Source: Nitrososphaerota archaeon
Lineage (GTDB): Archaea; Thermoproteota; Nitrososphaeria; Nitrososphaerales; Gagatemarchaeaceae
Reading direction: 5' to 3'
NCBI GenBank assembly: GCA_027887045.1
Contig: JAPCJH010000002.1
Span: 134,723-198,722, forward strand
Length of the DNA stretch: 64,000 nt
This document shows, one piece after another, positions 1-64,000 of this stretch (position 1 is the first letter of the stretch; each line of letters begins with the position of its first letter). A model generated the notes under the pieces. That model saw nothing but the letters and a program-made list of their open reading frames with translations. It was not told where the DNA came from and did not search any database. The translations under genes were made by a program, and so were the position numbers.

Positions 1-300
1 AGTGAACCTCTTGATTTCCTGACCCACCCACTTCTGGGCTCTTTTGGTCGCGGTCAATACGAGCGTTCGTACACCTTTTTCTGAAAGCTCGGCCACCACA
101 GGGGAGTATATGACGGTCTTACCGGTGCCGGTTGGAAGGTCGATTAGGACATCGTTGCCTTGACGAAGGCCCTCTGCCGTATCGCGGATACAATCAACTT
201 GATAGTCACGCCTGTCCGCTAGGGCATACCGTTTGAGAATAGAATCCACGTCAATGTCGAACGAATTGGGTTCTCCGGACACTTCGGTGAAAAGGGGCAT
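1..300 (-). CDS. Superfamily-2 DNA/RNA helicase, N-terminal fragment (gene continues past window start)
   Basis: Minus-strand translation from ATG at 300 gives MPLFTEVSGEPNSFDIDV...NDVLIDLPTGTGKTVIYSPVV... The GTGKT Walker A motif in this context is typical of the DEAD/DEAH/Rad3-like helicase domain 1. The ORF runs off the window edge. Confidence 0.55.
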   Translation of the reverse strand, partial: MPLFTEVSGEPNSFDIDVDSILKRYALADRRDYQVDCIRDTAEGLRQGNDVLIDLPTGTGKTVIYSPVVAELSEKGVRTLVLTATKRAQKWVGQEIKRFT

Positions 301-1165
301 CCCGAGCTAATAATGTCTTCCGGGTCGCCTTTAGAAGGGTACTGAAGTTTCCAACCAAAGGTCGCCAGCCCTTCGGTCTCGCATGACGTGGAATGAATGC
401 ATCATCGAAGAAGACCAGACATTGTGCCTCAGGAAGACAACTTGTCCGACAGCGACGAACAGTTGCAATCCCCAGGCTTTCGATTGCATCCTACACAGTA
501 AGATATGCCTCTGAAGATACGCAGTTCACGCGTGCAAGCCGGACAGGACTTCGCCAAGGCAGAAGGCCATATTCTGCCTCCAAATAATCCAATGCCCTTA
601 CCTTATGCCCATTCGTGGTGAAAAGGCCCAGAATAGACTATATGAGGGGTTCCGGCCCCTTTCTTGACTTGGCGAGACAACTGCCGACCCTTGAATATGA
701 AGGCAAGCTTTGGACCGCAGACTTTCGCCTCAGGGAGTTCAGGTTCATAGTCTTTGGAGAAATGCCGGAGTTCATACCGTTTGAAAGCGACTTGGGTATC
801 GAACTTCTCAGAGCGCTAGCGGTGCAATCGAGTTAGTAGTGTTCTCGTATGTAGGCGTATGCCTTGTCGAACAAATCCTGCTCCTTATGCAGTTGATACT
901 TCAGCAGAGTCTTTCTTAGAGCTCTTTGGATTTCCCTTTCTCCCGCGACGGTCCATTGCGAACCATCAAATCTCGTTACCTTGACGACCTCAACCTCCGT
1001 AATTGACCGCGAAAAAACAGAAGGGGAGCGGGCCTGTCTCTTTACGCAGCCTTGTCGCGCGCCCGGGGGGGCTCGTGATAAGCCCTGGAATCTCGTAGGA
1101 GACTCGTGGCTTCCTGCCTTGGTCCGAGGAATGTGGAATAATAATGCTAAATGGAGTCGTAAGAG

Positions 1166-1993
1166 GTGAATCGAAGTTCAAAGCTATTGACTTCAGAAGA
1201 GCCAGCTCTATTGACTTTGGTAGATGAAGCAAGGAACATATTTCTGAACAACAAGGCGACATCAGTCCTTCCAAAGTCGATTCCTGTCCTTTTCTTTGGC
1301 GACCTAAGTAACTATTGGAACCCCTATCCGAGAATCATAACTGTCGGGAGAAACCCCTCCTTCCAAGAGTTCCCTCTAAATCAGTGGAATTGTAGGTTCG
1401 AACGGTCTGAGGTAATCCTTCGGAAACTAACGGGCAATTCTGAGAACTGGGACGATGAAGCCCGAGGACTCTACTTGACGTCCCTCAAGAAGTACTTCGC
1501 GACGAAAAGACACAAATGGTTTCAGCTGGGATTTGGTGGATTCTTGGAAGGGATGGGCAAGAGCTACTTGCCTCTATCCCCGTCGAATGTCGTTCACACC
1601 GACTTTTGTTCTCCGCTTGCCACCCGGCCGAGCTGGTCTTCATTAGGTGATGGCGAAAAGAAAGTGCTAATGAGGGACGGGGTGCATTTGTGGTACAATT
1701 TGGAAACTTATCTTGACCCTGACATAATTGTTATCTCAATTGGGAACGAGTACTCGGAATGGTTGATGGGCCGCTTCACTGTAGTCCAAATGGATAGTTA
1801 CCCGTATGAGGCGACAATCGGTCGAAAGAAGGTAACAGTAGAAGCGAAACTCTTCCAATGCGAGCGAGGCAACAAGACAAAATGGTTTGTGGAAATCCCT
1901 CTGCTACAAAATCCCTTTGGCGTTGGAGTCACGAATGAGGCAAAGAAAACAATCGCGAAGTCAATCCGAAGTCGAATATCTTCCGCTCGTTGA
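1166..1993 (+). CDS. UDG-superfamily DNA glycosylase-like protein (MUG/TDG-like family-2 motifs), putative
   Basis: 275 aa. LFFGDLSNYWNPYPRIITVGRNPS resembles UDG motif 1 (G-x-N-P-G/S as in GINPG of MUG/TDG). HTDFCSPLATRPSWSS resembles motif 2 (NPSGLS/HPSPLS). It sits 43 nt upstream of vsr and is co-oriented with it. The assignment is from motif memory only. Confidence 0.4.
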   Translation: MNRSSKLLTSEEPALLTLVDEARNIFLNNKATSVLPKSIPVLFFGDLSNYWNPYPRIITVGRNPSFQEFPLNQWNCRFERSEVILRKLTGNSENWDDEARGLYLTSLKKYFATKRHKWFQLGFGGFLEGMGKSYLPLSPSNVVHTDFCSPLATRPSWSSLGDGEKKVLMRDGVHLWYNLETYLDPDIIVISIGNEYSEWLMGRFTVVQMDSYPYEATIGRKKVTVEAKLFQCERGNKTKWFVEIPLLQNPFGVGVTNEAKKTIAKSIRSRISSAR

Positions 1994-2035
1994 ACCTAAA
2001 ATGCGCAGGAACCATTTCAAATCCATGGAGCTGTT

Positions 2036-2593
2036 TTGTTTAATAATTCGAGCGGGCTCCTCGACGATGGTGCGATGTTGCAAGAGAGGAGATATCGGAC
2101 CAAAGCTGTTGGGCGCTCACCAAGTCCAACTTCTAAAGCGGTCTCCGCTTCCATGACATCTAACAAAGCAAGAGGAACGGGGCCTGAACTCGTTCTGGCT
2201 AAGCTGCTTCGGAAGAAGATAGTCGACAATAGCCTACCGGGGCGCCCTGATTTCGTCTATTCCAAAGCCAGGGTTGCAGTTTTCATCCACGGCTGCTGGT
2301 GGCACGGCTGCTCTGAACATTACAGGTCGCCAAAGACCCATCCTGCGTTCTGGAGGAGAAAACTCGAGAGGAACCGAGAGCGAGACAGACTTGACAGAAC
2401 GGCGCTCGAGTCGATGGGGTGGAAGGTGCTGGAGGTCTGGGAGCACGAGGTGAAGCGCGACCCAAGGGCGGTCGCCGCCAGTATTCAACTTCTTTCTGCA
2501 TCTCGCTCCGCCTCCCTCCAGGTGCGACGGACGGCCAGCCCGAATGAGCAGGAAGTATCTACGCGTTCAAAATTAGCTCGGCTGGAACCTTGA
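2036..2593 (+). CDS. vsr: Very-short-patch-repair endonuclease (T/G mismatch-specific)
   Basis: FVYSKARVAVFIHGCWWHGCSEHYRSPKTHPAFWRRKLERNRERDRLDRTALESMGWKVLEVWEHEV matches the conserved Vsr core (FVDGCFWHGC...W..K...N..RD). The 3' end converges on and overlaps dcm. Confidence 0.85.
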   Translation: MFNNSSGLLDDGAMLQERRYRTKAVGRSPSPTSKAVSASMTSNKARGTGPELVLAKLLRKKIVDNSLPGRPDFVYSKARVAVFIHGCWWHGCSEHYRSPKTHPAFWRRKLERNRERDRLDRTALESMGWKVLEVWEHEVKRDPRAVAASIQLLSASRSASLQVRRTASPNEQEVSTRSKLARLEP

Positions 2594-3668
2594 TATCTTC
2601 TTCCACGAGGATGGCTCTGGCAACAGCGGCCGACAAAATCACAGGGACTGAATTGCCGACCAGCTTGTACTTCGTTGTGAGCGTCTTGGCTGGGAACCTG
2701 TAGGTCACGGGGTAGCACTGCAGTGAGGCACACTCTCTCACGGTGGGCTTCCTGTACCGCGTCCTGCCCCTGTAGATGGTCTCGATTACCATCGTCTCCC
2801 TCGACGCGTTGAACTGCGTCGCCATGACGGTCCTCGCAGGCCTGTCGAGGTAGTCGGGGAATAGCATCTTGCCATAATATGCGTGGGCCACCTTTTGTTG
2901 CTTGTTCCTCGCGGCCTCCCTCGTCGTCATCAGGCCGTCTTCAGGTCTCTTGTACAGCGGCGGAGCAAAGAAGTGGTCTTCAAGCTGCTTTTCCTTGATG
3001 GTAATCGGGTAGTTGGGGTCGCTCACAGTCTCTCGTTCGTTCATCCTGCCCAACGGGTCCGGGAACGCTCCGATGACCTTCCTCATCGGAACCCACGGCT
3101 GGTAGAGGACATTGTCCAGCGTGAGCATCGACTCCTCGAAGTGCGTTTGGACGGGACTAGGGTATCTTCCCGAAAGTAGCCTGAGCCGCTTTTGCGGCGC
3201 GCCGAAGTTAGCCGAATTGAAGACCTCCTGCCTCGGGACGTCGAAAAAGCCGTCCTCCGGAACTCCCATGTCCTGCAACCTGACCCTATGGGGCAGAGTC
3301 TGCAACAGCCTTGGGACGTTCTCCATTATCCAGTACTTGGGTCTCAGGACGTGGACGAACCTGAAGAAGGCCAAGACGAGCCTCATACCTTTCTGGAAGT
3401 CGCCGCCGCCTCCCCTCTTTGAGCCGGAGAACTCCGTGCAGGGAGGGCCCCCTATCAGCACGTCGGGCCTAGAGTCCAGGAAAAGCTTGGGGTCGAGAGT
3501 CTCTATGTCGGCCTTCATCGTTTGGGCCTCCGGCTGGTTGAGCTTGTGGGCCTCGATGGCGGGGTTCCAGTTGTCTATCGCGTACGTCACGTCGAACCCC
3601 ACCTGCCTGAAGCCTTCCGAGAACCCGCCCGCGCCGCAGAAGAGGTCGATTACTGTTAGTCGTCTCAA
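2559..3668 (-). CDS. dcm: DNA (cytosine-5)-methyltransferase
   Basis: Motif I VIDLFCGAGGFSEGF. PC motif GGPPCTEFSGS. ENV motif MENVPRL. A C-terminal target-recognition region follows. 369 aa. Confidence 0.9.
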   Translation of the reverse strand: MRRLTVIDLFCGAGGFSEGFRQVGFDVTYAIDNWNPAIEAHKLNQPEAQTMKADIETLDPKLFLDSRPDVLIGGPPCTEFSGSKRGGGGDFQKGMRLVLAFFRFVHVLRPKYWIMENVPRLLQTLPHRVRLQDMGVPEDGFFDVPRQEVFNSANFGAPQKRLRLLSGRYPSPVQTHFEESMLTLDNVLYQPWVPMRKVIGAFPDPLGRMNERETVSDPNYPITIKEKQLEDHFFAPPLYKRPEDGLMTTREAARNKQQKVAHAYYGKMLFPDYLDRPARTVMATQFNASRETMVIETIYRGRTRYRKPTVRECASLQCYPVTYRFPAKTLTTKYKLVGNSVPVILSAAVARAILVEEDIKVPAELILNA

Positions 3669-3766
3669 CGGTGACTCGAGCCCCCTTCCTCGATATTTAA
3701 GTGCCTACGAAAACCCCCGCTGTATGCGGCCGATTCTGAGGACCTCACAAAGAAATCCTGCGGGCT

Positions 3767-4654
3767 CTAGCTCATTCCGTCGAGCCACGGTCTGCAGATT
3801 AGCTTAGCCTCGGTCACTGTGGCAGGTGAGACCCCAATCTTCGAAAGCGGGTATAGTACTTTCGAGAACCGGACATCTCCAGTCAACACTCCTAGCACCC
3901 TCAGGTGGGTCAGAAGGTTGTTCGACCCGCGGCGGAAATGTTTGGGTGACGCGTCTCCTAGAGGGCCGAGGTACTTGCAGTCCTCGTTCCAGGCCAGTAT
4001 CTGGTTATAGTAGAGGAACGCCTCCAACGTAGCGCCGCTGATGACCTTGTAGATTCGCCCTAATGCCGCCAGCGCTTCGGCCGGCGGATTGTACCTCCAG
4101 AACGGATGAAGAGTCTCGGTCGCGCGTAAAGCCGGGTGCGAAGCAAGACCGAATCCCTCCGTCTCGGTCTGGAGCATGATGTCCTCGTCGTCTCTGTGGA
4201 AGTCGATGAAATGGGCCATCCTGAATATGAGCGTGCCGAGGGCTCGCGGCGCCCACGGCCCATACACGCCTGCCGCGCACTCCTGGAGAGCATCCCAGAC
4301 GTCGGCGAAGCTCTGGTCCTCAAGCCAGCTGCCGTTGGCGTCCATGAGCTTAGGCCTGAAGTCGAGTTCCTTCTTTTTTGCTTCGGGTAACTCTGACTCC
4401 TTTCCAGGGTATTGGAGGAAGACGCGCTCGCCGCCCTTCGTCTCTCGCAGGAGGATTCGCTTCTCCTCGACCCCGTTACGCAGCCCATCTCGCCTAAGTC
4501 CTCGAATCCATTCCACGTTCTCCAGCCGCCGCCGAAACACGGACTCGTTTTCAGGAGCCTGAACTACTCTGAGCACGTCGAGGGATGAAGGTGCTCCCCC
4601 CTCGGTCAGGCTCATCACTTCGGAGCAGGTGCCTGAGCGTATTAAGCTCTGCAC
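3767..4654 (-). CDS. Hypothetical protein immediately upstream of dcm in the same orientation; candidate restriction endonuclease or specificity partner
   Basis: 295-aa ORF that ends 98 nt before the dcm start on the same strand. I recognise no motif in it. The role is inferred only from operon context with the C5-MTase. Confidence 0.35.
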   Translation of the reverse strand: MQSLIRSGTCSEVMSLTEGGAPSSLDVLRVVQAPENESVFRRRLENVEWIRGLRRDGLRNGVEEKRILLRETKGGERVFLQYPGKESELPEAKKKELDFRPKLMDANGSWLEDQSFADVWDALQECAAGVYGPWAPRALGTLIFRMAHFIDFHRDDEDIMLQTETEGFGLASHPALRATETLHPFWRYNPPAEALAALGRIYKVISGATLEAFLYYNQILAWNEDCKYLGPLGDASPKHFRRGSNNLLTHLRVLGVLTGDVRFSKVLYPLSKIGVSPATVTEAKLICRPWLDGMS

Positions 4655-4681
4655 CCGCTTTGATTAAGAGAAGGTAGGTGG

Positions 4682-4900
4682 CTACGGCGCTGGTCCGACG
4701 ACTACTAACTTGCGTCTAACGTCAATCTTAACTTCGACAACCTCCCCGGCGCTGAAGGGGAACTGCGAGTCCTTCGCAACCTCGGTAGGGACGTAGACGA
4801 AAAACTTGTCGTACTTCTTGCCTCCAGTTGTGGTAGGTCTATTGACGAACTTGCCTCGTCCCTTAGTAGCCAAATTTGGTGTCACAGGCTTATAACACAT
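4682..4900 (-). CDS. AbrB/MazE-like (swapped-hairpin) small DNA-binding protein, putative
   Basis: Internal Met start MCYKPVTPNLATKGRGKFVNRPTTTGGKKYDKFFVYVPTEVAKDSQFPFSAGEVVEVKIDVRRKLVVVGPAP. A basic N-tail is followed by a V-x-V-P...GE-V-V-x-I-D pattern typical of AbrB/MazE/SpoVT domains. The longer 107-aa form would run antisense through the neighbouring gene. Confidence 0.4.
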   Translation of the reverse strand: MCYKPVTPNLATKGRGKFVNRPTTTGGKKYDKFFVYVPTEVAKDSQFPFSAGEVVEVKIDVRRKLVVVGPAP

Positions 4901-5831
4901 GGTAAGGCTATTTCCGAGCACCAAATTGGTGTCACAGGAGACTGCGGTCAGCCACGCAATTATTGCCTTGGTCGTCCTTGTTCTCGTCGCAGGTACGGCG
5001 GGCATAGTCTACTACTTCAACGGAGGAAGCTTTCTGAACCTGAACCCAGGAGTAGCAAACAACGGCATCGCTGTCGAATCTGCGCAACTTCAGGATTATG
5101 GTCGCCTGGTCGTGAGCTTGAGCAACAACGGGCATAGCACAACGAAGACTATTCAACCCCTACAGGCTTGTTCACCTGACTACTCTTACTGTGAGAGTCT
5201 TAACGCAATCCCTAGCACATTCGTTCTTCCTCCCGGGAGTATGGTTGTCGTGAATCTAACGATATCACAATGTGCCTTCCTTTCCAACACCTTTCCTTGT
5301 TGGGGAGCCCCAGTCAATGGGTACACTTACTACTTCAAAATCGAATTGACCTTCGCCGGCGGCAACTCGGTTGACTTGCCCATCGCGGCCCACGCGTCCG
5401 GCGGGTTCCCCCTATGCAGCACCTGCTTGGGTTTTTCGCTTCCTACACAGTACAGCAGAACCATTTCCATAATGAAGGTCAGCACGTCGACTATTGGCCT
5501 CTTTTCGAATCTCACCGGACGGATGACTGTTGGACTGACGTTTGACCACTCGATTCCTGATTCCGTTACAGCCGCCTTGTTTGACGAGACGAGTGGCAAT
5601 CAGGCTAACCAAAGCCCTCTGGTATCCTCCACCAAGGGCTCTTCCACCTGTGGAACGAGCGCTGCGGGGCTCCCGTTAAATTGCGATTGCATAAACTGCT
5701 CGCCTTCCGCAACCTTCCTAGCAACTTTCTCTACTGTAACGACCGGCATTTCGTCTGGGCATTACTACATGCTGCGTGTTAGCATTCCAAGTTACGGCAA
5801 TTACTTCCTCTGGCTACAGACTCAGGGATAA
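4899..5831 (+). CDS. Secreted/cell-surface protein with N-terminal hydrophobic pilin-like segment, Ser/Thr/Cys-rich
   Basis: 310 aa. N-terminus ...AVSHAIIALVVLVLVAGTAGIVYYF is a TM/class-III-signal-like helix. The rest is Ser/Thr/Gly/Cys-rich with no recognised enzyme motif. The start is uncertain because its ATG overlaps the CAT of the divergent gene as CATG. Confidence 0.4.
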   Translation: MVRLFPSTKLVSQETAVSHAIIALVVLVLVAGTAGIVYYFNGGSFLNLNPGVANNGIAVESAQLQDYGRLVVSLSNNGHSTTKTIQPLQACSPDYSYCESLNAIPSTFVLPPGSMVVVNLTISQCAFLSNTFPCWGAPVNGYTYYFKIELTFAGGNSVDLPIAAHASGGFPLCSTCLGFSLPTQYSRTISIMKVSTSTIGLFSNLTGRMTVGLTFDHSIPDSVTAALFDETSGNQANQSPLVSSTKGSSTCGTSAAGLPLNCDCINCSPSATFLATFSTVTTGISSGHYYMLRVSIPSYGNYFLWLQTQG

Positions 5832-5910
5832 ATTATCAGGGCTTACCTTAGGCCTATGGCGAAAAGCCTGCGACCGTCCTAAATGTTCCCAGCCCGCGCC
5901 TTCACTTGCA

Positions 5911-6111
5911 ATGGCAGAAAAGAGCGAAGCCAACAAAAAGACCAAGCCACCGACACCAAAGCTGGTCGAGGCTGTGTTCACATGGAATGGCCTCGTCAAT
6001 CCAGGAAAGAGAAAGAGAGAGAATCCCGAGTTCCCCTTCAAGACAGGGGACAAGCTGCTAGTGAAGCTGGTCGGCGACACTCTGATAGTCTCGAAGGCTG
6101 ATTCCAAGTAA
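5911..6111 (+). CDS. AbrB/MazE-like small protein, paralog of 4682..4900
   Basis: MAEKSEANKKTKPPTPKLVEAVFTWNGLVNPGKRKRENPEFPFKTGDKLLVKLVGDTLIVSKADSK. It shares the FPF-x-x-G-(D/E)...V-K-(L/I) core with the 4682..4900 product. It is read from an internal ATG of the 5776 ORF. Confidence 0.4.
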   Translation: MAEKSEANKKTKPPTPKLVEAVFTWNGLVNPGKRKRENPEFPFKTGDKLLVKLVGDTLIVSKADSK

Positions 6112-6120
6112 GACGAGAAG

Positions 6121-6148
6121 GAGGAAAACGCCTCCTCCCCCCTTTTTT
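6121..6148. terminator. Bidirectional hairpin + T-tract terminator between convergent genes
   Basis: GGAGGaaaacgCCTCC stem-loop followed by cccccTTTTTT. It lies between the stops of 5911..6111(+) and 6152..6538(-). Confidence 0.5.
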
Positions 6149-6151
6149 GAC

Positions 6152-6538
6152 TTATTTTACATGAGCAACACAGGCCAGTTCAAATCGATTGTGCGCCTTG
6201 CATTGAATGAACCTGATTTTCTTCAGCCTCTTTAGTTCCGCAAGGTCCTCCAACTCCTTACCACAGCGACAACACTCAACAGCGTCATCTTCCTTCTGGA
6301 GTCCTAACCATTCATGTTCATTGCAAGATATGCAAAACGATCCAACAGGCAGGAGAATCTGGTCATCCCAGTCGGGGTATTCTTTGATGATTTTGGGAGA
6401 ATTGGTCTCATCCAAATGGACCCACCGCTTGGTAGGAAAGCCGATTTGGGCACCTCTCAGCCTGATGTATAACGTATTTGCTGGGCCTCCCAAGTTCTTA
6501 CATTTAGGATTCCCACATCGGTACCTGACGCGACCCAC
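6152..6538 (-). CDS. Hypothetical Cys-rich (multi zinc-ribbon) protein
   Basis: 128 aa with CxxC pairs (CGNPKC, CISC, CCRC, C..C..H). No enzymatic motif. Confidence 0.45.
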   Translation of the reverse strand: MGRVRYRCGNPKCKNLGGPANTLYIRLRGAQIGFPTKRWVHLDETNSPKIIKEYPDWDDQILLPVGSFCISCNEHEWLGLQKEDDAVECCRCGKELEDLAELKRLKKIRFIQCKAHNRFELACVAHVK

Positions 6539-6615
6539 AAATGGCCTTCGAAATTAGGTACTAAAAAACAGTGTAGTCACCATCACGTAATCATGGAAAA
6601 GTATCAGGTCCGGGC

Positions 6616-6954
6616 GTGCCTGCAAAGATGGAAAAACGCCGAACAAACAAACCTGCGGCTGTAGGCACAGCCGACACGGGCAGCATTGAGGCTACGCTCA
6701 GAGAGGCTGAGAGATTCCCGATTGACGAGGAATACCGGCACCTCCATAACAATCATGTCGGACACGAGGTCTGGCATTTCACCGGAAAGCGGCATGACCC
6801 TGATGGAACGGTAGTCAGGGATGGAATTCTAGTTCAAAGCTGCCTGACTTGCCGAACCGTCATCGCGATGATTCCTCTTGGTATGAGGGAATGGATGGCC
6901 CTAGATGCGGTCTTGGCAGAGGAAGAACTGGAGAGGATGGGGTATCAGCCATGA
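6616..6954 (+). CDS. Hypothetical protein
   Basis: 112-aa ORF with a CxxC (CLTC). No recognised family. Confidence 0.35.
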   Translation: MPAKMEKRRTNKPAAVGTADTGSIEATLREAERFPIDEEYRHLHNNHVGHEVWHFTGKRHDPDGTVVRDGILVQSCLTCRTVIAMIPLGMREWMALDAVLAEEELERMGYQP

Positions 6955-7238
6955 GAAAACCATGCGACCACCCCGACGTAGCAAACCATCGTGATTGGAA
7001 GCCAATGGACCCGGATTATTGGCCCCAATGGACTCTCACTGAATGGGTCAGGTGGTACGTCACTCAAGCAATCAAAGACATAGGGAGGAAGGATCTAGGT
7101 CAGGCACGACGCCAGCTGAAGGAGCTCCTCCTGCGTATGGAGTTCCGTCGTTTCGACTCGCAATGGGAGCCAGATTGGGACTCGCTGATGAAAGCTGGCC
7201 GGGTTGATTGGGAGCCTGAGTGGGATGGACACTTTTGA
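6951..7238 (+). CDS. Hypothetical Trp/Asp-rich protein
   Basis: ATG overlaps the upstream stop (ATGA). MRKPCDHPDVANHRDWKPMDPDYWPQW...WEPDWDSLMKAGRVDWEPEWDGHF. Confidence 0.3.
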   Translation: MRKPCDHPDVANHRDWKPMDPDYWPQWTLTEWVRWYVTQAIKDIGRKDLGQARRQLKELLLRMEFRRFDSQWEPDWDSLMKAGRVDWEPEWDGHF

Positions 7239-7433
7239 TAGAAAAAAAGGCCGGACCTGAGAATCTCCCTACAGGAGCAGAAACCCATCGGATTCTGAAC
7301 CTCTTCGTCCTACAAGGTGCATTGGAAACGGATGGCAAGAACAGATTCCGTTTATCGAGGCTGGCTCAAGAGACATTACTTGCAAAGGTAGAGAAACTAG
7401 CCTAACATCCCTTCCCACTCCAAGGAGGGCCAA

Positions 7434-7586
7434 TCGATGATGGAAAGAGCCGTCATCGAAACTGTCCTAGATTTTGTTTCTCCCGGCGAGGAGTTTACCG
7501 TGGAGGAGATTCAGAAGAGATGCCGAGTCTTTGGTGCAGGTGTCGAGATGATGCTCGATGACCTTTGGAAGGACATCCTACGGTGA
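7434..7586 (+). CDS. Small unlisted ORF (50 aa), possible winged-helix-like protein
   Basis: aggaggg sits 7 nt upstream of ATGATG. MMERAVIETVLDFVSPGEEFTVEEIQKRCRVFGAGVEMMLDDLWKDILR. It falls below the 60-aa cutoff of the ORF track. Confidence 0.2.
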   Translation, partial: SMMERAVIETVLDFVSPGEEFTVEEIQKRCRVFGAGVEMMLDDLWKDILR

Positions 7587-7919
7587 CAGCTTTGAATGAG
7601 GATGAGCTGGGACGACCGCGAGTCACACGCATTCCTCTTGGGCGAATGACGAATGCAGGCACGTGACATCCAAGACTGCAGCGACAATACCCAAAGGTGA
7701 ATATGGTGGTGTGAGGTTAAGAAAGTAGACGACGAGAAACACCCCGAAATAACCTAGCATGCCGAGTCCGAATCCGACGTTGTAACGTCGCTCGAACCTT
7801 CTTCTTTGTTTACTCAGGCGAAGGAATTCCTTGTCAAAGGGGTCTTCAGACCCAGGCAAACCCCGCGGAACATAGAACGCCAACGATGGCGATATTGGCA
7901 GAAGTCTCTTAAGAACCCT

Positions 7920-8150
7920 CTAGGAGAAGAGTCTCTTCAGCCCGACGTACAACACGCGCAAGATGGTCGTAGCCATCGCAGCCACCAGCAGACTTCCAAT
8001 CAATCCCCACTCGGCAAGGAACGCAAAACTCCCCGCTGTCGGTGTGTAAGGAAAGCCAGTGAAAGAATTGGGGTAGGAGGCATCGTAGAGCACAGCGGCA
8101 TAAAAGAGGACAAACAGAACGATGAAGAGCGCCAGCCACTTGTGCCTCAT
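7920..8150 (-). CDS. Small membrane protein (two TM helices), hypothetical
   Basis: MRHKWLALFIVLFVLFYAAVLYDASYPNSFTGFPYTPTAGSFAFLAEWGLIGSLLVAAMATTILRVLYVGLKRLFS is strongly hydrophobic. Confidence 0.25.
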   Translation of the reverse strand: MRHKWLALFIVLFVLFYAAVLYDASYPNSFTGFPYTPTAGSFAFLAEWGLIGSLLVAAMATTILRVLYVGLKRLFS

Positions 8151-8210
8151 GCCTTTGTTGTCTGACGCCTGTTATTTATCGTCGAACCCTCACCCTCTTT
8201 TTCAGTCAGG

Positions 8211-8510
8211 TCAAACTTTCGTGCCACTCTCGTAGCCATCTCGCCCATACTTACGTTGTCTCTCTTTCCAAGGAACTAATTGGTGAGAGAGCCAATGAGA
8301 GACCTTTGTTCTATCAGCTGAACTGACCCGATGGTATTTCAGATAATCTCTCGCATCATTGACCTTGCCGAATTGTTTCTCCACGCCGCCCCTTGGGTCA
8401 GACACATAGATGCGAACTTTGTCTCCATATTCATTTGGCGCGACCCAGACTTGGAACTCGTCATTTCCATGCGTTACCATCAAGCTGTCGTCCAATTTGC
8501 GAACACCCAC
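8211..8510 (-). CDS. Hypothetical protein
   Basis: 99-aa ORF with no recognised motif, inside the putative mobile element. Confidence 0.3.
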   Translation of the reverse strand: MGVRKLDDSLMVTHGNDEFQVWVAPNEYGDKVRIYVSDPRGGVEKQFGKVNDARDYLKYHRVSSADRTKVSHWLSHQLVPWKERQRKYGRDGYESGTKV

Positions 8511-8555
8511 CCTCCCCGATAAGCCTAGAACCTAGATATCCTTTGACCTCCTAGC

Positions 8556-8894
8556 TTGAACCTGAATAAATCGCAGACACATACTTCTTTATATGGTTGT
8601 AGCATGCTAGCTAGAAAGCGTATGAAGAGATTCGTGACGCAAAAGTTCTCGGATGAGGAATGGAAGAAATTGAAGGCAGCTATGGGTACGAGAACATGGC
8701 CTGAGTTTGTACTGGGAAGGAAGCCTAGCAGTGAACGTCCGCGCCCTGTCCATTCAAACGCTCTTGGGAAGACCAAGGTGAGGAGAACGATGATTACGCT
8801 GGAGCAGGAAGAGTTCGACATTGTTCTGAAGCGGAAAAGGACTATGACGTGGCATGAGTACATCATGTCACTCGCGGAGAGGAAGAAGAGATGA
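8556..8894 (+). CDS. Hypothetical basic protein
   Basis: 112 aa, Lys/Arg-rich. No motif recognised. Confidence 0.3.
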   Translation: MNLNKSQTHTSLYGCSMLARKRMKRFVTQKFSDEEWKKLKAAMGTRTWPEFVLGRKPSSERPRPVHSNALGKTKVRRTMITLEQEEFDIVLKRKRTMTWHEYIMSLAERKKR

Positions 8895-9006
8895 GATTGG
8901 TCGCAACCCGCCACGAACACCGCCCAGCTGATGGAGCTAGAACGTTACACGCTGCTACGGACGTTGCGACCCGTGACGCTCCCAGAATGATTCAAGGAGT
9001 TCGTCA

Positions 9007-9432
9007 TTGACTACGCCGCCAACAACAAATAAGTCTAACGGACATGTGCATGGTTGGATTCCTGTTGCCGCGTGGGGCACCCAGGATAAGTCGTACAAGA
9101 CCTTCAATTGCGAATGCAGCACAGAGAAGGTTGAGGTCTGGAGTAATGGCAAGCTCAAGAGAACAAACGTCAGTATCGGACATCGTGCTGTTCTTCCAGT
9201 AAGAGATTCACGAGGTCACAAACTGACGTGGGAGAACCTAGTTGTCAGGAAGTTCTACTTGAACAAGCCCGTGTTGCATCGGTATGAGCTCTATGAGGAC
9301 TTTGAGCCTGCACGCCTAGATACCATGATTGACGAGTTCTGGTGCCCGCGTTGTTCAGTTGCTGTTGAAAGAAAAATGAAGGTTCCTCACGAAGACGACC
9401 GAAAGTTTGAGGGTGAGGCGAGACTTCCATGA
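9007..9432 (+). CDS. Zinc-ribbon hypothetical protein, translationally coupled to downstream rep-like gene
   Basis: CECSTEK...CPRCS Cys pairs. Its stop overlaps the ATG of 9429 (ATGA). Confidence 0.4.
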   Translation: MTTPPTTNKSNGHVHGWIPVAAWGTQDKSYKTFNCECSTEKVEVWSNGKLKRTNVSIGHRAVLPVRDSRGHKLTWENLVVRKFYLNKPVLHRYELYEDFEPARLDTMIDEFWCPRCSVAVERKMKVPHEDDRKFEGEARLP

Positions 9433-10877
9433 AGCAAGCGAAGAAAGAGAAGGCCAAAACGCTCAAGATTCCAAAGGTGAAAGTTGTTCCTTCTACAAAA
9501 GTTCACAGTCTGACATTTCCAGACCAGAGAATCTATCTTGAGTCGGTCAAGCTAGACGGGCAACCAGCCTTCCTTCACAAAGACGGTCTAACTGGTAGGC
9601 TCGATTTCATGAAAGAGTTCGTGTATGATGGCATCACATATGCTCCAGCGGAGCCGTTGGGATACCTGCCGTGCGAATTCGATTCAAAGAAAGATGAGGT
9701 CAACAAACCAATCAAACTCGACGTGGTGACAAAGTTGATTTTGAACGAGTGGAAGACCTTTGTTGCCTGCGACGATACTTGGAGAATCCTAAACACGGCC
9801 TACACCGTTCTGACGTACTTGGTTTCCAAATCAATGACGACACCTTACTTGGCATACTTTGGTGACACAGAAACTGGGAAAGGTCAGAGAAAGACTTTAC
9901 ACAGGCAGATGTCATATCGAGCAAATGCTGGCGTTCTAGCAACTGCCGCCAACATATTCATCTACTCAGAGAACGTCAAAGGCACACTCATTCAAGATGA
10001 GTTCGAATCGGTAGAGAGAGATAGGGACCTTCAAGCTCTTTTCAAAGAAGGATACAAGCAGGGCGCTTCAGTGATGAGAATTCGAACCAACAGAGATGGG
10101 GTTCCGATTCAGCATGACTATCAGGTGTTCTCATGCAAGATTGTAGTCAGCAACTACGCGATTCGCAACAAAGCCGTACTAGAACGATTCATTGTCGAAC
10201 TTACGACCAAGGAGAAGCCGAAGAAAGATGAGTTTGACAGGTCCTCAGATCTAAAGAGATTTGCTGAAATTAGAAAGCAATTGATGACTTGGAGACTTCA
10301 GACTATTTGGAACAGTCTGCCTGACTTAGACATATCGTTCACGGGGCGAGCCAAAGAACTCTACAAGCCTCTCTTGCAAGCCGTGCATGGTACCAGTCTG
10401 TACGAGCCACTGTTGGAGTTTCTAACAACGCTAGAGGCCAAAGCGATAGAGGAGGCGAAGAGCAGTTTGACTGCTCTTGTCACGAAGGCCTGCGTGAAAC
10501 TTCGCGAGAAACAGTGTCCGACAGAAGAACTCAGAACAGTGCTGGCAGATTACATGAATGGAACAATTGTCATGAAGTCGGACGTTCCTTATGGCATACG
10601 CAGTAGTGAGTATGGAACGATTACTGACATGCAGATTGTCAATGAGATAAAATTGAACTTGGGAGGGAAGAAGGCGAGGCCATATGTGCATACATCTGAA
10701 GTGCTCCCGACATCAGGAGAAGTCAGGCAAGTTAGAGGATGGGACACTGATGCAACGCGCCTTCTCAACATGGTCAAGAAGTACCACTTGGAAGGAGACG
10801 CTGACATCGGCGAAGAACTGAAAGAACTTGAGTACTCCGTTGCTGTGAACCAAGAGGCTGTCAAAGGGTTCGGTTAG
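9429..10877 (+). CDS. Putative replication initiation protein (primase/helicase-like) of integrated element
   Basis: 482 aa. It has a degenerate P-loop-like YFGDTETGKGQRKT. It is the largest ORF of the element and is immediately followed by an iteron array, so the call rests on context. No confident family match. Confidence 0.4.
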   Translation: MKQAKKEKAKTLKIPKVKVVPSTKVHSLTFPDQRIYLESVKLDGQPAFLHKDGLTGRLDFMKEFVYDGITYAPAEPLGYLPCEFDSKKDEVNKPIKLDVVTKLILNEWKTFVACDDTWRILNTAYTVLTYLVSKSMTTPYLAYFGDTETGKGQRKTLHRQMSYRANAGVLATAANIFIYSENVKGTLIQDEFESVERDRDLQALFKEGYKQGASVMRIRTNRDGVPIQHDYQVFSCKIVVSNYAIRNKAVLERFIVELTTKEKPKKDEFDRSSDLKRFAEIRKQLMTWRLQTIWNSLPDLDISFTGRAKELYKPLLQAVHGTSLYEPLLEFLTTLEAKAIEEAKSSLTALVTKACVKLREKQCPTEELRTVLADYMNGTIVMKSDVPYGIRSSEYGTITDMQIVNEIKLNLGGKKARPYVHTSEVLPTSGEVRQVRGWDTDATRLLNMVKKYHLEGDADIGEELKELEYSVAVNQEAVKGFG

Positions 10878-11090
10878 GACGAGTACGGGTTCGGCTTTAG
10901 ACCGAGTACTGGTTCGTGGTGGAAGTACGACGAGTACGGGTCAAATCTTGGTACTCCCCTACTTTCACCATAAAGATGTGGGGGAATCATCTAGAAATGT
11001 CTTTCACTAATAGTCGTCTAAGGTATACTTCTCGTACTCCTCGTACTTAGGTAAGTACGGGTACAAGTACGGGTTCTAATTACTGTCAGT
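10878..11090. repeat. Iteron-like array of GAGTACGGGT/AAGTACGGGT repeats (direct and inverted)
   Basis: gacGAGTACGGGTtc (10878), accGAGTACtGGTtc, gaAGTACGacGAGTACGGGTca, the inverted ctcGTACTCctcGTACTta, and gtAAGTACGGGTacAAGTACGGGTtc (11050-11082). The array sits directly 3' of the rep-like gene. Confidence 0.5.
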
Positions 11091-11349
11091 CTCCGTTCCG
11101 AGGAAGGAGGGAGCCGAAACCTCTCGGACAACTCCGACTCTCTACTCTATAGAACGCCCCGTGCCTAAGTCACCGCAAGACCGTGAATCTGAGAGAAGAA
11201 ATCCAAAAATGTTCGGCCATGTAGCCTAAGTCATGGAATGGAATTGCGAAGACGAGCTTGGCGAGGATGTCAGCAACCTCTGGCACTACCACCGTGGTAC
11301 GTCTCGTAGAACTGAATTTGCCGCGCCTCTCAATGAACTTGGCGAAGAA

Positions 11350-11937
11350 CTAGCTGATGCGCTGTACGGGTACTGAGTCTGAGGTTTCCACCACGGATTT
11401 AGGCACCAGTTTCCTGATTAGAACCGCACCACCTTCGATGGTGAATGAAAGGGGCTCTTTCCTGGCAAAGGGCAGCTTGTCTCTTAGCTCGTACGGTGTG
11501 TGAATCAACCAAGAGCTGTCAATAATGTATTCTGAGGACCCCTTCTTGATTTCTAGCGTGTGGTCGTTGACGGTGAAGTCCAGCTTGTCACCTGGAGAGA
11601 AGGGCAGACGGTTTTGATACCTGTTGTAAACACGAACGCAGAAGTCGTGGGTGAGGATGGGATGGACGTTTGACACTCCTTTTCTGACGCACCTCATCAA
11701 CTCTGACTTAGCGGCAGAAACAGCTGCTGCTTCGACTGTTCTCATCCCTTTGCACGAATGACAAGGGAGGAGACCTGTGCCTCCAAAGTACACGCTCCCT
11801 GAGTCCTTGCAAGTGCCGCACTTTGCATGTATGTTGCGAAGTGGGTCCTTCCACTTGGGTACGTTGGAACCGTGCCAGAAGGGAGACGGCCGAGGGGCTT
11901 GACGCTCGAGTGCTGGCTTCGTGATTGATGCCCGCAA
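11350..11937 (-). CDS. Hypothetical Cys-rich protein
   Basis: 195 aa. CGTCKDSG...CHSCKG zinc-ribbon-like motifs. Unassigned C-terminal beta-rich region. Confidence 0.4.
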   Translation of the reverse strand: MRASITKPALERQAPRPSPFWHGSNVPKWKDPLRNIHAKCGTCKDSGSVYFGGTGLLPCHSCKGMRTVEAAAVSAAKSELMRCVRKGVSNVHPILTHDFCVRVYNRYQNRLPFSPGDKLDFTVNDHTLEIKKGSSEYIIDSSWLIHTPYELRDKLPFARKEPLSFTIEGGAVLIRKLVPKSVVETSDSVPVQRIS

Positions 11938-12340
11938 ACGCTTCCTTCAAAGTGACTAGGCAACTTAAGCTAGAGGGGCGCATATTGAAGTGGCAAGCCG
12001 AAGAGCGCGTGACGCGTAAGGCTGTCAGAGGAAGGAAGGTGGGTGGAGGCTCTAAGAGTGTCAAGCTGCCCTATTGACAGACCAAAGGCTATTTCGTGGT
12101 GCAAAAACACAAAATCTCACTACCGTATTTTCTTAAGCGACACCCGCCTCCTACTAAGGGTGCCGAGTAAAATCTCTGCGAGGGCTTGGGAGCACTCTCC
12201 ACAAGATAGTCTACGGGTGTATGATACTTCAAATACAAATGTGTAGTTTGTATGGTACCGTAGTTTTGTATTGCGTTTGCAAGCGCCCTACATTTCCCCC
12301 ACAATGTAGGGTATGTAAGGTGGTGAGAACGCTGAGTGAC

Positions 12341-13147
12341 TTAGCTGAACTTCATGTTGCGCAGTTGGGCTCTGGCCTCATCACCCGCTGACTCCTCCAT
12401 GTATCCTTCGATCTCTTTGGTAGAGGCATGGTGAGTGATGGTTCTGATTTGCGACGAGGTGTAGCCAAGCTTGCCTAGATACGTAATGGATGAGAACCTG
12501 AGAGAGTGAGTGTTGGTTCCAAGTTTCTCCCTAGAGAAGTTGATGTACCTAGAGGGTGACAGCTTTCCTCTCTTGAAGGCTTCCTGAAGATATGGCACGT
12601 CAGATTCTGGCAGGTCAGCGGGGATGTCTATGTCCCGCATCTCAACGTCAGCAGGGTCAGGGTCATAGTGCTGGCATGGGCAGTCCTTCACTAGGCAACG
12701 TCCTCGAGCACCAACGCCTACAACCTCGTGTCCTGACTTGACCCCAGTCTTAACGTGGTGACAATGAGCACAAACAGGCCTGTACTTTCTGACACGTACT
12801 TGATTCACGAAGTTCCTCTTGGGCGCGTATCCAACCCAGAGACGTAGACCGTCCAACGCCTCCTGAGCGCGGCAGAGATTCTGAAGCTGAATGAGAAGGG
12901 TCGAGGCCAAAGCCAGCATGGTAGGAGCGAAGGGAGACTTCCAATCGAACTCGTCAGGTGGAGCTTGACACTCCGTTCTGTACTTTGCCATTAGAGCAAC
13001 AATATTCTTTGCGGTCTCAACAAAGTCGAGCTTCTTGCCCCACCTGATTTTGCGGTGTTCTTTGATTCGTCTGAACTCTTTGCGTCTGTGGTCAATCTTT
13101 GGAGGCCTGTGATGAACTGTCAGTGCTGGCGCGGCAAGTTCACTCAT
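12341..13147 (-). CDS. Divergent tyrosine-recombinase-like protein with Cys/His-rich insertion
   Basis: C-terminus NTHSLRFSSITYLGKLGYTSSQIRTITHHASTKEIEGYMEE matches tyrosine recombinase box II (H-x-L-R ... H-x-x-x-x-x-Y). The middle carries CAHCHH...CLVKDCPCQH. Only 268 aa, which is short for an integrase. Confidence 0.5.
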   Translation of the reverse strand: MSELAAPALTVHHRPPKIDHRRKEFRRIKEHRKIRWGKKLDFVETAKNIVALMAKYRTECQAPPDEFDWKSPFAPTMLALASTLLIQLQNLCRAQEALDGLRLWVGYAPKRNFVNQVRVRKYRPVCAHCHHVKTGVKSGHEVVGVGARGRCLVKDCPCQHYDPDPADVEMRDIDIPADLPESDVPYLQEAFKRGKLSPSRYINFSREKLGTNTHSLRFSSITYLGKLGYTSSQIRTITHHASTKEIEGYMEESAGDEARAQLRNMKFS

Positions 13148-13341
13148 CTCGGCACCTTTGGAACGCGAACGATGTATGTGGGGTAGAATCTGTAGGTGTA
13201 GTATCTGTCAAGATTCGACTTCATGAACTCCAAGAGGTCTGACGGAACAAGAGCCTTTTGGATTCTGTGTCGTCTGCCAGTTTTGGTGACCCTCTCTTTC
13301 CACGGCAGGTGAAAGATTGCCTGCGGAGTCTCTTCGGACAA
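13144..13341 (-). CDS. Small hypothetical protein overlapping recombinase-like gene start (possible excision/DNA-binding accessory)
   Basis: 65-aa basic ORF whose stop overlaps the ATG of 12341..13147 by 4 nt. Confidence 0.3.
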   Translation of the reverse strand: MSEETPQAIFHLPWKERVTKTGRRHRIQKALVPSDLLEFMKSNLDRYYTYRFYPTYIVRVPKVPR

Positions 13342-13461
13342 ACTATCTTCGCTTAGTCAGGTTCCAAATATTCGTATGTAACAAAAAGGGTTCGTGGTAC
13401 GGTGCGGCCACGAAGAGCACTTTCCTGTCTGTAGCGGCCTACCTTTTCACTCAAGAACCCT

Positions 13462-13809
13462 CTAACTGTCCCAGTCGAATTGGACGCTTAGCTGTTCTGT
13501 CGTAAGGTCTGAACCTGCCGTACCCTTGGGCGGGTCTTCAATCTCGATTGGAGGCGACGCGAACTTCAGAATCTCAGCTTCTATCTCGTCTGGCTCGCCG
13601 AGGTGAATCAGGACATGCGGCTCGCGTTTGTCGACGTAATCGTCGCACAGAGTGGTCAACCTGACGACAGTCCAGTGCTTCAAACAGACTGGAATCCCTC
13701 CCTGAATCACGCGTTCGTGGTCGCATTCATCACAACGCGCGCCTGCAGCAATCGAGTCGGTGGGCTCTCTGTACCAGCGGTAATTTGGAGGCCTCCTTGG
13801 CTCACTCAC
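13462..13809 (-). CDS. Zinc-ribbon hypothetical protein
   Basis: CDECDH...CLKHW motif. 115 aa. Confidence 0.35.
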   Translation of the reverse strand: MSEPRRPPNYRWYREPTDSIAAGARCDECDHERVIQGGIPVCLKHWTVVRLTTLCDDYVDKREPHVLIHLGEPDEIEAEILKFASPPIEIEDPPKGTAGSDLTTEQLSVQFDWDS

Positions 13810-14142
13810 TCTCTCCCCACTTTATTCAACAAGTCGCCCGACCGTTTCCTAGTAGTCGCAGTTCTTGCATCTTCTCGGAGGAAGGAAGCTGCTTATGGCG
13901 ACGCTGTCACGGGCTGCCTCTAGGTCTACGAGCGAATCATCTTCCCGGCTTTCATCTTTGCTCATACACAACGAAGAGGAATCCCGACATATTAGCCCCA
14001 CCTACAAAGACAGCAGTAGGACAGGGAGAGAGTCAAGTGAATCTATGAACACTTCCTCACATTCACCCGCGACTCCCTCCGTCCCAAAAGGATGCCCAAA
14101 AAGACCGCTCCTCCTTTAGGCGAATTCTAACTAATTTGCCCG

Positions 14143-14510
14143 ATGAAGAAGACCTGCCCCCACTGCGGCCACATGGTCAGCGACGAATGGCACACGCGGT
14201 TCGGAATCGAGAGGCTCGACAGGGGCTGGGTGGAGGCCGGGATTCCGGTGGTCGGCAGAGTGAAGGTACATAGAGAGGCGCTGGCGATGGTGTACGTCTG
14301 CGAGTTGACGAACCTGCCTTTCCTCGTTGTGCTGCCTGGTGCGAAGTAACCCTCGCGGGAACGTCTCTCGAGGTCATCATCCCTAAGAGCTTCGCAGAGG
14401 CTTTAGGCATTCGGGACGGGGATGCTGTCAACTGGGACATAAAGACCTCAAAGGGAGCGAAAGTCTTGGTTCTGTCAAAGATAGCTGAGGAGCTCGGAAC
14501 AGCAATCTAG
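14143..14510 (+). pseudogene. Zinc-ribbon + AbrB-like domain ORF apparently split by a frameshift
   Basis: Frame 1 is MKKTCPHCGHMV...(68 aa, stop at 14349). The adjacent frame continues without ATG as ...TLAGTSLEVIIPKSFAEALGIRDGDAVNWDIKTSKGAKVLVLSKIAEELGTAI*. That is a clear AbrB/MazE-type swapped-hairpin sequence ending at 14510. Confidence 0.3.
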
Positions 14511-14515
14511 TGCCT

Positions 14516-15109
14516 TCAATTTGGTAGCTTGGCTTGACCACAACAGGGTTTGCCAGCGTCTTTGCTTTTCTTGTAAACCTCGTAGATGCCCCATAGTAAC
14601 AAAACTGCACCAATGGCGGCGAGGAGTTCACCCAAAAGGAAACCACGAAGTGTAGCTGCAAATGTTGCTGGAGACGCGCGCTTGAGAACTATGCACAAGT
14701 CAATGACACCTCCGAGTATCAGCGACCCAGCAACAGGTACCAAGAATGTGCCTCGCTCGGATGACAAAAGCTTCTTGTGGGGCCACCCACTTTTCTTGAC
14801 CTCTTCCTCGACCTTTTCGTCGAAGAAGCAGTGCAGCTTTGGAACTGTTTTATCCGCAGGCGAGACCTCATAGCGCAGCGCGGCACTTGATAGCCGCGCC
14901 CAAGCAATTGCCCGAAGCAAAGCGTAGACGGAAACCCCAATGGTGAGGCTCAACAAGGGATAAAGAATCAAAGGGTGTCCTCGAAAAGCAGAGAACTCAG
15001 GAATAGTGGCCGCAGCTAGTGCTAGGGAGGCTGTTGCAAGTTGATTCACGCTTGAACGGTAGGTCTCAAGAAGAGTCTTGCGAGAATCCTCTGTTGACCC
15101 GTTACTCAT
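14516..15109 (-). CDS. Hypothetical integral membrane protein
   Basis: 197 aa with 4-5 hydrophobic helices (ATIPEFSAFRGHPLILYPLLSLTIGVSVYALL...). Confidence 0.4.
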   Translation of the reverse strand: MSNGSTEDSRKTLLETYRSSVNQLATASLALAAATIPEFSAFRGHPLILYPLLSLTIGVSVYALLRAIAWARLSSAALRYEVSPADKTVPKLHCFFDEKVEEEVKKSGWPHKKLLSSERGTFLVPVAGSLILGGVIDLCIVLKRASPATFAATLRGFLLGELLAAIGAVLLLWGIYEVYKKSKDAGKPCCGQAKLPN

Positions 15110-15176
15110 TCAAGATTCTTCAGGGAGACCTTTACTTTAACGCTCTTGGGAAAACAAAAAGTGGAGAGGGCCGCGT

Positions 15177-16451
15177 TCAGGCCCTCTTCTTTGACTTAAG
15201 TGCTACGAGTTTGTCGAACTCGGCCAAGTCCTGTTCCGCTTGCACCTCAGCGCTTTGCTGTGCCAATTTCTCGGCAACGAGTTCATGCGCCAGTTCGTCC
15301 GCGACCTTTTCGGTGGGCTTTCCGAACTTCTCAGTGAAGTAGGCATCCCACTTTGTGATTGTGGCCTGTAGGTTCTTGTTCTCGGCCAGTACAGACTGGG
15401 TGTAGGTAGAGACCCGTGTCAACTCATTTTTCGTCTCACCTAGTTTCGCTGTTGCCGCCTCAAGCTTGGTCGTGTCTTGAAGGACTAGGAGTTGTGGCTC
15501 GCCTTTGTGGTACGCCTCAACATAGTCCTGTTGGGTGTACTGGTTATTGTAGACCCCGCCCATGTAGCCACGGTGCCCCGTCATCACCTCTACCATCTCA
15601 GGTGGGACGCGGAGCTTCATCTTCGAGGTGAAGTATTTTCTGAGAAGGTGAAGGTGGTAGGCTGACCTGCCTGTCCTCTTGTCCTTAACGTACAGACCAG
15701 CCTCGCGGATTACCTGTCCGAAGGCTTTGTTCGCCGAGTCATACGTGAAGGGGAAGACTTGGTCAGCGGTTGGAGGTCTTCTTGGTGTTGTCTGCTGCCG
15801 CTCCTTCCTCACCATGTTCTTGCCGCGCCTGAAGAGCCCGCTTGCGAGGTAGTGGTCTCTTACTTTCAGCCACTCGTTGAGCGCCTCAACAGCTTCAGAG
15901 CTCAGGAAGCTGAAGTACGAGTGGCCCTCCTTTGCGGTCTCTGCCCTTACCGACACCATAGGGGCGAACGGCTCCGAACTGCCTGACTCTGGCACCAGCT
16001 TCACGTCACTCAGCGTGAGTTGTAGGGCCTCGCCGACGCGGATACCTGAACTCTCTAGGAAGAGTATCAGTGCTTTCAGCTTGATGTCCCTTGAGTGCAG
16101 GAGGATTGCGCGGAGCTTTTCCCTAGTCAGTAGGCCGTCTTCGGTTTGAGCCTCGCCCATACCCTTCGGCATCATGCCACGGAGCGCTCGCCTGTCTTTG
16201 GTTCCTAGTTCGACGTCGCAGCAGTAGAGTAGGAACTCCTTAGCGGCAGTGAGATAGGCGTGTAGGGTCCACGGAGGCTTGGTGCCCCAGCTCTGGACGA
16301 ATTTGGCTAGGTCATCGAAGCCGTCACGCTTGCCAGCTTTGAAGTCGGCAATGTACCGAGCAGCCAGTTGTTCAAGTTGGGTGAGACCAGTCTTGCCACG
16401 CCCCAAGGTGATTCCGAAGACGCAGGCCAGGAACGCCTTCACACCGCACAT
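15177..16451 (-). CDS. Tyrosine-type site-specific integrase/recombinase (phage integrase family)
   Basis: Box I ...LESSGIRVGEALQLTLSDV. HxLR motif SAYHLHLLRKYFTS. Catalytic Tyr region MTGHRGYMGGVYNNQYTQQDY. The true start may be internal to the 424-aa ORF. Confidence 0.8.
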   Translation of the reverse strand: MCGVKAFLACVFGITLGRGKTGLTQLEQLAARYIADFKAGKRDGFDDLAKFVQSWGTKPPWTLHAYLTAAKEFLLYCCDVELGTKDRRALRGMMPKGMGEAQTEDGLLTREKLRAILLHSRDIKLKALILFLESSGIRVGEALQLTLSDVKLVPESGSSEPFAPMVSVRAETAKEGHSYFSFLSSEAVEALNEWLKVRDHYLASGLFRRGKNMVRKERQQTTPRRPPTADQVFPFTYDSANKAFGQVIREAGLYVKDKRTGRSAYHLHLLRKYFTSKMKLRVPPEMVEVMTGHRGYMGGVYNNQYTQQDYVEAYHKGEPQLLVLQDTTKLEAATAKLGETKNELTRVSTYTQSVLAENKNLQATITKWDAYFTEKFGKPTEKVADELAHELVAEKLAQQSAEVQAEQDLAEFDKLVALKSKKRA

Positions 16452-16841
16452 GTACGTATCCTGAGTGCTCGGTCTGGTCTTGTAGAGAGCGCGCCACTTA
16501 GCGAAGTCGTAGACGCGCTTGTCTCCCGTTATTCTCCCACCACCCTCACGTCAAGCGAGGCACTTAGGTCTTGCCGCTGTTGCTGGCGCGCCTGTTTGCT
16601 CTTTCCTGCCTCATCAGCGAACTTGATGACCCCGCCAGAACATGTCAGCCAAGGGATTCGTTCTTCTCGCACTGCATCCCACGGTGTTACTAAATTGCCG
16701 CAGGACCAGCGCATTTTTCTCGCAGTCGTCATACTTTCCGATTCTTGCATGATTCTGTAGGGAATTTGCAACATTTAATGAATTCTAAGCCAAATTAGCG
16801 GGCTTACCAAAGATTAAATCGGAAATCCCTGAGGGGAGAAC

Positions 16842-17648
16842 GTGAAGCCCAAGGCGGAGTTCGGCGTCTTCGGCGGATCGGGCTTTTACAGTTTCTTCAA
16901 GAAGGGAGAGGAGATATATCCGGAGACCCCTTACGGATTTCCGAGCGGCAAAATCAGAATCGCAAGAGTCCGGGGAAGGAGGGTCGCTTTTCTGCCCCGC
17001 CACGGAGCGCACCACGAATTCCCTCCCCACATGGTTCCCTATCGGGCGAACCTGACCGCATTCGCGGGGCTCGGGGTCACGAGGGTCCTCGGTCCCAACG
17101 CCGTCGGGAGCCTGAAGGCCGAAGTCAAGCCGGGGGACATGGTTCTGTGCGACCAGTTCGTGAACTTCACGACGGGACGCCGGGACACATTCTTCGACGG
17201 CCCTGAAACGACGCACGTCAGCGTCGCCGACCCTTACTGTCCTGAGCTGCGGAGGATCGCAATCGGCGCCGCATCGAATTTGGGGATCAGCGTCCATCCC
17301 ACGGGGACGGTTGTCGTGATTCAGGGGCCAAGATTTTCCACCCGTTCCGAGAGCAAATTCTTTCGAGGACAGGGATGGGACGTGATCAACATGACGCAGT
17401 ACCCCGAGGTCGCACTGGCTCGAGAACTGGAGATGTGCTATCTGAACATCTCACTGGTGACGGATTACGACGTCGGACTCGAGGGGGACCCGGGGACGAA
17501 GCCGGTTTCACACGAAGAGGTGGTCAAGGTCTTCAACAAGAACATCGCAAGCCTCAGGTCTCTCTTGGCTGAAATTATCAAAGCTGTCCCTTTGAGGAGG
17601 GGATGCGATTGCGGGAAAGCACTCGAACACGCAAGGCTGAGCGCGTAG
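16842..17648 (+). CDS. mtnP: 5'-methylthioadenosine phosphorylase
   Basis: FGVFGGSGFYSF...GRRVAFLPRHGAHHEFPPHMVPYRANL...ITMTQYPEVALARELEMCY matches the MTAP/PNP family-2 signature. 268 aa. Confidence 0.85.
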   Translation: MKPKAEFGVFGGSGFYSFFKKGEEIYPETPYGFPSGKIRIARVRGRRVAFLPRHGAHHEFPPHMVPYRANLTAFAGLGVTRVLGPNAVGSLKAEVKPGDMVLCDQFVNFTTGRRDTFFDGPETTHVSVADPYCPELRRIAIGAASNLGISVHPTGTVVVIQGPRFSTRSESKFFRGQGWDVINMTQYPEVALARELEMCYLNISLVTDYDVGLEGDPGTKPVSHEEVVKVFNKNIASLRSLLAEIIKAVPLRRGCDCGKALEHARLSA

Positions 17649-17649
17649 A

Positions 17650-18183
17650 ATGAACTTCGCGGACGAACTGAAGGCCGCGATCAGGAACGTTCCAGACTAT
17701 CCGAAGAAGGGAATCGTCTTCAGGGACCTGACGACGCTCTGGAAGGACGGGCCACTATTCAAGAGAACGACCGATGCCCTATTCGAACACTACAAGCGAA
17801 AAAAGGTCGAGAAGGTCGTTGGGATCGAGGCGAGAGGGTTCATAGTCGGAGCTCCTCTTTCAGAGCGCCTGGGCGTTGGATTTGTTCCGGCGCGTAAGTC
17901 GGGGAAGTTGCCGTCGAGGAAACTAGAAGCGAACTACGAGCTCGAGTACGGAAAGCAGGGGCTTGAGATTCACGAGGATGCAATTTCGAGGGGAGAAAGA
18001 GTGCTCATCGTGGATGACCTTTTAGCGACCGGGGGGACGTCGCTCGCGGCGACCAGGCTAGTGGAGCAACTTGGGGGCTCTGTCATCGGATTCGCTTTTG
18101 TCGTCGAACTGGCTTTCCTCCGAGGGAGGGAAAAGCTCTCAAAGTATGAGGTATACTCCCTCGTCAGATATGACACAGAATAG
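17650..18183 (+). CDS. apt: Adenine phosphoribosyltransferase
   Basis: KVVGIEARGFIVGAPLSERLGVGFVPARKSGKLP...VLIVDDLLATGGTSLAA is the PRPP-binding motif. Confidence 0.85.
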   Translation: MNFADELKAAIRNVPDYPKKGIVFRDLTTLWKDGPLFKRTTDALFEHYKRKKVEKVVGIEARGFIVGAPLSERLGVGFVPARKSGKLPSRKLEANYELEYGKQGLEIHEDAISRGERVLIVDDLLATGGTSLAATRLVEQLGGSVIGFAFVVELAFLRGREKLSKYEVYSLVRYDTE

Positions 18184-18241
18184 CACCCTGTCCATACGCC
18201 CGCTCTGGCCTGCAGCCGTGGATCTTTCCTAGTGTAGGACC

Positions 18242-18958
18242 ATGGTTATCGCAGTAATTGCTGGAAGCGGCATGGGAGGGAGGTTCGCCCTTCAAGAGAA
18301 GAGGATTGTGAAGACCGAATATGGGCAGGTTCTAACATACCACGCCATAATCGGAGCAAGGAAATTCTGGGTACTGCCGCGACACGGATTAGATCATGTC
18401 GTCCCCCCGCACAGAATCAACTACAGAGCCAACATCGCGGCGCTCCGGAAGCTTGGCGTGAAGAATGTCATTGCAACGAGCGCCGTGGGCTCTCTGAACC
18501 CCAAGTTCAGAGTGGGGGACCTCGGACTCGTTGAACAGTTTTTAGACTTCACCAAGAGCAGGGCATCGACATTTTTCGACGACAGAGTGGTCCACACCGA
18601 CATGACTCACCCTTACAATGCTCGGCTGAATCGGGAGATTCAAAAAACGGGTTCTGCCCTCGGGTTAGTGGTGCGTCCTGGACTGGTCTACGCTTGCGCC
18701 GAGGGCCCGCGGTTTGAGACCGCGGCAGAAATCAAGATGTACCGCTCGTTGGGAGCGGATGTCGTGGGTATGACCGGCGTGCCGGAGGTAGTGCTCGCAA
18801 ATGAGATCGGCTTGCGGTACTCCTCACTGGTCGTCGCCACCAACTCTGCCGCTGGAATCCAGGAAAGAGTAAAGCATGAGGAGGTCCTCACTGTGATGGA
18901 CAGAGCGGGCCCTAAGGTGAAACGACTGATCGAGAACACAATCACCAGAATCGATTGA
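18242..18958 (+). CDS. MTAP/purine-nucleoside phosphorylase family protein (second paralog)
   Basis: MVIAVIAGSGMGGRF...WVLPRHGLDHVVPPHRINYRANIAALRKLGVKNVIATSAVGSL...GMTGVPEVVLANEIGLRY. Confidence 0.8.
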   Translation: MVIAVIAGSGMGGRFALQEKRIVKTEYGQVLTYHAIIGARKFWVLPRHGLDHVVPPHRINYRANIAALRKLGVKNVIATSAVGSLNPKFRVGDLGLVEQFLDFTKSRASTFFDDRVVHTDMTHPYNARLNREIQKTGSALGLVVRPGLVYACAEGPRFETAAEIKMYRSLGADVVGMTGVPEVVLANEIGLRYSSLVVATNSAAGIQERVKHEEVLTVMDRAGPKVKRLIENTITRID

Positions 18959-18997
18959 GCTTAATTAGCTCCTGAGATGCACGCTTGACAAGCGCAG

Positions 18998-20227
18998 ATG
19001 TCAAAAATCGCAGACGCCAAACTCGCGAGTGAAGGCGAGAAGAACTTCAGGTGGGCGAGGGAGCACATGAATGCCCTCAATGCACTATCTGAGAAATACG
19101 GGAGAAAGAAACCTTTGCAAGGCGTTGTCCTCGGCGTGTGCCTGCACGTAACAAAGGAGACGTCGGTCCTCATAGACACGCTCCTGAAGGCCGGAGCGGA
19201 TGTTCGGCTAGCCGGAGCGAACCCGCTTTCGACGCAGGATGACATCGCCGCCTATCTCGCGACTCGGACAGAAGTGTGGGCGTGGAGGGGGCAATCCGCA
19301 GAAGAGTACAACTGGTGCATCAAGAAGGTGCTAGAAGGCAAACCGTCCCAACTCATCGATGATGGCGCCGACCTCCACGTTGCAGCGACTAGAGCGAGAA
19401 CGCGGATAGTGGGTGGCTCCGAAGAGACCACCACGGGTGTCGTAAGAGTTCGTGCGTTGGAGAAGGAAGGGAAGCTCAGGTATCCCATCATCGCGGTCAA
19501 TGACGCCCAGACGAAGTTCCTCTTTGACAACAGATACGGGACGGGGCAAAGCACGATCGATGGGATTCTCAGATCCACCGCGTTGCTCCTGGCCGGAAAA
19601 AGAATCGTGGTGGTCGGCTATGGATGGGTTGGGAAGGGAGTGGCCAAGAGGGCTAGGGGAATGGACGCCAAGGTCACGGTCGTCGAAGTGGATCCCATCA
19701 AGGCAATAGAAGCCCATCTCGACGGTTTTGAGGTTACGAATATACTGGACGCGGCGCGGAGAGGGGAGATCTTCATCACGTGCACTGGGCAGAAGAACGT
19801 CGTGCCCTACTCAGCGATCGAGAAGATGAACGACGGAGCGATTCTCGCTAACGCGGGGCACTTCGACGTCGAGATCGACGTGAAGACCCTGCTTTCAAAG
19901 TCAAAGGCCGTACGCCAGGCAAGACCTCACGTGGATGAAGTCATTCTCCAAAACGGGAAGAAGGTGTTCCTAGTCGGGAAGGGGAGGATCGCGAACCTCG
20001 TCGCCGCGGAAGGGCACCCTCCGGAAGTGATGCAGATGTCCTTCGCAAACCAGTTCCTGGCCGCCCTCTATCTGAGGAAAAACCACACGAAGATGGAAAA
20101 CCACGTCTACGGCGTCCCGGAGGAGATAGAGAAAGAAATCGCTTACTCAACCCTCGATTCGCTCGGGATAGTCATAAGTGAACCCACAGAAGAACAGACC
20201 GCGTACGCCCAGAGCTGGGCTCTCTGA
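18998..20227 (+). CDS. ahcY: S-adenosyl-L-homocysteine hydrolase
   Basis: NAD-binding VVVGYGWVGKGVAKRARGMDAKVTVVEVDPIKA. Further motifs DDGADLH, TGVVRV and GHFDVEIDV. 409 aa. Confidence 0.9.
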   Translation: MSKIADAKLASEGEKNFRWAREHMNALNALSEKYGRKKPLQGVVLGVCLHVTKETSVLIDTLLKAGADVRLAGANPLSTQDDIAAYLATRTEVWAWRGQSAEEYNWCIKKVLEGKPSQLIDDGADLHVAATRARTRIVGGSEETTTGVVRVRALEKEGKLRYPIIAVNDAQTKFLFDNRYGTGQSTIDGILRSTALLLAGKRIVVVGYGWVGKGVAKRARGMDAKVTVVEVDPIKAIEAHLDGFEVTNILDAARRGEIFITCTGQKNVVPYSAIEKMNDGAILANAGHFDVEIDVKTLLSKSKAVRQARPHVDEVILQNGKKVFLVGKGRIANLVAAEGHPPEVMQMSFANQFLAALYLRKNHTKMENHVYGVPEEIEKEIAYSTLDSLGIVISEPTEEQTAYAQSWAL

Positions 20228-20265
20228 AAGAAAACTTCAACTAGAGAGAGGCCATCTGATCACGT

Positions 20266-22020
20266 GTGGCTGAAAAGGCTAAGAAAAAACGCATTTTAGT
20301 ATTGTGCGCGCTCCCTTACACGAACGCGATTCCCCACGTAGGGAACATGGCGGGTTCCCACCTCCCCGCGGATATCTTTGCCAGATATTGTAGGCTAAGA
20401 GGATACGAGACGCTGTTCGTCGGCGGGACCGACGAAAACGGGACCCCCACGGAGGTGGCGGCGCTCGAGCTTAAAGCGACTCCGCGGGAACTCACAGACG
20501 CGCTATACGCCGTCCAAAAGCGAATCTACGATTGGTTTGAGATTTCGTACGACAACTTTTCTCGCACCTCTAGGCCCATTCACCACAGGACCACCCAAGA
20601 ATTCTTTCTGAGGATCTACGGGAAAGGGTTCGTCTCTAAAGGCGTATTGAGGATGCCCTACTGCGAAAAGGATAGACTCTTCCTTCCGGACAGGTACGTC
20701 GAGGGGACCTGCCCCGTGTGTGGTTACGAACACGCGCGGGGAGACCAGTGCGAACACTGCTCTAGCCTCCTAGATTCCGACCAATTGATCAACCCGCGCT
20801 GCAAGATAGACGGGAGCGTCCCCGTGTTCAGGGACACCAAGCATCTCTTCCTCGAACTCGGGAAGCTCCAGAGCAAACTCGAAAAGTGGATCAAGAGCGA
20901 GAAGAGGTGGAGGCGTCAGGTCTCATCGCTGGCTCTTGGGTGGATCAAAGAAGGCCTGAAGAAGAGGAGCATCACCCGTGACCTGAAATGGGGAGTCCCG
21001 GTTCCCTTGGACGGGTATCGAGACAAGGTCTTCTATGTGTGGTTCGATGCGCCTATCGGATACATTTCTTCGACCAGAGAGTGGGCCGCAAAAAAGGGAA
21101 GGCCGCAGGCCTGGAAGAGGTTTTGGCTCGATGACAAGGCCAAGATTTACAATTTTCTGGGGAAGGACAACATCCCGTTCCACACGATTTTCTGGCCGGG
21201 AATGCTGATAGCCCACGGAGATTACAACCTACCGTACGACGTCGTGGGATATCAGTTTGTGAACTATGAAGGGGACAAGTTCTCAAAGAGCAGGAATTGG
21301 GGGATCTTCTGTGAACGCGTCGTAGAATCCGAACTCAGACCCGACGTCTGGAGGTACTACCTGACCTACCTGATCCCCGAGACGAAGGATAGCGAGTTCA
21401 AGTGGGAGGACTTCGAGAGCAGGGTGAACAACGAGCTGGTCGCTAACCTTGGGAACTTCGTCCACAGGACTCTGACCTTCGCGTGGAATAATTTCGGGGG
21501 GGTTGTCAGGACCCCTAAGTACGGGGAGCGCGAAAAGAACCTGGAAGGAAGGGTCGATGAGCAACTAAATCGGGTGGAGAGATGTCTCGACGAAGTAAAA
21601 CTTCGCGACGCTTTGACCGGAGTGCTGGCAATCGCAGGTCTGGGAAACGAGTATTTCCAGAGTAGCGAGCCGTGGGTACTCATCAAGAAGGACAGGGAAA
21701 GCTGCGAGAAGGTCATTTCCTTCTGCCTTCACCTCTGCAGGAAGCTTTCTGTGGTCCTTGCACCCTACACTCCGGAAGCAGCCGGTAGGATTGCATCGAT
21801 GCTAGGTCTGAGGGAAATACCCAGCTGGGACGAGATTTCGACCCGGAAAGACGAATTTCACGTTTTGAAGCCGGAGATACTGTTCAAAAAACTGGACGAG
21901 ACAGAGCTGGAGAGGGTGAGGTCGGTCGTGACGAAGAGCTACGACCTGAAAGAAATCTTCGCCGGTAGGAGGACTCAGTCGCACGGGACGAGCATTTCGA
22001 GCCCCCCCGGAAGCGAGTAG
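20266..22020 (+). CDS. metG: Methionyl-tRNA synthetase
   Basis: HIGH-region PYTNAIPHVGNMAGS. Zinc knuckle CPVCGYEH...CEHC. KMSKS variant KFSKSRNWGI. An anticodon-binding region follows. The 3' end overlaps the ftsZ-like gene by about 45 nt. Confidence 0.9.
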   Translation: MAEKAKKKRILVLCALPYTNAIPHVGNMAGSHLPADIFARYCRLRGYETLFVGGTDENGTPTEVAALELKATPRELTDALYAVQKRIYDWFEISYDNFSRTSRPIHHRTTQEFFLRIYGKGFVSKGVLRMPYCEKDRLFLPDRYVEGTCPVCGYEHARGDQCEHCSSLLDSDQLINPRCKIDGSVPVFRDTKHLFLELGKLQSKLEKWIKSEKRWRRQVSSLALGWIKEGLKKRSITRDLKWGVPVPLDGYRDKVFYVWFDAPIGYISSTREWAAKKGRPQAWKRFWLDDKAKIYNFLGKDNIPFHTIFWPGMLIAHGDYNLPYDVVGYQFVNYEGDKFSKSRNWGIFCERVVESELRPDVWRYYLTYLIPETKDSEFKWEDFESRVNNELVANLGNFVHRTLTFAWNNFGGVVRTPKYGEREKNLEGRVDEQLNRVERCLDEVKLRDALTGVLAIAGLGNEYFQSSEPWVLIKKDRESCEKVISFCLHLCRKLSVVLAPYTPEAAGRIASMLGLREIPSWDEISTRKDEFHVLKPEILFKKLDETELERVRSVVTKSYDLKEIFAGRRTQSHGTSISSPPGSE

Positions 22021-23051
22021 TCCATCTCGTCGTCGATTACGTTCTTTCCGAACACCTTTGCGAGAGGGTCATAATCGTCGTACTTCGTAGTCTTGAAGCC
22101 AGATGCGAGCAGACTGACCTGCAGCTGAGAGGTTCCGGCATAATTGACCCCATACTCCACGTCCACAGCCTGGTTGTTCATCATGGGGCCGAGGCGTCTT
22201 ACAGCGAGACCGACTTCGGTTCCTGATAGCGAGGCGTCGCCCGTCAGCAGCACGACGGCATGATTCGCTTCTCTCGCCTCGGCGATCTTGCTTATCGAAA
22301 TTACCGCGCCCGCTAGCGCCTCTTCGGTCTTGTCTGTGGAGCTAGAACGTGCCAACCCCAGAAGGGTGTACCCGTCCTGGAGGACCGATCCCAGCACCTT
22401 GTTCAGGGCTACCGGGACGTCGGATTCGGCTGGTTTCGCGAAGATCGACGTGAGGGCCCTTACGGCCTCGCCGTTCGCCATCTTGTAGATGTCCGTGAGC
22501 GAGTCTTCCGGGGAAGACTTCAGGAGGATATCGTTATCGATCACTATCACGCCCTCCGCTGCTGCCCTGAACCGTTTCAGGGAGACTCCAGCATAGAACT
22601 TCAGCTTCTTCTCGAATTCGAAGGGCATAACGGCGACCCCGATCGTCGTGGCGCCCTCGTCCTGGGCGAGTTTTGCGACAACCGGGGCTAGACCCGTCCC
22701 CGTCGCGCCGCCGAGACCAGCGATAACAAAAACGACGCGGGAACCCCGAAGAATCTTTCTAATTCGTCCCTGGGCCGCGATCGAGAGGCCTCTCACCATA
22801 GAGGGGGTAAGCTTCTGGTCGACGGGAGACTCGAGGAGGATTTTCTCACCCTCTCCTACGAATTCGAAGTCGTTCTCGTCGCAGGACAGATAGGCGTACC
22901 TGGAAACCGGCAGGGATTCTCTACTCAAGAGCGAGACGATTCTGCTCCCGGCGCTTCCGATTCCTACCGCGACGGAGTCGCGTGTTGAAGATTTTTGAGT
23001 CAAACTTTGGGTCGGTGCCCTTATGGTGTCGTGGATATACAAGGCCATCAA
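21975..23051 (-). CDS. FtsZ/tubulin-family GTPase (FtsZ-like)
   Basis: GIGSAGSRIV (G-box). FVIAGLGGATGTGLAPVVAKLA (tubulin signature GGGTGTG). IGVAVMPFEFEKKLK (T5/T6 region). VIVIDNDILL (T7 NDxLL). Confidence 0.75.
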   Translation of the reverse strand: MMALYIHDTIRAPTQSLTQKSSTRDSVAVGIGSAGSRIVSLLSRESLPVSRYAYLSCDENDFEFVGEGEKILLESPVDQKLTPSMVRGLSIAAQGRIRKILRGSRVVFVIAGLGGATGTGLAPVVAKLAQDEGATTIGVAVMPFEFEKKLKFYAGVSLKRFRAAAEGVIVIDNDILLKSSPEDSLTDIYKMANGEAVRALTSIFAKPAESDVPVALNKVLGSVLQDGYTLLGLARSSSTDKTEEALAGAVISISKIAEAREANHAVVLLTGDASLSGTEVGLAVRRLGPMMNNQAVDVEYGVNYAGTSQLQVSLLASGFKTTKYDDYDPLAKVFGKNVIDDEMDYSLPGGLEMLVPCD

Positions 23052-23116
23052 CTAAAACAGTAAACACTCTGTCAAATTTTTGTTCACCTGACGAGGTTAC
23101 GAAGGTCTCGAACGCC

Positions 23117-23440
23117 TTACGTCGGTGACTTTTCCCTGTTTACCAGCTTGTTGACAAGTTCGTCTTGCATGTGACCGCTGCACTCGACCGTGACGTGCTT
23201 TACTCCATCGACCGACATGCCTGCGTCCCTGATGCCCCGTCCCATGTTGACGGCCAGAGGGCTGCACGGAGAGAGCGGAGAAAACTGGATCCGAAAATTG
23301 CCGTCGGGGGTTTCTGAGACCTCCGTTATGACGTTCAGTTCCCCGAGCTTTCTCGACGTCTCTTCTTCTATGACCTCGTTGATCTTTACCGTCACTTTCT
23401 GGGTGAGCTCGCTCGGCAACGATTTCATGAATGTGTCCAA
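23117..23440 (-). CDS. DUF59/MIP18-family protein (Fe-S assembly-associated), putative
   Basis: ...NFRIQFSPLSPCSPLAVNMGRGIRDAGMSVDGVKHVTVECSGHMQ resembles the DUF59 pattern (TLTSPGCP...V.V.L). Confidence 0.45.
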   Translation of the reverse strand: MDTFMKSLPSELTQKVTVKINEVIEEETSRKLGELNVITEVSETPDGNFRIQFSPLSPCSPLAVNMGRGIRDAGMSVDGVKHVTVECSGHMQDELVNKLVNREKSPT

Positions 23441-23467
23441 TTCGGTATAAGACCTTTTGCCGAGGGT

Positions 23468-24946
23468 TCACCACTTGACCTTCAGCGTGGTGGGGTGGGA
23501 AGCCTTCACTTCGTCAATCTTACCTACGCTCGTGTTTGTTGGCACGTCCCCAAGGGAACCGTCGCGCACTCGCAGGGCAATCTCGTTCATAGCCGACGCG
23601 TATTCTTCCAGGACTTCTACGGGTTCTGACTCGGTCGGTTCAATCATCAGTGCCTCGTTCACTATCAGCGGGAAGTACACGGTCGGAGAGTGCATCCCGT
23701 AATCGAGGATCGCTTTCGCGACCTTCATCGCGGTCCCGGGGAGTTCTCCCTTGGCCGAGACGACCGCCTCGTGCTTCCGCCGAAGGTCCTTGCCGTGCGT
23801 GACCGGGTACGCGCCTGGGTCGAGCAGCTTCCAGAGGTAGTTCGCGGCAAGGACTGCGAGCGTGGATACGTTGTTTAGCCCCTCTGCCCCGAGAAGCTGA
23901 GTATAGGCATACGCCCTCACCAACACAGCTGAATTTCCCACGTGTCCTTTCAGCCTCCCTATCGAGTGCGGGAGCTTGGAGTCCAAGTAGTACCCGCGCG
24001 AGTTCCTGGATACGACCGGGACGGGTAGATAGTCCCGGAGCTTCTTGACGACCCCGACCGGCCCCGCGCCCGGACCACCTCCGCCATGAGGGGTCGCGAA
24101 GGTCTTGTGCAGATTGAGGTGCACAACGTCGAAGCCCATGTCTCCCGGCCTCGCCTTCCCCAGTAGCGCATTCATGTTCGCACCGTCATAATACATGAGA
24201 CCCCCTCCTTCGTGCACCGCTCTGCAAACCTCTGCGACCTCGCTTTCGAAGAGGCCGAGCGTATTTGGGACCGTAAACATCATCCCGGCGGTTCTCCTGG
24301 TGACGAGCCTCTCCACCGTCTTCGCGCGTACCAACCCCGATTCGTCCGAGGGAACCTTGACGACCTTGAACCCCGCCATCACAGCGCTCGCGGGGTTGCT
24401 TCCATGTGCGGAATCAGGAACCAGGATCTCGTCCTTGTCGGAGAAACCCGCGTCCCTGAGGAATTTCCTGATCATGAGCACCCCGGCGAATTCCCCCTGA
24501 GCGCCCGCGGCGGTAGAGAGCGAGAATCGATTCATCCCCGTCACTTCGCTCAGCGTTTCTGAGAGCTCGTAGAAGATCGACAGGAGGCCTTGTACCGTCT
24601 CCTCGGGTTGGAGTGGGTGCGCTTGCCTCAACCCATCGGCTGACGAGATCATTTCGGAGACTTTTGGATTATACTTCATCGTACAGCTACCCAGAGGGTA
24701 CATGCCGAGCTCGACCGAGAAGTTCATTTGCGAGAGGCGGTTGAAGTGCCTGAGGACCTGCAATTCCGAAAGCTCAGGGAGCTTAAGCCCCTTTGTTTTC
24801 AACGAGTCGGGGACAAACCGTCCCGGATCGCGCACGGACTTCCCTATCTTTGGGTCCAGGGGTGGAAGAAAACCGACGCGCCCTCTGCGACTCATCTCCT
24901 TTAGAAGCGGCTCGTCCCATCGCGCTTGTCTGAACTTTGGTGGCAA
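23468..24946 (-). CDS. gcvPB: Glycine dehydrogenase (decarboxylating) subunit 2 (P-protein C-terminal half)
   Basis: LGSCTMKYNPKV. PLP-binding region HLNLHKTFATPHGGGGPG. 492 aa. Confidence 0.9.
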   Translation of the reverse strand: MPPKFRQARWDEPLLKEMSRRGRVGFLPPLDPKIGKSVRDPGRFVPDSLKTKGLKLPELSELQVLRHFNRLSQMNFSVELGMYPLGSCTMKYNPKVSEMISSADGLRQAHPLQPEETVQGLLSIFYELSETLSEVTGMNRFSLSTAAGAQGEFAGVLMIRKFLRDAGFSDKDEILVPDSAHGSNPASAVMAGFKVVKVPSDESGLVRAKTVERLVTRRTAGMMFTVPNTLGLFESEVAEVCRAVHEGGGLMYYDGANMNALLGKARPGDMGFDVVHLNLHKTFATPHGGGGPGAGPVGVVKKLRDYLPVPVVSRNSRGYYLDSKLPHSIGRLKGHVGNSAVLVRAYAYTQLLGAEGLNNVSTLAVLAANYLWKLLDPGAYPVTHGKDLRRKHEAVVSAKGELPGTAMKVAKAILDYGMHSPTVYFPLIVNEALMIEPTESEPVEVLEEYASAMNEIALRVRDGSLGDVPTNTSVGKIDEVKASHPTTLKVKW

Positions 24947-24949
24947 AAT

Positions 24950-26331
24950 TCAGAGGACCTCCTCTATGGCCTCTGCCAGGCTTTCGATGTCTTCAGCCGT
25001 GTGGACTTCGGTGACGCAGTAGAGCCCCGCCTGCCCCGCCCCGAACTTCGCGTCGAGGGGATAACCGGCCAGGAACCCAATCTTTGCGAGCTTGCGATAG
25101 ACAGAGGTGGCGTTCGTTCCCCTCGGATATCCGACCACGAATTCTTTGAAGAACGAACCCCCGTAAGCGGGAACTGATAACCCCTTGATTTTTGCTAAGC
25201 GTTTCACAGCGTAGTGAGAATTGGATATTATGACCTCACCCAGCTTCCTGAATCCGCTCTTCCCCAAGAGTGCCAGATACGCCGAGGCAGCGATAGCCAT
25301 TAGCGACTGGTTCGTGCAGATGTTAGAGGTTGCGGACTCCCGCCTGATGTGTTGCTCGCGGGTCTGGAGAACCATCGAAAAGGCCCTCTTAGAAGAGTCC
25401 TTCGTCGTCGTGGCGCCTATCAGCCTACCTGGCATGCTCCTGGCGAGCTTCAGGTCGCGGACGGCGAATATCCCGAGGTGGGGGCCCCCATAGTTCATCG
25501 GGATCCCCAGAGGTTGCCCCTCCCCTACAACGATATCCACGCCGAAGTCTCCCGGGGCGCGAAGAAGTGACATAGAAACGGGGTCGACCCCGACAACCGC
25601 GAGACCCTTTTTCCGATGGATTTCTTCTACGACCTCTCCAATCTCCTCTTCCAGAACTCCGAGATAGTTCGGGTTCTCAAGGTAGATTCCTGCCACGTCC
25701 TGGTCGATAAGTGACAAGGCCCTGTCAACATCCACCCTTCCAGTCGAATGGTCGAAGGGAACGCTCTCGAGCTCCAAATTCAGAGGTTCGACGTAGCTTC
25801 TGATCACTTCCAGCGTGTGAGGAGCGATGTTTTCTGCGACGAGGAACTTGCGTCTCCCCGTGACGCGGACAGCCATCCTGGCCGCCTCCGCAGCGGCCGA
25901 TGCCCAGTCGTACATCGAGCTGTTGCATGCTTCCATCCCCAGCAGGTCTGACATCAAGCTCTGATACTCGAAGAGCCCTTGGAGCATGCCTTGGCTAATC
26001 TCTGGTTGGTAGGGCGTGTAGCTGGTGTAAAATTCCTGGCGCGAAACTATCGATTCCACGACCGCCGGAATGTAGTGCGGCCATACACCTCCACCCAGGA
26101 AGCACAGTGAGGACGGAGGAGTTCTTCCCGTCGCGAGCCTCGACGACAAGTCTCGACGTACGGTAGATTCGGGTTGACCTGGAGGGATCCTCAGGCCCCG
26201 GTTCAGGCGCACGTTCTCCGGAATGTCGGAGAAGAGTTCGTCAATCGACCTAGCGCCGATTCGTTCCAGCATCATGGAGACGATTTCGTCGTCGAGGTTG
26301 GGAAGAAGGGGATGAGACCCGGGCAATTTTG
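24950..26331 (-). CDS. gcvPA: Glycine dehydrogenase (decarboxylating) subunit 1 (P-protein N-terminal half)
   Basis: HPLLPNLDDEIVSMMLERIGARSIDELFSDIP matches the typical GcvPA N-terminus. I propose a GTG start at 26331 (MSTTKLPGSHPLLPN) rather than the GTG at 26452 used by the track. The track start would overlap the divergent gene. Confidence 0.8.
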
Positions 26332-26369
26332 TTGTGCTCACCGACCAACAAGAAACGGTTAAAATAAGT

Positions 26370-28064
26370 ATGGATTCTGGTTCGCCTCGTAAAGACTTGA
26401 AGAAGTCGTTAATCTTAGCCGTAGCTCTTTTGCTCTTCCTCTTCTCAACCACAGGGGGGACGTCAGCTCAGACTCCGGGTGCACCTACGATAAACGTGTC
26501 GAGCCAGTTTTTCGTGTCGAGCTACGGTTTCGCCGTGATGAACGAGACGGTTACTTTCAACAATACTGGAACCACCGCGGTGCAGATCCCGTCGTTACAG
26601 TTGGGCTTCCCGGCTTCGGTCGCTTCCAGGCTCGTGGGTAACTACACCCTGACCGGGACAGGATACACCGTGTCCGCCTCCACTTCTAACGGCTCGATCA
26701 GCTACGCGGTCTCTAGTTCGCTCGGCCAGCTTCAGGCCGGGGCTTCGAGTGCCTTCTCCCTGAAGGCGGTAATGCAGAACCTCGTCAGTTTGGTGAACGG
26801 CAGCACTGTTGGCGTCCTCCTTGTCGGATATCCTTCCGTGAACGTGAAGGTAGACTCCCTGAAATCCACCATTCAGATGCCTTCTTTGGCCTCGTTGGCT
26901 ACCCCGCCCGCGGGTTATACCCCGGTCAGCGGCTCGGGGGTACCCGTCTACAGGATCTCCTTGACGGAATTCGGTCCGGGGCCAGCCCTCGTGACGACGG
27001 CGGCCCTGCAGGCGAGCGGCGCTTCGGCACTGACGCCCGTGCACGTCTTCGTCGCTTCGAGGACGATAACAGCGACAGGGAACGGGAAACCGCAAATTCA
27101 GGATTACGTCAATTTGAAGAATACGGGGACATCCGCCATAAGCAGCCTCAAGCTGGCGCTACTACTGGGCAACACGGGACAGGTCACAGTCGTATCCAAT
27201 GGATACCCCCCTCTTTTGAACCCGAAGATAGTCGGCCTGTCGAACGGCGCGATAGATCTGACCGCGGCCCCCTTCAGTTCGAGCCTGAAGGCGGGCTCGA
27301 ACCTCACTGTGACCATGGTGTACGACCTCCCGTCCACGTACTTCTCGGTCTCGGGCGGACAGATATCCGTGAACATACCCACTAAGCCGCCGATAGCCGC
27401 GCCCGTGGACACCTACACCATTTCCATGTCCCTCCCCACCGGTATCCGCTCGGGCCAAGGACAGCCCCAAGTCTTCCAGCCCGCGTTACCCCTTGCTCAG
27501 GGAACGGCGAGCCTCTCCTACAGCATTACCCTCGGGTTTGCGGCCGATAGGGCGATACCTGCGGCGTCGGTCGTCTTCCTCATTGTGCTGATCGGGCTGT
27601 ACGTGAGCAGGGCCAAGACCGGGGGGGCCGAAGAAGAGGGGACTATCTCCGAGCAGGCTGCGGACATGATCAAGGCGTTCGAGGAGAAGACCGACCTGGT
27701 CAACTCCATGTTCGACCAGATACGGGCGGAGGAAGCGAGCAACCTCAACAAGGCGTACTTCGACGAGATTCGACAGAGGATAGGCACTTTCAGGGGCAGG
27801 GCCCTGCAGCGCCTGAATGAGGCGAAACAGAAGTCCTCGAGCAAACCCTTCCTGGACCTCCTCGTCCATATCAACGAGGTCGAGAAGGAGGTCGACAGGG
27901 CGACGAAGGATCTGCTGAACCTCTACGAGCAGTATTACACGAAGCGGATGAGGCAGGAGACGTTCGAGAACCTTCTGCCGAACTACAGGAAGAGGTATGA
28001 CGCCTCACTGAATCACCTCTCCGATCAGTTGAACCTCGCGCAGAAAGAAGCGAAGCTCCAGTAA
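26370..28064 (+). CDS. Surface-anchored secreted protein (signal peptide, Thr/Ser/Val-rich ectodomain, C-terminal TM + charged coiled-coil tail)
   Basis: MDSGSPRKDLKKSLILAVALLLFLFSTTGGTSAQ signal peptide. Long beta-rich T/S/V region. ...AASVVFLIVLIGLYVSRAK TM helix, then a K/E/R-rich tail. No enzymatic motif. Confidence 0.45.
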   Translation: MDSGSPRKDLKKSLILAVALLLFLFSTTGGTSAQTPGAPTINVSSQFFVSSYGFAVMNETVTFNNTGTTAVQIPSLQLGFPASVASRLVGNYTLTGTGYTVSASTSNGSISYAVSSSLGQLQAGASSAFSLKAVMQNLVSLVNGSTVGVLLVGYPSVNVKVDSLKSTIQMPSLASLATPPAGYTPVSGSGVPVYRISLTEFGPGPALVTTAALQASGASALTPVHVFVASRTITATGNGKPQIQDYVNLKNTGTSAISSLKLALLLGNTGQVTVVSNGYPPLLNPKIVGLSNGAIDLTAAPFSSSLKAGSNLTVTMVYDLPSTYFSVSGGQISVNIPTKPPIAAPVDTYTISMSLPTGIRSGQGQPQVFQPALPLAQGTASLSYSITLGFAADRAIPAASVVFLIVLIGLYVSRAKTGGAEEEGTISEQAADMIKAFEEKTDLVNSMFDQIRAEEASNLNKAYFDEIRQRIGTFRGRALQRLNEAKQKSSSKPFLDLLVHINEVEKEVDRATKDLLNLYEQYYTKRMRQETFENLLPNYRKRYDASLNHLSDQLNLAQKEAKLQ

Positions 28065-28070
28065 GCACGC

Positions 28071-30386
28071 CTAGTTGATCACGGAGACGAACCGGTCGTC
28101 CTTCGAGGCCTTGCTCAGCGGGCCGATTATCGGCGTTTTCTGCCCGCAGACCTTGCAGCGGTTGTGTTTGTCCAAGTTGTAGGCAGTAATGTCGTAGCCG
28201 TTCCTCCCGATTAAGACCCTGCCGCATCCTGGGCAATAAGTACTTTCCAACGGGTGCCCAGGGACGTTACCGATGTAGACGTAGTTCAGCCCCGCCTTCT
28301 TGGCGATCTCGTAGTGTTTCTCGAGCGTTTCAACAGGCGTCCACGGCAAATCCATCATCTTGTAGTCGGGATGGAACCTCAGAAAATGGATCGGGGTGTC
28401 GGGGCCCATGTTGTCGTAGACCCAACGGGAGAGCTTCCCCGCGGTCTCGATGTTGTCTCCCACCTGAGGGACGATTAGGTCTGTTATCTCCACATGGACA
28501 TTCGTCTTGGATTTCGTTTCGAGGAGCGTCTGGTATATCGGGTCAGCGCTGGGAATCCCGATGTACCTCCTGACGAACCCGGTCTCTCCGCTCCCCTTGA
28601 AGTCCACGGTGATGCAATCCAAGAAGCTCTTCATCATGTCCACTGTCTCGGGGGTGTCGAAGCCGTTTGAGACGAATATGTTAAAGATCCCGTTCTCCCT
28701 TGCGATGTTCCCGATGTCCCTCGCGTACTCCATGAAGATTGTCGGTTGGTTGTACGTGTAAGCCAGTCCTTCGCAGCCGTAGGATTTTGCTAGTGCCACC
28801 ACCGCGGGGGGGTCCATGTCGACTCCTTCGACTTTCCTCCGCTGACTGATGTCACTGTTTTGGCAGTTACTCACGGCGAGGAAACTTGCCGTGTAGGAAT
28901 GGTCTCCTTCGACCTCCAAGTTGTAAACATAACCTGAGTAATCCTCGGAATCGATCACCCGAATCGGGACGAGCGTGAAGTCTTCCTCGACGACAAATTT
29001 TGTGGCCGCGACCGTGGAGCTTACATCTTCGGAAACAAGCATTACCCTGGTCATATAGTCGTAGTTCCTTCCTACAATTCTCCCCTCTATCTCGTATTGC
29101 GGCGCATTCTTCGATACATAGAATCTGGGGAGGAGACCAAGACGCGACATTATGTACCATACTCCTAGAGTCAGTTCCTTCGATACCGAAGTCGTTCCAA
29201 ACCATCTCTGGCCCTTTGAGCCGGTGAAGAACCCATCTCCTCGGATGCATGCTCGAAGGAAACTTTCGAGCAAGCTTTTGTCCTGCGCATGAAGGATAGT
29301 CAACGGGACTTTCTTAACATATTTGTTCTCGCCTGCTAGGTTCCTGAGGAACAGCGCAAGCGGTCCGTTCGTAAGCTCCAATCTGATGACGGAACCTTGC
29401 TGGACGCGTCTAGGTGTGAGTCCGAAAATCTTGTTGAGGAGCTTTTCAGTTCTTGCGATGAAATCAGAATCGTGATTGCCAAACGAAAATGCGACGGTCC
29501 AGCTGTTCGGTCGATTCGGTGCCCTTGTCAGGCTCCCCTCCGCACAATAAGTACCTAGGAGCTCGGCAAATTCCTCGTTCAAGTCCAAACTCGCCGGAAT
29601 CCCTTCGCTCCGGGACATACCGAACCTGACCCTACCATCTACGACGGAAACTTTCCAGACTGACTTGCGCTTCGATGGGCGAGCCACCCTCTTGACTTCT
29701 TCCTCGATTATCTGACTTGCAAAAATGTTCGTCGAGACAATCGCATCCTTTGCCCTTGGAATTGCGAGCAGATCGTTTTGCTTCAGTTCGTCCGCCCTTT
29801 TCTTTTTGAGGGTTTTGGTTTGTCCATCGAAAACAAATAATCCGTGATTCGGCGTGCATCTTACCTCCGGAAGATAGTACGGACGGATTCTCAAGAGCTT
29901 ACCAGAATATTCGTGTCTGAACACTTTCAGAACTTTGCCAAAGGCCCCATCCTTACTGAGGACGCGCAAATCGTTCGTTGGGAAGGCGACCTCGTTCGAT
30001 TGTCCTGTTTCTTCGTAGATCTGAGACATCGTTTTGATGCCCTGATCGGTGATTACGGCTGATTCTGGAGCTATACAATAAGAACATAGCCAATTGCAAC
30101 CATTTGTGGCAATTGAGAAGATTTTTGAACCGGGTTTGTAATGCACGACCGGCTTCTTCTCGATCGGGTCGATGTGCCCCGCGATTATCTTCCCGTACAC
30201 GAGTAGGTACAATTTCCCACCAACGACGCCTCTGACCCCGCAGAGCCCCACCTGCCCCTCCCCTATCTGGCACAACCTCGCGCACGCCGTGCACTGGACC
30301 TTCCCGCTCGGCAGGTTCCTGAAGAGCTCCGCCTCCTTCCCGCTCGGCTCGGTGAGACGCGTCGGAACGGAGGACATAGTTGTCAA
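28071..30386 (-). CDS. amrS: AmmeMemoRadiSam-system radical SAM enzyme (AmrS, COG1180-like) interrupted by an in-frame intein
   Basis: N-extein VQCTACARLCQIGEGQVGLCGVR...LVYGKIIAGHIDPIEKKPVVHYKPGSKIFSIATNGCNWLCSY. C-extein CQNSDISQRRK...YVYIGNVPGHPLESTYCPGCGRVLIGRNGYD...CKVCGQKTPIIG. Splicing restores CNWLCSYCQN, the radical-SAM CxxxCxxC motif. Confidence 0.8.
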   Translation of the reverse strand: MTTMSSVPTRLTEPSGKEAELFRNLPSGKVQCTACARLCQIGEGQVGLCGVRGVVGGKLYLLVYGKIIAGHIDPIEKKPVVHYKPGSKIFSIATNGCNWLCSYCIAPESAVITDQGIKTMSQIYEETGQSNEVAFPTNDLRVLSKDGAFGKVLKVFRHEYSGKLLRIRPYYLPEVRCTPNHGLFVFDGQTKTLKKKRADELKQNDLLAIPRAKDAIVSTNIFASQIIEEEVKRVARPSKRKSVWKVSVVDGRVRFGMSRSEGIPASLDLNEEFAELLGTYCAEGSLTRAPNRPNSWTVAFSFGNHDSDFIARTEKLLNKIFGLTPRRVQQGSVIRLELTNGPLALFLRNLAGENKYVKKVPLTILHAQDKSLLESFLRACIRGDGFFTGSKGQRWFGTTSVSKELTLGVWYIMSRLGLLPRFYVSKNAPQYEIEGRIVGRNYDYMTRVMLVSEDVSSTVAATKFVVEEDFTLVPIRVIDSEDYSGYVYNLEVEGDHSYTASFLAVSNCQNSDISQRRKVEGVDMDPPAVVALAKSYGCEGLAYTYNQPTIFMEYARDIGNIARENGIFNIFVSNGFDTPETVDMMKSFLDCITVDFKGSGETGFVRRYIGIPSADPIYQTLLETKSKTNVHVEITDLIVPQVGDNIETAGKLSRWVYDNMGPDTPIHFLRFHPDYKMMDLPWTPVETLEKHYEIAKKAGLNYVYIGNVPGHPLESTYCPGCGRVLIGRNGYDITAYNLDKHNRCKVCGQKTPIIGPLSKASKDDRFVSVIN
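28866..30077 (-). other. Intein (404 aa) with LAGLIDADG homing-endonuclease domain, inserted at the third Cys of the CxxxCxxC motif
   Basis: Block A CIAPESAVITDQG. Block B TPNHGLFVF (TxxH). LAGLIDADG-like ELLGTYCAEGS and FLRACIRGDGFF. Blocks F/G YVYNLEVEGDHSYTASFLAVSN followed by the +1 Cys. Boundaries were computed codon by codon. Confidence 0.75.
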
Positions 30387-30441
30387 AGGAGTTCGCGTGC
30401 TCTTTATTCTTTTCAGCTGCAGGGAGTCGTTGGAAATGCGG

Positions 30442-31443
30442 CTATAGTCCCACGCTGTTCACGGGTCTGCCGGAGTTGCCGTCCAGAACCAGAACGATCT
30501 TCTTCCCCTTGTGGTCGAACCTGGCGAACCAAATCGGGGCGTGCAGCAGCTCGGCATCCCCCACGTCCACCTCCGTGCTTATCTGTTGGATCATATGATA
30601 TTGCTGATGGGCCCTTTGCGTCTGTAACTGGTCGACGAAAGTCTTGGTCTGGTACTTCGCGACCTCCTCGCTGACGTCACCGTTAAGGACCTTTACCCCC
30701 TTCGGAACCTTCGACACGTCGAAGAGGACCCTCTCGTCGAGCGTGAATTCGTATTCGTGAGGCTGGTAAAGGGTGAGCGCCTTCAGGGCGACGACGGGAT
30801 AGTTGTAGTTGTTGTCGAGAGTTGCGGCCTTGTTGTAGCCGCCTCTGCCCATCCCCCCGCCCCACATTGTCCCGAGCACCATACCGCCGAGTGCTCCCCC
30901 TCCGAACCCGCCACCCATTCGACCCCCGCCCATGCTCGCGCCGAGGACGCCTGCGAGGACTGCCGTGGTTGCGAGCGTGCCCGCGGTCGCGGCCGTATCC
31001 GAGGCGACGATATTTGTCCTGGCCGAAGCGGGGACGACCCAGTACGGGGTCAAGGCCAGGGTGAGCTCTTCCTGGGTCGAGTCTTCGTGGAGGTGTCTGT
31101 GCAGGAGACCCTTGTCCATCAGGCTCGTGATATTTTGGGCAATCTGGTCCGGAGTCTGAAAGCGTAGAGGAAGCATCGTGTGCCTCTGGATGTTCTTCCA
31201 GCCGTCGGTCGCAAGTGATACGCCGTTGCCGCAATATTCGCATGTGATTATCATTTCACCGAATTTCGGAGCGAGGGGCGCTCCACAACTCGGGCACTTT
31301 AGCGAAGTCACTCCGGAAGGGGCCAGGATGGGTTCTCTCGACACCGGCGCTGCTGCGGGTGCCCCGGCTCCCTGCTTCGTCCCGCACTTGAAGCAGTACT
31401 GTGCCTCGTCCGGTAATTGGGCGCCGCACTTGACGCAGAACAT
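30442..31443 (-). CDS. Zinc-ribbon / Gly-rich protein (YdjG-like?), third gene of SPFH operon
   Basis: Real start MFCVKCGAQLPDEAQYCFKCG, plus CPSCGAP and CEYCGN ribbons. GGGRMGGGFGGGALGG Gly-rich segment. An unassigned C-terminal domain follows. The 566-aa track ORF is an Arg-rich artefactual extension. Confidence 0.45.
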   Translation of the reverse strand: MFCVKCGAQLPDEAQYCFKCGTKQGAGAPAAAPVSREPILAPSGVTSLKCPSCGAPLAPKFGEMIITCEYCGNGVSLATDGWKNIQRHTMLPLRFQTPDQIAQNITSLMDKGLLHRHLHEDSTQEELTLALTPYWVVPASARTNIVASDTAATAGTLATTAVLAGVLGASMGGGRMGGGFGGGALGGMVLGTMWGGGMGRGGYNKAATLDNNYNYPVVALKALTLYQPHEYEFTLDERVLFDVSKVPKGVKVLNGDVSEEVAKYQTKTFVDQLQTQRAHQQYHMIQQISTEVDVGDAELLHAPIWFARFDHKGKKIVLVLDGNSGRPVNSVGL

Positions 31444-31454
31444 GATCCAAGCCC

Positions 31455-32555
31455 CTAAAACTTGTTGCCGCAGTTGGCGCAGAACTTCGCCCCGGCAGCG
31501 ACGGGCGAGCCACAGTTCGAACAGAACGCCTGCTTCCCCTGAGCACTCTGCCCCCCCGCCGCGGGTTGCGCTTGGTTTTGTTTCGCCCCACAGCTCGGGC
31601 AGAACGTGCTGCTCACGGGGATCAGGGTTGCACAGCTCGGGCAGCTCTTCATCTGTCCCGTGCCCATACCTTGGGCCATCTGCCCTCCTAAGACCGAGCC
31701 AACGCCTATCCCGGCCCCCAGACCAACCCCGAGCCCTGCTCCGGCGCCGGCGGTCCCGCTTGGGTTGTTCGCGGCGCCTTCGATCGCCTTCCCCGTCTGG
31801 TACTGCATGTAGTTCACCCCTAGGACGGACATTTCCGATCTGGTGTCGACCGCCTTCTGCACTTCGTCTGGCAGGCTGATGTTCAGCCCGGAGAGTTTGT
31901 TGATCTCGACGCCGTACTGACCGAAGTGATCGGCGGTGGTCGCCAGGACGGCCTGTTCGATGTTCGTTAGGCTCGCGGCAAGGTCGGTGACCTTCATGCC
32001 CTGTTGCTTCATCTTCCCGAGCGCGTTGTAGACCAAGATGATGATCTGTTCCTTCAGCCTCGAATCTACATCGTCGGAAGTCTCTGCCCCGAAAGTCCCC
32101 ACGAACTGGTTGATGAAGTTCTCCGGAGATGAAACCTTCCACCTGTATTCTCCGAACACTCGGAGATTGACGATCCCGAAGGTCGGGTCAGTGAACGCGT
32201 ACGGCGAACTACTCCCGTATTTCCCGTCCATGTAGCGAGTCTGTAGGTAGTAGACCTCCGCCATCTGCTGGACTCCCGTGAAGAACTTGAGGAGGTTCCG
32301 TACGATGGGGGCGTTGATGTCGGTGAGGGCGTATCTGTTGGGCTGGTCGAAGTAGGTCAGGACCTTTCCGTCCCTGAAGAAGACGGCGGTCTCGTCTTCT
32401 CGGACGACTATGTTGTCGTTGAGCCTAATGTTCCGGGGTACTTTCCACATGACGTTGTCCTGCTTGTTCTCGGGCTCCCAGATGATCGTCGCAGACCCGC
32501 CCAATCCGCCGGTGTTGACGCTCTTCTCGTCCTTTTTCCCGAACAAGCTGATCAC
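31455..32555 (-). CDS. SPFH (band-7)-like protein with C-terminal zinc ribbons (COG4260 / B. subtilis YdjI-like)
   Basis: GTG start overlaps the upstream stop (GTGA). VISLFGKKDEKSVNTGGLGGSATIIWEPENKQDNVMWKVPRNIRLNDNIVVREDETAVFFRDGK resembles the YdjI N-terminus. C-terminus has CPSCA...CPSCGAK, CSNCGSP and CANCGNKF ribbons. Confidence 0.55.
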   Translation of the reverse strand: MISLFGKKDEKSVNTGGLGGSATIIWEPENKQDNVMWKVPRNIRLNDNIVVREDETAVFFRDGKVLTYFDQPNRYALTDINAPIVRNLLKFFTGVQQMAEVYYLQTRYMDGKYGSSSPYAFTDPTFGIVNLRVFGEYRWKVSSPENFINQFVGTFGAETSDDVDSRLKEQIIILVYNALGKMKQQGMKVTDLAASLTNIEQAVLATTADHFGQYGVEINKLSGLNISLPDEVQKAVDTRSEMSVLGVNYMQYQTGKAIEGAANNPSGTAGAGAGLGVGLGAGIGVGSVLGGQMAQGMGTGQMKSCPSCATLIPVSSTFCPSCGAKQNQAQPAAGGQSAQGKQAFCSNCGSPVAAGAKFCANCGNKF

Positions 32556-33106
32556 TTTACTCCGATGTCCTCGACGACCTGCATTCGCGCCCCCCACTTT
32601 TGCTTGAAGTCGGATAAGAGACCCGTGACGTTTGAGATGGCGGCCTGCAGATTTCCCGGCGACGTGGGATCGTAGACCAAGTTGCCGGGCGCTGTCGCGT
32701 CGGCGAGCTGGAATGCTGCGCTTACAAATGCATAGTCGTAGTCGTAGAGCTTGTTCAGTTTGTCATCATCGATCTTGATGGGAGGCGCGAAGCCGGCGTA
32801 TCCCTGCTGAGCGTGTCTCACGGTCCCGCTCACCTGCTGAACCTGGGAGATCAGGGACCCGACGCTCGCTAGATTCGTGTAGTCACTCGCCGCCGCCAGC
32901 GCCTTTCTCAGCTGTTCAAGATTGACCTTGGCTCCGTCGAGTTTGTCTGAAACCTGGTTGCGAAGCAATTCGTCGGCCACCCTCAGGTCTTCTCTTTCCC
33001 TGTACCCGCGGAGCCCCGGGATCAGTAGCTCGAGCTTCTTCTGGCTGTCCTGATTCGCCTCGACCTGTTTTCTGATGTCTGGACTATCTGAGATTCTCTC
33101 AATCAC
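32552..33106 (-). CDS. Hypothetical coiled-coil protein, first gene of SPFH operon
   Basis: 184 aa, helical (EANQDSQKKLELLIPGLRGYREREDLRVADELLRNQVSDKLDGAKVNLEQLRKALAAA). Translationally coupled to the SPFH gene. Confidence 0.45.
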   Translation of the reverse strand: MIERISDSPDIRKQVEANQDSQKKLELLIPGLRGYREREDLRVADELLRNQVSDKLDGAKVNLEQLRKALAAASDYTNLASVGSLISQVQQVSGTVRHAQQGYAGFAPPIKIDDDKLNKLYDYDYAFVSAAFQLADATAPGNLVYDPTSPGNLQAAISNVTGLLSDFKQKWGARMQVVEDIGVK

Positions 33107-33220
33107 TCCGTGAGTGCTTCTTTTTTTCGCTGCGTCCCCGTTCTATTTACGTGTTCGGGCGAGGTAATCGTCCCGCGGATCGGTCGCTCCTGTTCCCGCT
33201 AAGATCGTCGACGCACGATC

Positions 33221-33751
33221 TTGATTCGAGCTCTCGGGGAAGACGTCCTCCAAAGAGTTTCTGGAAATCCCGTTTCACGGTGCATACTTTATGCGCCCCC
33301 GAAGCCAGCCTTGGTCTGGGTGTTCAATCACTCGGTCTGGGTGTTCAATCACTCGTCGAATGTCGGACCCAGCCCTTCTAAGCGCGGCTATCTCTATGCC
33401 TTGGGTGCTGCAATTTTCGGGGGGACAATCCCGGCGCTTAGCAAGCTTCTTGTGGCCACCACAGGGCCGCTAGTGATCTCTTCGCTCGTTTTCCTGATAG
33501 GTGGGCTCGTTTTGCTACCGTACAAACCCAGGAAACTCCCCACGGGCAGGGGGATCCTTCTGATTCCTGCGATAGGGATAATGGGTGCGCTGGCAGCGCC
33601 GGTTCTGTACCTCTATGGAATACAGCACAGCACTGCGGTGAACGCCTCCCTCCTTACGAACAGTGAGGTTTTCTTCACAGCCCTTATCGCGTTTGTTGTC
33701 TTTCACGAGAAACTCAAGCGGAAACAAATCGTTTCATCGCAGGGTTCGTAG
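33221..33751 (+). CDS. EamA/DMT-family transporter, single-domain (probably truncated) with internal 21-bp tandem duplication
   Basis: ...RGYLYALGAAIFGGTIPALSKLL...LVFLIGGLVLLPY...GIMGALAAPVLYLYGIQHSTAVNASLL...ALIAFVVFHEKL is one EamA domain (about 4 TM) of the usual two. The N-terminal VWVFNHSVWVFNHS comes from an exact 21-bp duplication. Confidence 0.4.
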   Translation: MIRALGEDVLQRVSGNPVSRCILYAPPKPALVWVFNHSVWVFNHSSNVGPSPSKRGYLYALGAAIFGGTIPALSKLLVATTGPLVISSLVFLIGGLVLLPYKPRKLPTGRGILLIPAIGIMGALAAPVLYLYGIQHSTAVNASLLTNSEVFFTALIAFVVFHEKLKRKQIVSSQGS

Positions 33752-34198
33752 AGGGGGAGTCAGGGAACTGGACGAGCTTCCCACCACACAAACACGACGG
33801 CAAGCCTGAGGCTTACGTCTACTATGGCATGGGCCCTAGGTTTGGCGTGCAGGTCGTTGCGGGAGAAGAGGAAAAGGCGTTCGTCGTTAGAGACGGTGAT
33901 GCGGTCGCTTTTGAAGGGGGATACCATCCCAACGTTGCGACCCCGACTGTGGGGATGAATTTCATCTGGATAATTAGTGCGGATCCAAGAGCCAGGAACT
34001 TAGCAGTAGATATGCACCCGGACTACAAGGATGTCCCTACGGGCCAGACCCACCTCAAAGTGAAGTAATCTTCTATCAAGCAAGGCTGCTCGCTCCTACT
34101 CAGGCATCGATGACGTGATCAGAGCAGGGCGAAGATTCCTCATGAAATACAAACGGACTTTCAGAACCTAAATAGGAAAGCGCTCCCCCTCGTCCGCA

Positions 34199-35158
34199 AT
34201 GAAGAGCGCGATGGAATGGCTGACCGAGGAAAGCCAACCCGCGGTCCGCTACCTAGCTATGCGGGACCTCCTCGAGACGAGCGAAGGCGACCTCCGCGAG
34301 GCCCGGCGAGCAATACCATCTCGGGGCTGGGTCAGAGACATACTCCGGAACCGCCTTCCAGGCGGCTACTGGGTTGACGGCGAGAACCTCTACAGGCCGA
34401 AGTACTACTCGACCAACTGGATGCTCCTCATCCTCTCAGACCTCGGGGTCACGAGAGAGCTCCCCTGGCTGGCCGAGTCGGCGGAGATGTGGAGGGACAG
34501 GTTCGCCAGGCCCGACGGTGGCTTCGACACGGGCAACCCCAAGACGAGCGAGCTCTGCCTCACGGGGAACACCGCGCGGGCGCTGGTCAAGTTCGGGTAC
34601 GCCGACGACCGACTCGTCAGGCGCGCCTTCGAATGGCTGGTGCGGAACCAGAAGCCGAACGGCGGCTGGCACTGCTGGGGGAGGAACGGTGTCATAGACG
34701 GATGGGAGGGGATGAGCGCCTTCGCGGTCTATCCGCGCCAGGAGTGGACGCGGAGCGTAAAGGCGGCGGTAGACAGGGGCTGCGAGTTCTACCTCGAGCG
34801 CGGCCTTCTCCGTCAAGGGGCGCGGTATGACCCCTGGTACAGGCTTCACTTCCCCTATCACTACTACTACGACCTCCTTGTTGGGCTGGAGTTCAACACC
34901 GAGCTCGGGAGAGGAGACGACCCACGGGCAGCGCCCGCCCTGGCGCTGCTGAAGAAGAAGCGGCGAAGGGACGGCCGCTGGCTGATGGACGCCGTACACC
35001 CGGACTATCTGAACGCGGGCAAGCTGCCGAATTGGTTCCCGAAGTACAAAGACAGGCTGAGGCCCTTCTCCCTGGAGGCCGCGGGCGAGCCGAGCAAGAT
35101 GATAACGCTGAGGGCGCTGCGCGTCCTGAAGCTCATGGGCGAGCCAGTGCCCGCCTGA
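34199..35158 (+). CDS. Prenyltransferase/squalene-oxidase-repeat (alpha/alpha-toroid) protein
   Basis: Repeats of the QxxDGGW type: WLVRNQKPNGGWHCWG, RFARPDGGFDTG, KKRRRDGRW. GC content is visibly about 65%, above the window average. Confidence 0.5.
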   Translation: MKSAMEWLTEESQPAVRYLAMRDLLETSEGDLREARRAIPSRGWVRDILRNRLPGGYWVDGENLYRPKYYSTNWMLLILSDLGVTRELPWLAESAEMWRDRFARPDGGFDTGNPKTSELCLTGNTARALVKFGYADDRLVRRAFEWLVRNQKPNGGWHCWGRNGVIDGWEGMSAFAVYPRQEWTRSVKAAVDRGCEFYLERGLLRQGARYDPWYRLHFPYHYYYDLLVGLEFNTELGRGDDPRAAPALALLKKKRRRDGRWLMDAVHPDYLNAGKLPNWFPKYKDRLRPFSLEAAGEPSKMITLRALRVLKLMGEPVPA

Positions 35159-35310
35159 GGACGGTCTTCCTGCTTGGACCATCGCGAAAGCCCCTCAGGA
35201 AGGTGCCAACCGTCCTTCTCCCCGTAAGCGCATCAAGGTCGTCGTAGATCCTGTGTCGGCCCCCGTGTTGCATCCTGCCATGTAAAAGCGCGGATACTCC
35301 CATAACAAGT

Positions 35311-35404
35311 GGTAGCCCGGCCTGGAATCGAACCAGGGTCACCGGCTCCAAAGGCCAGTATGCTTGGCCGCTACAATCGGCAGAGTGATCTTCCACCGGG
35401 CTGC
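35311..35404 (-). tRNA. tRNA-Gln(UUG)-like gene with about 18 extra nt in the 5' half (possible non-canonical intron) or tRNA-derived att remnant
   Basis: Minus strand reads AGCCCGG-TG-[GAAGATCACTCTGCCGATTGTAGCGGCCAAGCATA]-CTGGC-CTTTGGA-GCCGG-TGAC-CCTGG-TTCGATT-CCAGG-CCGGGCT-A-CCA. The acceptor is perfect 7 bp. The anticodon arm has U33, UUG and R37. The T-arm and encoded CCA are canonical. The D-region is 18 nt too long to fold canonically. Confidence 0.4.
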
Positions 35405-35507
35405 TTCCGGGCCGAGTGTCCGCGGCTGTATGAGGTTAAAAGATTACTGAGCGTCCGTCTGATTGCACCAAAAGCACACTCGTTCAACCGAAACAGCTGT
35501 TGACATT

Positions 35508-36572
35508 TTAGGTGTGTCCATGCTCAGTGTTCAGAAATCTTGCGATAATTTCAATTGGGTCCTCCATTGAAGTAAGGACCCTCGAAGCCCTTCGCGCGAA
35601 CACTTTGCCAACTCCCGGCTTCAAGAAAGATCTCGCGAGTTTGGCCATGGCATTTTCTGTTCGTGCCTTTTTCAGAAGACCAACCGAGATCAGGTATTTT
35701 TCGGTGTACAGGTTTCCTTGAAATGCGGAGATTGTCGGGACGCCCATGAGCGCCGCTTCAGCGGTCATCGTTCCGCCGAGTCCAATGAAGACGCTTGCAC
35801 GCCCCAGTAATGATGTGCCATCGACAGCCTCCTCCGGGACTTCGAACGAGGCGCCGAACATATCTTTGACGTGTTGGAGCTGGTCGTCATATCTGCATAG
35901 CGCGATGCGCTTTGAATCGGGGAAATCCTTTGCAATCCTTCGAAGAATGCTGTCGACCCATCCCAGATCTTTCCCCTTCATATATGGCGCATAACTTTCC
36001 TCAAGTCTGACGATAATCGTCTTTTCCCGAGAAGACGGTTGCGACGACATCTTGATTCTCTTCAGCCATGCCGCGGGGTCGAGCGCACGGTAACGCGTGA
36101 TCTGTTTCCTTTTGATTGCGAAAGGAGCCCACGCGCGGTGGGGAATGACCCACGGTGTAAAGAGATGACGAGTCAGTGGGAGGGAGAGCTTCCCGGCGAT
36201 CGCAGAGTGGGGCGAATCATTCACTGCGTAGTGTGGGACGGACAACCCGAATGAAATCCTGGCGCAGTCTGCGGAAGCGACCGAGACAGAAAAATCCGGA
36301 GCGAATTCCTCGATGATAGGCAGAAGTTGGCGCTCGCGTTCGATACTGGCCGCCAGCTGATCCTTGGGATCCTTCCCACCTCTCTCCCCGACGTAGGTCA
36401 GATCGACTCCATGCATCTTCGAGAGTTGCTCGACTTCGCGATATCGCCTAGAAGTCGCGAGAATCTCAAAGCCTCCGGCACGCAGGGTCTCGATGAGAGG
36501 GCGGAAGAAGAGGACTTGTTTTGGCGTCAGTATTTCGATCCACCCTCTATGCGAAGACACGACTGGATTCAC
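35508..36572 (-). CDS. DUF354-family protein (GT-B-fold, glycosyltransferase/epimerase-like)
   Basis: N-terminus WIEILTPKQVLFFRPLIETLRAGGFEILATSR matches the DUF354 consensus (KIWIDI.n.pHV.FFKPII.EL.krGHEV.IT.R). 354 aa. Confidence 0.65.
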   Translation of the reverse strand: MNPVVSSHRGWIEILTPKQVLFFRPLIETLRAGGFEILATSRRYREVEQLSKMHGVDLTYVGERGGKDPKDQLAASIERERQLLPIIEEFAPDFSVSVASADCARISFGLSVPHYAVNDSPHSAIAGKLSLPLTRHLFTPWVIPHRAWAPFAIKRKQITRYRALDPAAWLKRIKMSSQPSSREKTIIVRLEESYAPYMKGKDLGWVDSILRRIAKDFPDSKRIALCRYDDQLQHVKDMFGASFEVPEEAVDGTSLLGRASVFIGLGGTMTAEAALMGVPTISAFQGNLYTEKYLISVGLLKKARTENAMAKLARSFLKPGVGKVFARRASRVLTSMEDPIEIIARFLNTEHGHT

Positions 36573-36615
36573 GGTTTGTGGGCTGGGGCGTCGACGTTTC
36601 GGACTTTATTTAACC

Positions 36616-36625
36616 AATTTTGTCG
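36616..36625 (+). promoter_or_regulatory. TATA-box-like element upstream of 36672 GTG start
   Basis: ggactTTATTTAAcc lies about 50 nt upstream of the proposed start of the dehydrogenase-like gene, in the 100-nt divergent intergenic region. Confidence 0.3.
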
Positions 36626-36671
36626 CCGAGATAATCAAAGTATAATTAGACTTCAAAGAAACGGACGCTCA

Positions 36672-37817
36672 GTGCCCAAGAACTCTGCGAGACCCAAGGT
36701 CGCCATGTACGGTTTGACGACCGAAGGCTACGCGCTGGCCGCGAAATTCGTCGAGAGGGCGGACGTAACGGTCGTTGATGAGACGCTTCAAATGGCCCTT
36801 GAGCTCAATTCTGCGTTTCTAAAGAAGAACCAGAATCTGGAGGAACTCATGGGGAGCGAACCGCTGATGAGTTTCAAACCCATCGAGCAGGTCCTCAGCG
36901 ATTCACAGATCATCTTCTTCACGCCGAAGCTCCGGAGACCTTCTGATGAATCTCTCATCGAAGCGAGCTCTAAACTCCGGGACCTCTCCAAGTACATTGT
37001 GAAGGGGTCAGTCTTGGTGAACACGCTGCCGACGGGTCCCGGTGGGAACGCTGAGAACATCATGGTCATCGAGAAACAGACCGGGCTCGGGATCGGGGAT
37101 ACGCTCGCGTATGCCTATGTCCCCCTGCGGGCAGGGAGCACAGACGCCCAGACGGTCGCTTACGCGGGAGCCGGCGAAGAGAACCCCCTTGAGATTCTGG
37201 GTTTCAAGCCCAACGCCCAAAACATCTTCGCAGCAGAGCTCGCCTACGCGTCGTCCGTGCTGATTCAGGCCGTGGGGATGGCGACGGAAGTGGAGTTGAT
37301 GAAGAGGGCACGGGAAGCGAGAGTCAAGTTCTTGGGGAGAGGGGAGGCGTTCTATTTCGATGAACTGGCCCAACACGTACACGAGCTGAGGGCGGTGCAA
37401 TCCAGTGAAGAAGCGGGTGAATCAATAACGTACCTCGCAGGTGCGGCACTGAAAAGCGTGGAGAACTATGTAAGATATGTGGTTGACGAAACTCGAGAGA
37501 TGTTGAAGGAGATGGAGCTCAAAGCGAGCAGGACAAAAGTACTGATTCTTTGGACTCTCGATCGATACGAGATGAGGGGAGACAGGCTTCAGCTCGCCGA
37601 AAGCATAAGCACCAGGCTGAAGGATTACGTAACGGACGTCGTCGTTCACAGCGGTGCCAAACTTGCTGGTGGGTCAGACATCTTCGATTCCCAAAAGCAT
37701 AACGTCGCTGTAGTGTGTTCAAAGAGAGACTATGAGGGCGTCAGGGAGGCCCGCAAAGGTCAACGTGGTTTCGAGCTCTCGCTCCTCCAAGCGACGGCGG
37801 ACCTCAGAAGGGAGTAG
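36672..37817 (+). CDS. Nucleotide-sugar dehydrogenase family paralog with degenerate NAD-binding and catalytic motifs (probable pseudoenzyme)
   Basis: KVAMYGLTTEGYALAAKF stands where the Rossmann IAVIGLGYVGLPLA belongs; GxGxxG is lost. The catalytic PEF region reads AYVPLRAGS. The C-terminal UDPG_MGDP_dh_C-like KVLILWTLDRYEMRGDRLQLAESISTRLKDYVTDVVVHSGAKLAG is retained. The first 115 codons of the track ORF overlap DUF354 and are rejected. Confidence 0.45.
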   Translation: MPKNSARPKVAMYGLTTEGYALAAKFVERADVTVVDETLQMALELNSAFLKKNQNLEELMGSEPLMSFKPIEQVLSDSQIIFFTPKLRRPSDESLIEASSKLRDLSKYIVKGSVLVNTLPTGPGGNAENIMVIEKQTGLGIGDTLAYAYVPLRAGSTDAQTVAYAGAGEENPLEILGFKPNAQNIFAAELAYASSVLIQAVGMATEVELMKRAREARVKFLGRGEAFYFDELAQHVHELRAVQSSEEAGESITYLAGAALKSVENYVRYVVDETREMLKEMELKASRTKVLILWTLDRYEMRGDRLQLAESISTRLKDYVTDVVVHSGAKLAGGSDIFDSQKHNVAVVCSKRDYEGVREARKGQRGFELSLLQATADLRRE

Positions 37818-37832
37818 TCGAATAACCCTAAA

Positions 37833-38798
37833 TTGCCGTCAGGAGCCCGCGAGAAACAGAACATGCCCAAGGTCGCTGTCATTGGCACGGGCGGGTGGGG
37901 GAAGAACCACGTCAGGGTTCTGAACGAACTTGGGTCACTAGCAGCAGTTTGCGACGCCGACAAGGATCGGTTGAAGGAGTATTCGGAAAAATATCGAGTT
38001 CCGGGTTACGCCACTGTGGACTCTCTCCTTGATGGGGAAGCGCTGGACGGGGTGGCCGTCTGCACACCCGCGTCCACCCACTTCAGCATCGCCTCCAAGA
38101 CTCTCAACGCCGGAATCAACACGTTCGTCGAAAAACCGATGACGACAACGACCGCTGACGCCGAGAAATTGATAGATATCGCGAAGAAGGCAAGAAGAAT
38201 CCTCACGGTCGGATTCATCGAGAGGTTCAACCCCGCCATTGCGGAGCTGAGGAAAAGAATCGCTTCGGGTGAATTGGGGAAGCTGATCCTTCTCGAGTTC
38301 CATCGGGAGAACAGGAGAGGGGACAACATAGTCGATGTCGGCATCGTGAAGGACGCGTCAGTTCATGACATCGACACCGCGAGGTGGCTTTTCGAAGAGG
38401 AGCCGAACATAGTCTTCGGGCGGGTCGGCCAGGTTAAGTCCCCGCACGAGGACTTCGCGACGATCCTGCTGGGCTTCAAGGAACAGAGGACCGCTTTTAT
38501 TGCGAGCAACTGGGTGACACCGAGCAGGGTGAGGACTTTGACCGCGGTTTTCACAAATGGCGTCGTAACCGTGGATTTTGTGACCCAGGAAACGCAGATT
38601 CACACGGAAGAAGGGGTTCGCGTTCCGAAGACCGTCTTTCAGGAGCCCCTTATGCTCGAGGTGAAAGAGTTTCTTGCCGCATTGCGGGAGAAGAGGCGGC
38701 CTATGGTGACGGGAGAGGACGGTCTGAAAACGATGGTCATCGCGGAGGCGGTCCTGGCTTCCAGCCAGTCTGGCATGCCGATCATAATGAGAGCGTGA
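37833..38798 (+). CDS. Gfo/Idh/MocA-family NAD-dependent sugar oxidoreductase (WbpB-like)
   Basis: KVAVIGTGGWGKNHVRVLNELGSLAAVCDADKDRLKEY...VCTPASTHFSIASKTLNAGINTFVEKPMT. Confidence 0.8.
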   Translation: MPSGAREKQNMPKVAVIGTGGWGKNHVRVLNELGSLAAVCDADKDRLKEYSEKYRVPGYATVDSLLDGEALDGVAVCTPASTHFSIASKTLNAGINTFVEKPMTTTTADAEKLIDIAKKARRILTVGFIERFNPAIAELRKRIASGELGKLILLEFHRENRRGDNIVDVGIVKDASVHDIDTARWLFEEEPNIVFGRVGQVKSPHEDFATILLGFKEQRTAFIASNWVTPSRVRTLTAVFTNGVVTVDFVTQETQIHTEEGVRVPKTVFQEPLMLEVKEFLAALREKRRPMVTGEDGLKTMVIAEAVLASSQSGMPIIMRA

Positions 38799-38805
38799 CC
38801 ACGTC

Positions 38806-39300
38806 GTGGCCAAGAAGTCGCGGAAGATCATCAACTTTGTGGCTCCCGACGCTAGGTTGGGAAAGAACGTCAGGATTTGGCACTTTTCGTACGTCGGTTC
38901 GCGCTCCGTGATAGGGGACAACGTCAAGATCGGCTCGCTTTCGCACGTGGACTATGGCGTCAGAATCGGGAGGGACACGATGATAGAGGGCAACGTCTAC
39001 ATCCCCCCTCTTTCTCGAATCGGGAAGAACGTCTTCATCGGCCCCGGAGCAGTCTTGACAAACGACCCGTACCCTCCGAGCAAAAGACTGACCGGTGTGA
39101 TCATCGAAGATCACGCCGTCCTGGGTGCTCGGTGCGTCATCAAGGCGGGCGTCCGGATCGGCAGGGGTGCCGTAGTAGCCATGGGCTCGGTCGTCACCAA
39201 GGATGTTCCACCTGGGAAGCTCGTGATGGGAGTGCCCGCAAGGGTCGTCTACGAGAGAACGCTCTACGACAAAAAACGGTCTAAGTGGGAGACGGGATGA
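38806..39300 (+). CDS. Hexapeptide-repeat (LbH) sugar N-acetyltransferase (WbpD-like)
   Basis: GTG start. Repeated hexapeptides GKNVRIWHFSYVGSRSVIGDNVKIGSLSHVDYGVRIGRDTMIEGNVYI...GPGAVLTND...GARCVIKAGVRIGRGAVVAMGSVV. Confidence 0.8.
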   Translation: MAKKSRKIINFVAPDARLGKNVRIWHFSYVGSRSVIGDNVKIGSLSHVDYGVRIGRDTMIEGNVYIPPLSRIGKNVFIGPGAVLTNDPYPPSKRLTGVIIEDHAVLGARCVIKAGVRIGRGAVVAMGSVVTKDVPPGKLVMGVPARVVYERTLYDKKRSKWETG

Positions 39301-39577
39301 TGCGCCTGCTCCTAACGTAGATCCTCCTTGCATAGACCATAACTCCGACCCAAACGAGTACGAGACCGAAGGTGAGTCCTATCTTCAGAATCGCGACGAC
39401 CGTGAAGACTCCGCTGTTGTGGATGGCCGGGAATGCTGGGACAATAACTACGAAGAAGAGGAACGAGAGGCCGATTATCAGGAACCAGGACAAGGTGATG
39501 AGTGACATGAGCGGTAGAACTCTCTTCAACATCAAAGCAACCACGTCAGCGCTGAGGTGACTGCTGAAAGGAAACAC
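39281..39577 (-). CDS. Small hydrophobic membrane protein
   Basis: 98 aa with three hydrophobic helices. Overlaps neighbouring gene ends. Confidence 0.3.
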   Translation of the reverse strand: MFPFSSHLSADVVALMLKRVLPLMSLITLSWFLIIGLSFLFFVVIVPAFPAIHNSGVFTVVAILKIGLTFGLVLVWVGVMVYARRIYVRSRRIIPSPT

Positions 39578-40572
39578 GCGTATGCGGTGAGGATAAGGAT
39601 TATGTGCACGACACCCTTCTCAGACAAAGGGCCGTCCAAGAGAATCATCCTCACGAGGGTCGTTGGAGCCGTTGGCTCTCTCCTCGCGTATAGTAGCCCG
39701 TCCTCCCCCATCTTGGTCGGCCGAGCTCCCATCATCCGGCGTTCCACCAGTCCCCTGACGCTCGAAAGGATGTAGAAGGAGTTGAGTATGGCTGGGATGA
39801 TTGCCACGACCGCGGCGAGTTCCACCCCACCGATGACCGCCAGCGCAGCGTACATGGCTCCGAGCGCCAGACTCCCGCTGTCACCGTCGAAGACCCTCGA
39901 AGGATATCTGTTGTAAAAGTAGAAGCCGAGGGACGCGCCCGCGAGTGGAAGCGCGAGGGAGAGGCGGCCCACGGAGTAATCCGACTGGTCGGAGGCACGG
40001 AGAATCATCCCGAGTATCAGCGCCAGGGAAACCAGTATGGTAAAGCCCGAGACCTCTCCGTTGAAGGAATCCACCATGTTGAATGCGTTCGACACAATCG
40101 GGAGCGCGGCAAGAACCAAAATCGAGTAGATGGTAAAGTGAGCACCAGAGAGAGTAAAGAGAGGGAAGTAGAGCCTCGGATCGAAGACGCCCTGGATCGC
40201 CGCGCCAGCAGCAACGAGCGGGATCGCGCTCAACAGAAGAAGTAGTGGTTTGATTCTCCCTCCCAAGACGAAAATGTCGTCGGCGAGCCCGACGGCCGAC
40301 GCGATCAGAACGACCGCGACTATCACGAGGGGGAGCACCGAAGGATAGAATGCGTAACTGAATCCCTCACCTATAACCAGGGCCAACACGAGCAGAGGGC
40401 CCGCGGGCGAGGGAACTTTCACCCCTCCTTGTTTGTGGACATCATCGACTACTCGGTTTCGGCGCACCAAGTACTTCATGAACGGCGGAAGAAGCAGAAA
40501 TACGAAAGCGAGTGACGAGAGGAAAATCAGGAAGAGCGGAAACGCGTCCTGCTGTCCAGGAAGCAAATACAA
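39532..40572 (-). CDS. Glycosyltransferase family 4 polyprenyl-phosphate HexNAc-1-phosphate transferase (MraY/WecA/AglH-like)
   Basis: ...NRVVDDVHKQGGVKVPSPAGPLLV..., NAFNMVDSFNGEVSG (NxxNxxDGxDGL-like) and VFDGDSGSLALG motifs. 10-11 TM helices. Confidence 0.75.
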   Translation of the reverse strand: MYLLPGQQDAFPLFLIFLSSLAFVFLLLPPFMKYLVRRNRVVDDVHKQGGVKVPSPAGPLLVLALVIGEGFSYAFYPSVLPLVIVAVVLIASAVGLADDIFVLGGRIKPLLLLLSAIPLVAAGAAIQGVFDPRLYFPLFTLSGAHFTIYSILVLAALPIVSNAFNMVDSFNGEVSGFTILVSLALILGMILRASDQSDYSVGRLSLALPLAGASLGFYFYNRYPSRVFDGDSGSLALGAMYAALAVIGGVELAAVVAIIPAILNSFYILSSVRGLVERRMMGARPTKMGEDGLLYARREPTAPTTLVRMILLDGPLSEKGVVHIILILTAYACFLSAVTSALTWLL

Positions 40573-40630
40573 TTTTCGGTCGGAGTCGGTTTCTACTTAA
40601 AGCATTTCGAAGCTTTGGAAAAACCCTTGC

Positions 40631-40990
40631 GTGAGTGCTTCAATTCGCTTCAACGTTATATATGCCCCTCGAGCGACCGAGATGCGACTGCTGAAGATGA
40701 ACATTAAAGATCTCAGAGACGGAATGCGCCGAGTTGACGCAGAAGGAGAAATCGTTGACATCTCTGATCCGCGGACCGTGAACCTGAGAACAGGCGGCGA
40801 GGCGAAGGTGGCTGATTGTACACTTCGAGACGAAACGGGGTCAATCAAGCTTTCCCTCTGGGACGATCAGATTGACGCAGTACGCCCGGGCGCCAAAGTT
40901 AGGGTGACGAACGGCTACACTAACAGCTTCAGGGGGGAAGTGAGGCTGAACGTTGGAAGGTACGGAAAGCTCGAAGTATTGGAAAGTTAA
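40631..40990 (+). CDS. Single-stranded-DNA-binding protein (single OB-fold, RPA/SSB-like)
   Basis: VDAEGEIVDISDPRTVNLRTGGEAKVADCTLRDETGSIKLSLWDDQIDAVRPGAKVRVTNGYTNSFRGEVRLNVGRYGKLEVLES is an archaeal SSB OB-fold pattern. The start may be one of the internal Met residues. Confidence 0.6.
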   Translation: MSASIRFNVIYAPRATEMRLLKMNIKDLRDGMRRVDAEGEIVDISDPRTVNLRTGGEAKVADCTLRDETGSIKLSLWDDQIDAVRPGAKVRVTNGYTNSFRGEVRLNVGRYGKLEVLES

Positions 40991-41014
40991 CAGGCCGCCT
41001 CCGTGTAAGGAATC

Positions 41015-42352
41015 TTGGATTACCTCCTCTGGTCACTGCTTTCGCTGGACGCCCTCGTTGGGATAGCTTGGCTTCTCACGCTTCTATATCAGGTGAGAGA
41101 GCTATCTAGCTATCCGCAATTCTTCCTAAGGAAGGGGGAAGGCTCGAACACCACCCTCTTGAGTGTGATTATTCCGGCTAGGAACGAGGAGAAAAGGATC
41201 GGACGTTGCCTGGAATCGGTTTCACAACAGAGGCGCGTGCGGTCGGAGATCATCGTCGTAGACGACGAATCGAACGACCGGACAACAGAAATCGTCGACG
41301 GGTTCGCTCGGAAAGACAACAGGGTGCGGTTGGTCCGAGGTGCGATGCTACCAGAAGGTTGGGTCGGGAAGAACTGGGCGTGCCATCAAGGATTTCTCGC
41401 CAGCAGCGGGGAATGGTTGCTCTTTCTCGACTCGGATTCATTTCTCCACCCTGAAACCGTGACCTCGTCCTTGGCTCGCGTGGAACAGAAGGGCTTGCAC
41501 GCGCTCTCAATATTCCCCGCCGAGGACGTCCAGGGCTTCTGGGCAAAGATGGTCTGGCCAGTGGTGGCGGCGATGATCAGGACCCTCTACCCTCTCCGCG
41601 AAGTGGCAGACCCGAAGGGAAGGAGTGCTCTGGTTTTCGGTGCCTACGTCTTGATCGAGCGGGCTTCGTACCTAGCGATCGGCGGCCATGAGAGGGTGAG
41701 GTCCGAGTTGGTGGAGGACAAACAGATCGGCGCGAATCTGAAATCGGCACGAGTGCCATACGAGGTCGTACTGGGACGCGGAATGGTCGTTTCCGGGCTC
41801 GCCAGCGGTTTTGGAAGAATCTGGAATTCAATTAGGCGAATCGCCAGCAATCCGACGAGGGGTAGCATGGGGAAGGGGCTGGGATTCGTGACCGCGGGGA
41901 TATTCATGTTCATTTTCCCTTTCGCGGTTCTCATGCTCTCCGTCGCAGAGGGAGAAGTACCCTTGGAGGCGGTGGTCGTGGCATTGATCTCGTTCTTCTC
42001 TCCCGCAGCAATCGTGACTTTCGACATCTGGAACGGCGCCAGACCTTCCTACCTCTATTCGCTACTCGCAACTCTCGGAGGGACACTAATCGTTCTCGGA
42101 GTCTTGAGAGAGATCTTGAAATCGTCCGACTTAAGTTGGCGTGGAAGAACTTATGTTCTGGGAAGTCTTCGATTGAAGACCACCCTTCAGGGCATCAGCT
42201 CCGAGGATTGGGCCCTCCGTCGCTCCGTTCCCCATCACGGCTTCACACCGCCCCGCGCTCCTGCCCGAACCATAGGCAGACATGGTATCTTCCCGCGCCT
42301 CTCGATGTTGATTGCCGCATTGAAGTCGCGGTCGAGCCGGCACCCACATTGA
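41015..42352 (+). CDS. Membrane glycosyltransferase family 2; 3' end probably altered by adjacent IS remnant
   Basis: LLSVIIPARNEEKRIGRCLESV...IIVVDDESNDRTTEIV...LFLDSDS (GT-A DxD) plus C-terminal TM helices. The last roughly 40 codons run antisense through the TnpB zinc-ribbon fragment and look non-native. Confidence 0.7.
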   Translation: MDYLLWSLLSLDALVGIAWLLTLLYQVRELSSYPQFFLRKGEGSNTTLLSVIIPARNEEKRIGRCLESVSQQRRVRSEIIVVDDESNDRTTEIVDGFARKDNRVRLVRGAMLPEGWVGKNWACHQGFLASSGEWLLFLDSDSFLHPETVTSSLARVEQKGLHALSIFPAEDVQGFWAKMVWPVVAAMIRTLYPLREVADPKGRSALVFGAYVLIERASYLAIGGHERVRSELVEDKQIGANLKSARVPYEVVLGRGMVVSGLASGFGRIWNSIRRIASNPTRGSMGKGLGFVTAGIFMFIFPFAVLMLSVAEGEVPLEAVVVALISFFSPAAIVTFDIWNGARPSYLYSLLATLGGTLIVLGVLREILKSSDLSWRGRTYVLGSLRLKTTLQGISSEDWALRRSVPHHGFTPPRAPARTIGRHGIFPRLSMLIAALKSRSSRHPH

Positions 42353-43330
42353 GGGCATAGCCAGCTCCTTTCGGTCACCTTCAGCTTCCGGTTGACTTGA
42401 TGGCACTTGGAACACTCCTTCGACGTGTTGCGAGGGTTCACGAACTCCACCTGGACTCCGGCCCAAGTGGCCTTGCACGCGATCTGCTGCTGCAGGAGTC
42501 TGAACGGCCAAAGATTAGCTCTCCCTCTTGAGTCTCTCCCCTTACCGTTTCCCCTGGCGTGTGTCTTTCGAATCCCCTTGAGTCGTTCGAGGAAGATAGA
42601 TTCCCAGTTCTCCAGGGTCTTCTAAATTATCTGCTTGGAGACGAGGTTGAGAGTTTGCTTGACGCGCTCCCTCTCCCTCCTTGAGCTAGCGAACTTCCGC
42701 TTGAGCTTTTCGTCGTGGGGATGTCTCGCGTAGAATTCGCTTCGCCTGACGCCCTACTCGGTGTGGATTCGGGCGACACTGGAAAGGTCGATTCCTATTC
42801 CGTCGCTACCCACTATTGACCTGTGGTTGAGGTCGTAGCCGACCCTTCTCAGAGGCGACATGACATCGGTTTCCTTCGAGAAGGCGATGATGATCTTGGA
42901 GTCGGTCACGGTCACGGAACCCCGCTTGAGCGTCGTGTCCATGAGGAAGGAGCGCTGCCAGTCGCCGTACTTGAGGGGTATCAGAACGCGAAGTCCCTTC
43001 TTGTTCGGAAGGCTGAGTATACCGTAGTTCAGGGAATAGTTAGCTGAGTCCATCTTGAGCTGAGCTTGGAGGCGAATGGCCTCCTATTCCATCGATGGTG
43101 CTTCTTTACTATCGACCACCCGACCTCTGCGACGGAGTACGGATAGGGCGACACTATGCCATATCTTTCTTGGAAGTCCTTCTAGATCCTGTCGCGGACC
43201 CTCAGCCGCCCTTTGATGTTCTCCGCGAAGCAGAGCTTGATCGCGTGGTTGACCATCAACCGGAACGTTTCGAGCAGTTCTCTCGTTTCGTGTGTGGGCT
43301 CGTAACTGAAGGTGACCGCCTTGAGAGAAC
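42235..43330 (-). pseudogene. tnpB: IS200/IS605-family TnpB (OrfB) pseudogene, multiply frameshifted, no tnpA
   Basis: N-terminal frame RSLKAVTFSYEPTHETRELLETFRLMVNHAIKLCF. Next frame YGIVSPYPYSVAEVGWSIVKK. Then LRRVGYDLNHRSIVGSDGIGIDLS (RuvC-I-like). Then CSKCHQVNRKLKVTERSWLCPQCGCRLDRDFNAAINI (zinc ribbon plus RuvC-III). These lie in three to four different frames. Confidence 0.6.
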
Positions 43331-43487
43331 GCACTTGGGCAAGGATAACTTCCTGAAAAATAAAGGCGGGCGAATATTTCTAATTATTAGTGGGGACCTC
43401 CATGAAACTAATCGGATCAGTCTTAACGACCGAAGACTCTCAGAACCCTTACAAGCCAGCACGACCAGTAACGACGGAGTGAAGTGA

Positions 43488-43979
43488 ATGGGCGCTACCG
43501 GGGTTCTCCTGAGGAAATTACGTGCGAAGATTTCCGATGAGCCAACAGGCTTCAGCTGGGTCGAAGAGGGGAAGCTCGCCGCATCTGGTCTCCCAGCATC
43601 ACGGTCGCAAGTTCGATGGCTAACCGAACATGGGGTAAACAGTATCCTGTCGCTCACCGAGGCGCCGCTTCCAGAGCGATGGATCGAGGGCGTAGGAATT
43701 GATTACAAGCACGTTCCGATGAAAGACCACGGACAGCCCAGCGTCGAGGAACTGCGTGAGGCAACGAGCTATGTGAACGGTGAACGTGGTCGCGGGCGCG
43801 TAGTTCTTGTCCATTGCCTCGCGGGGAAGGGAAGGACGGGCTGCGTGCTCGCCACGCTGATGATTCTGGACGGGAAACCGGCCGGAGAGGCGATCAAAAT
43901 TATTAGGACTAAACGCCCGGGTTCCATCGAGTCCGGTCAGGAAAACGCCCTCTTCGACTTCGCAGCCAGCGTAGGATAA
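43488..43979 (+). CDS. Dual-specificity/tyrosine protein phosphatase
   Basis: VLVHCLAGKGRTGCVLATLMI is the HCxxGxxR(S/T) P-loop. Confidence 0.75.
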   Translation: MGATGVLLRKLRAKISDEPTGFSWVEEGKLAASGLPASRSQVRWLTEHGVNSILSLTEAPLPERWIEGVGIDYKHVPMKDHGQPSVEELREATSYVNGERGRGRVVLVHCLAGKGRTGCVLATLMILDGKPAGEAIKIIRTKRPGSIESGQENALFDFAASVG

Positions 43980-44101
43980 GAGCAAAAGGGTGCCGACATT
44001 CTATCGGCAGAAATGCGGGGATGACTGACAGCCTTAATAGCACGAAGGCGCAAGTGTGATTCCTGCAAGATTACGTAGTTCTTCACAGGTCCGAGCCCCG
44101 A

Positions 44102-44785
44102 GTGCACGGAGGAGTGATGATCTGCGGCCTTCCTGACAGCGGAATGGTCGCGAAGATTGCCGTCGATCGAATTATAGAAGCGGTGGGCGCCAAAATCGTC
44201 GCAGACGTCTACAGCCCCAGTCTTCCTCCGCAGGTCGGAATAAACAAAGGGATTGTCGAACTAATGGGCCATCATCTTTTTGCCTCCGATAAGGGGAAAC
44301 TGCTCATCTACACAGGGGATTCTCAACCGGTCGACCCACCTGGGGCTTTCGCGCTCTCCGAACTCGTGGTAAAGTTAGCAAGAGAGTACCGCGTGCGTGA
44401 GCTGATCGTCATCGCCGCGATGATAAGAGGAACTCAAGTTGCGAAACCGGCCGTCTTCGTTTCGGGGACGAGCCGGCGTCTTATCGACGAATACGTGGCC
44501 CTGGGAGCCGGTAAGACGAGCCCTGGGATGGTCACTTGGATGCACGGGGTGATAATGGGGGAAGCGCTGAAACACGGGGTGCAGGCCGTTTGCCTTTCAG
44601 CGGAGACGCAGGGGGAAGTCCCCGATCCAACCTCTTCAGAATCGGCTCTGGCCATACTGGAGAAGCGTCTCTCCTTGAAGTTGCGGTTTCGGTCCAGGGC
44701 CTCTAAGCGGGAGAGGGTCGCCACGAAGAAAATCCCTGAGCTGAGAAAGCCGGAGAAGAGCGCGGAACCGACGTACATCCGATAG
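44102..44785 (+). CDS. PAC2-family (proteasome-assembly-chaperone-like) protein, putative
   Basis: N-terminus VMICGLPDSGMVAKIAVDRIIEAV resembles the PAC2/DUF75 hallmark (G.PG.G.VG..A...LI). 227 aa. Confidence 0.4.
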   Translation: MHGGVMICGLPDSGMVAKIAVDRIIEAVGAKIVADVYSPSLPPQVGINKGIVELMGHHLFASDKGKLLIYTGDSQPVDPPGAFALSELVVKLAREYRVRELIVIAAMIRGTQVAKPAVFVSGTSRRLIDEYVALGAGKTSPGMVTWMHGVIMGEALKHGVQAVCLSAETQGEVPDPTSSESALAILEKRLSLKLRFRSRASKRERVATKKIPELRKPEKSAEPTYIR

Positions 44786-44817
44786 TCGAGACGCCTATCG
44801 CGACTGTCGTGTCACGC

Positions 44818-45642
44818 TCATTGGGTCAGGGACAACTTCTCTTCGAGCCAGGGCAAGGTCGATTGGATGAAGCTTGGACCGTGATGCGCGAGAAAGTCGA
44901 GCGGACCCGGGGTAATGAAGCAATGGGAGTTCTTTACGCAGTTCAGGTTCTTCCAACCCCTTTCAGCAATCAGCGATTCAAAGTCGGCTTTGTCGAAATT
45001 CGAGAACATTTTGCCTTCGTAGAAGAAGATGTCAGGGTCAGCCCCCTTGACTTCTTCGAAGTTGGGAGTAAGCCATTCTGAGCGGACGTTCGCGAAGATT
45101 GATTCTGCGCCCAAGAGGTGAAGAGCGTCTGTAATGTAGCTGTACGCCCCGAACGAGACAGGCCCTCCGAGGTCGATTTCTACATAGGTGCTCGGGCGTC
45201 GGCTTGAGTGTTGGGCCTTCGGGAGAGATCGAATGAGCTTTGCGGAGAGATCACGCGCTTCTTCGGCCGCGTTGACCACGAGTCCCAACTTCACCACGAA
45301 GTCTATTATCCCACTGACTGAAACGGGGAGTTCGAAAGGATAGACTGGGAAGCTCTTTGAAAGCTTGAAGGCGAAGTCTCTTTGATATCCTGTCACCGTG
45401 AAGATAACGTCGGGTCTGAGGTCCCGCAGCAGGTCCTCTCTTGCAGTGTTGTAACTGCCTACTCGCTTCTTCAGTCTCGCTTCAGGAGGTCTGGCACAGA
45501 AGGCGCTCACGCCCACGATGTGTTCCCCGAGCCCCAGCATGAACAGGGTCTCCGTTATCGCGGGGCTGAAGCTGATCATTCGTGTCGGTGTCTCAGGAAG
45601 TTGCACGAATTCGCCGAGGAGCTCGTTGAAGATAGCGACCAA
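44818..45642 (-). CDS. Class-III periplasmic-binding-protein-fold protein (BtuF/FecB-like ABC substrate-binding domain)
   Basis: RMISFSPAITETLFMLGLGEHIVGVS...RPDVIFTVTGY resembles the cobalamin/siderophore SBP pattern. No obvious signal peptide. Confidence 0.55.
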   Translation of the reverse strand: MVAIFNELLGEFVQLPETPTRMISFSPAITETLFMLGLGEHIVGVSAFCARPPEARLKKRVGSYNTAREDLLRDLRPDVIFTVTGYQRDFAFKLSKSFPVYPFELPVSVSGIIDFVVKLGLVVNAAEEARDLSAKLIRSLPKAQHSSRRPSTYVEIDLGGPVSFGAYSYITDALHLLGAESIFANVRSEWLTPNFEEVKGADPDIFFYEGKMFSNFDKADFESLIAERGWKNLNCVKNSHCFITPGPLDFLAHHGPSFIQSTLPWLEEKLSLTQ

Positions 45643-45664
45643 AGCAGGGTTGGCCTCTATACTC

Positions 45665-46684
45665 TCACGGGATCAGGAGTATCTTCCCCTGAACTTTCCT
45701 CGATTGGAGAATTTCGTGCGCCTCTCGCGCCGACTGTAGAGGCATCTCCCGGAAAATCCTAGGCTTGAGTATTCCCTTGGACGCCAGGCTCAGGACTTGC
45801 ACGAGGTCCTCCTTGAGACATCCGAAGGAGCCGAGAATGCCCAATTCGTTTCGGTAAACTCTCCCGACATCTATTTCGGCCGTGGCGCCCGAAGTGAGCC
45901 CGAACGAGATCATTCTCCCACCCTTCCTTAGGCAAGCGAGGCTTTTCCCCCACGTCTCGCCGCCGATTTGATCGAACGCTGCCGAGACGCCGAGGCCCTC
46001 CGTAAGCACGCTGACCCTCTCCACCAGATCCTCCTCCTTGTAGTTTATCGCAAAATCGGCACCCAGCGTTTTCGCAAATTGCAGTTTCTCGTCACTGCTC
46101 GAAGTCGCAATCACTCTAGCACCGAGAAATTTCGAGATCTCGATCGCGGCGTAGCCTACTCCTGATCCTGGCGCCCAAACCAGCACGATGTCTCCAGGTC
46201 CCACTCCCGCCCTAGATGCGAGCCCGTTCCATGTCGTGCCGAAGTTGACCGGTAGCGAGGCCGCCGTCTTGAAATCTAATTCGCCAATATTTACGAGGTC
46301 GGCGGCTGGGGCTCTAATGAACTCAGCGTACCCACCGTCGCTCGCGGTGCCGAGTAGACCAACTCTGACGCATCTGTTGAACTGCTTATTCTGGCAAAAA
46401 TGACACGTTCCGTCATAGAGGACGGGATAGACGATCACCGGGTCTCCCTTTCTCACCTCGGTAACCCCCGGGTAGACGGACGCAACTTCCCCTGCCACGT
46501 CTGCCCCCAAGATGTGAGGAAGCGGTGCTGCGTATCTCCCACTTCTGGTCCAAATGTCGATCCTGTTGACGCCGCACGCTTTCACCTTGACGAGAGCCTC
46601 TCCTGGTCCGAGGGATGGGTTGGGGGCGTCCTCGTAGGAAAGAACTTCCGGTCCACCAGGGGAGTGGAAACGCACTGCTTTCAA
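45665..46684 (-). CDS. Zn-dependent alcohol dehydrogenase / NADPH:quinone oxidoreductase (MDR superfamily)
   Basis: MKAVRFHSPGGPEVLSYEDAPNPSLGPGEALVKVKACGVNRIDIWTRSGRY...GADVAGEVASV... Nucleotide-binding VLVWAPGSGVGYAAIEISKFLGARVIA. Confidence 0.8.
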   Translation of the reverse strand: MKAVRFHSPGGPEVLSYEDAPNPSLGPGEALVKVKACGVNRIDIWTRSGRYAAPLPHILGADVAGEVASVYPGVTEVRKGDPVIVYPVLYDGTCHFCQNKQFNRCVRVGLLGTASDGGYAEFIRAPAADLVNIGELDFKTAASLPVNFGTTWNGLASRAGVGPGDIVLVWAPGSGVGYAAIEISKFLGARVIATSSSDEKLQFAKTLGADFAINYKEEDLVERVSVLTEGLGVSAAFDQIGGETWGKSLACLRKGGRMISFGLTSGATAEIDVGRVYRNELGILGSFGCLKEDLVQVLSLASKGILKPRIFREMPLQSAREAHEILQSRKVQGKILLIP

Positions 46685-46711
46685 GCAAAGAGTTTTGCTC
46701 GGTGTTCAATA

Positions 46712-46717
46712 TTTAAA
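46712..46717 (+). promoter_or_regulatory. TATA-like box (TTTAAA) for leaderless 2-hydroxyacid dehydrogenase transcript
   Basis: ttcaatatTTAAAgtgagg lies 28 nt upstream of the in-frame TTG at 46745. Confidence 0.3.
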
Positions 46718-46744
46718 GTGAGGAAAATTTGTGAGGAGCCGACC

Positions 46745-47740
46745 TTGAGGAATATCGTGCTGGTAACCTCTGAGGTGATAGACGATGCCAACCTAGCGCG
46801 CCTTTCCGCGGTCGCGAGTGTCTGCAGCTCTAGAAAATTGGACGAAAGGTCATTGCTGAAGATCCTCCCGAACGTCGATGCACTTGTTGTCTTCTTCTGG
46901 CCCGGATTCCTCACTAGCGAAAACCTCGCTAGGATGAAGCGGCTAAGGTTCATCCAGAGCGTGCTGGTGGGGGTCAACCACTTCCCATACCACGACCTCC
47001 GCGCAGGCATTGTTATCGCAAGCAACGCGGGGGCGTACTCGCTCGAGGTCGGGGAACACGCGTGGGCACTTCTTCTGGCAGCCGCGAAGAAAGTTGTAGC
47101 CGATAGCAAAAGATTAGCGGATGGTGCAATCTCTTTCGCAGAATTTTCAGGAGAAGCGAGGGACATCGTGGTGTTGAAGGGGAAGACCCTGGGGATCATC
47201 GGCTACGGGGGGATTGGAGCAACCGTGGCAGGATACGCCCGGGCATTCGGTATGAACGTTCTCGCGTACGGGAGGAACAAGAGGCGAATCAGGGGAGTCG
47301 AGTACCTTCGGGGAAGCAAGGGTCTGGCGTCCCTTCTCAAACAGAGCGACGCGATACTCCTCTCTGTCCCTCTGAACCGTTCAACGCAACATTTGATCGG
47401 GAAGCGACAGCTTGCAATTATGAAAAAGCATACGATTCTCGTCAATGTGGCAAGAGGCGACCTGGTCGATCAAGAAGCGCTTTACGGTCACCTGACGGCA
47501 AACCCGAGATTCACTTACGCGACCGATGTCTTTTGGGCTAAATCCGGCAGAGAATCCTTGGAAACTGACTACAAATTCCAGGCATTGCCAAATTTCATCG
47601 GAACGCCTCACATGTCGGGACCCACGGGAATCGTTTCCGGGACACCTGCGACCTCGGCGGTGGATAACGTCTTGCGGTTCTTCACTGGAAAGCGCCCCAA
47701 GAATCTCGTCGATCGATCTGATTATCTGGAAGCTGTCTAG
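46745..47740 (+). CDS. D-isomer-specific 2-hydroxyacid dehydrogenase (glyoxylate/hydroxypyruvate reductase-like)
   Basis: NAD-binding GKTLGIIGYGGIGATVAGYARAFGMNV. Catalytic VARGDLVD...TPHMSG. I propose a TTG start at 46745, 28 nt downstream of a TTTAAA box. The ATG at 46400 overlaps the convergent ADH gene. Confidence 0.75.
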   Translation: MRNIVLVTSEVIDDANLARLSAVASVCSSRKLDERSLLKILPNVDALVVFFWPGFLTSENLARMKRLRFIQSVLVGVNHFPYHDLRAGIVIASNAGAYSLEVGEHAWALLLAAAKKVVADSKRLADGAISFAEFSGEARDIVVLKGKTLGIIGYGGIGATVAGYARAFGMNVLAYGRNKRRIRGVEYLRGSKGLASLLKQSDAILLSVPLNRSTQHLIGKRQLAIMKKHTILVNVARGDLVDQEALYGHLTANPRFTYATDVFWAKSGRESLETDYKFQALPNFIGTPHMSGPTGIVSGTPATSAVDNVLRFFTGKRPKNLVDRSDYLEAV

Positions 47741-48154
47741 AGCGTTCGAAACCCGTTCGAGGTTTGAGACGTGAGATGGATTCACGCCTTCCCTCGTCTA
47801 TCTTGACGATTCTCATACTCACCTCCTTGACGGGTTGCGTGGAAGCATGACAAGGTGCAGCCTTTCCCAGTTTTTCAGAATCTTGTGGATACTGTATCCG
47901 CTGAGTTCGACTATGCCCAGGTCAGGATCAGTCGTCGGAGCGACCCTTGCACCCACGAATTGATTTGAGAGGAAAAAGAAGTATGCCCTCTTTTTCATCG
48001 TTATCGAGAACATGGCGCCCTCGCCATCGACGATTATCTTGAACATCGTCGCTTCGTTCATGATTCTCAATTTGCCCGTGGCCTCACTTCTTTCGGAGCG
48101 ACGAGCGCTGGAGTTCCCGTGGTCTAATTAAATCCAACTTTAGCCACGTTCGGA

Positions 48155-49321
48155 TTAACCAAGCCTTGAATACACCGCTAGGAAGTGGTCTCCCAATCTG
48201 TTCCAGGGAAAATGCGACTCGAGTGCCACGTCCATCCTCTTAACCAGGCCGAGCACCGGTTCCCTCGGGAGATAATTCGTTAGGTTTGATGGCGGCAAGA
48301 AAATGCCCACCCCGTAAGCTTTCTCAAATCTGAAATATGGCGCGATTATTTCGGACAATTCTCCCACAGAATACGCGTTCGATGCGACGCAGAACCTCGA
48401 TTTGCCGACAGGGACCGGGTTGTTGAAGCGCGCGGACGCCATGGAGGGGTTCAGCTTGACGGTGTAGCCGAGAATCTCGTACATGCAGTATCTGTTCCAG
48501 ACCCCAAGGATAAGCTTCCCCTTGGGGAGGAGCAATGAGTGCAGACCGCGAAAGAGGTCGCGAAGTCTTGGTTCGGTGTTGATAGCGCCGTAAGTTGAGT
48601 ACGCGCCATCGACGCTGCGATAGCCGAGTTCGGCGAGCTTCTCACGCAGCTCATACGGGCGAGAGTGGACTGGCACGACTAACTTCTCAAGGCCCGCAGC
48701 CCTTGCCTTCCTCTGGAGGACCCGCAACATTTTCGACGAAATGTCGGAGGCCAGAACTCTTACCCCTTTTCTCGCGAGAGCGAGAGTCTCGGTTCCCGTC
48801 CCGCATCCTATCTCTAAGATGGTGTCGCCGAGCCTGAAAACCTTCCCCAGCAGTTCCAAAGACCTGTTTCTGAGCCAGACGTTGACCGGGTTGCCGAATA
48901 TGTGTTTGTCGTATTCTTCCGCGACCCCGTCGAACGCAGCTTCGAGGTCCCCGTAGACGAGCTCGTCATAGCTCGACGAAATCCCGTTCGAAGTGGGTCT
49001 GATCTCCACGTAATCCATTTGCCCCCAGTAACGGCTTCTTACCACATCGTTTCCGTATTTTCTTGTGAAGGCGCCCAGCAGCGGGTCCGAGACACTCCTC
49101 ACTCGCTTGACGGACGCTTTGCCCTCTATGATCTTGCCTTCGCCGTAAACTCGGACTTCGGGATTTGCCAGAATGTTCGCCACCCAGTCCTGCCGTGAGT
49201 CGTTCACCGGGAAGACCACGATTCCTCCATCGTAAGTGAGGAAACGGAGAAGGACGCTATGCGCTTTGCCGCTTCTTCTGCCTTTCGTCTCGAGCCTGAT
49301 GTGTTCTCCTTGGGAAGACAA
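48155..49321 (-). CDS. Fusion protein: N-terminal PNPOx-like/deazaflavin-dependent-nitroreductase-like split-barrel domain + C-terminal class-I SAM-dependent methyltransferase
   Basis: N-terminus GRRSGKAHSVLLRFLTYDGGIVVFPVNDSRQDWVANILANPEVRVYGEGKIIEGKASV is DUF385/Ddn-like. C-terminus LEIGCGTGTETLALARKGVRVLASDIS is MTase motif I, followed by a post-I acidic motif. Confidence 0.55.
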   Translation of the reverse strand: MSSQGEHIRLETKGRRSGKAHSVLLRFLTYDGGIVVFPVNDSRQDWVANILANPEVRVYGEGKIIEGKASVKRVRSVSDPLLGAFTRKYGNDVVRSRYWGQMDYVEIRPTSNGISSSYDELVYGDLEAAFDGVAEEYDKHIFGNPVNVWLRNRSLELLGKVFRLGDTILEIGCGTGTETLALARKGVRVLASDISSKMLRVLQRKARAAGLEKLVVPVHSRPYELREKLAELGYRSVDGAYSTYGAINTEPRLRDLFRGLHSLLLPKGKLILGVWNRYCMYEILGYTVKLNPSMASARFNNPVPVGKSRFCVASNAYSVGELSEIIAPYFRFEKAYGVGIFLPPSNLTNYLPREPVLGLVKRMDVALESHFPWNRLGDHFLAVYSRLG

Positions 49322-49398
49322 ATTTCTTCGGAAACACTCCTCGCCGTCGAATTAAGGGTTCTCGTGGCCCGGGCCCTTTCGTTTAACTTGGTCCGCAC

Positions 49399-50757
49399 TT
49401 GCCGCTCGGTCCGCGGGAGTACGAGACAATCAGGCTCAGGAACTCGTTGCTGATCGGCCTTGGTATTCGTGAATCGCTATCTTTCTGGACGGGGCACCCC
49501 TTCGACTTTGAGATCTGGGTGCGGCTGGGCTATTATGTCTCGAAGGGTTTTGACCCATACAGGACTACGGGACCTATTGCCAGCCTCAGTATCCCCGGGA
49601 CGGGCCTGCTCCCTTCAATCGGATACCCGCCCTTGTGGGCCTTCATGCAAGCGGTCGTCTATGACTTCTATTCGGCCCTGGGTATCGATAGTCGATTCCT
49701 CTATTATTTCCTGATAAAACAAGAAACGGTAATCGGGGACGTTGCGGTCGCGTACCTAATCTTCCTCCTCGTGAAGCGCTGGGCCTCCGTATCCGACGCC
49801 CAACGCGCATGCGCGTTCTGGATGTTCTGTCCGTTCACGATAATCATCTCGTCGGTTTGGGGGATGTTCGATCAGCTTGTCTTGGTCTTCGTACTCTTTG
49901 CCCTGTTGTCTCTCAACCATTCTTCACGAAGCTCTCTCAGCGAGGGGGTAGGAATACTTCTGAAGGGTATTCCGATAATTTTCCTTCCGGCCCTAGCGTG
50001 GGGGCAGCATTCCCGCGTGAAGCGCGTAGGATACGTTCTCCTTGCGCTCGGACTCGCCGCGGTCGCGGCCCTCGTGCCGTACTTGGTCTACAGTGATTGG
50101 AAAATCTCGGCCCTCCTGGCAACCGGAACGGACGTCGTGAACAAGGTCTCGAACAGCATGAACTACTGGGTGATTCCATACGTCTTATCAGCAAATTCGT
50201 TGCTTCCGGCGGGCGCGGCGGCCGCTCTGAGCGCTGCGGGATACGTGTGGGTCGGCGCGATTCTTCTGGCTTACGCATTCTGTTTCTGGGGCGTTAAGCC
50301 CAAGGACATTACCGACCGCTATTTGATTCCCGTCCTCTCATTTGCGACGCTCGTTTTCTTTTTGACCCGCGGTAGTATCAATGAACAGTACGCAACGTAC
50401 TTTATCGCGTTCGGTCTGCTGGAGCGATATTCGCTAGGACATTTGCGCTCAAGACTATTCAACGGCGTATGGGTAAGCGCGTTGGGTTTCTTGCTGGTAA
50501 ACAACGCTTACATGACCAGGTTCTTTTCTCCACTCTCGATCGACTTTACTCATTTGAACGACATGCTCGTTTCCGGATTCCTCGGGGACATCAGGTACGG
50601 CCTGCTTATCTCTTTGGGGCTCTCGTTCACGGCTTTCTGTGCATTTTATTTGAAGTCCCTCTTCTCGGAATTGAGAACTATCAAGGCGCAGGGCTTTCCA
50701 GTGTTCGGCGAATCCCGCGGCGTCAAGGAACTAACCGAGAGTCATCGCGACTGTTGA
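49399..50757 (+). CDS. Polytopic membrane protein, GT-C-fold glycosyltransferase-like (putative)
   Basis: About 11 predicted TM helices. An early loop HPFDFEIWVRLGYY carries the acidic D/E pattern seen in GT-C mannosyl/aminoarabinosyl transferases. Lies in a glycan cluster. Confidence 0.4.
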   Translation: MPLGPREYETIRLRNSLLIGLGIRESLSFWTGHPFDFEIWVRLGYYVSKGFDPYRTTGPIASLSIPGTGLLPSIGYPPLWAFMQAVVYDFYSALGIDSRFLYYFLIKQETVIGDVAVAYLIFLLVKRWASVSDAQRACAFWMFCPFTIIISSVWGMFDQLVLVFVLFALLSLNHSSRSSLSEGVGILLKGIPIIFLPALAWGQHSRVKRVGYVLLALGLAAVAALVPYLVYSDWKISALLATGTDVVNKVSNSMNYWVIPYVLSANSLLPAGAAAALSAAGYVWVGAILLAYAFCFWGVKPKDITDRYLIPVLSFATLVFFLTRGSINEQYATYFIAFGLLERYSLGHLRSRLFNGVWVSALGFLLVNNAYMTRFFSPLSIDFTHLNDMLVSGFLGDIRYGLLISLGLSFTAFCAFYLKSLFSELRTIKAQGFPVFGESRGVKELTESHRDC

Positions 50758-50771
50758 GACTCGTGGGTCAA

Positions 50772-51980
50772 CTACTTGAAAATCGAACGGTAGACAGCTC
50801 GCGTGTTACTGATTATTGGTGCCCAGCTGAAATGCGCGACCGCGAACTCCCTGGTTCGGGGCGCCTGGGTCAAGATCCCTTCTTCAAGCTTCGACAAGAA
50901 TTCGTCCTCGTTCTGCAGTGTGAAGCAGCCGCTGATGACTTCTTCTGCGAGCGGTCCGTATTGCAGCGTGTTCGACACGACGCACCTGTTGCACGCCATC
51001 GCCTCCATTACCGAGACTCCTGTCCCACCCCATCTGGGGTCTTTGAGATACCACGCGAGAGTTTCGCAAGAATTGTAGAAGTACCGCATGCTGTCAGTCG
51101 GCTGCCATTCGAAGGACAATTTGACTTTCTCCTTTACGTGTGAATAGAGCTTCTCGCCTGGTCTACCTCCGACCGCTACCAAATCGACGTCGTATTTCTT
51201 CTGGAGCGCTCGCACAGCATCGATGATCTTCGGTAGCCCCTTGAATTCGTCGAAAGTCCCCACATAGAGTACGAGGGAAGGTGACTCCGGGAGTCCGAGG
51301 TTCGCCCGACACTCATTCTTGTTCATGGGTTTTAGGGAGTCCACGTCAATCCCCATCGTTTGGACCGCAACATGACTCGGGTCTATGCCAACTTTCTCCA
51401 CGATGTATCGACTCCTCATCTCGGTAAGAACAAAGTAGAAATCAACCCCGCGCAGCATCCTTCTGCCGGCGAAGTTCCAGAAGGGCGAGAGGGAGGTCGG
51501 CCTACCTCCGTGATCCTGTACGACGAGGGCATTCGCCCTGAGGATCGAAGCCATTCGGTAGGTCATCAGGCTCGGCATTCCGTGAATGTGGAACACGGTC
51601 TCCTTGTCTTTCGCTTCCTCCCTCAGATAATCGATCATCTGTTTTGAGTATTCGGCTCCGTACGTTATGGAAAACGTGGCGGGGAACTGCTTGCAGACAA
51701 CGCCGTCGATTTCATCTTCCCGGGGCTGGTCGATGTTTCCGAACGACAAGGCTTCCAATTCATCTTTTCCCGCCTTGGCGAGCTGTCGGGCGACCTGCTC
51801 GTGCCATCCGCCGTGCTCCAGCCCCCCTTCGGCGGTCCTCGGTTGAGCATGATGGAGGATGTGGATGATTTTTGCCAATTGGGAGGTCTCTCTGACCCCG
51901 GAAGTTATGCATTTACCGGAAGACATCAGAGTTTTAGGAACATCCTCCAAGAGCCTCGACGAGGCTAAAGTTCTGGACAC
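50772..51980 (-). CDS. Glycosyltransferase family 4 (GT-B, Glycos_transf_1)
   Basis: DLVAVGGRPGEKLYSHV..., GTGVSVMEAMACNRCVVSNTLQYGPLAEEV (E-x7-E). The N-terminal start is uncertain because it overlaps the divergent methyltransferase ORF. Confidence 0.75.
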   Translation of the reverse strand: MSRTLASSRLLEDVPKTLMSSGKCITSGVRETSQLAKIIHILHHAQPRTAEGGLEHGGWHEQVARQLAKAGKDELEALSFGNIDQPREDEIDGVVCKQFPATFSITYGAEYSKQMIDYLREEAKDKETVFHIHGMPSLMTYRMASILRANALVVQDHGGRPTSLSPFWNFAGRRMLRGVDFYFVLTEMRSRYIVEKVGIDPSHVAVQTMGIDVDSLKPMNKNECRANLGLPESPSLVLYVGTFDEFKGLPKIIDAVRALQKKYDVDLVAVGGRPGEKLYSHVKEKVKLSFEWQPTDSMRYFYNSCETLAWYLKDPRWGGTGVSVMEAMACNRCVVSNTLQYGPLAEEVISGCFTLQNEDEFLSKLEEGILTQAPRTREFAVAHFSWAPIISNTRAVYRSIFK

Positions 51981-52659
51981 GGAAAATCCTTCGAGACTCC
52001 CCGACTACGAGACGTACGACTACGCGGTCGAATGGCGAGACAAGGCAATCGAAGATTCTGCAGAGAAGGCCATAATCAGGGGCTGGCTCTCCCAAGGAGA
52101 CTCTGCGCTCGAGCTGGGAGGTGGATACGGTAGGATGACGCGGGTGCTGCGCCCTTACTTCAAGCGGCTGACAATGGTCGACGGATCCAGATTCAACCTG
52201 AACAGGGCGCGGAAGGCTGTGCCGGGTGCAGAACTTGTCAGGGCGGATCTGACCAGACTTCCTTTCAGGGACAACGAGTTCGAGGTCATTGTGACGATTC
52301 GGACTATACACCATATACAAGACTTGAGGGGCATCTTCGGTGAAATTCGAAGGGTTGCGAAGCCCCGAGCAACCTTGATCATGAGCGTACCTAACACTGC
52401 CCTTAGCCCCTTCCGGTGGGTGAAGGAAAACGAGCTCGTACAAGTGAGCGCAAAGGGCCACAGAATATTCGCCGCCCCGTTGATCAGTTACACCTCGGCA
52501 TTCGGCCTTCAATCCGCTCGAGGTACCGGAATGTTCGAGAACTTCCTGGGACGCAAATTGAACGGCCTGGGCTTTCTGCACATACTCGACGTCGTTACTG
52601 CGCCGCTCTGGAGGCTGAAGCCCAATCTTTTCTTGAAGTTTCAGATCGACAAGAATTGA
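51859..52659 (+). CDS. Class-I SAM-dependent methyltransferase
   Basis: ALELGGGYGRMTRVL (motif I), KRLTMVDGS, ELVRADLTRLPFRDNEFEVIVTIRTIHHI. Start uncertain. Confidence 0.7.
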   Translation: MWMIFANWEVSLTPEVMHLPEDIRVLGTSSKSLDEAKVLDTENPSRLPDYETYDYAVEWRDKAIEDSAEKAIIRGWLSQGDSALELGGGYGRMTRVLRPYFKRLTMVDGSRFNLNRARKAVPGAELVRADLTRLPFRDNEFEVIVTIRTIHHIQDLRGIFGEIRRVAKPRATLIMSVPNTALSPFRWVKENELVQVSAKGHRIFAAPLISYTSAFGLQSARGTGMFENFLGRKLNGLGFLHILDVVTAPLWRLKPNLFLKFQIDKN

Positions 52660-52697
52660 TCACATTATCCAAGGCAGATAGGGAACCTTCACGAGAC

Positions 52698-53681
52698 TTG
52701 AAATTGAGACTCCGTTCTGCGATCTCGGACCCTCCGGTGCTTGCATACTATGCAGCGCTTGTCATAGTTGCTTTCGCGAGTTCGCCGAATAGCTTTGCGT
52801 TGGCCTGGAACGAAGGAAGGTCCGCGATGCTCGCAATCGTTCCTTTGGTGCTGCTCGAGATGTGGAGAGATTGCACACGGCCGTTGGGATCTCGGAAGGG
52901 TTCGCTGATCGCTTACTTTGTTCTCCTTATGGCGACACTATACTACACCGCTTCTTCGCTCCCCAACGTCAGAACGACGCTAGCAAGCTTCGCTGTTGTA
53001 TTCCGAGCGTCGCCCGACGTCTCACCGTTCAGCTGGGTCGCGACGGTAGACTACGCCGTCGGATCTTTGTTCGTAGTTCTGCTTTCGGCGCTCATTTTGG
53101 TGAACAGGCCGTTGACTCCCGCGGTTTACATGCTCGGGACGACTTCTTTTCTCTTCGTCGACACGGTACTTCCATACGATGCCCTCGGTCCTTTGCAATC
53201 GTTCGTTCCGCCGATGCTCCAATTGATCGCATTTTTCGTCAACACCACGCCCTACGGACACGCCTTCGTCAACAACAACGTGCTTCTTCTTTCAAATCCG
53301 AACGTCTCGATGGATCTTGAAGTGTTCTGGCCTTCCGCGGGCCTGCACGGCGTCATAATAGCTACGCTCGCCGTCGCGGCGATCGCGGTCAAATTGCGGA
53401 CGGGGTGGTGGAGAGGGTTGGCCTACCTAATAATTGGAATCGTCGGCAGTGGGGCTGTCAACGTGGCCCGCATAACTCTCCTGGCATTCTACGCTCTTGG
53501 CGGAAGTGGACCGACAGCCTTCGAGCGCTTCCATTCGGCGGTGGGGGAAATAATCTTCTTGCCCTGGGTCGCGGGTTACCTGTATCTGATCGTCAAGCGC
53601 GAGAGAAGGCGACAACTTGGGGGCTCGCGATCACCGTCTTCATCTGACCACAGAGGCGCAATTCTTGAATCAGTTGTCTGA
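52698..53681 (+). CDS. Polytopic membrane protein (possibly exosortase/archaeosortase-like), function unknown
   Basis: Eight or more TM helices. N-x-x-R (GAVNVARITLLAF) near the C-terminus. I propose a TTG start at 52698, since the upstream part of the track ORF overlaps the methyltransferase gene. Family assignment is tentative. Confidence 0.35.
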   Translation: MKLRLRSAISDPPVLAYYAALVIVAFASSPNSFALAWNEGRSAMLAIVPLVLLEMWRDCTRPLGSRKGSLIAYFVLLMATLYYTASSLPNVRTTLASFAVVFRASPDVSPFSWVATVDYAVGSLFVVLLSALILVNRPLTPAVYMLGTTSFLFVDTVLPYDALGPLQSFVPPMLQLIAFFVNTTPYGHAFVNNNVLLLSNPNVSMDLEVFWPSAGLHGVIIATLAVAAIAVKLRTGWWRGLAYLIIGIVGSGAVNVARITLLAFYALGGSGPTAFERFHSAVGEIIFLPWVAGYLYLIVKRERRRQLGGSRSPSSSDHRGAILESVV

Positions 53682-55259
53682 ACGTCCTGCCGACGTCAAT
53701 GCCTGCTTCAAAGTAAGCGACAGGACGAGCGCGTAACCCGAGAGGTAAATCACGAGTATAGGGATTATGCCGATGTTGTTGCTCAGAAACGCATTGATTA
53801 TGGCGAGACAAGCAAGCGCGACCCCGCCCGCCTCAAACACCGAGGTCATGTTGAGCGGAAGCTGATATTTCTTCTCACGCCACGTCTCGGTCGTACTCGT
53901 GATCGCGTACTTCGGCGTGCGCATGAACGTCCCAGTGTTTTTCGAAAAGAGGCCTGAGAGAGCTTGCACCGAATTGCTGATGCTTATCCCATACCCGAGC
54001 ACGACCAGTAGAAGAATTTCCTTGGTGTTCTCAAGCAACCCGAGCTTCTGAACACGTATGGCTTCAACGCAGTAGTAGAGGACGGCCACTGTAGAGAGTG
54101 CGATCAGGACCGAAAAAACTGCCCAAGGTGCTACTTGGACCGAAACGAAGACCAGGCTCGGCAGCGTCAGGACCGCGAGAAGGCTTTGACCGGAGACCAA
54201 AGATGGAATGGAGACGTTTACAGCGTAGCGTATCACGTCAATGTCTAAGAAGGTCGTAGCAACCGCGAGCAGGAACGAGGCGACCATCAGAGGGTGCACG
54301 AGATAGTAGGTCAGGTGAACGCCCGCCTCTATTTTTTGTCCAAAGGTGAGCTTGTCTGATCGGCGGATTGGACCAAGTAGTTTCTTAGCTGTCTGGACGG
54401 AACCTCGCGCCCAGCGCCCTTGTTGCCTCTTCAGGCCCGCTATGGTAGGCGGGAGTTCCCCCGGTACCTCCAGGTCGTTCATGTAGACCCCCTTGTAGCC
54501 AGCAAGCTGCATCCGGTAACTCAAGTCCAGGTCCTCGGCAAGGGTATCAGAGTTCCATCCGCCCGCTCTGCGGATCGCCTGAGTTCGTAGAACCCCGGCA
54601 CTTCCGTTGAAGTTCATCAGGTACCCGCTCCCGTTCCTGCCCTGCTGTTCGATCAGGAAGTGTGCATCGATGCCGATCGCCATGGACTCCGTGATGAGGT
54701 TGTATCCCCTGTCGAGATATCCCCACCTGCTCTGCACGAACCCGACTGAGTTGTCTTCCTGCAAGTGCGGCAAAGCGCGGTCTAGGAAGTCGGCCGGGGG
54801 GACGAAGTCTGCATCGAGAACCGCGACGTATTCTGCTTCCGTCTGCTCCAGAGCGCTCTGAAGCGCTCCGGCCTTGAATCCGGTCCGGCTCCCCCGCCTG
54901 ATTACTCTAAACGTGAAACCAGCCGCGGTGAATTTCTCGACGAGGCCGTCGATCTTCGCGCTCGTCTCGTCCGTTGAGTCGTCGATTACGTAGATCGAAA
55001 CCAGTTCCTTGCCGTAATGGTTCGCCATTTTGACGCAGGAATCGAGAAGTCTCGGAACGACGTAGAGCTCGTTGTAGATCGGAAGGTGAACGGCGACGCT
55101 CGGACGCGTAAGCAGTTGACCACAAGCGAGGGGACTGTATCCTTTTGCTCTCATGGTGAGATGAACTGTATTGAGCCCGTAGACGACGAAGGCCATGCTG
55201 AGGGACACTGAGACAGCGAGGAAAATGTTTGCGGCCGGGAAGGTTAGGAAGTAAGACAA
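53670..55259 (-). CDS. Processive glycosyltransferase family 2 (cellulose/chitin/hyaluronan-synthase-like)
   Basis: IYVIDDSTDETS (DxD), VAVLDADFVPPADFL, TESMAIGIDAHF..., QQGRWARG (QxxRW). N- and C-terminal TM bundles. 529 aa. Confidence 0.8.
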   Translation of the reverse strand: MSYFLTFPAANIFLAVSVSLSMAFVVYGLNTVHLTMRAKGYSPLACGQLLTRPSVAVHLPIYNELYVVPRLLDSCVKMANHYGKELVSIYVIDDSTDETSAKIDGLVEKFTAAGFTFRVIRRGSRTGFKAGALQSALEQTEAEYVAVLDADFVPPADFLDRALPHLQEDNSVGFVQSRWGYLDRGYNLITESMAIGIDAHFLIEQQGRNGSGYLMNFNGSAGVLRTQAIRRAGGWNSDTLAEDLDLSYRMQLAGYKGVYMNDLEVPGELPPTIAGLKRQQGRWARGSVQTAKKLLGPIRRSDKLTFGQKIEAGVHLTYYLVHPLMVASFLLAVATTFLDIDVIRYAVNVSIPSLVSGQSLLAVLTLPSLVFVSVQVAPWAVFSVLIALSTVAVLYYCVEAIRVQKLGLLENTKEILLLVVLGYGISISNSVQALSGLFSKNTGTFMRTPKYAITSTTETWREKKYQLPLNMTSVFEAGGVALACLAIINAFLSNNIGIIPILVIYLSGYALVLSLTLKQALTSAGRSDN

Positions 55260-55311
55260 CGCACTTCACTCTAACTGGTTCGACCACACAATTTCATTGG
55301 GCGTATAAAGT

Positions 55312-56307
55312 CTACGCGACCATATTTGTCGAGCTATTATTTGCTGTCCCGTTTTTGTTTGGTGGTTTAGCGGGGCTTGAAATTGTCGCGAGCTGCGAGT
55401 ACGCTTGCCTCAACTCCGCGTACCTAACAGACTCTAAAATCAGATGATCGTCCGCTGCGAGAATGCGAAATCGCGCGGTGTTGTTCCCCTGTTCCGAGAG
55501 CCTCCTGTTCAGGAACCTTGACTTCAATGTTATGAACCTACCCACGAGAACGAACAATAGTCTATTCAGGACCTTTCTGGTCCAGTGTGCTTCCCCCTCC
55601 CAAATTCCTCCCTCCTCCGGGTTAGTCATCTTTGAGGCGTAGAGAGTGGGAAAATATGCAGACATCCAGTATGCTCTCCTCAAAAGGTCGCGGTAGACGT
55701 TTTCCCCCTCCAGAACGACAGCTTCGAGCGCGTCTCGCGCGAATAGCATGTCCTGTTTCTCCCGGAACATCGAGACAGCCAACTTCGCGTCCATCACGTA
55801 GCTCAAACATGGTCGCGGAGAACCTCGGCGGACGAGGCCTGAGATACGAGCGATCAACAACGACTTGACGAGGAATATCCAGACAGCCTGAGTCTGGGTG
55901 ACGCAGAACAGGTCGAGGTCTTCTGACTTGCCCGCTGAGCGATACGCCGTTGAGCCGCTCACAGCGAGCGCCAAGAGATTCCTGGAGCTAAGCAGACCAA
56001 CGAATCGTTGTGAGTTGACAAGGTTGGAAGTCGCCCGCCTACGATTCTTCACTTCGTTCGAAACGGTGTCGTCTTTCCCGTCACGACCAATCTTTTCGGT
56101 CAGGTACCCGGACTTTACCTCGTATCTGGAGCTCAAAGCCGTGCTCGATTCGATCGCCTCCTCGAGTTCTCGTTCGGTGCTCTGTTCCGGTAGAAGCGGG
56201 AGGACCTCGGGTAGGGTCATCAATGAACCGTTTGACTTCGCGATTTCGTAAAGGATGCTGACTCGTTGAGCGCTCTCACGCGAGAGGGTCAAGAGTATCT
56301 CCTCCAA
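55312..56307 (-). CDS. Nucleotidyltransferase-domain (Pol-beta superfamily) protein, putative
   Basis: LALAVSGSTAYRSAGKSEDLDLFCVT matches the GS-x9-13-DhD NTase signature. The rest is alpha-helical and unassigned. Confidence 0.45.
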   Translation of the reverse strand: MEEILLTLSRESAQRVSILYEIAKSNGSLMTLPEVLPLLPEQSTERELEEAIESSTALSSRYEVKSGYLTEKIGRDGKDDTVSNEVKNRRRATSNLVNSQRFVGLLSSRNLLALAVSGSTAYRSAGKSEDLDLFCVTQTQAVWIFLVKSLLIARISGLVRRGSPRPCLSYVMDAKLAVSMFREKQDMLFARDALEAVVLEGENVYRDLLRRAYWMSAYFPTLYASKMTNPEEGGIWEGEAHWTRKVLNRLLFVLVGRFITLKSRFLNRRLSEQGNNTARFRILAADDHLILESVRYAELRQAYSQLATISSPAKPPNKNGTANNSSTNMVA

Positions 56308-57263
56308 ACAATATGACGAGTCGTGGAGCTGAGGCTATCCCAAATCGCGAGAATAGCGGCAGGCGTCTCCGTGACCATCGCGAGCGGGAGCAGAGTGAGA
56401 AACCTTGGGTGTCGGGCGATGGTCTTCACGAAAAGCCTGAAACCAGTCCGGGGCGCGAGGACGAGTAGCAATTCTATCGTTTTCGGTGCCATCCCAACTT
56501 TTTGCCAAACTTGCACGTGACCGAAGAGTATCCGCCGCCTTTGTCGAATGGTATCAATGATTCTGCTCGGAGTTTGGATCTGGACTCGGGCTGGCGCGCA
56601 GAACTTGACGGAATAGCCGAGCTTTCGTGCGGTGCCCGCGAGGTACGCCCCATCATTGACGAGCCCGTTGGGGAGTCTCCGTACCGCGGAGGATCTGAAT
56701 GCGACCAGTTCGTCGCTGGTGTGGTTAGAGAGGTTCAAGTGGTTCAGCTCCAGGGAGGATTCGTTGTGTGTGGTCCACATGAGCTCTACCAGGCGCGAGG
56801 TCGAGTCTCTTCCTGCTGGGAAGACGGGCTGCGCTGAAACCGCTCCTACACACGAATCCGAACGGAGCGTTGTCAGGAGTTTGTCGATCGCTCCAGGCTC
56901 TGGGACGGCATCCCCGTTGACAAAGACGACGAATTCGCCCTGAGAGTTCTCCAGAATCTTGTTGATCGCTTCTGCCTTCCCGTGCCTGGCGCTCTCCGCG
57001 ATTATCATGAACCTGTTATCCCGGTTCGCTAGGTCTCTCAGCCTTGCTGTGAGTCGTGGAGGGCAGGCACTGGCCACTATGATTATCTTGTTGAGGCGCA
57101 ACCCCGATGCGCGGGCGCTGGAAGTAACAATGCCAAAAAGCGCTTCAAAGTTCTTGATGTCTCCCGTCGCGCAGATCCCCACGGAGAATCCACGATCAGA
57201 TGCAGCGCCGGTTCGGAACTCGTGCGTGTCCCGTTCAGTCTCTCGGGTAGCGACGTCCATCAA
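56289..57263 (-). CDS. Glycosyltransferase family 2
   Basis: FSVGICATGDIKNFEALFGIV..., FMIIAESARHGKAEAIN, FVVFVNGDAVPEPGAIDKLL (DxD-like). Confidence 0.7.
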   Translation of the reverse strand: MMDVATRETERDTHEFRTGAASDRGFSVGICATGDIKNFEALFGIVTSSARASGLRLNKIIIVASACPPRLTARLRDLANRDNRFMIIAESARHGKAEAINKILENSQGEFVVFVNGDAVPEPGAIDKLLTTLRSDSCVGAVSAQPVFPAGRDSTSRLVELMWTTHNESSLELNHLNLSNHTSDELVAFRSSAVRRLPNGLVNDGAYLAGTARKLGYSVKFCAPARVQIQTPSRIIDTIRQRRRILFGHVQVWQKVGMAPKTIELLLVLAPRTGFRLFVKTIARHPRFLTLLPLAMVTETPAAILAIWDSLSSTTRHIVWRRYS

Positions 57264-57541
57264 AGAGTTATCCTCGCAAGAACCAGTAGTCCGGCCAACT
57301 CCAGTCCAGCTACGAGAGCCATGAACGGGTAAGCCCCATCGCTGAAAAACTCGGCAAGCGTGTAGTATCCGAAAGCAGTGGAGGCGGTCTGAACGAAGAA
57401 GAGCAGAGAGAAAACAACTAGTCCAACGGAATAGGCGGCTCTTGTCCGGAGGGCAATCTTCCCATAAATGAAGAGAAGGACAAGGGCGATCCCCGCGTTT
57501 AACGCGGAGAATATTATCGCCATTTCGAGCATAGGAGACAT
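57260..57541 (-). CDS. Small membrane protein
   Basis: 93 aa with three hydrophobic helices. Stop/start overlap with the GT2 gene. Confidence 0.3.
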   Translation of the reverse strand: MSPMLEMAIIFSALNAGIALVLLFIYGKIALRTRAAYSVGLVVFSLLFFVQTASTAFGYYTLAEFFSDGAYPFMALVAGLELAGLLVLARITL

Positions 57542-57622
57542 GATGTTGCGTGACTCAGAAGCGAAAGTGCGGCTTGAGAGTTTAAGCGTTTTTCAAAATC
57601 TCTTCCAATTCATAAATACCGA

Positions 57623-57943
57623 TTGCCGTCAAAGACGAACGTGTCGGACGACCCCGAATTTCGGCGGCTCCTGTGGTACATGCTCGGAGGGTCGAGAGGT
57701 GGGTGGAACAGGGCGAGAATACTACACGCGCTTCGGAACCAGCCCACCAATATGAATCAACTCGCGGAGAAACTCGGCCTCGAGTACCGTGCGGTGAAGC
57801 ATCACGTAGACATCCTCGTAAAAAACTCACTCGTGATTTCTCGCGGCGAGCACTACGGGATGATGTACTTCCTCAGTCCGTGGCTGGACGCGCATTTCCA
57901 AATGTTCGAGGAAATCTGCGCGAAGCTGAACTTCGAACTCTAG
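57623..57943 (+). CDS. ArsR/winged-helix transcriptional regulator
   Basis: RARILHALRNQPTNMNQLAEKLGLEYRAVKHHVDILVKNSLVISRGE is HTH plus wing. Confidence 0.6.
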   Translation: MPSKTNVSDDPEFRRLLWYMLGGSRGGWNRARILHALRNQPTNMNQLAEKLGLEYRAVKHHVDILVKNSLVISRGEHYGMMYFLSPWLDAHFQMFEEICAKLNFEL

Positions 57944-58029
57944 CAAGAGATCTAGCTGGGGCTCGGGTTCCAAACATTTTGCGATCGTGCTTGAAGAAAA
58001 CATGGTTAATAGGGGAATTCGGATGAAGC

Positions 58030-58362
58030 TTGAACATGACACAGACCAATGCGATCATCCTGCGATTCCGTGAAGAACAGGCAGACAACTTCGAAGCCCT
58101 CTTCAAGAAGGAGGTCCTTCCCCTTTGGCACAAATTCAAGGCCGAAGGGATAATCGTGTCTGCATCGTTGACCCCCGCGAATGATGGAAATCAGGGGAGG
58201 AAAGGAGTTCGCGACTACATCCTTCATGTCGAAGTGCCTAGCATGGCCGAGCATTCAAAATTCGATTCTAATCCATCTTTCCTGAAGTTCCTGCCGAAGG
58301 CTCAGGCGATGCAGCCGGAAGAGCCACTAGTGTGGCTAGGGGACACCCTGTTTCAAGTTTGA
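58030..58362 (+). CDS. Hypothetical protein
   Basis: 110 aa with no recognised motif. 3' end overlaps the next ORF. Confidence 0.3.
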   Translation: MNMTQTNAIILRFREEQADNFEALFKKEVLPLWHKFKAEGIIVSASLTPANDGNQGRKGVRDYILHVEVPSMAEHSKFDSNPSFLKFLPKAQAMQPEEPLVWLGDTLFQV

Positions 58363-58949
58363 CCAGCGTCCAGAAGCTACCCGAAGTAGCTAAAGCGAAA
58401 GACACGTCGAAGCGAGAAATCAAAGTCTACAGGTTGTTCTATCCACAGATTGCAGTGATCATAGCTTCTGGAACGAAAGATCGGGTCGAGGCCGTTGCCA
58501 TCAATTCGGTAATCTCTGGCTCATCCCACCCGGCTCGGGTCGTGTTCGCCATGAAAAAGGAAGCAGCTATTCTGCCAATCGTTCGAGAGCGCAGAAGTTT
58601 CTCCGTGAATTGGATGGACTCAAGGTTCGTGAAATCGGTAGACTTCCTTGGGTTCCAACGTGAGGGGAACCCCAAAGACAAGATTAAGGCTGCCGGCCTG
58701 ACCTGGCTGCCAGGAAATACGACCGGTACGCCGATGGTGTCCGAAGCTGCGGCAACACTCGAGTGCTCACTCGATCAAGTATTCCCACTAGACGATAGCG
58801 ACCTTGTAGTGGGAAGAGTCGTATCGACCAGAGCTAGCGGGGATTTTTCAGAATACTGGCGGTTCAAGACTTACAAACCCCTAATTTATTTCGGCGCAGC
58901 CCCCGGCAAGAAAGTGGGAAGATACGTCTTGTTCCCATACCGAAGATGA
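58332..58949 (+). CDS. Flavin-reductase-like (FMN-binding split-barrel) protein
   Basis: VYRLFYPQIAVIIASGTKDRVEAVAINSVISGSSHPARVVFAMKKEAAI...GRVVSTRASGDF. The start is probably downstream of the track start. Confidence 0.55.
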   Translation: MARGHPVSSLTSVQKLPEVAKAKDTSKREIKVYRLFYPQIAVIIASGTKDRVEAVAINSVISGSSHPARVVFAMKKEAAILPIVRERRSFSVNWMDSRFVKSVDFLGFQREGNPKDKIKAAGLTWLPGNTTGTPMVSEAAATLECSLDQVFPLDDSDLVVGRVVSTRASGDFSEYWRFKTYKPLIYFGAAPGKKVGRYVLFPYRR

Positions 58950-59061
58950 GGCCATTGCTTGGCTTGAGAAGGCATTCAGTCAGCATTCCGCCGATCTACC
59001 GCATCTTGGACACGACCCAATGGTCGGCGACATATTGGGTAGCGATCAAAGGTACATCCAA

Positions 59062-59727
59062 CTAATGGGGAGAGTTGGCCTCAAACTTGCTGCTGGACGG
59101 GAGGAACGAGAACGCCATCAGAAGTAGGAATTTCGTGCCGCGGTTGACGATGTATACCTGCGTGTAAGACAGATTCAAATGAAGAAGCGCGAGATGAAAC
59201 CCGTTTAGGTTGAAGATTTGAGGAAAACCTACGGCAACCCAGAAGATCCATGCCGCTGCAAACATGAATACGAAGACCTTACTTAATTTGGAAAATGAGT
59301 ACGCCCCGTACGCGAAACCTACAAGAACCATTAGCGAGACCCCAATTTGAATTATCAAATCCCTGATTTCAGGAGGAGGGATTACGAACGGACTGACGTA
59401 GAAGGAGTATTTGTAAATGGCCTCGTAGGTGTACACGAACGAAATCGTCGTGGCCAAGGCGAGCACGAATGCCTGCAGGTCAGTGGCTTGTCTCGTTCTC
59501 GATACTACTCTCAACCAAAGCACCCCGATCATGGTAAGAGTAGTCGAATCGATATAGTTCAGAACGCCGATGTACAAGTTTCCCGTTGCGATTTCATACA
59601 CCGAATAGAGGATCGCGAGTATCGCAATCAGCGATGAAAAGCCCGTCAGAGGCTTTCCGGTCAAATCTCGCAGGAAAGTCCTCAACTTTCGAGCCATAAC
59701 TCGATCACTGCTTCGCACGAAAATCAT
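59062..59727 (-). CDS. Hypothetical integral membrane protein
   Basis: 221 aa with 6-7 hydrophobic helices. Confidence 0.4.
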   Translation of the reverse strand: MIFVRSSDRVMARKLRTFLRDLTGKPLTGFSSLIAILAILYSVYEIATGNLYIGVLNYIDSTTLTMIGVLWLRVVSRTRQATDLQAFVLALATTISFVYTYEAIYKYSFYVSPFVIPPPEIRDLIIQIGVSLMVLVGFAYGAYSFSKLSKVFVFMFAAAWIFWVAVGFPQIFNLNGFHLALLHLNLSYTQVYIVNRGTKFLLLMAFSFLPSSSKFEANSPH

Positions 59728-59766
59728 TCGACAATATTAAACCAACGAATTTTATTCGTTGTCTCG

Positions 59767-59854
59767 TGGTGCGGGGGGTGGGATTCGAACCCACGAACCC
59801 CTAAGGGATGGGAGCCTCAGTCCCACGCCGTTGACCAGGCTGGGCGACCCCCGC
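59767..59854 (-). tRNA. tRNA-Leu (anticodon GAG), class II with long variable arm, CCA encoded
   Basis: GCGGGGG-TC-GCCCAGCCTGGTCAACGGCG-TGGGA-CTGAGGC-TCCCA-TCCCTTAGGGGTTC-GTGGG-TTCGAAT-CCCAC-CCCCCGC-A-CCA. Confidence 0.85.
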
Positions 59855-59940
59855 GCAAAGCTGGCCGAGCTTTTCAATTCTAAAAACTCTTCCGAAAAGG
59901 AACAAGGATTTAACAGCGGGGTCATTCGGGTCTCAATTGT

Positions 59941-60014
59941 GCCGGCGTAGCTCAGCCTGGCAGAGCACACGCCTCGTAAGCGTGGGGTCCCGTGTTCAAC
60001 TCACGGCGCCGGCT
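59941..60014 (+). tRNA. tRNA-Thr (anticodon CGU)
   Basis: GCCGGCG-TA-GCTCAGCCTGGCAGAGC-A-CACGC-CTCGTAA-GCGTG-GGGTC-CCGTG-TTCAACT-CACGG-CGCCGGC-T. Confidence 0.85.
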
Positions 60015-60016
60015 GT

Positions 60017-61046
60017 TTATGCCCTCTCCAGAAACTTGTAGCGTATCGTTTTGAGTTTTACATAAGTATCGTCTTCTGAAAGTATTCTGTCTCTTATCGT
60101 TCTCTCGTCTAATCCTTCTTTGATCATTCGGCGGACTTTCGTTTCGAGCCATTCCGGCCACCTTCTTTGATAGACCCTCGCATTTGCGAGCTTTGTCAAC
60201 AAGCGACCTCGGTGTGTTTGCAATTCAGGGTTGAAAATTTGCAATCCCAAGGCATCTCTGATTGTGATACTGACATATCCAACCCCTCCTGACCGATAAG
60301 CAAGGGCATGAATCCCCAAGGAATTGTAGGTCCGAGATTAGCGCGCTATTTGGACTGGTAGTAATAACAACAGCTCCGTTTCTGATATTGACGCCCCCGT
60401 CTGAATCTGCAATGCCACGAAGGAACCAGATACGGGACTGAGGATTGGCTGTAAGGAGCCAGCTCATCCTAACTGGGTGGTATGACGTCAGTTCTTCCTA
60501 GCGGAGTCCTAGACATGTCGAATGGAACCAAGCAAACACAGGCGAATAGTAGGACAGCCATCTGTATAGCCCGTGGAAATCACGTTTTCTGATGGGCCCG
60601 TCCGCGATTCTCCGGCATGGGACGCCGAGCATCAGCACACAACCCTTGACGAAATTGCCGAGAGCCAAGTTCTCCTTATACTTGCGGCTAAGGTCAAGTT
60701 GAAACCGCGCCCATAGTTGCCTCGGATGGAAATTCCTCCCAGCATCACCCACCAGCCAGCCCATGAGATAGTACATCATGTACGAGAACTTCTCATTATC
60801 ATTTTCGAGGCCAGAAAGGCTCTTGCGAATTTGGATTACTGACCCTTCAAATTCGAGGGGAGAACTGATTTCCTTGGGGAGAGCCAGATCAGACATAGCT
60901 TCCGCAGTTGAAGCCGAACCGGGTCTTTTCACCTGATCCCTGCCTACAGTTGAGTTCGAAGGCTGACATATGAACGTCCTTGGCCTTTGGAGTGCAGTAA
61001 ATGGGGAAGTGGTTGAAAGTAAGCGAAGCCCTCCGCCGGCTCTCAC
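60017..61046 (-). pseudogene. Free-standing LAGLIDADG homing endonuclease gene disrupted by frameshifts (three consecutive ORF fragments)
   Basis: Fragment 60498..61046 carries ...MMYYLMGWLVGDAGRNF (LAGLIDADG motif 1). Fragment 60225..60467 carries ...WFLRGIADSDGGVNIRNGAVVITTSPNSALISDLQFL (motif 2). Fragment 60017..60319 is the C-terminal tail. They lie in different frames, head to tail, starting 3 nt after tRNA-Thr. Confidence 0.5.
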
Positions 61047-61126
61047 AACCTAATTCCAGAAAATTGGCTTCCATTGCGAAATTGGGAAGTCGCACCAGGA
61101 CGAGCGCGAATCATCGCTTTAGCTGC

Positions 61127-62242
61127 TCAGATGGTAATCGTAAGACCCAACAATTGTGATACCGGCTTGGATAGATCTCCCAGAATTCTCAGCCTCTCCT
61201 GAATGAATCTGAGATTCAGCTCACCCGTTGGCGTGCTGGATTCTTGGCTGGCAGAAAGACCCTTGACGAGAGTCCTGTAATCGGGTCCAATTATTTTGAA
61301 GACGCTTTGCAGTAGGTCGTAACAGTGGAGCGTTTGAAGAAGATCCTCGTCGCCTGACGTGAGCTTCAAAAGAGAGATCTTGTTGTTCTTGAGCTCAGCA
61401 ATTTCTGACATCAACTCATTCATGACCAGCTTTATCGTTTCAATGTCCACGAAAGCGCTCAGGTTGGGGTCGTTCATCACATTCACCGTTTGAGTCTTGT
61501 CGCGGTATTCGATCCCCACGAATCCCTGTCCCCCCGAACCCGCGTAAACTATCCTGAACTCGGTGTCGCCATCTGGTTTTCGGAAAGTTGTCAATATTTT
61601 CCCGTTGGACCATTCCGCGTCGGTGAGAACATACTGGTCCAATCTCTCAAAACCCGGAACCCGTTCCTTCTTCAGAAGAGTCCTCCCCAACCTGACGGGT
61701 ATCTTCACCTCGTGGCCGAGCTGAGAGACGTTGAGCCCCTCATGAAAGAGCTTTGAGTTCTGAAGGGCCAGGGCGAATTCGTATTTCACGCCGCCTTCAC
61801 ACTCGTAACTCATTTGAGCCACGTACGAGCCCTCAACTAGCTTGACCCTTACAACGTTATCGAGAACGGGTAGAGGGTCTGATGCTAGGTACGCCTCGAG
61901 GCTCATGACTGCCTTCGCCCTCTCGCTGGACGCAGTTTCGACGTACTCCGCGATTTGGGTCTTCGCCTTTTTCTCTAGCTTCGATTTGGCCTGGTCGACC
62001 GCGGCCGAAGCGAAATCCGTGAGTTTCCTCGCGAGATCTCTGAGGGGTTCCTCAGCTTCGTCCTTCATCGGCAAGAGAATCCTTGAGATTTCGTCTATCT
62101 TGCTTTGGAGTTCTTCCCGGTCCTTCTCGAGTTGGCGGTCGGTGTTCTTCGCGTCTTCTTCGAGGTCTTGGGCATGCTTGCTATACCAAACTGCGTCAAA
62201 TAGGTGTGTGACCGTCTGCTTGAGGGAAACGAGTTCCGTCAT
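61127..62242 (-). CDS. Hypothetical protein with N-terminal coiled coil
   Basis: 371 aa. N-terminal 130 aa is heptad-like (DLEEDAKNTDRQLEKDREELQSKIDEISRILL...). No enzyme motif. Confidence 0.4.
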   Translation of the reverse strand: MTELVSLKQTVTHLFDAVWYSKHAQDLEEDAKNTDRQLEKDREELQSKIDEISRILLPMKDEAEEPLRDLARKLTDFASAAVDQAKSKLEKKAKTQIAEYVETASSERAKAVMSLEAYLASDPLPVLDNVVRVKLVEGSYVAQMSYECEGGVKYEFALALQNSKLFHEGLNVSQLGHEVKIPVRLGRTLLKKERVPGFERLDQYVLTDAEWSNGKILTTFRKPDGDTEFRIVYAGSGGQGFVGIEYRDKTQTVNVMNDPNLSAFVDIETIKLVMNELMSEIAELKNNKISLLKLTSGDEDLLQTLHCYDLLQSVFKIIGPDYRTLVKGLSASQESSTPTGELNLRFIQERLRILGDLSKPVSQLLGLTITI

Positions 62243-62347
62243 GTGGGAATCGGATAAAACCTCCCTGCGCCTTTAACTCTTTTCCCGCATTTTGAGACGG
62301 CAAGCGAACCGAGAAATAGGCGGTCACCGCAGCGGAATCCCGCACCC

Positions 62348-62830
62348 TTGAGTGCGAATGAAACGCGTAGGGACGAGCTACTGGAGGAGCTGGGCCTCGA
62401 CATGAAAGCGTTGGTCCTGCTTCACCAAGCTGAGACCGACCTTCGCCTCAGAATCCAGGACAAACTTCTTGATTCCCATGACGAGCAGATTAGAAGGTTT
62501 GTTGATCTGCTTCAGCGGCGAAAGAAGCCCCCTGCTGCAAGGTCGTTCGCGATGGCCATCGGCGAGCTGATACTCGCTTCGTTTCTGCTGCTCGCAGGCA
62601 CGGTCGCTATTATGCCGACTCTTATCGGGGTGAATACCCCGCAGGCTCTTGTTGACTATTTTGCTCAGACGGTTTATTCCTCTCTCGGCCGATCACCATT
62701 CGCTCAGTATACGTCTCTCATAGAATTCGCTTTTTCGTTGCTCTTACTGTTGGCGGCGTTCTACACTCTCCGCCAGGCAGCAAAAGACCTCAAGGAGATG
62801 GGTCTGGCTGTGGAAACTCGTGAGGGCTAG
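62348..62830 (+). CDS. Small membrane protein
   Basis: 160 aa with three hydrophobic helices after a charged N-terminal region. Confidence 0.35.
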   Translation: MSANETRRDELLEELGLDMKALVLLHQAETDLRLRIQDKLLDSHDEQIRRFVDLLQRRKKPPAARSFAMAIGELILASFLLLAGTVAIMPTLIGVNTPQALVDYFAQTVYSSLGRSPFAQYTSLIEFAFSLLLLLAAFYTLRQAAKDLKEMGLAVETREG

Positions 62831-64000
62831 CATGCTTCGGGCACCGTCGCGTAACCGCTTTGCCGCTCTCACCGTGAAGCTTCTGGGTCTGGGGGTAGGG
62901 GTGGTGAGCGTTTCGTTGGCGCTGGCATATTTGTTCGATGACGCTACGTTTCTGGTGGGAACTGGGCGGACTCAGCTCGGTGATGTTATTGCGGTCCTGG
63001 CTTCGGCGTCCCTTGCGTTCACGGGTGCGGCACTAATCGCCCAACTTCCCGAATCCTTCAGGGTCAGATTCAGAAGGATTCCGACAGCCATACAGAGGAA
63101 GCCGGTTTATGGACTAGGCACAATGCTCGCGGTCGGGATAGGCGCGACCCTTGGATCACCTCTCTTCATCCTGATCCCCGAGAACATCGTACAGTACACA
63201 ATCGTTTCGTTGGGGTCCCTGGTTCTAGCCGCAATCCTCTCCGTTGGGATGGCCAAGGTCTATTCGGACATGTACGTCGAATCGAAGGCGCTCGGTCTGG
63301 GGAGCGTGGGAGGACCGTCCTTCACCAAGCTAGCCGCGGGGACCAAGAGCGCGAGGTACTTCATCTCCCGGCTTTCGATGTGGGTGGCAAACACAGCCCT
63401 CGCAGCGTACACAAAGATAGTGTTCCTGGTATTCGACTTCGTCTTCATGCCCCAGATCTTACAGGGATATGGGTTCAGCCCGGTACTGTCTCAGCTCACA
63501 ATCTATCTGATCGCTGCGGCCTTCATCGCCTGGACCCTGCTCAACATAGCTTTTGAACAACGCTTTCTTCGTGTGATAGGGGCAGCCCAGATTCTCCTTA
63601 CAGCGCTCTTGCTCGTGATCCTACTTTATCACAGTCTCCTCTTGGGCAATAAGGGGAGCTGGAATCTCGCAGGCCTGTTCAGTCTTCCGCCGGGGCTTGG
63701 GTGGGTACCTGCGCTCATCATAAACACGGGATATCTCTACTTACTCTTCTTCGGGTTCCAGGAGATTCAATCGCTCGAGAGGGACGCGGTTGAGCGCTCC
63801 TCCGTTCCGATTGTGTCATGGATCAGGAAGGGGTATCAGCTCGAAAGGACCACTTACTTCGGCATAGCGATGGTCGCGAGCGTCGTGGTGGCTTCGGCGG
63901 TGAACATCTTTTACGCACTGGCTGTCTTCTCCGTGCACCCAAGCTCGAGTGCGCTGCTTAGCTCGCAGATTCCAGCCCTCTACCTCGCCCAGAATCTCCT
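62831..64000 (+). CDS. Polytopic membrane transporter-like protein (APC-superfamily-like), 3' partial at window end
   Basis: ATG at 62831 opens a frame to the window edge. At least nine hydrophobic helices (…GLGTMLAVGIGATLGSPLFILIPENIV…YGFSPVLSQLTIYLIAAAFIAWTLLNIAF…). Not in the ORF track because it is unterminated. Confidence 0.4.

Follow-up and report, generated by a model that had tools for sequence, protein, structure and literature searches.

A 64,000-nt stretch of contig JAPCJH010000002.1 from a Nitrososphaerota archaeon (GCA_027887045.1), hereafter the window, most probably carries the relic of a non-autonomous, tnpB-only 1.29-kb element that inserted, in antisense orientation, within the final ten codons of a gene for a GT2 glycosyltransferase and was mobilised in trans by a DDE-type transposase. 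The locus is an ordinary gene-disruption relic from a moderately unusual family of TnpB elements. The coordinates of its features are collected in Table 1.

Table 1. Features of the insertion, its host gene and the adjoining sequences; positions are those of the window.
Feature	Position	Strand	Basis
Whole insertion element relic, tnpB-only, 1293 bp	42155..43447	-	similarity to 26 related elements stops there
Element left end	43335..43447	-	homologous to L004 left end
tnpB pseudogene	42235..43334	-	GTG start at 43334, TGA stop at 42235-37; Pfam and NCBIfam matches
Omega-RNA scaffold (putative) / right end	42154..42287	-	covariation, covariance model
Flank directly 3' of right end, ATAAGTTCTTCCACGCCAAC	42135..42154	-	putative guide position
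Left-side 8-bp target copy CTTACAAG and CCA	43448..43458	.	sequence and family comparison
GT2 native part, codons 1-380	41015..42154	+	PF00535 match, 15-orthologue alignment
GT2 chimeric tail, 65 codons and TGA stop	42155..42352	+	homology to element right end from 42155
Displaced native GT2 3' end	43450..43482	+	in-frame rejoining
Dual-specificity (PTP-SAK) phosphatase gene	43488..43979	+	Pfam PF22784, E=1e-22

The host gene encoded a GT2 glycosyltransferase (Pfam PF00535, E=6e-28). The NCBIfam models HpnB (144 bits) and CruG (102 bits) matched far under their equivalog cut-offs, so the HpnB/CruG-like assignment holds at the family level only. The annotated protein had 445 amino acids and was identical to NCBI MDA4128711.1. 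When aligned with 15 orthologues, it kept all orthologue-invariant positions, and both the catalytic domain and the C-terminal membrane region were present up to a WRGRTY motif that closed the native part (Y380 codon TAT, 42152-42154). W375, R376, G377, R378 and Y380 were invariant in this alignment. The orthologues continued for only 1-19 variable residues after the motif, and the 65-residue tail of the window protein was absent from every one of them, in agreement with the earlier note, in which the 3' end of this gene had been read as the insertion site of a decayed TnpB element. The tail (42155-42349) was basic and rich in proline and arginine, and was read from the antisense strand of the element right end and the tnpB 3' end. 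An antisense tail had been described before, with a length of roughly 40 codons; the tail was real, but all 65 codons came from the element, the last 39 of them overlapping the tnpB coding sequence.

The missing native end was found on the far side of the element. It read TAC AAG CCA GCA CGA CCA GTA ACG ACG GAG TGA, which specifies the residues Y K P A R P V T T E followed by a stop. Rejoining ...AGA A with CT TAC AAG... restored the reading frame and gave a GT2 of 389 amino acids ending WRGRTYKPARPVTTE, with the reconstructed uninterrupted 3' end reading ...ACTTACAAGCCAGCACGACCAGTAACGACGGAGTGA; the empty-site junction of the gene without the element would read ...GGAAGAACTTACAAGCCAGC.... Orthologues were 388-389 amino acids long, and several had WRGRTYK. 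The insertion point was directly after the Y380 codon, nine codons ahead of the native end. Judged from the sequence, the native C-terminus was displaced by the insertion and not deleted, and about nine non-conserved residues past WRGRTY were exchanged while the conserved 380-residue core stayed intact. The earlier idea that the insertion replaced the native C-terminus was thus correct for these residues and incorrect for the DNA, in which the native codons and stop survive. The host presumably tolerates the insertion because only a short, variable tail was exchanged. When metagenomes were scanned for a 24-mer from the GT2 flank, no match to an uninterrupted allele was obtained.

Gene order on both sides of the element was the same as in element-free relatives. 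In two of them (L028 and L029), the phosphatase gene directly followed GT2 with no element between; the order in L028 was hexapeptide transferase, GT4, OB-fold, GT2, phosphatase, PAC2 and periplasmic binding protein. The start methionine of the phosphatase was conserved, and its ATG lay 5 nt after the native GT2 stop in the window, compared with 1-3 nt in these relatives. The neighbours of the element were all housekeeping genes syntenic with relatives, and no tnpA was nearby, as had been noted before.

The minus-strand TnpB relic was confirmed at its reported place by a match to Pfam PF07282 (Cas12f1-like TNB, E=2e-22, residues 278-344) and by 460 homologues, of which the best had 77% identity over 99% of the length and which came from Nitrososphaerales/Thaumarchaeota MAGs. 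The NCBIfam model guided_TnpB (NF040570) scored 99.4 bits against a cut-off of 100. No viral relatives were found. The C-terminal CxxC...CxxC zinc ribbon (CSKC...CPQC) and the DFNAA RuvC-III motif named in the earlier note were both present. The D/E/D residues were kept in the family-invariant motifs GYDLN (D168), FLERL (E250) and DRDFNAA (D337); E250 and D337 aligned with motifs RuvC-II and RuvC-III of Cas12f structures, and D168 is a putative catalytic RuvC residue, assigned from its invariance only. The GIDL segment proposed as RuvC-I belonged to GIGIDLSS, within a variable stretch, and not to GYDLN. The window TnpB shared the Cas12f1-like TNB zinc ribbon and motifs RuvC-II and RuvC-III with ISDra2 TnpB (PDB 8bf8/8exa) and miniature Cas12f.

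Decay of the gene was light and consisted of one indel and three nonsense codons. The coding sequence lay in two frames, the first from 43334 to about 43061 and the second onward to the TGA at 42235-42237, separated by a 1-nt deletion between 43061 and 43060 inside an ATG codon (ATG to A-G). The three to four frames reported previously were not found; the third-frame similarity at 42280-42179 ('RCEAVMGNGATEGPILGADALKGG') was conserved, non-coding right-end/omega-RNA DNA outside tnpB, which in some homologues is read as an extension of the C-terminus. The frame was interrupted by TAG at three places (43182-84, 42754-56 and 42622-24), which aligned with Y, Y and E in homologues. At 144 otherwise invariant TnpB residues, the window copy had 11 changes and intact homologues had 1-8. 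Because of the deletion, the three nonsense codons and the excess of changes at invariant residues, we consider the gene dead. An assembly error could account for the single frameshift, but not for the three nonsense codons. No further copies or solo ends were detected in the window by tblastn, blastn, an end-pattern search or the covariance model.

The ends of the element were compared with those of 30 related Nitrososphaerales loci, all of them tnpB-only, with elements of 1188-1391 bp. The family had terminal inverted repeats of the form GGYTCTG...CAGARCC, and within single elements 17-20 of 22 positions matched between the ends, compared with 11-13 at the next best site. Each end was an inverted copy of the other, a correspondence that extended to the loop sequences and to the outermost GGYTCTG/CAGARCC. 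Among 27 loci scored for duplications, eight had exact 8-bp target-site duplications abutting both ends (0-1 of 27 for control 8-mers) and a ninth matched at 7 of 8 positions. The remaining 18 copies had no clean duplication; in five of these (L001, L002, L005, L031 and L032) the inverted repeats were clear. A G at position -1 and a K at -2 preceded all nine duplications and the target of the window copy, so that this KG motif was 8 bp away from the left end and did not abut it. The symmetric counterpart predicted for a DDE dimer, CM after the duplication, was present at only 4 of 10 sites; the target motif is therefore asymmetric. At the loci for which genes had been called, neither a transposase nor an IS607-type recombinase adjoined tnpB, and scanning metagenomes for the 25-nt end consensus gave no match to an autonomous partner with the same ends. 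Several related copies from long-read bins contained frameshifts, which are possibly errors. Sequences resembling a tRNA T-arm were seen downstream of L007 and L021; tRNA genes beside the right ends of these two copies were not confirmed by ARAGORN or Rfam.

In the window copy, the left terminal inverted repeat was GGTTCTGAGAGTCTTCGG (43447 down to 43430) and the right one CGAAGACTTCCCAGAAC (42171 down to 42155). The left end was homologous to that of L004, whose start is fixed by its target-site duplication. The earlier note had placed the element correctly, but its span (42235-43330) was shorter than the element. Subterminal hairpins, also sought following that note, were present at both ends (AGTCTT-CGGTCGTT-AAGACT at 43438-43419; GTCTTC-loop-GAAGAC at 42165-42180). 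An AT-rich, promoter-like stretch, TTTATTTTT, was located about 30 nt ahead of the tnpB GTG start. On the left side, the 8-bp target copy CTTACAAG (plus strand, 43448-55) was followed by CCA (43456-58), which on the element strand reads TGG and corresponds to the KG motif of the family. On the right-end side, only TAAG of the second target copy was left, and the terminal C of CAGAACC was missing or changed. The 8-bp duplication of the window copy is deduced from this 4-nt remnant and from the relatives, and presupposes a small deletion.

The right end of the family carried a conserved, putative RNA. In the window copy, the scaffold overlapped the last 15 tnpB codons and extended 80 nt beyond the stop. 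Across 23 copies, RNAalifold gave 41 pairs, 16 of them with compensatory changes; pairing was 94.4%, compared with 82.1% after shuffling and 32-53% in slid controls, and double changes numbered 87 compared with 29 after shuffling. The resulting covariance model matched the window once, at the right end, with 130.5 bits. An omega-RNA-like scaffold at the right end, suggested in the earlier note, is thus borne out by covariation. The window right end folded alone was not exceptional (z = -0.9), so the structural claim is based on covariation only. No Rfam family matched the right end. With 54 of 54 near-invariant positions kept, the putative scaffold of the window copy is undamaged. The guide of IS605-type TnpB is the DNA just outside the right end (PMC10691335). 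Since the structured RNA ends at the right boundary of the element, the flank (Table 1) would supply the guide; in GT2, the strand opposite this flank encodes SWRGRTY.

Membership in the IS200/IS605 family, as claimed in the earlier note, did not agree with the ends. IS200/IS605, IS607 and classical tnpB-only elements have neither terminal inverted repeats nor target-site duplications (PMC4810608, PMC3627910, PMC13565253). In IS200/IS605-type OMEGA systems, a structured RNA likewise runs across the tnpB 3' end to the right boundary; however, their ends are asymmetric hairpins without duplication and their TAM motif abuts the left end, whereas inverted repeats, 8-bp duplications and a KG motif 8 bp off were found here, and the window copy is a pseudogene. 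The IS1341 group of Haloquadratum and Natronomonas resembles the present family in that tnpB is the sole gene with no linked tnpA, and in that each genome holds many diverged copies, with frameshifts or in-frame stops disrupting a large proportion of them (PMC3119063). It has been described without inverted repeats and target duplications (PMC3119063, PMC3627910), whereas the Nitrososphaerales family has both. The same two features, together with the lack of an adjacent recombinase, set the family apart from IS607.

Parallels also exist among TnpB branches linked to DDE transposases, which have inverted ends and include solo TnpBs bounded by the same ends (Altae-Tran et al. 2023, PMC10691335). 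As in the present family, the ends of these branches are symmetrical, no more than 250 bp separate the tnpB 3' end from the end of the transposon, and solo copies of tnpB are presumably moved in trans (PMC10691335). The transposase families named for them are IS630, ISL2 and IS1031 (PMC10691335 and a later review). The published branches have a DDE transposase, whereas none was found adjoining the loci examined here. IS630, ISL2 and IS1031 make 2-3-bp duplications, not 8-bp ones. The closest published end type is that of ISL3, with ends GGCTCTTCG and 8-bp repeats (PMC6305408, PMC11448079) and inverted repeats beginning GGCTCTT(CG) (ISArsp7, PMC6305408; PMC11448079). Both have 8-bp repeats, and GGCTCTT and GGYTCTG agree at 6 of 7 bases and diverge beyond; elements of the present family are 1.2-1.4 kb long. 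ISL3 encodes a DDE transposase but neither TnpB nor an omega-RNA, whereas the present family is tnpB-only. GG-starting ends and 8-bp repeats are likewise combined in ISH6 and the ISPna2 group of IS1595, and the ISL3 assignment is therefore only a lead. Fanzor also places a TnpB-type nuclease in elements with inverted repeats and target-site duplications (PMC3627910, PMC13565253). Fanzor proteins are eukaryotic or viral and larger, and there was no sign of a direct relationship to the Nitrososphaerales family.

The element could instead be a classical IS200/IS605 (IS1341-group) tnpB-only element, moved in trans as single-stranded DNA by a Y1 HUH TnpA and inserted without duplication 3' of a short target motif. 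In its favour, the protein has the character of a typical TnpB, archaea commonly contain tnpB-only copies (PMC3119063), the left-end side has a short conserved motif (KG) and about two thirds of the copies have no clean duplication. Subterminal hairpins at both ends are a feature of Y1-mobilised elements and count against mobilisation by a DDE transposase. Nevertheless, we regard this account as unlikely: the ends are inverted copies of each other down to loops and outermost bases, exact 8-bp duplications occur well above controls, KG does not adjoin the left end, and no tnpA was found near any copy, either in the window neighbourhood or at the loci with gene calls. That the whole configuration is an assembly artefact, with a chimeric join or sequencing errors mimicking insertion and pseudogene, is extremely unlikely. 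The source is indeed a metagenome-assembled genome, and possible error frameshifts occur in related long-read copies, but both flanks continue the synteny of two independent relatives, the split GT2 frame rejoins exactly, the element has both ends and a duplication remnant, and three nonsense codons arising by base substitution are atypical of indel errors.

Two further readings concern the state of the relic. If TAG were read as an amino acid (for instance pyrrolysine) and combined with a programmed -1 frameshift, tnpB would still yield a full protein; TAG is the codon at each of the three internal stops, and the remaining frame is well preserved, including the catalytic residues. This is next to impossible. 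Among the 79 long ORFs of the window, 26 terminate in TAG, and the PAC2 gene has its TAG stop exactly at the end of its orthologue. The residues replaced by the three TAGs are Y, Y and E, each TAG being one substitution from TAY or GAG, so no single amino-acid meaning fits; recoding was rejected on account of these aligned residues and of the frequent use of TAG as a true stop here. Given those codons, the chance of all three being TAG is about 1 in 4. Moreover, a search of the window gave no tRNA-Pyl, the frameshift is a simple 1-nt deletion within an ATG codon and invariant residues have changed in excess. Co-option of the relic, with either an intact omega-RNA or antisense transcript regulating GT2 (and the phosphatase) or a functional 65-residue tail, is very unlikely. 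The full conservation of the 134-nt right end while the protein decayed elsewhere would fit this reading, as would the promoter-like stretch upstream of tnpB and a putative transcript antisense to the GT2 3' end. However, the last 120 nt of the tnpB coding sequence also had only one change, and with so few mutations overall an unmutated stretch of 134 nt is expected by chance. The insertion occurred in no second genome, so conservation offers no evidence for the relic, and the tail is basic, rich in Pro and Arg and derived from antisense DNA.

From the inverted repeats and 8-bp duplications, a DDE-type transposase acting in trans is the most likely mover. In the history we propose, the family would move as double-stranded DNA by a cut with an 8-bp stagger, with ends that appear most similar to those of ISL3. 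The duplicated 8 bp would form the beginning of the guide, and TnpB with its omega-RNA would cut empty sites that have KG just 5' of the 8-mer; such cutting would favour copying the element back in. The right-end junction of the window copy would have lost about 4 nt, leaving TAAG, and this loss together with the dead tnpB would make the copy an immobile fossil. A possible but doubtful extension is that the family represents a so far undescribed joining of an omega-RNA-guided nuclease to 8-bp-duplicating transposition, in which KG would be the TAM, the choice or survival of insertions would be tied to TnpB targeting and the mover would be DDE-type (e.g. ISL3) in trans. In its most extreme form, this reading would give TnpB itself a part in integration.

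For this genome, the significance is chiefly one of annotation: MDA4128711.1, deposited as a glycosyltransferase of 445 residues, is a chimera of gene and transposon, the true product had its end at 389 amino acids, and the phosphatase gene that normally adjoins GT2 is now 1.3 kb away. Archaeal 'IS605 OrfB' genes, although abundant, cannot safely be assumed to lie within IS200/IS605-type elements. Intact family members (e.g. P0006, with 365 amino acids), for which a 126-nt scaffold has been defined, are compact candidates for genome editing. The family offers a concrete, testable case of how RNA-guided homing might operate in a target-duplicating transposon, with a TAM-like motif offset by the duplication.

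Translation of the minus strand (42150-43480) revealed a TnpB-like protein encoded in two reading frames, not the three to four described in the earlier note. The frames met at a 1-base deletion (CTCA-GCT in the window versus CTNATGCT in four homologous elements) and contained three in-frame stops, all TAG. The repaired protein (366 aa) matched Pfam PF07282 (Cas12f1-like TNB, E=2e-22), scored 99.4 bits against NCBIfam guided_TnpB (cut-off 100) and matched PDB structures of both TnpB and Cas12f. Together with the profile match, 460 homologues confirmed the TnpB similarity noted earlier; the top ones shared 77% identity across 99% of the length, and the sources were, with few exceptions, Nitrososphaerales/Thaumarchaeota MAGs or soil metagenomes. 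In an alignment with 14 homologues, the TAG codons corresponded to Y, Y and E of the family, and GYDLN, LERL, DRD(L/F)NAA and CxxC...CxxC, all family-invariant, were retained; the earlier RuvC-I assignment (GIDL) was wrong, GYDLN being the invariant motif. The window protein deviated at 11 of the 144 positions invariant among the other 14 sequences (1-8 in intact members). The gene is a lightly decayed pseudogene.

Recoding of TAG was rejected as an explanation for the stops. TAG terminated 26 of the 79 long ORFs of the window, its reading as sense would join neighbouring genes, and the PAC2 gene (44102-44785) ended at TAG exactly at its orthologue's end. Each tnpB TAG was one substitution away from TAY or GAG, and the chance of three TAGs given those codons was approximately 1 in 4. 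TAG is not recoded in the window.

Similarity to the related Nitrososphaerales loci L001-L004 and 20 further genome loci continued approximately 80 nt beyond the tnpB stop. Based on these homology limits at the right and left ends, the element spans 42155-43447 (1293 bp; family range 1188-1391 bp). A decayed TnpB element was thus correctly placed by the earlier note, but its extent was underestimated. The 64-kb window contained no second copy, solo end or further omega-RNA. At the left end, approximately 30 extra AT-rich, partly palindromic bases (CACTAATAATTAGAAATATTCGCCCGCC TTTATTTTT; 43350-43395, minus strand; compared with L004/L001) lay between the hairpin and the tnpB start, at the position of a compact CATGGGTGCTTAAAT box in other members. 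Since it is partly palindromic, this insert could provide a TATA-like element that works both ways, one of them toward the displaced phosphatase gene.

Features of the window and 8-bp target duplications of related loci
Feature	Position or locus	Strand	Basis or sequence
C-5 cytosine DNA methylase	2559-3668	minus	PF00145, E=5e-44
482-aa ORFan	9429-10877		within the 2559-16451 stretch
Tyrosine (phage-type) integrase	15177-16451	minus	PF00589, E=6e-10
GT2 glycosyltransferase ORF, HpnB/CruG type	41015-42352	+	domain matches
Element right end, ...CGAAGACTTCCCAGAAC	42155 (+ coordinate)	minus	similarity stops there
tnpB frame 2	~43061 to TGA at 42235-37	minus	translation
tnpB in-frame TAG stops (n=3)	43182-84, 42754-56, 42622-24	minus	translation
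tnpB frame 1	GTG at 43334 to ~43061	minus	translation
Element left end, starts GGTTCTGAGAGTCTTCGG	43447 (+ coordinate)	minus	homologous to L004 left end
8-bp duplication	L004		CCAGAGAA
8-bp duplication	L006		TAAATAAG
8-bp duplication	L007		CTGACAAA
8-bp duplication	L010		TCCTACGT
8-bp duplication	L014		AATTAAAT
8-bp duplication	L021		TAAAATAG
8-bp duplication	L023		TTTATCAT
8-bp duplication	L024		GGAGGAAT

Many TnpB homologues carried a C-terminal extension (...GTDEAVKGNETTTAPILRAEAPKLGG), and a related peptide was found in a third frame of the window (42280-42179). The homologues P0006, P0013, P0014 and P0049 terminated as the window protein does, at ...GG(VKP). The third-frame stretch was conserved at the nucleotide level in DNA alignments, and a 1-nt length difference (L001-L032; columns 150-160 of alignment A5) determined whether the tnpB ORF stopped at ...GG(VKP), giving approximately 362-366 aa, or read through the RNA scaffold, adding approximately 25 residues (387-400 aa, with ...DEAVKGNE..PILRAE..K.GG). 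The stretch is the right end of the element and no additional gene fragment. The 'conserved' extension probably owes its conservation to the RNA rather than to the protein.

Aligned over their final 240 nt, 23 elements gave a consensus fold with 41 base pairs, of which 16 showed compensatory changes. For the 31 pairs within the 3' 160 alignment columns, 94.4% of cells were paired versus 82.1% in shuffles, with 87 versus 29 double changes; sliding the partners along the alignment reduced pairing to 32-53%. The window copy (42154-42287) scored 130.5 bits with a covariance model built from family sequences and retained 54 of 54 near-invariant positions, so that the right-end RNA scaffold anticipated earlier was found. 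Rfam held no family matching it, and the window copy folded as a single sequence was not unusual. If TnpB systems already characterised are a guide to this one, the putative guide RNA segment would come from the flank ATAAGTTCTTCCACGCCAAC, the antisense of the GT2 codons for SWRGRTY.

Within single elements (L001, L002, L004, L007, L011), 17-20 of 22 positions agreed between the left end and the reverse-complemented right end (next-best sites, 11-13). The ends are true inverted repeats, since the match extends to the terminal bases (GGYTCTG / CAGARCC) as well as to the loops of the hairpins; the sequence varied among elements yet matched inside each. With the right end set at ...CAGARCC, the following 8 nt were compared with the 8 nt directly before the left end in 27 loci. 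The 8-mer recurred exactly in 8 loci, and at 7 of 8 positions in L026; control 8-mers 8-100 nt farther out recurred in 0-1 of 27. The recurring 8-mers are target-site duplications of 8 bp. Directly 5' of the left-hand duplication, K (G or T) followed by G was present in 9 of 9 loci (TTG, TGG, CGG, TTG, TGG, AGG, ATG, ATG, TGG) and in the window (TGG, before CTTGTAAG); the mirror position past the right-hand copy showed no matching motif (4/10). At the right end of the window copy only ...CAGAAC-A-TAAG was left of the expected ...CAGAACC-CTTGTAAG, a loss of approximately 4 nt plus one substitution.

The GT2 product was identical to the deposited MDA4128711.1. All 15 orthologues (43-56% identity, 371-401 aa) terminated 1-19 variable residues past the invariant WRGRTY, and none shared the window tail, in line with the earlier proposal of a changed C-terminus. 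The last triplet ahead of the element was the Y380 codon TAT (42152-54), and all 65 tail codons were antisense element DNA, tail codons 1-26 opposite the right end/omega-RNA region and the final 39 opposite the zinc-ribbon and RuvC-III codons of tnpB. Past the left end, the + strand read CTTACAAG CCA GCA CGA CCA GTA ACG ACG GAG TGA. Joining ...TGG CGT GGA AGA A to this sequence gave WRGRTYKPARPVTTE-stop and a protein of 389 aa, the modal orthologue length; WRGRTYK was also read in several orthologues. The recovered stop (43480-82) lay 5 nt upstream of the ATG of a PTP-type phosphatase (43488), compared with 1-3 nt from GT2 to the same gene in L028 and L029. In L028, the longer of the two, every gene around GT2 occurred in the same order as in the window (hexapeptide transferase, GT4, OB-fold protein, GT2, phosphatase, PAC2, periplasmic binding protein), the sole difference being the 1.29-kb element. 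The native C-terminus was displaced rather than destroyed and survives downstream, where the earlier note had suggested its replacement; the insertion swapped only approximately 9 poorly conserved residues.

Elsewhere in the window, 2559-16451 held mostly unannotatable ORFs, along with several small Cys-rich ORFs, between a methylase and an integrase gene; the stretch resembles a plasmid or provirus that has integrated. At 35321-35377 (minus strand), Rfam gave a threshold-level partial match to tRNA (29.2 bits, model positions 9-63) that ARAGORN did not call; it could be a tRNA fragment, what is left of an attachment site or an archaeal tRNA with an intron. T-arm-like sequences (GGTTCAAATCCCGG, GGTTCGAATCCCGTC) lay shortly past the right ends of L007 (~2740-2800) and L021 (~2700-2800); ARAGORN and Rfam detected no tRNA at either site, and they may be intron-containing archaeal tRNAs.

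All 30 loci examined were tnpB-only, and no transposase was adjacent to tnpB in loci with gene calls. Frameshifts or internal stops occurred in 8 of 25 full-length family copies in the genome collection (L019-L026). Six of these were from long-read 'MFD' bins, and some may be sequencing errors, not true pseudogenes; L021 includes a masked run of N. Metagenome scans matched neither an empty allele nor the end consensus, and viral relatives were not found.

IS200/IS605, IS607 and classical tnpB-only elements (IS1341, IS891-like) are without inverted repeats or target duplications (PMC4810608, PMC3627910, PMC3119063, PMC13565253), whereas the present family has both. Judged by its ends, the element is not a bona fide IS200/IS605 member, contrary to the earlier note. 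The principle of TnpB within inverted repeats is already known, since Altae-Tran et al. described six TnpB branches tied to DDE transposases, all with inverted terminal repeats, and also some solo TnpBs inside the same ends (PMC10691335). Among published elements, ISL3 comes closest to the combination of GGYTCTG and 8 bp, with ends starting GGCTCTTCG and 8-bp repeats (PMC6305408, PMC11448079). This resemblance is only a lead to the transposase. Similar parameters are seen in ISH6 and in the ISPna2 group of IS1595. The locus amounts to an unremarkable fossil that can mislead annotation, and the family to a moderately interesting variant, with TnpB/omega-RNA within an inverted-repeat, 8-bp-duplication carrier whose TAM-like motif is shifted by the duplication.
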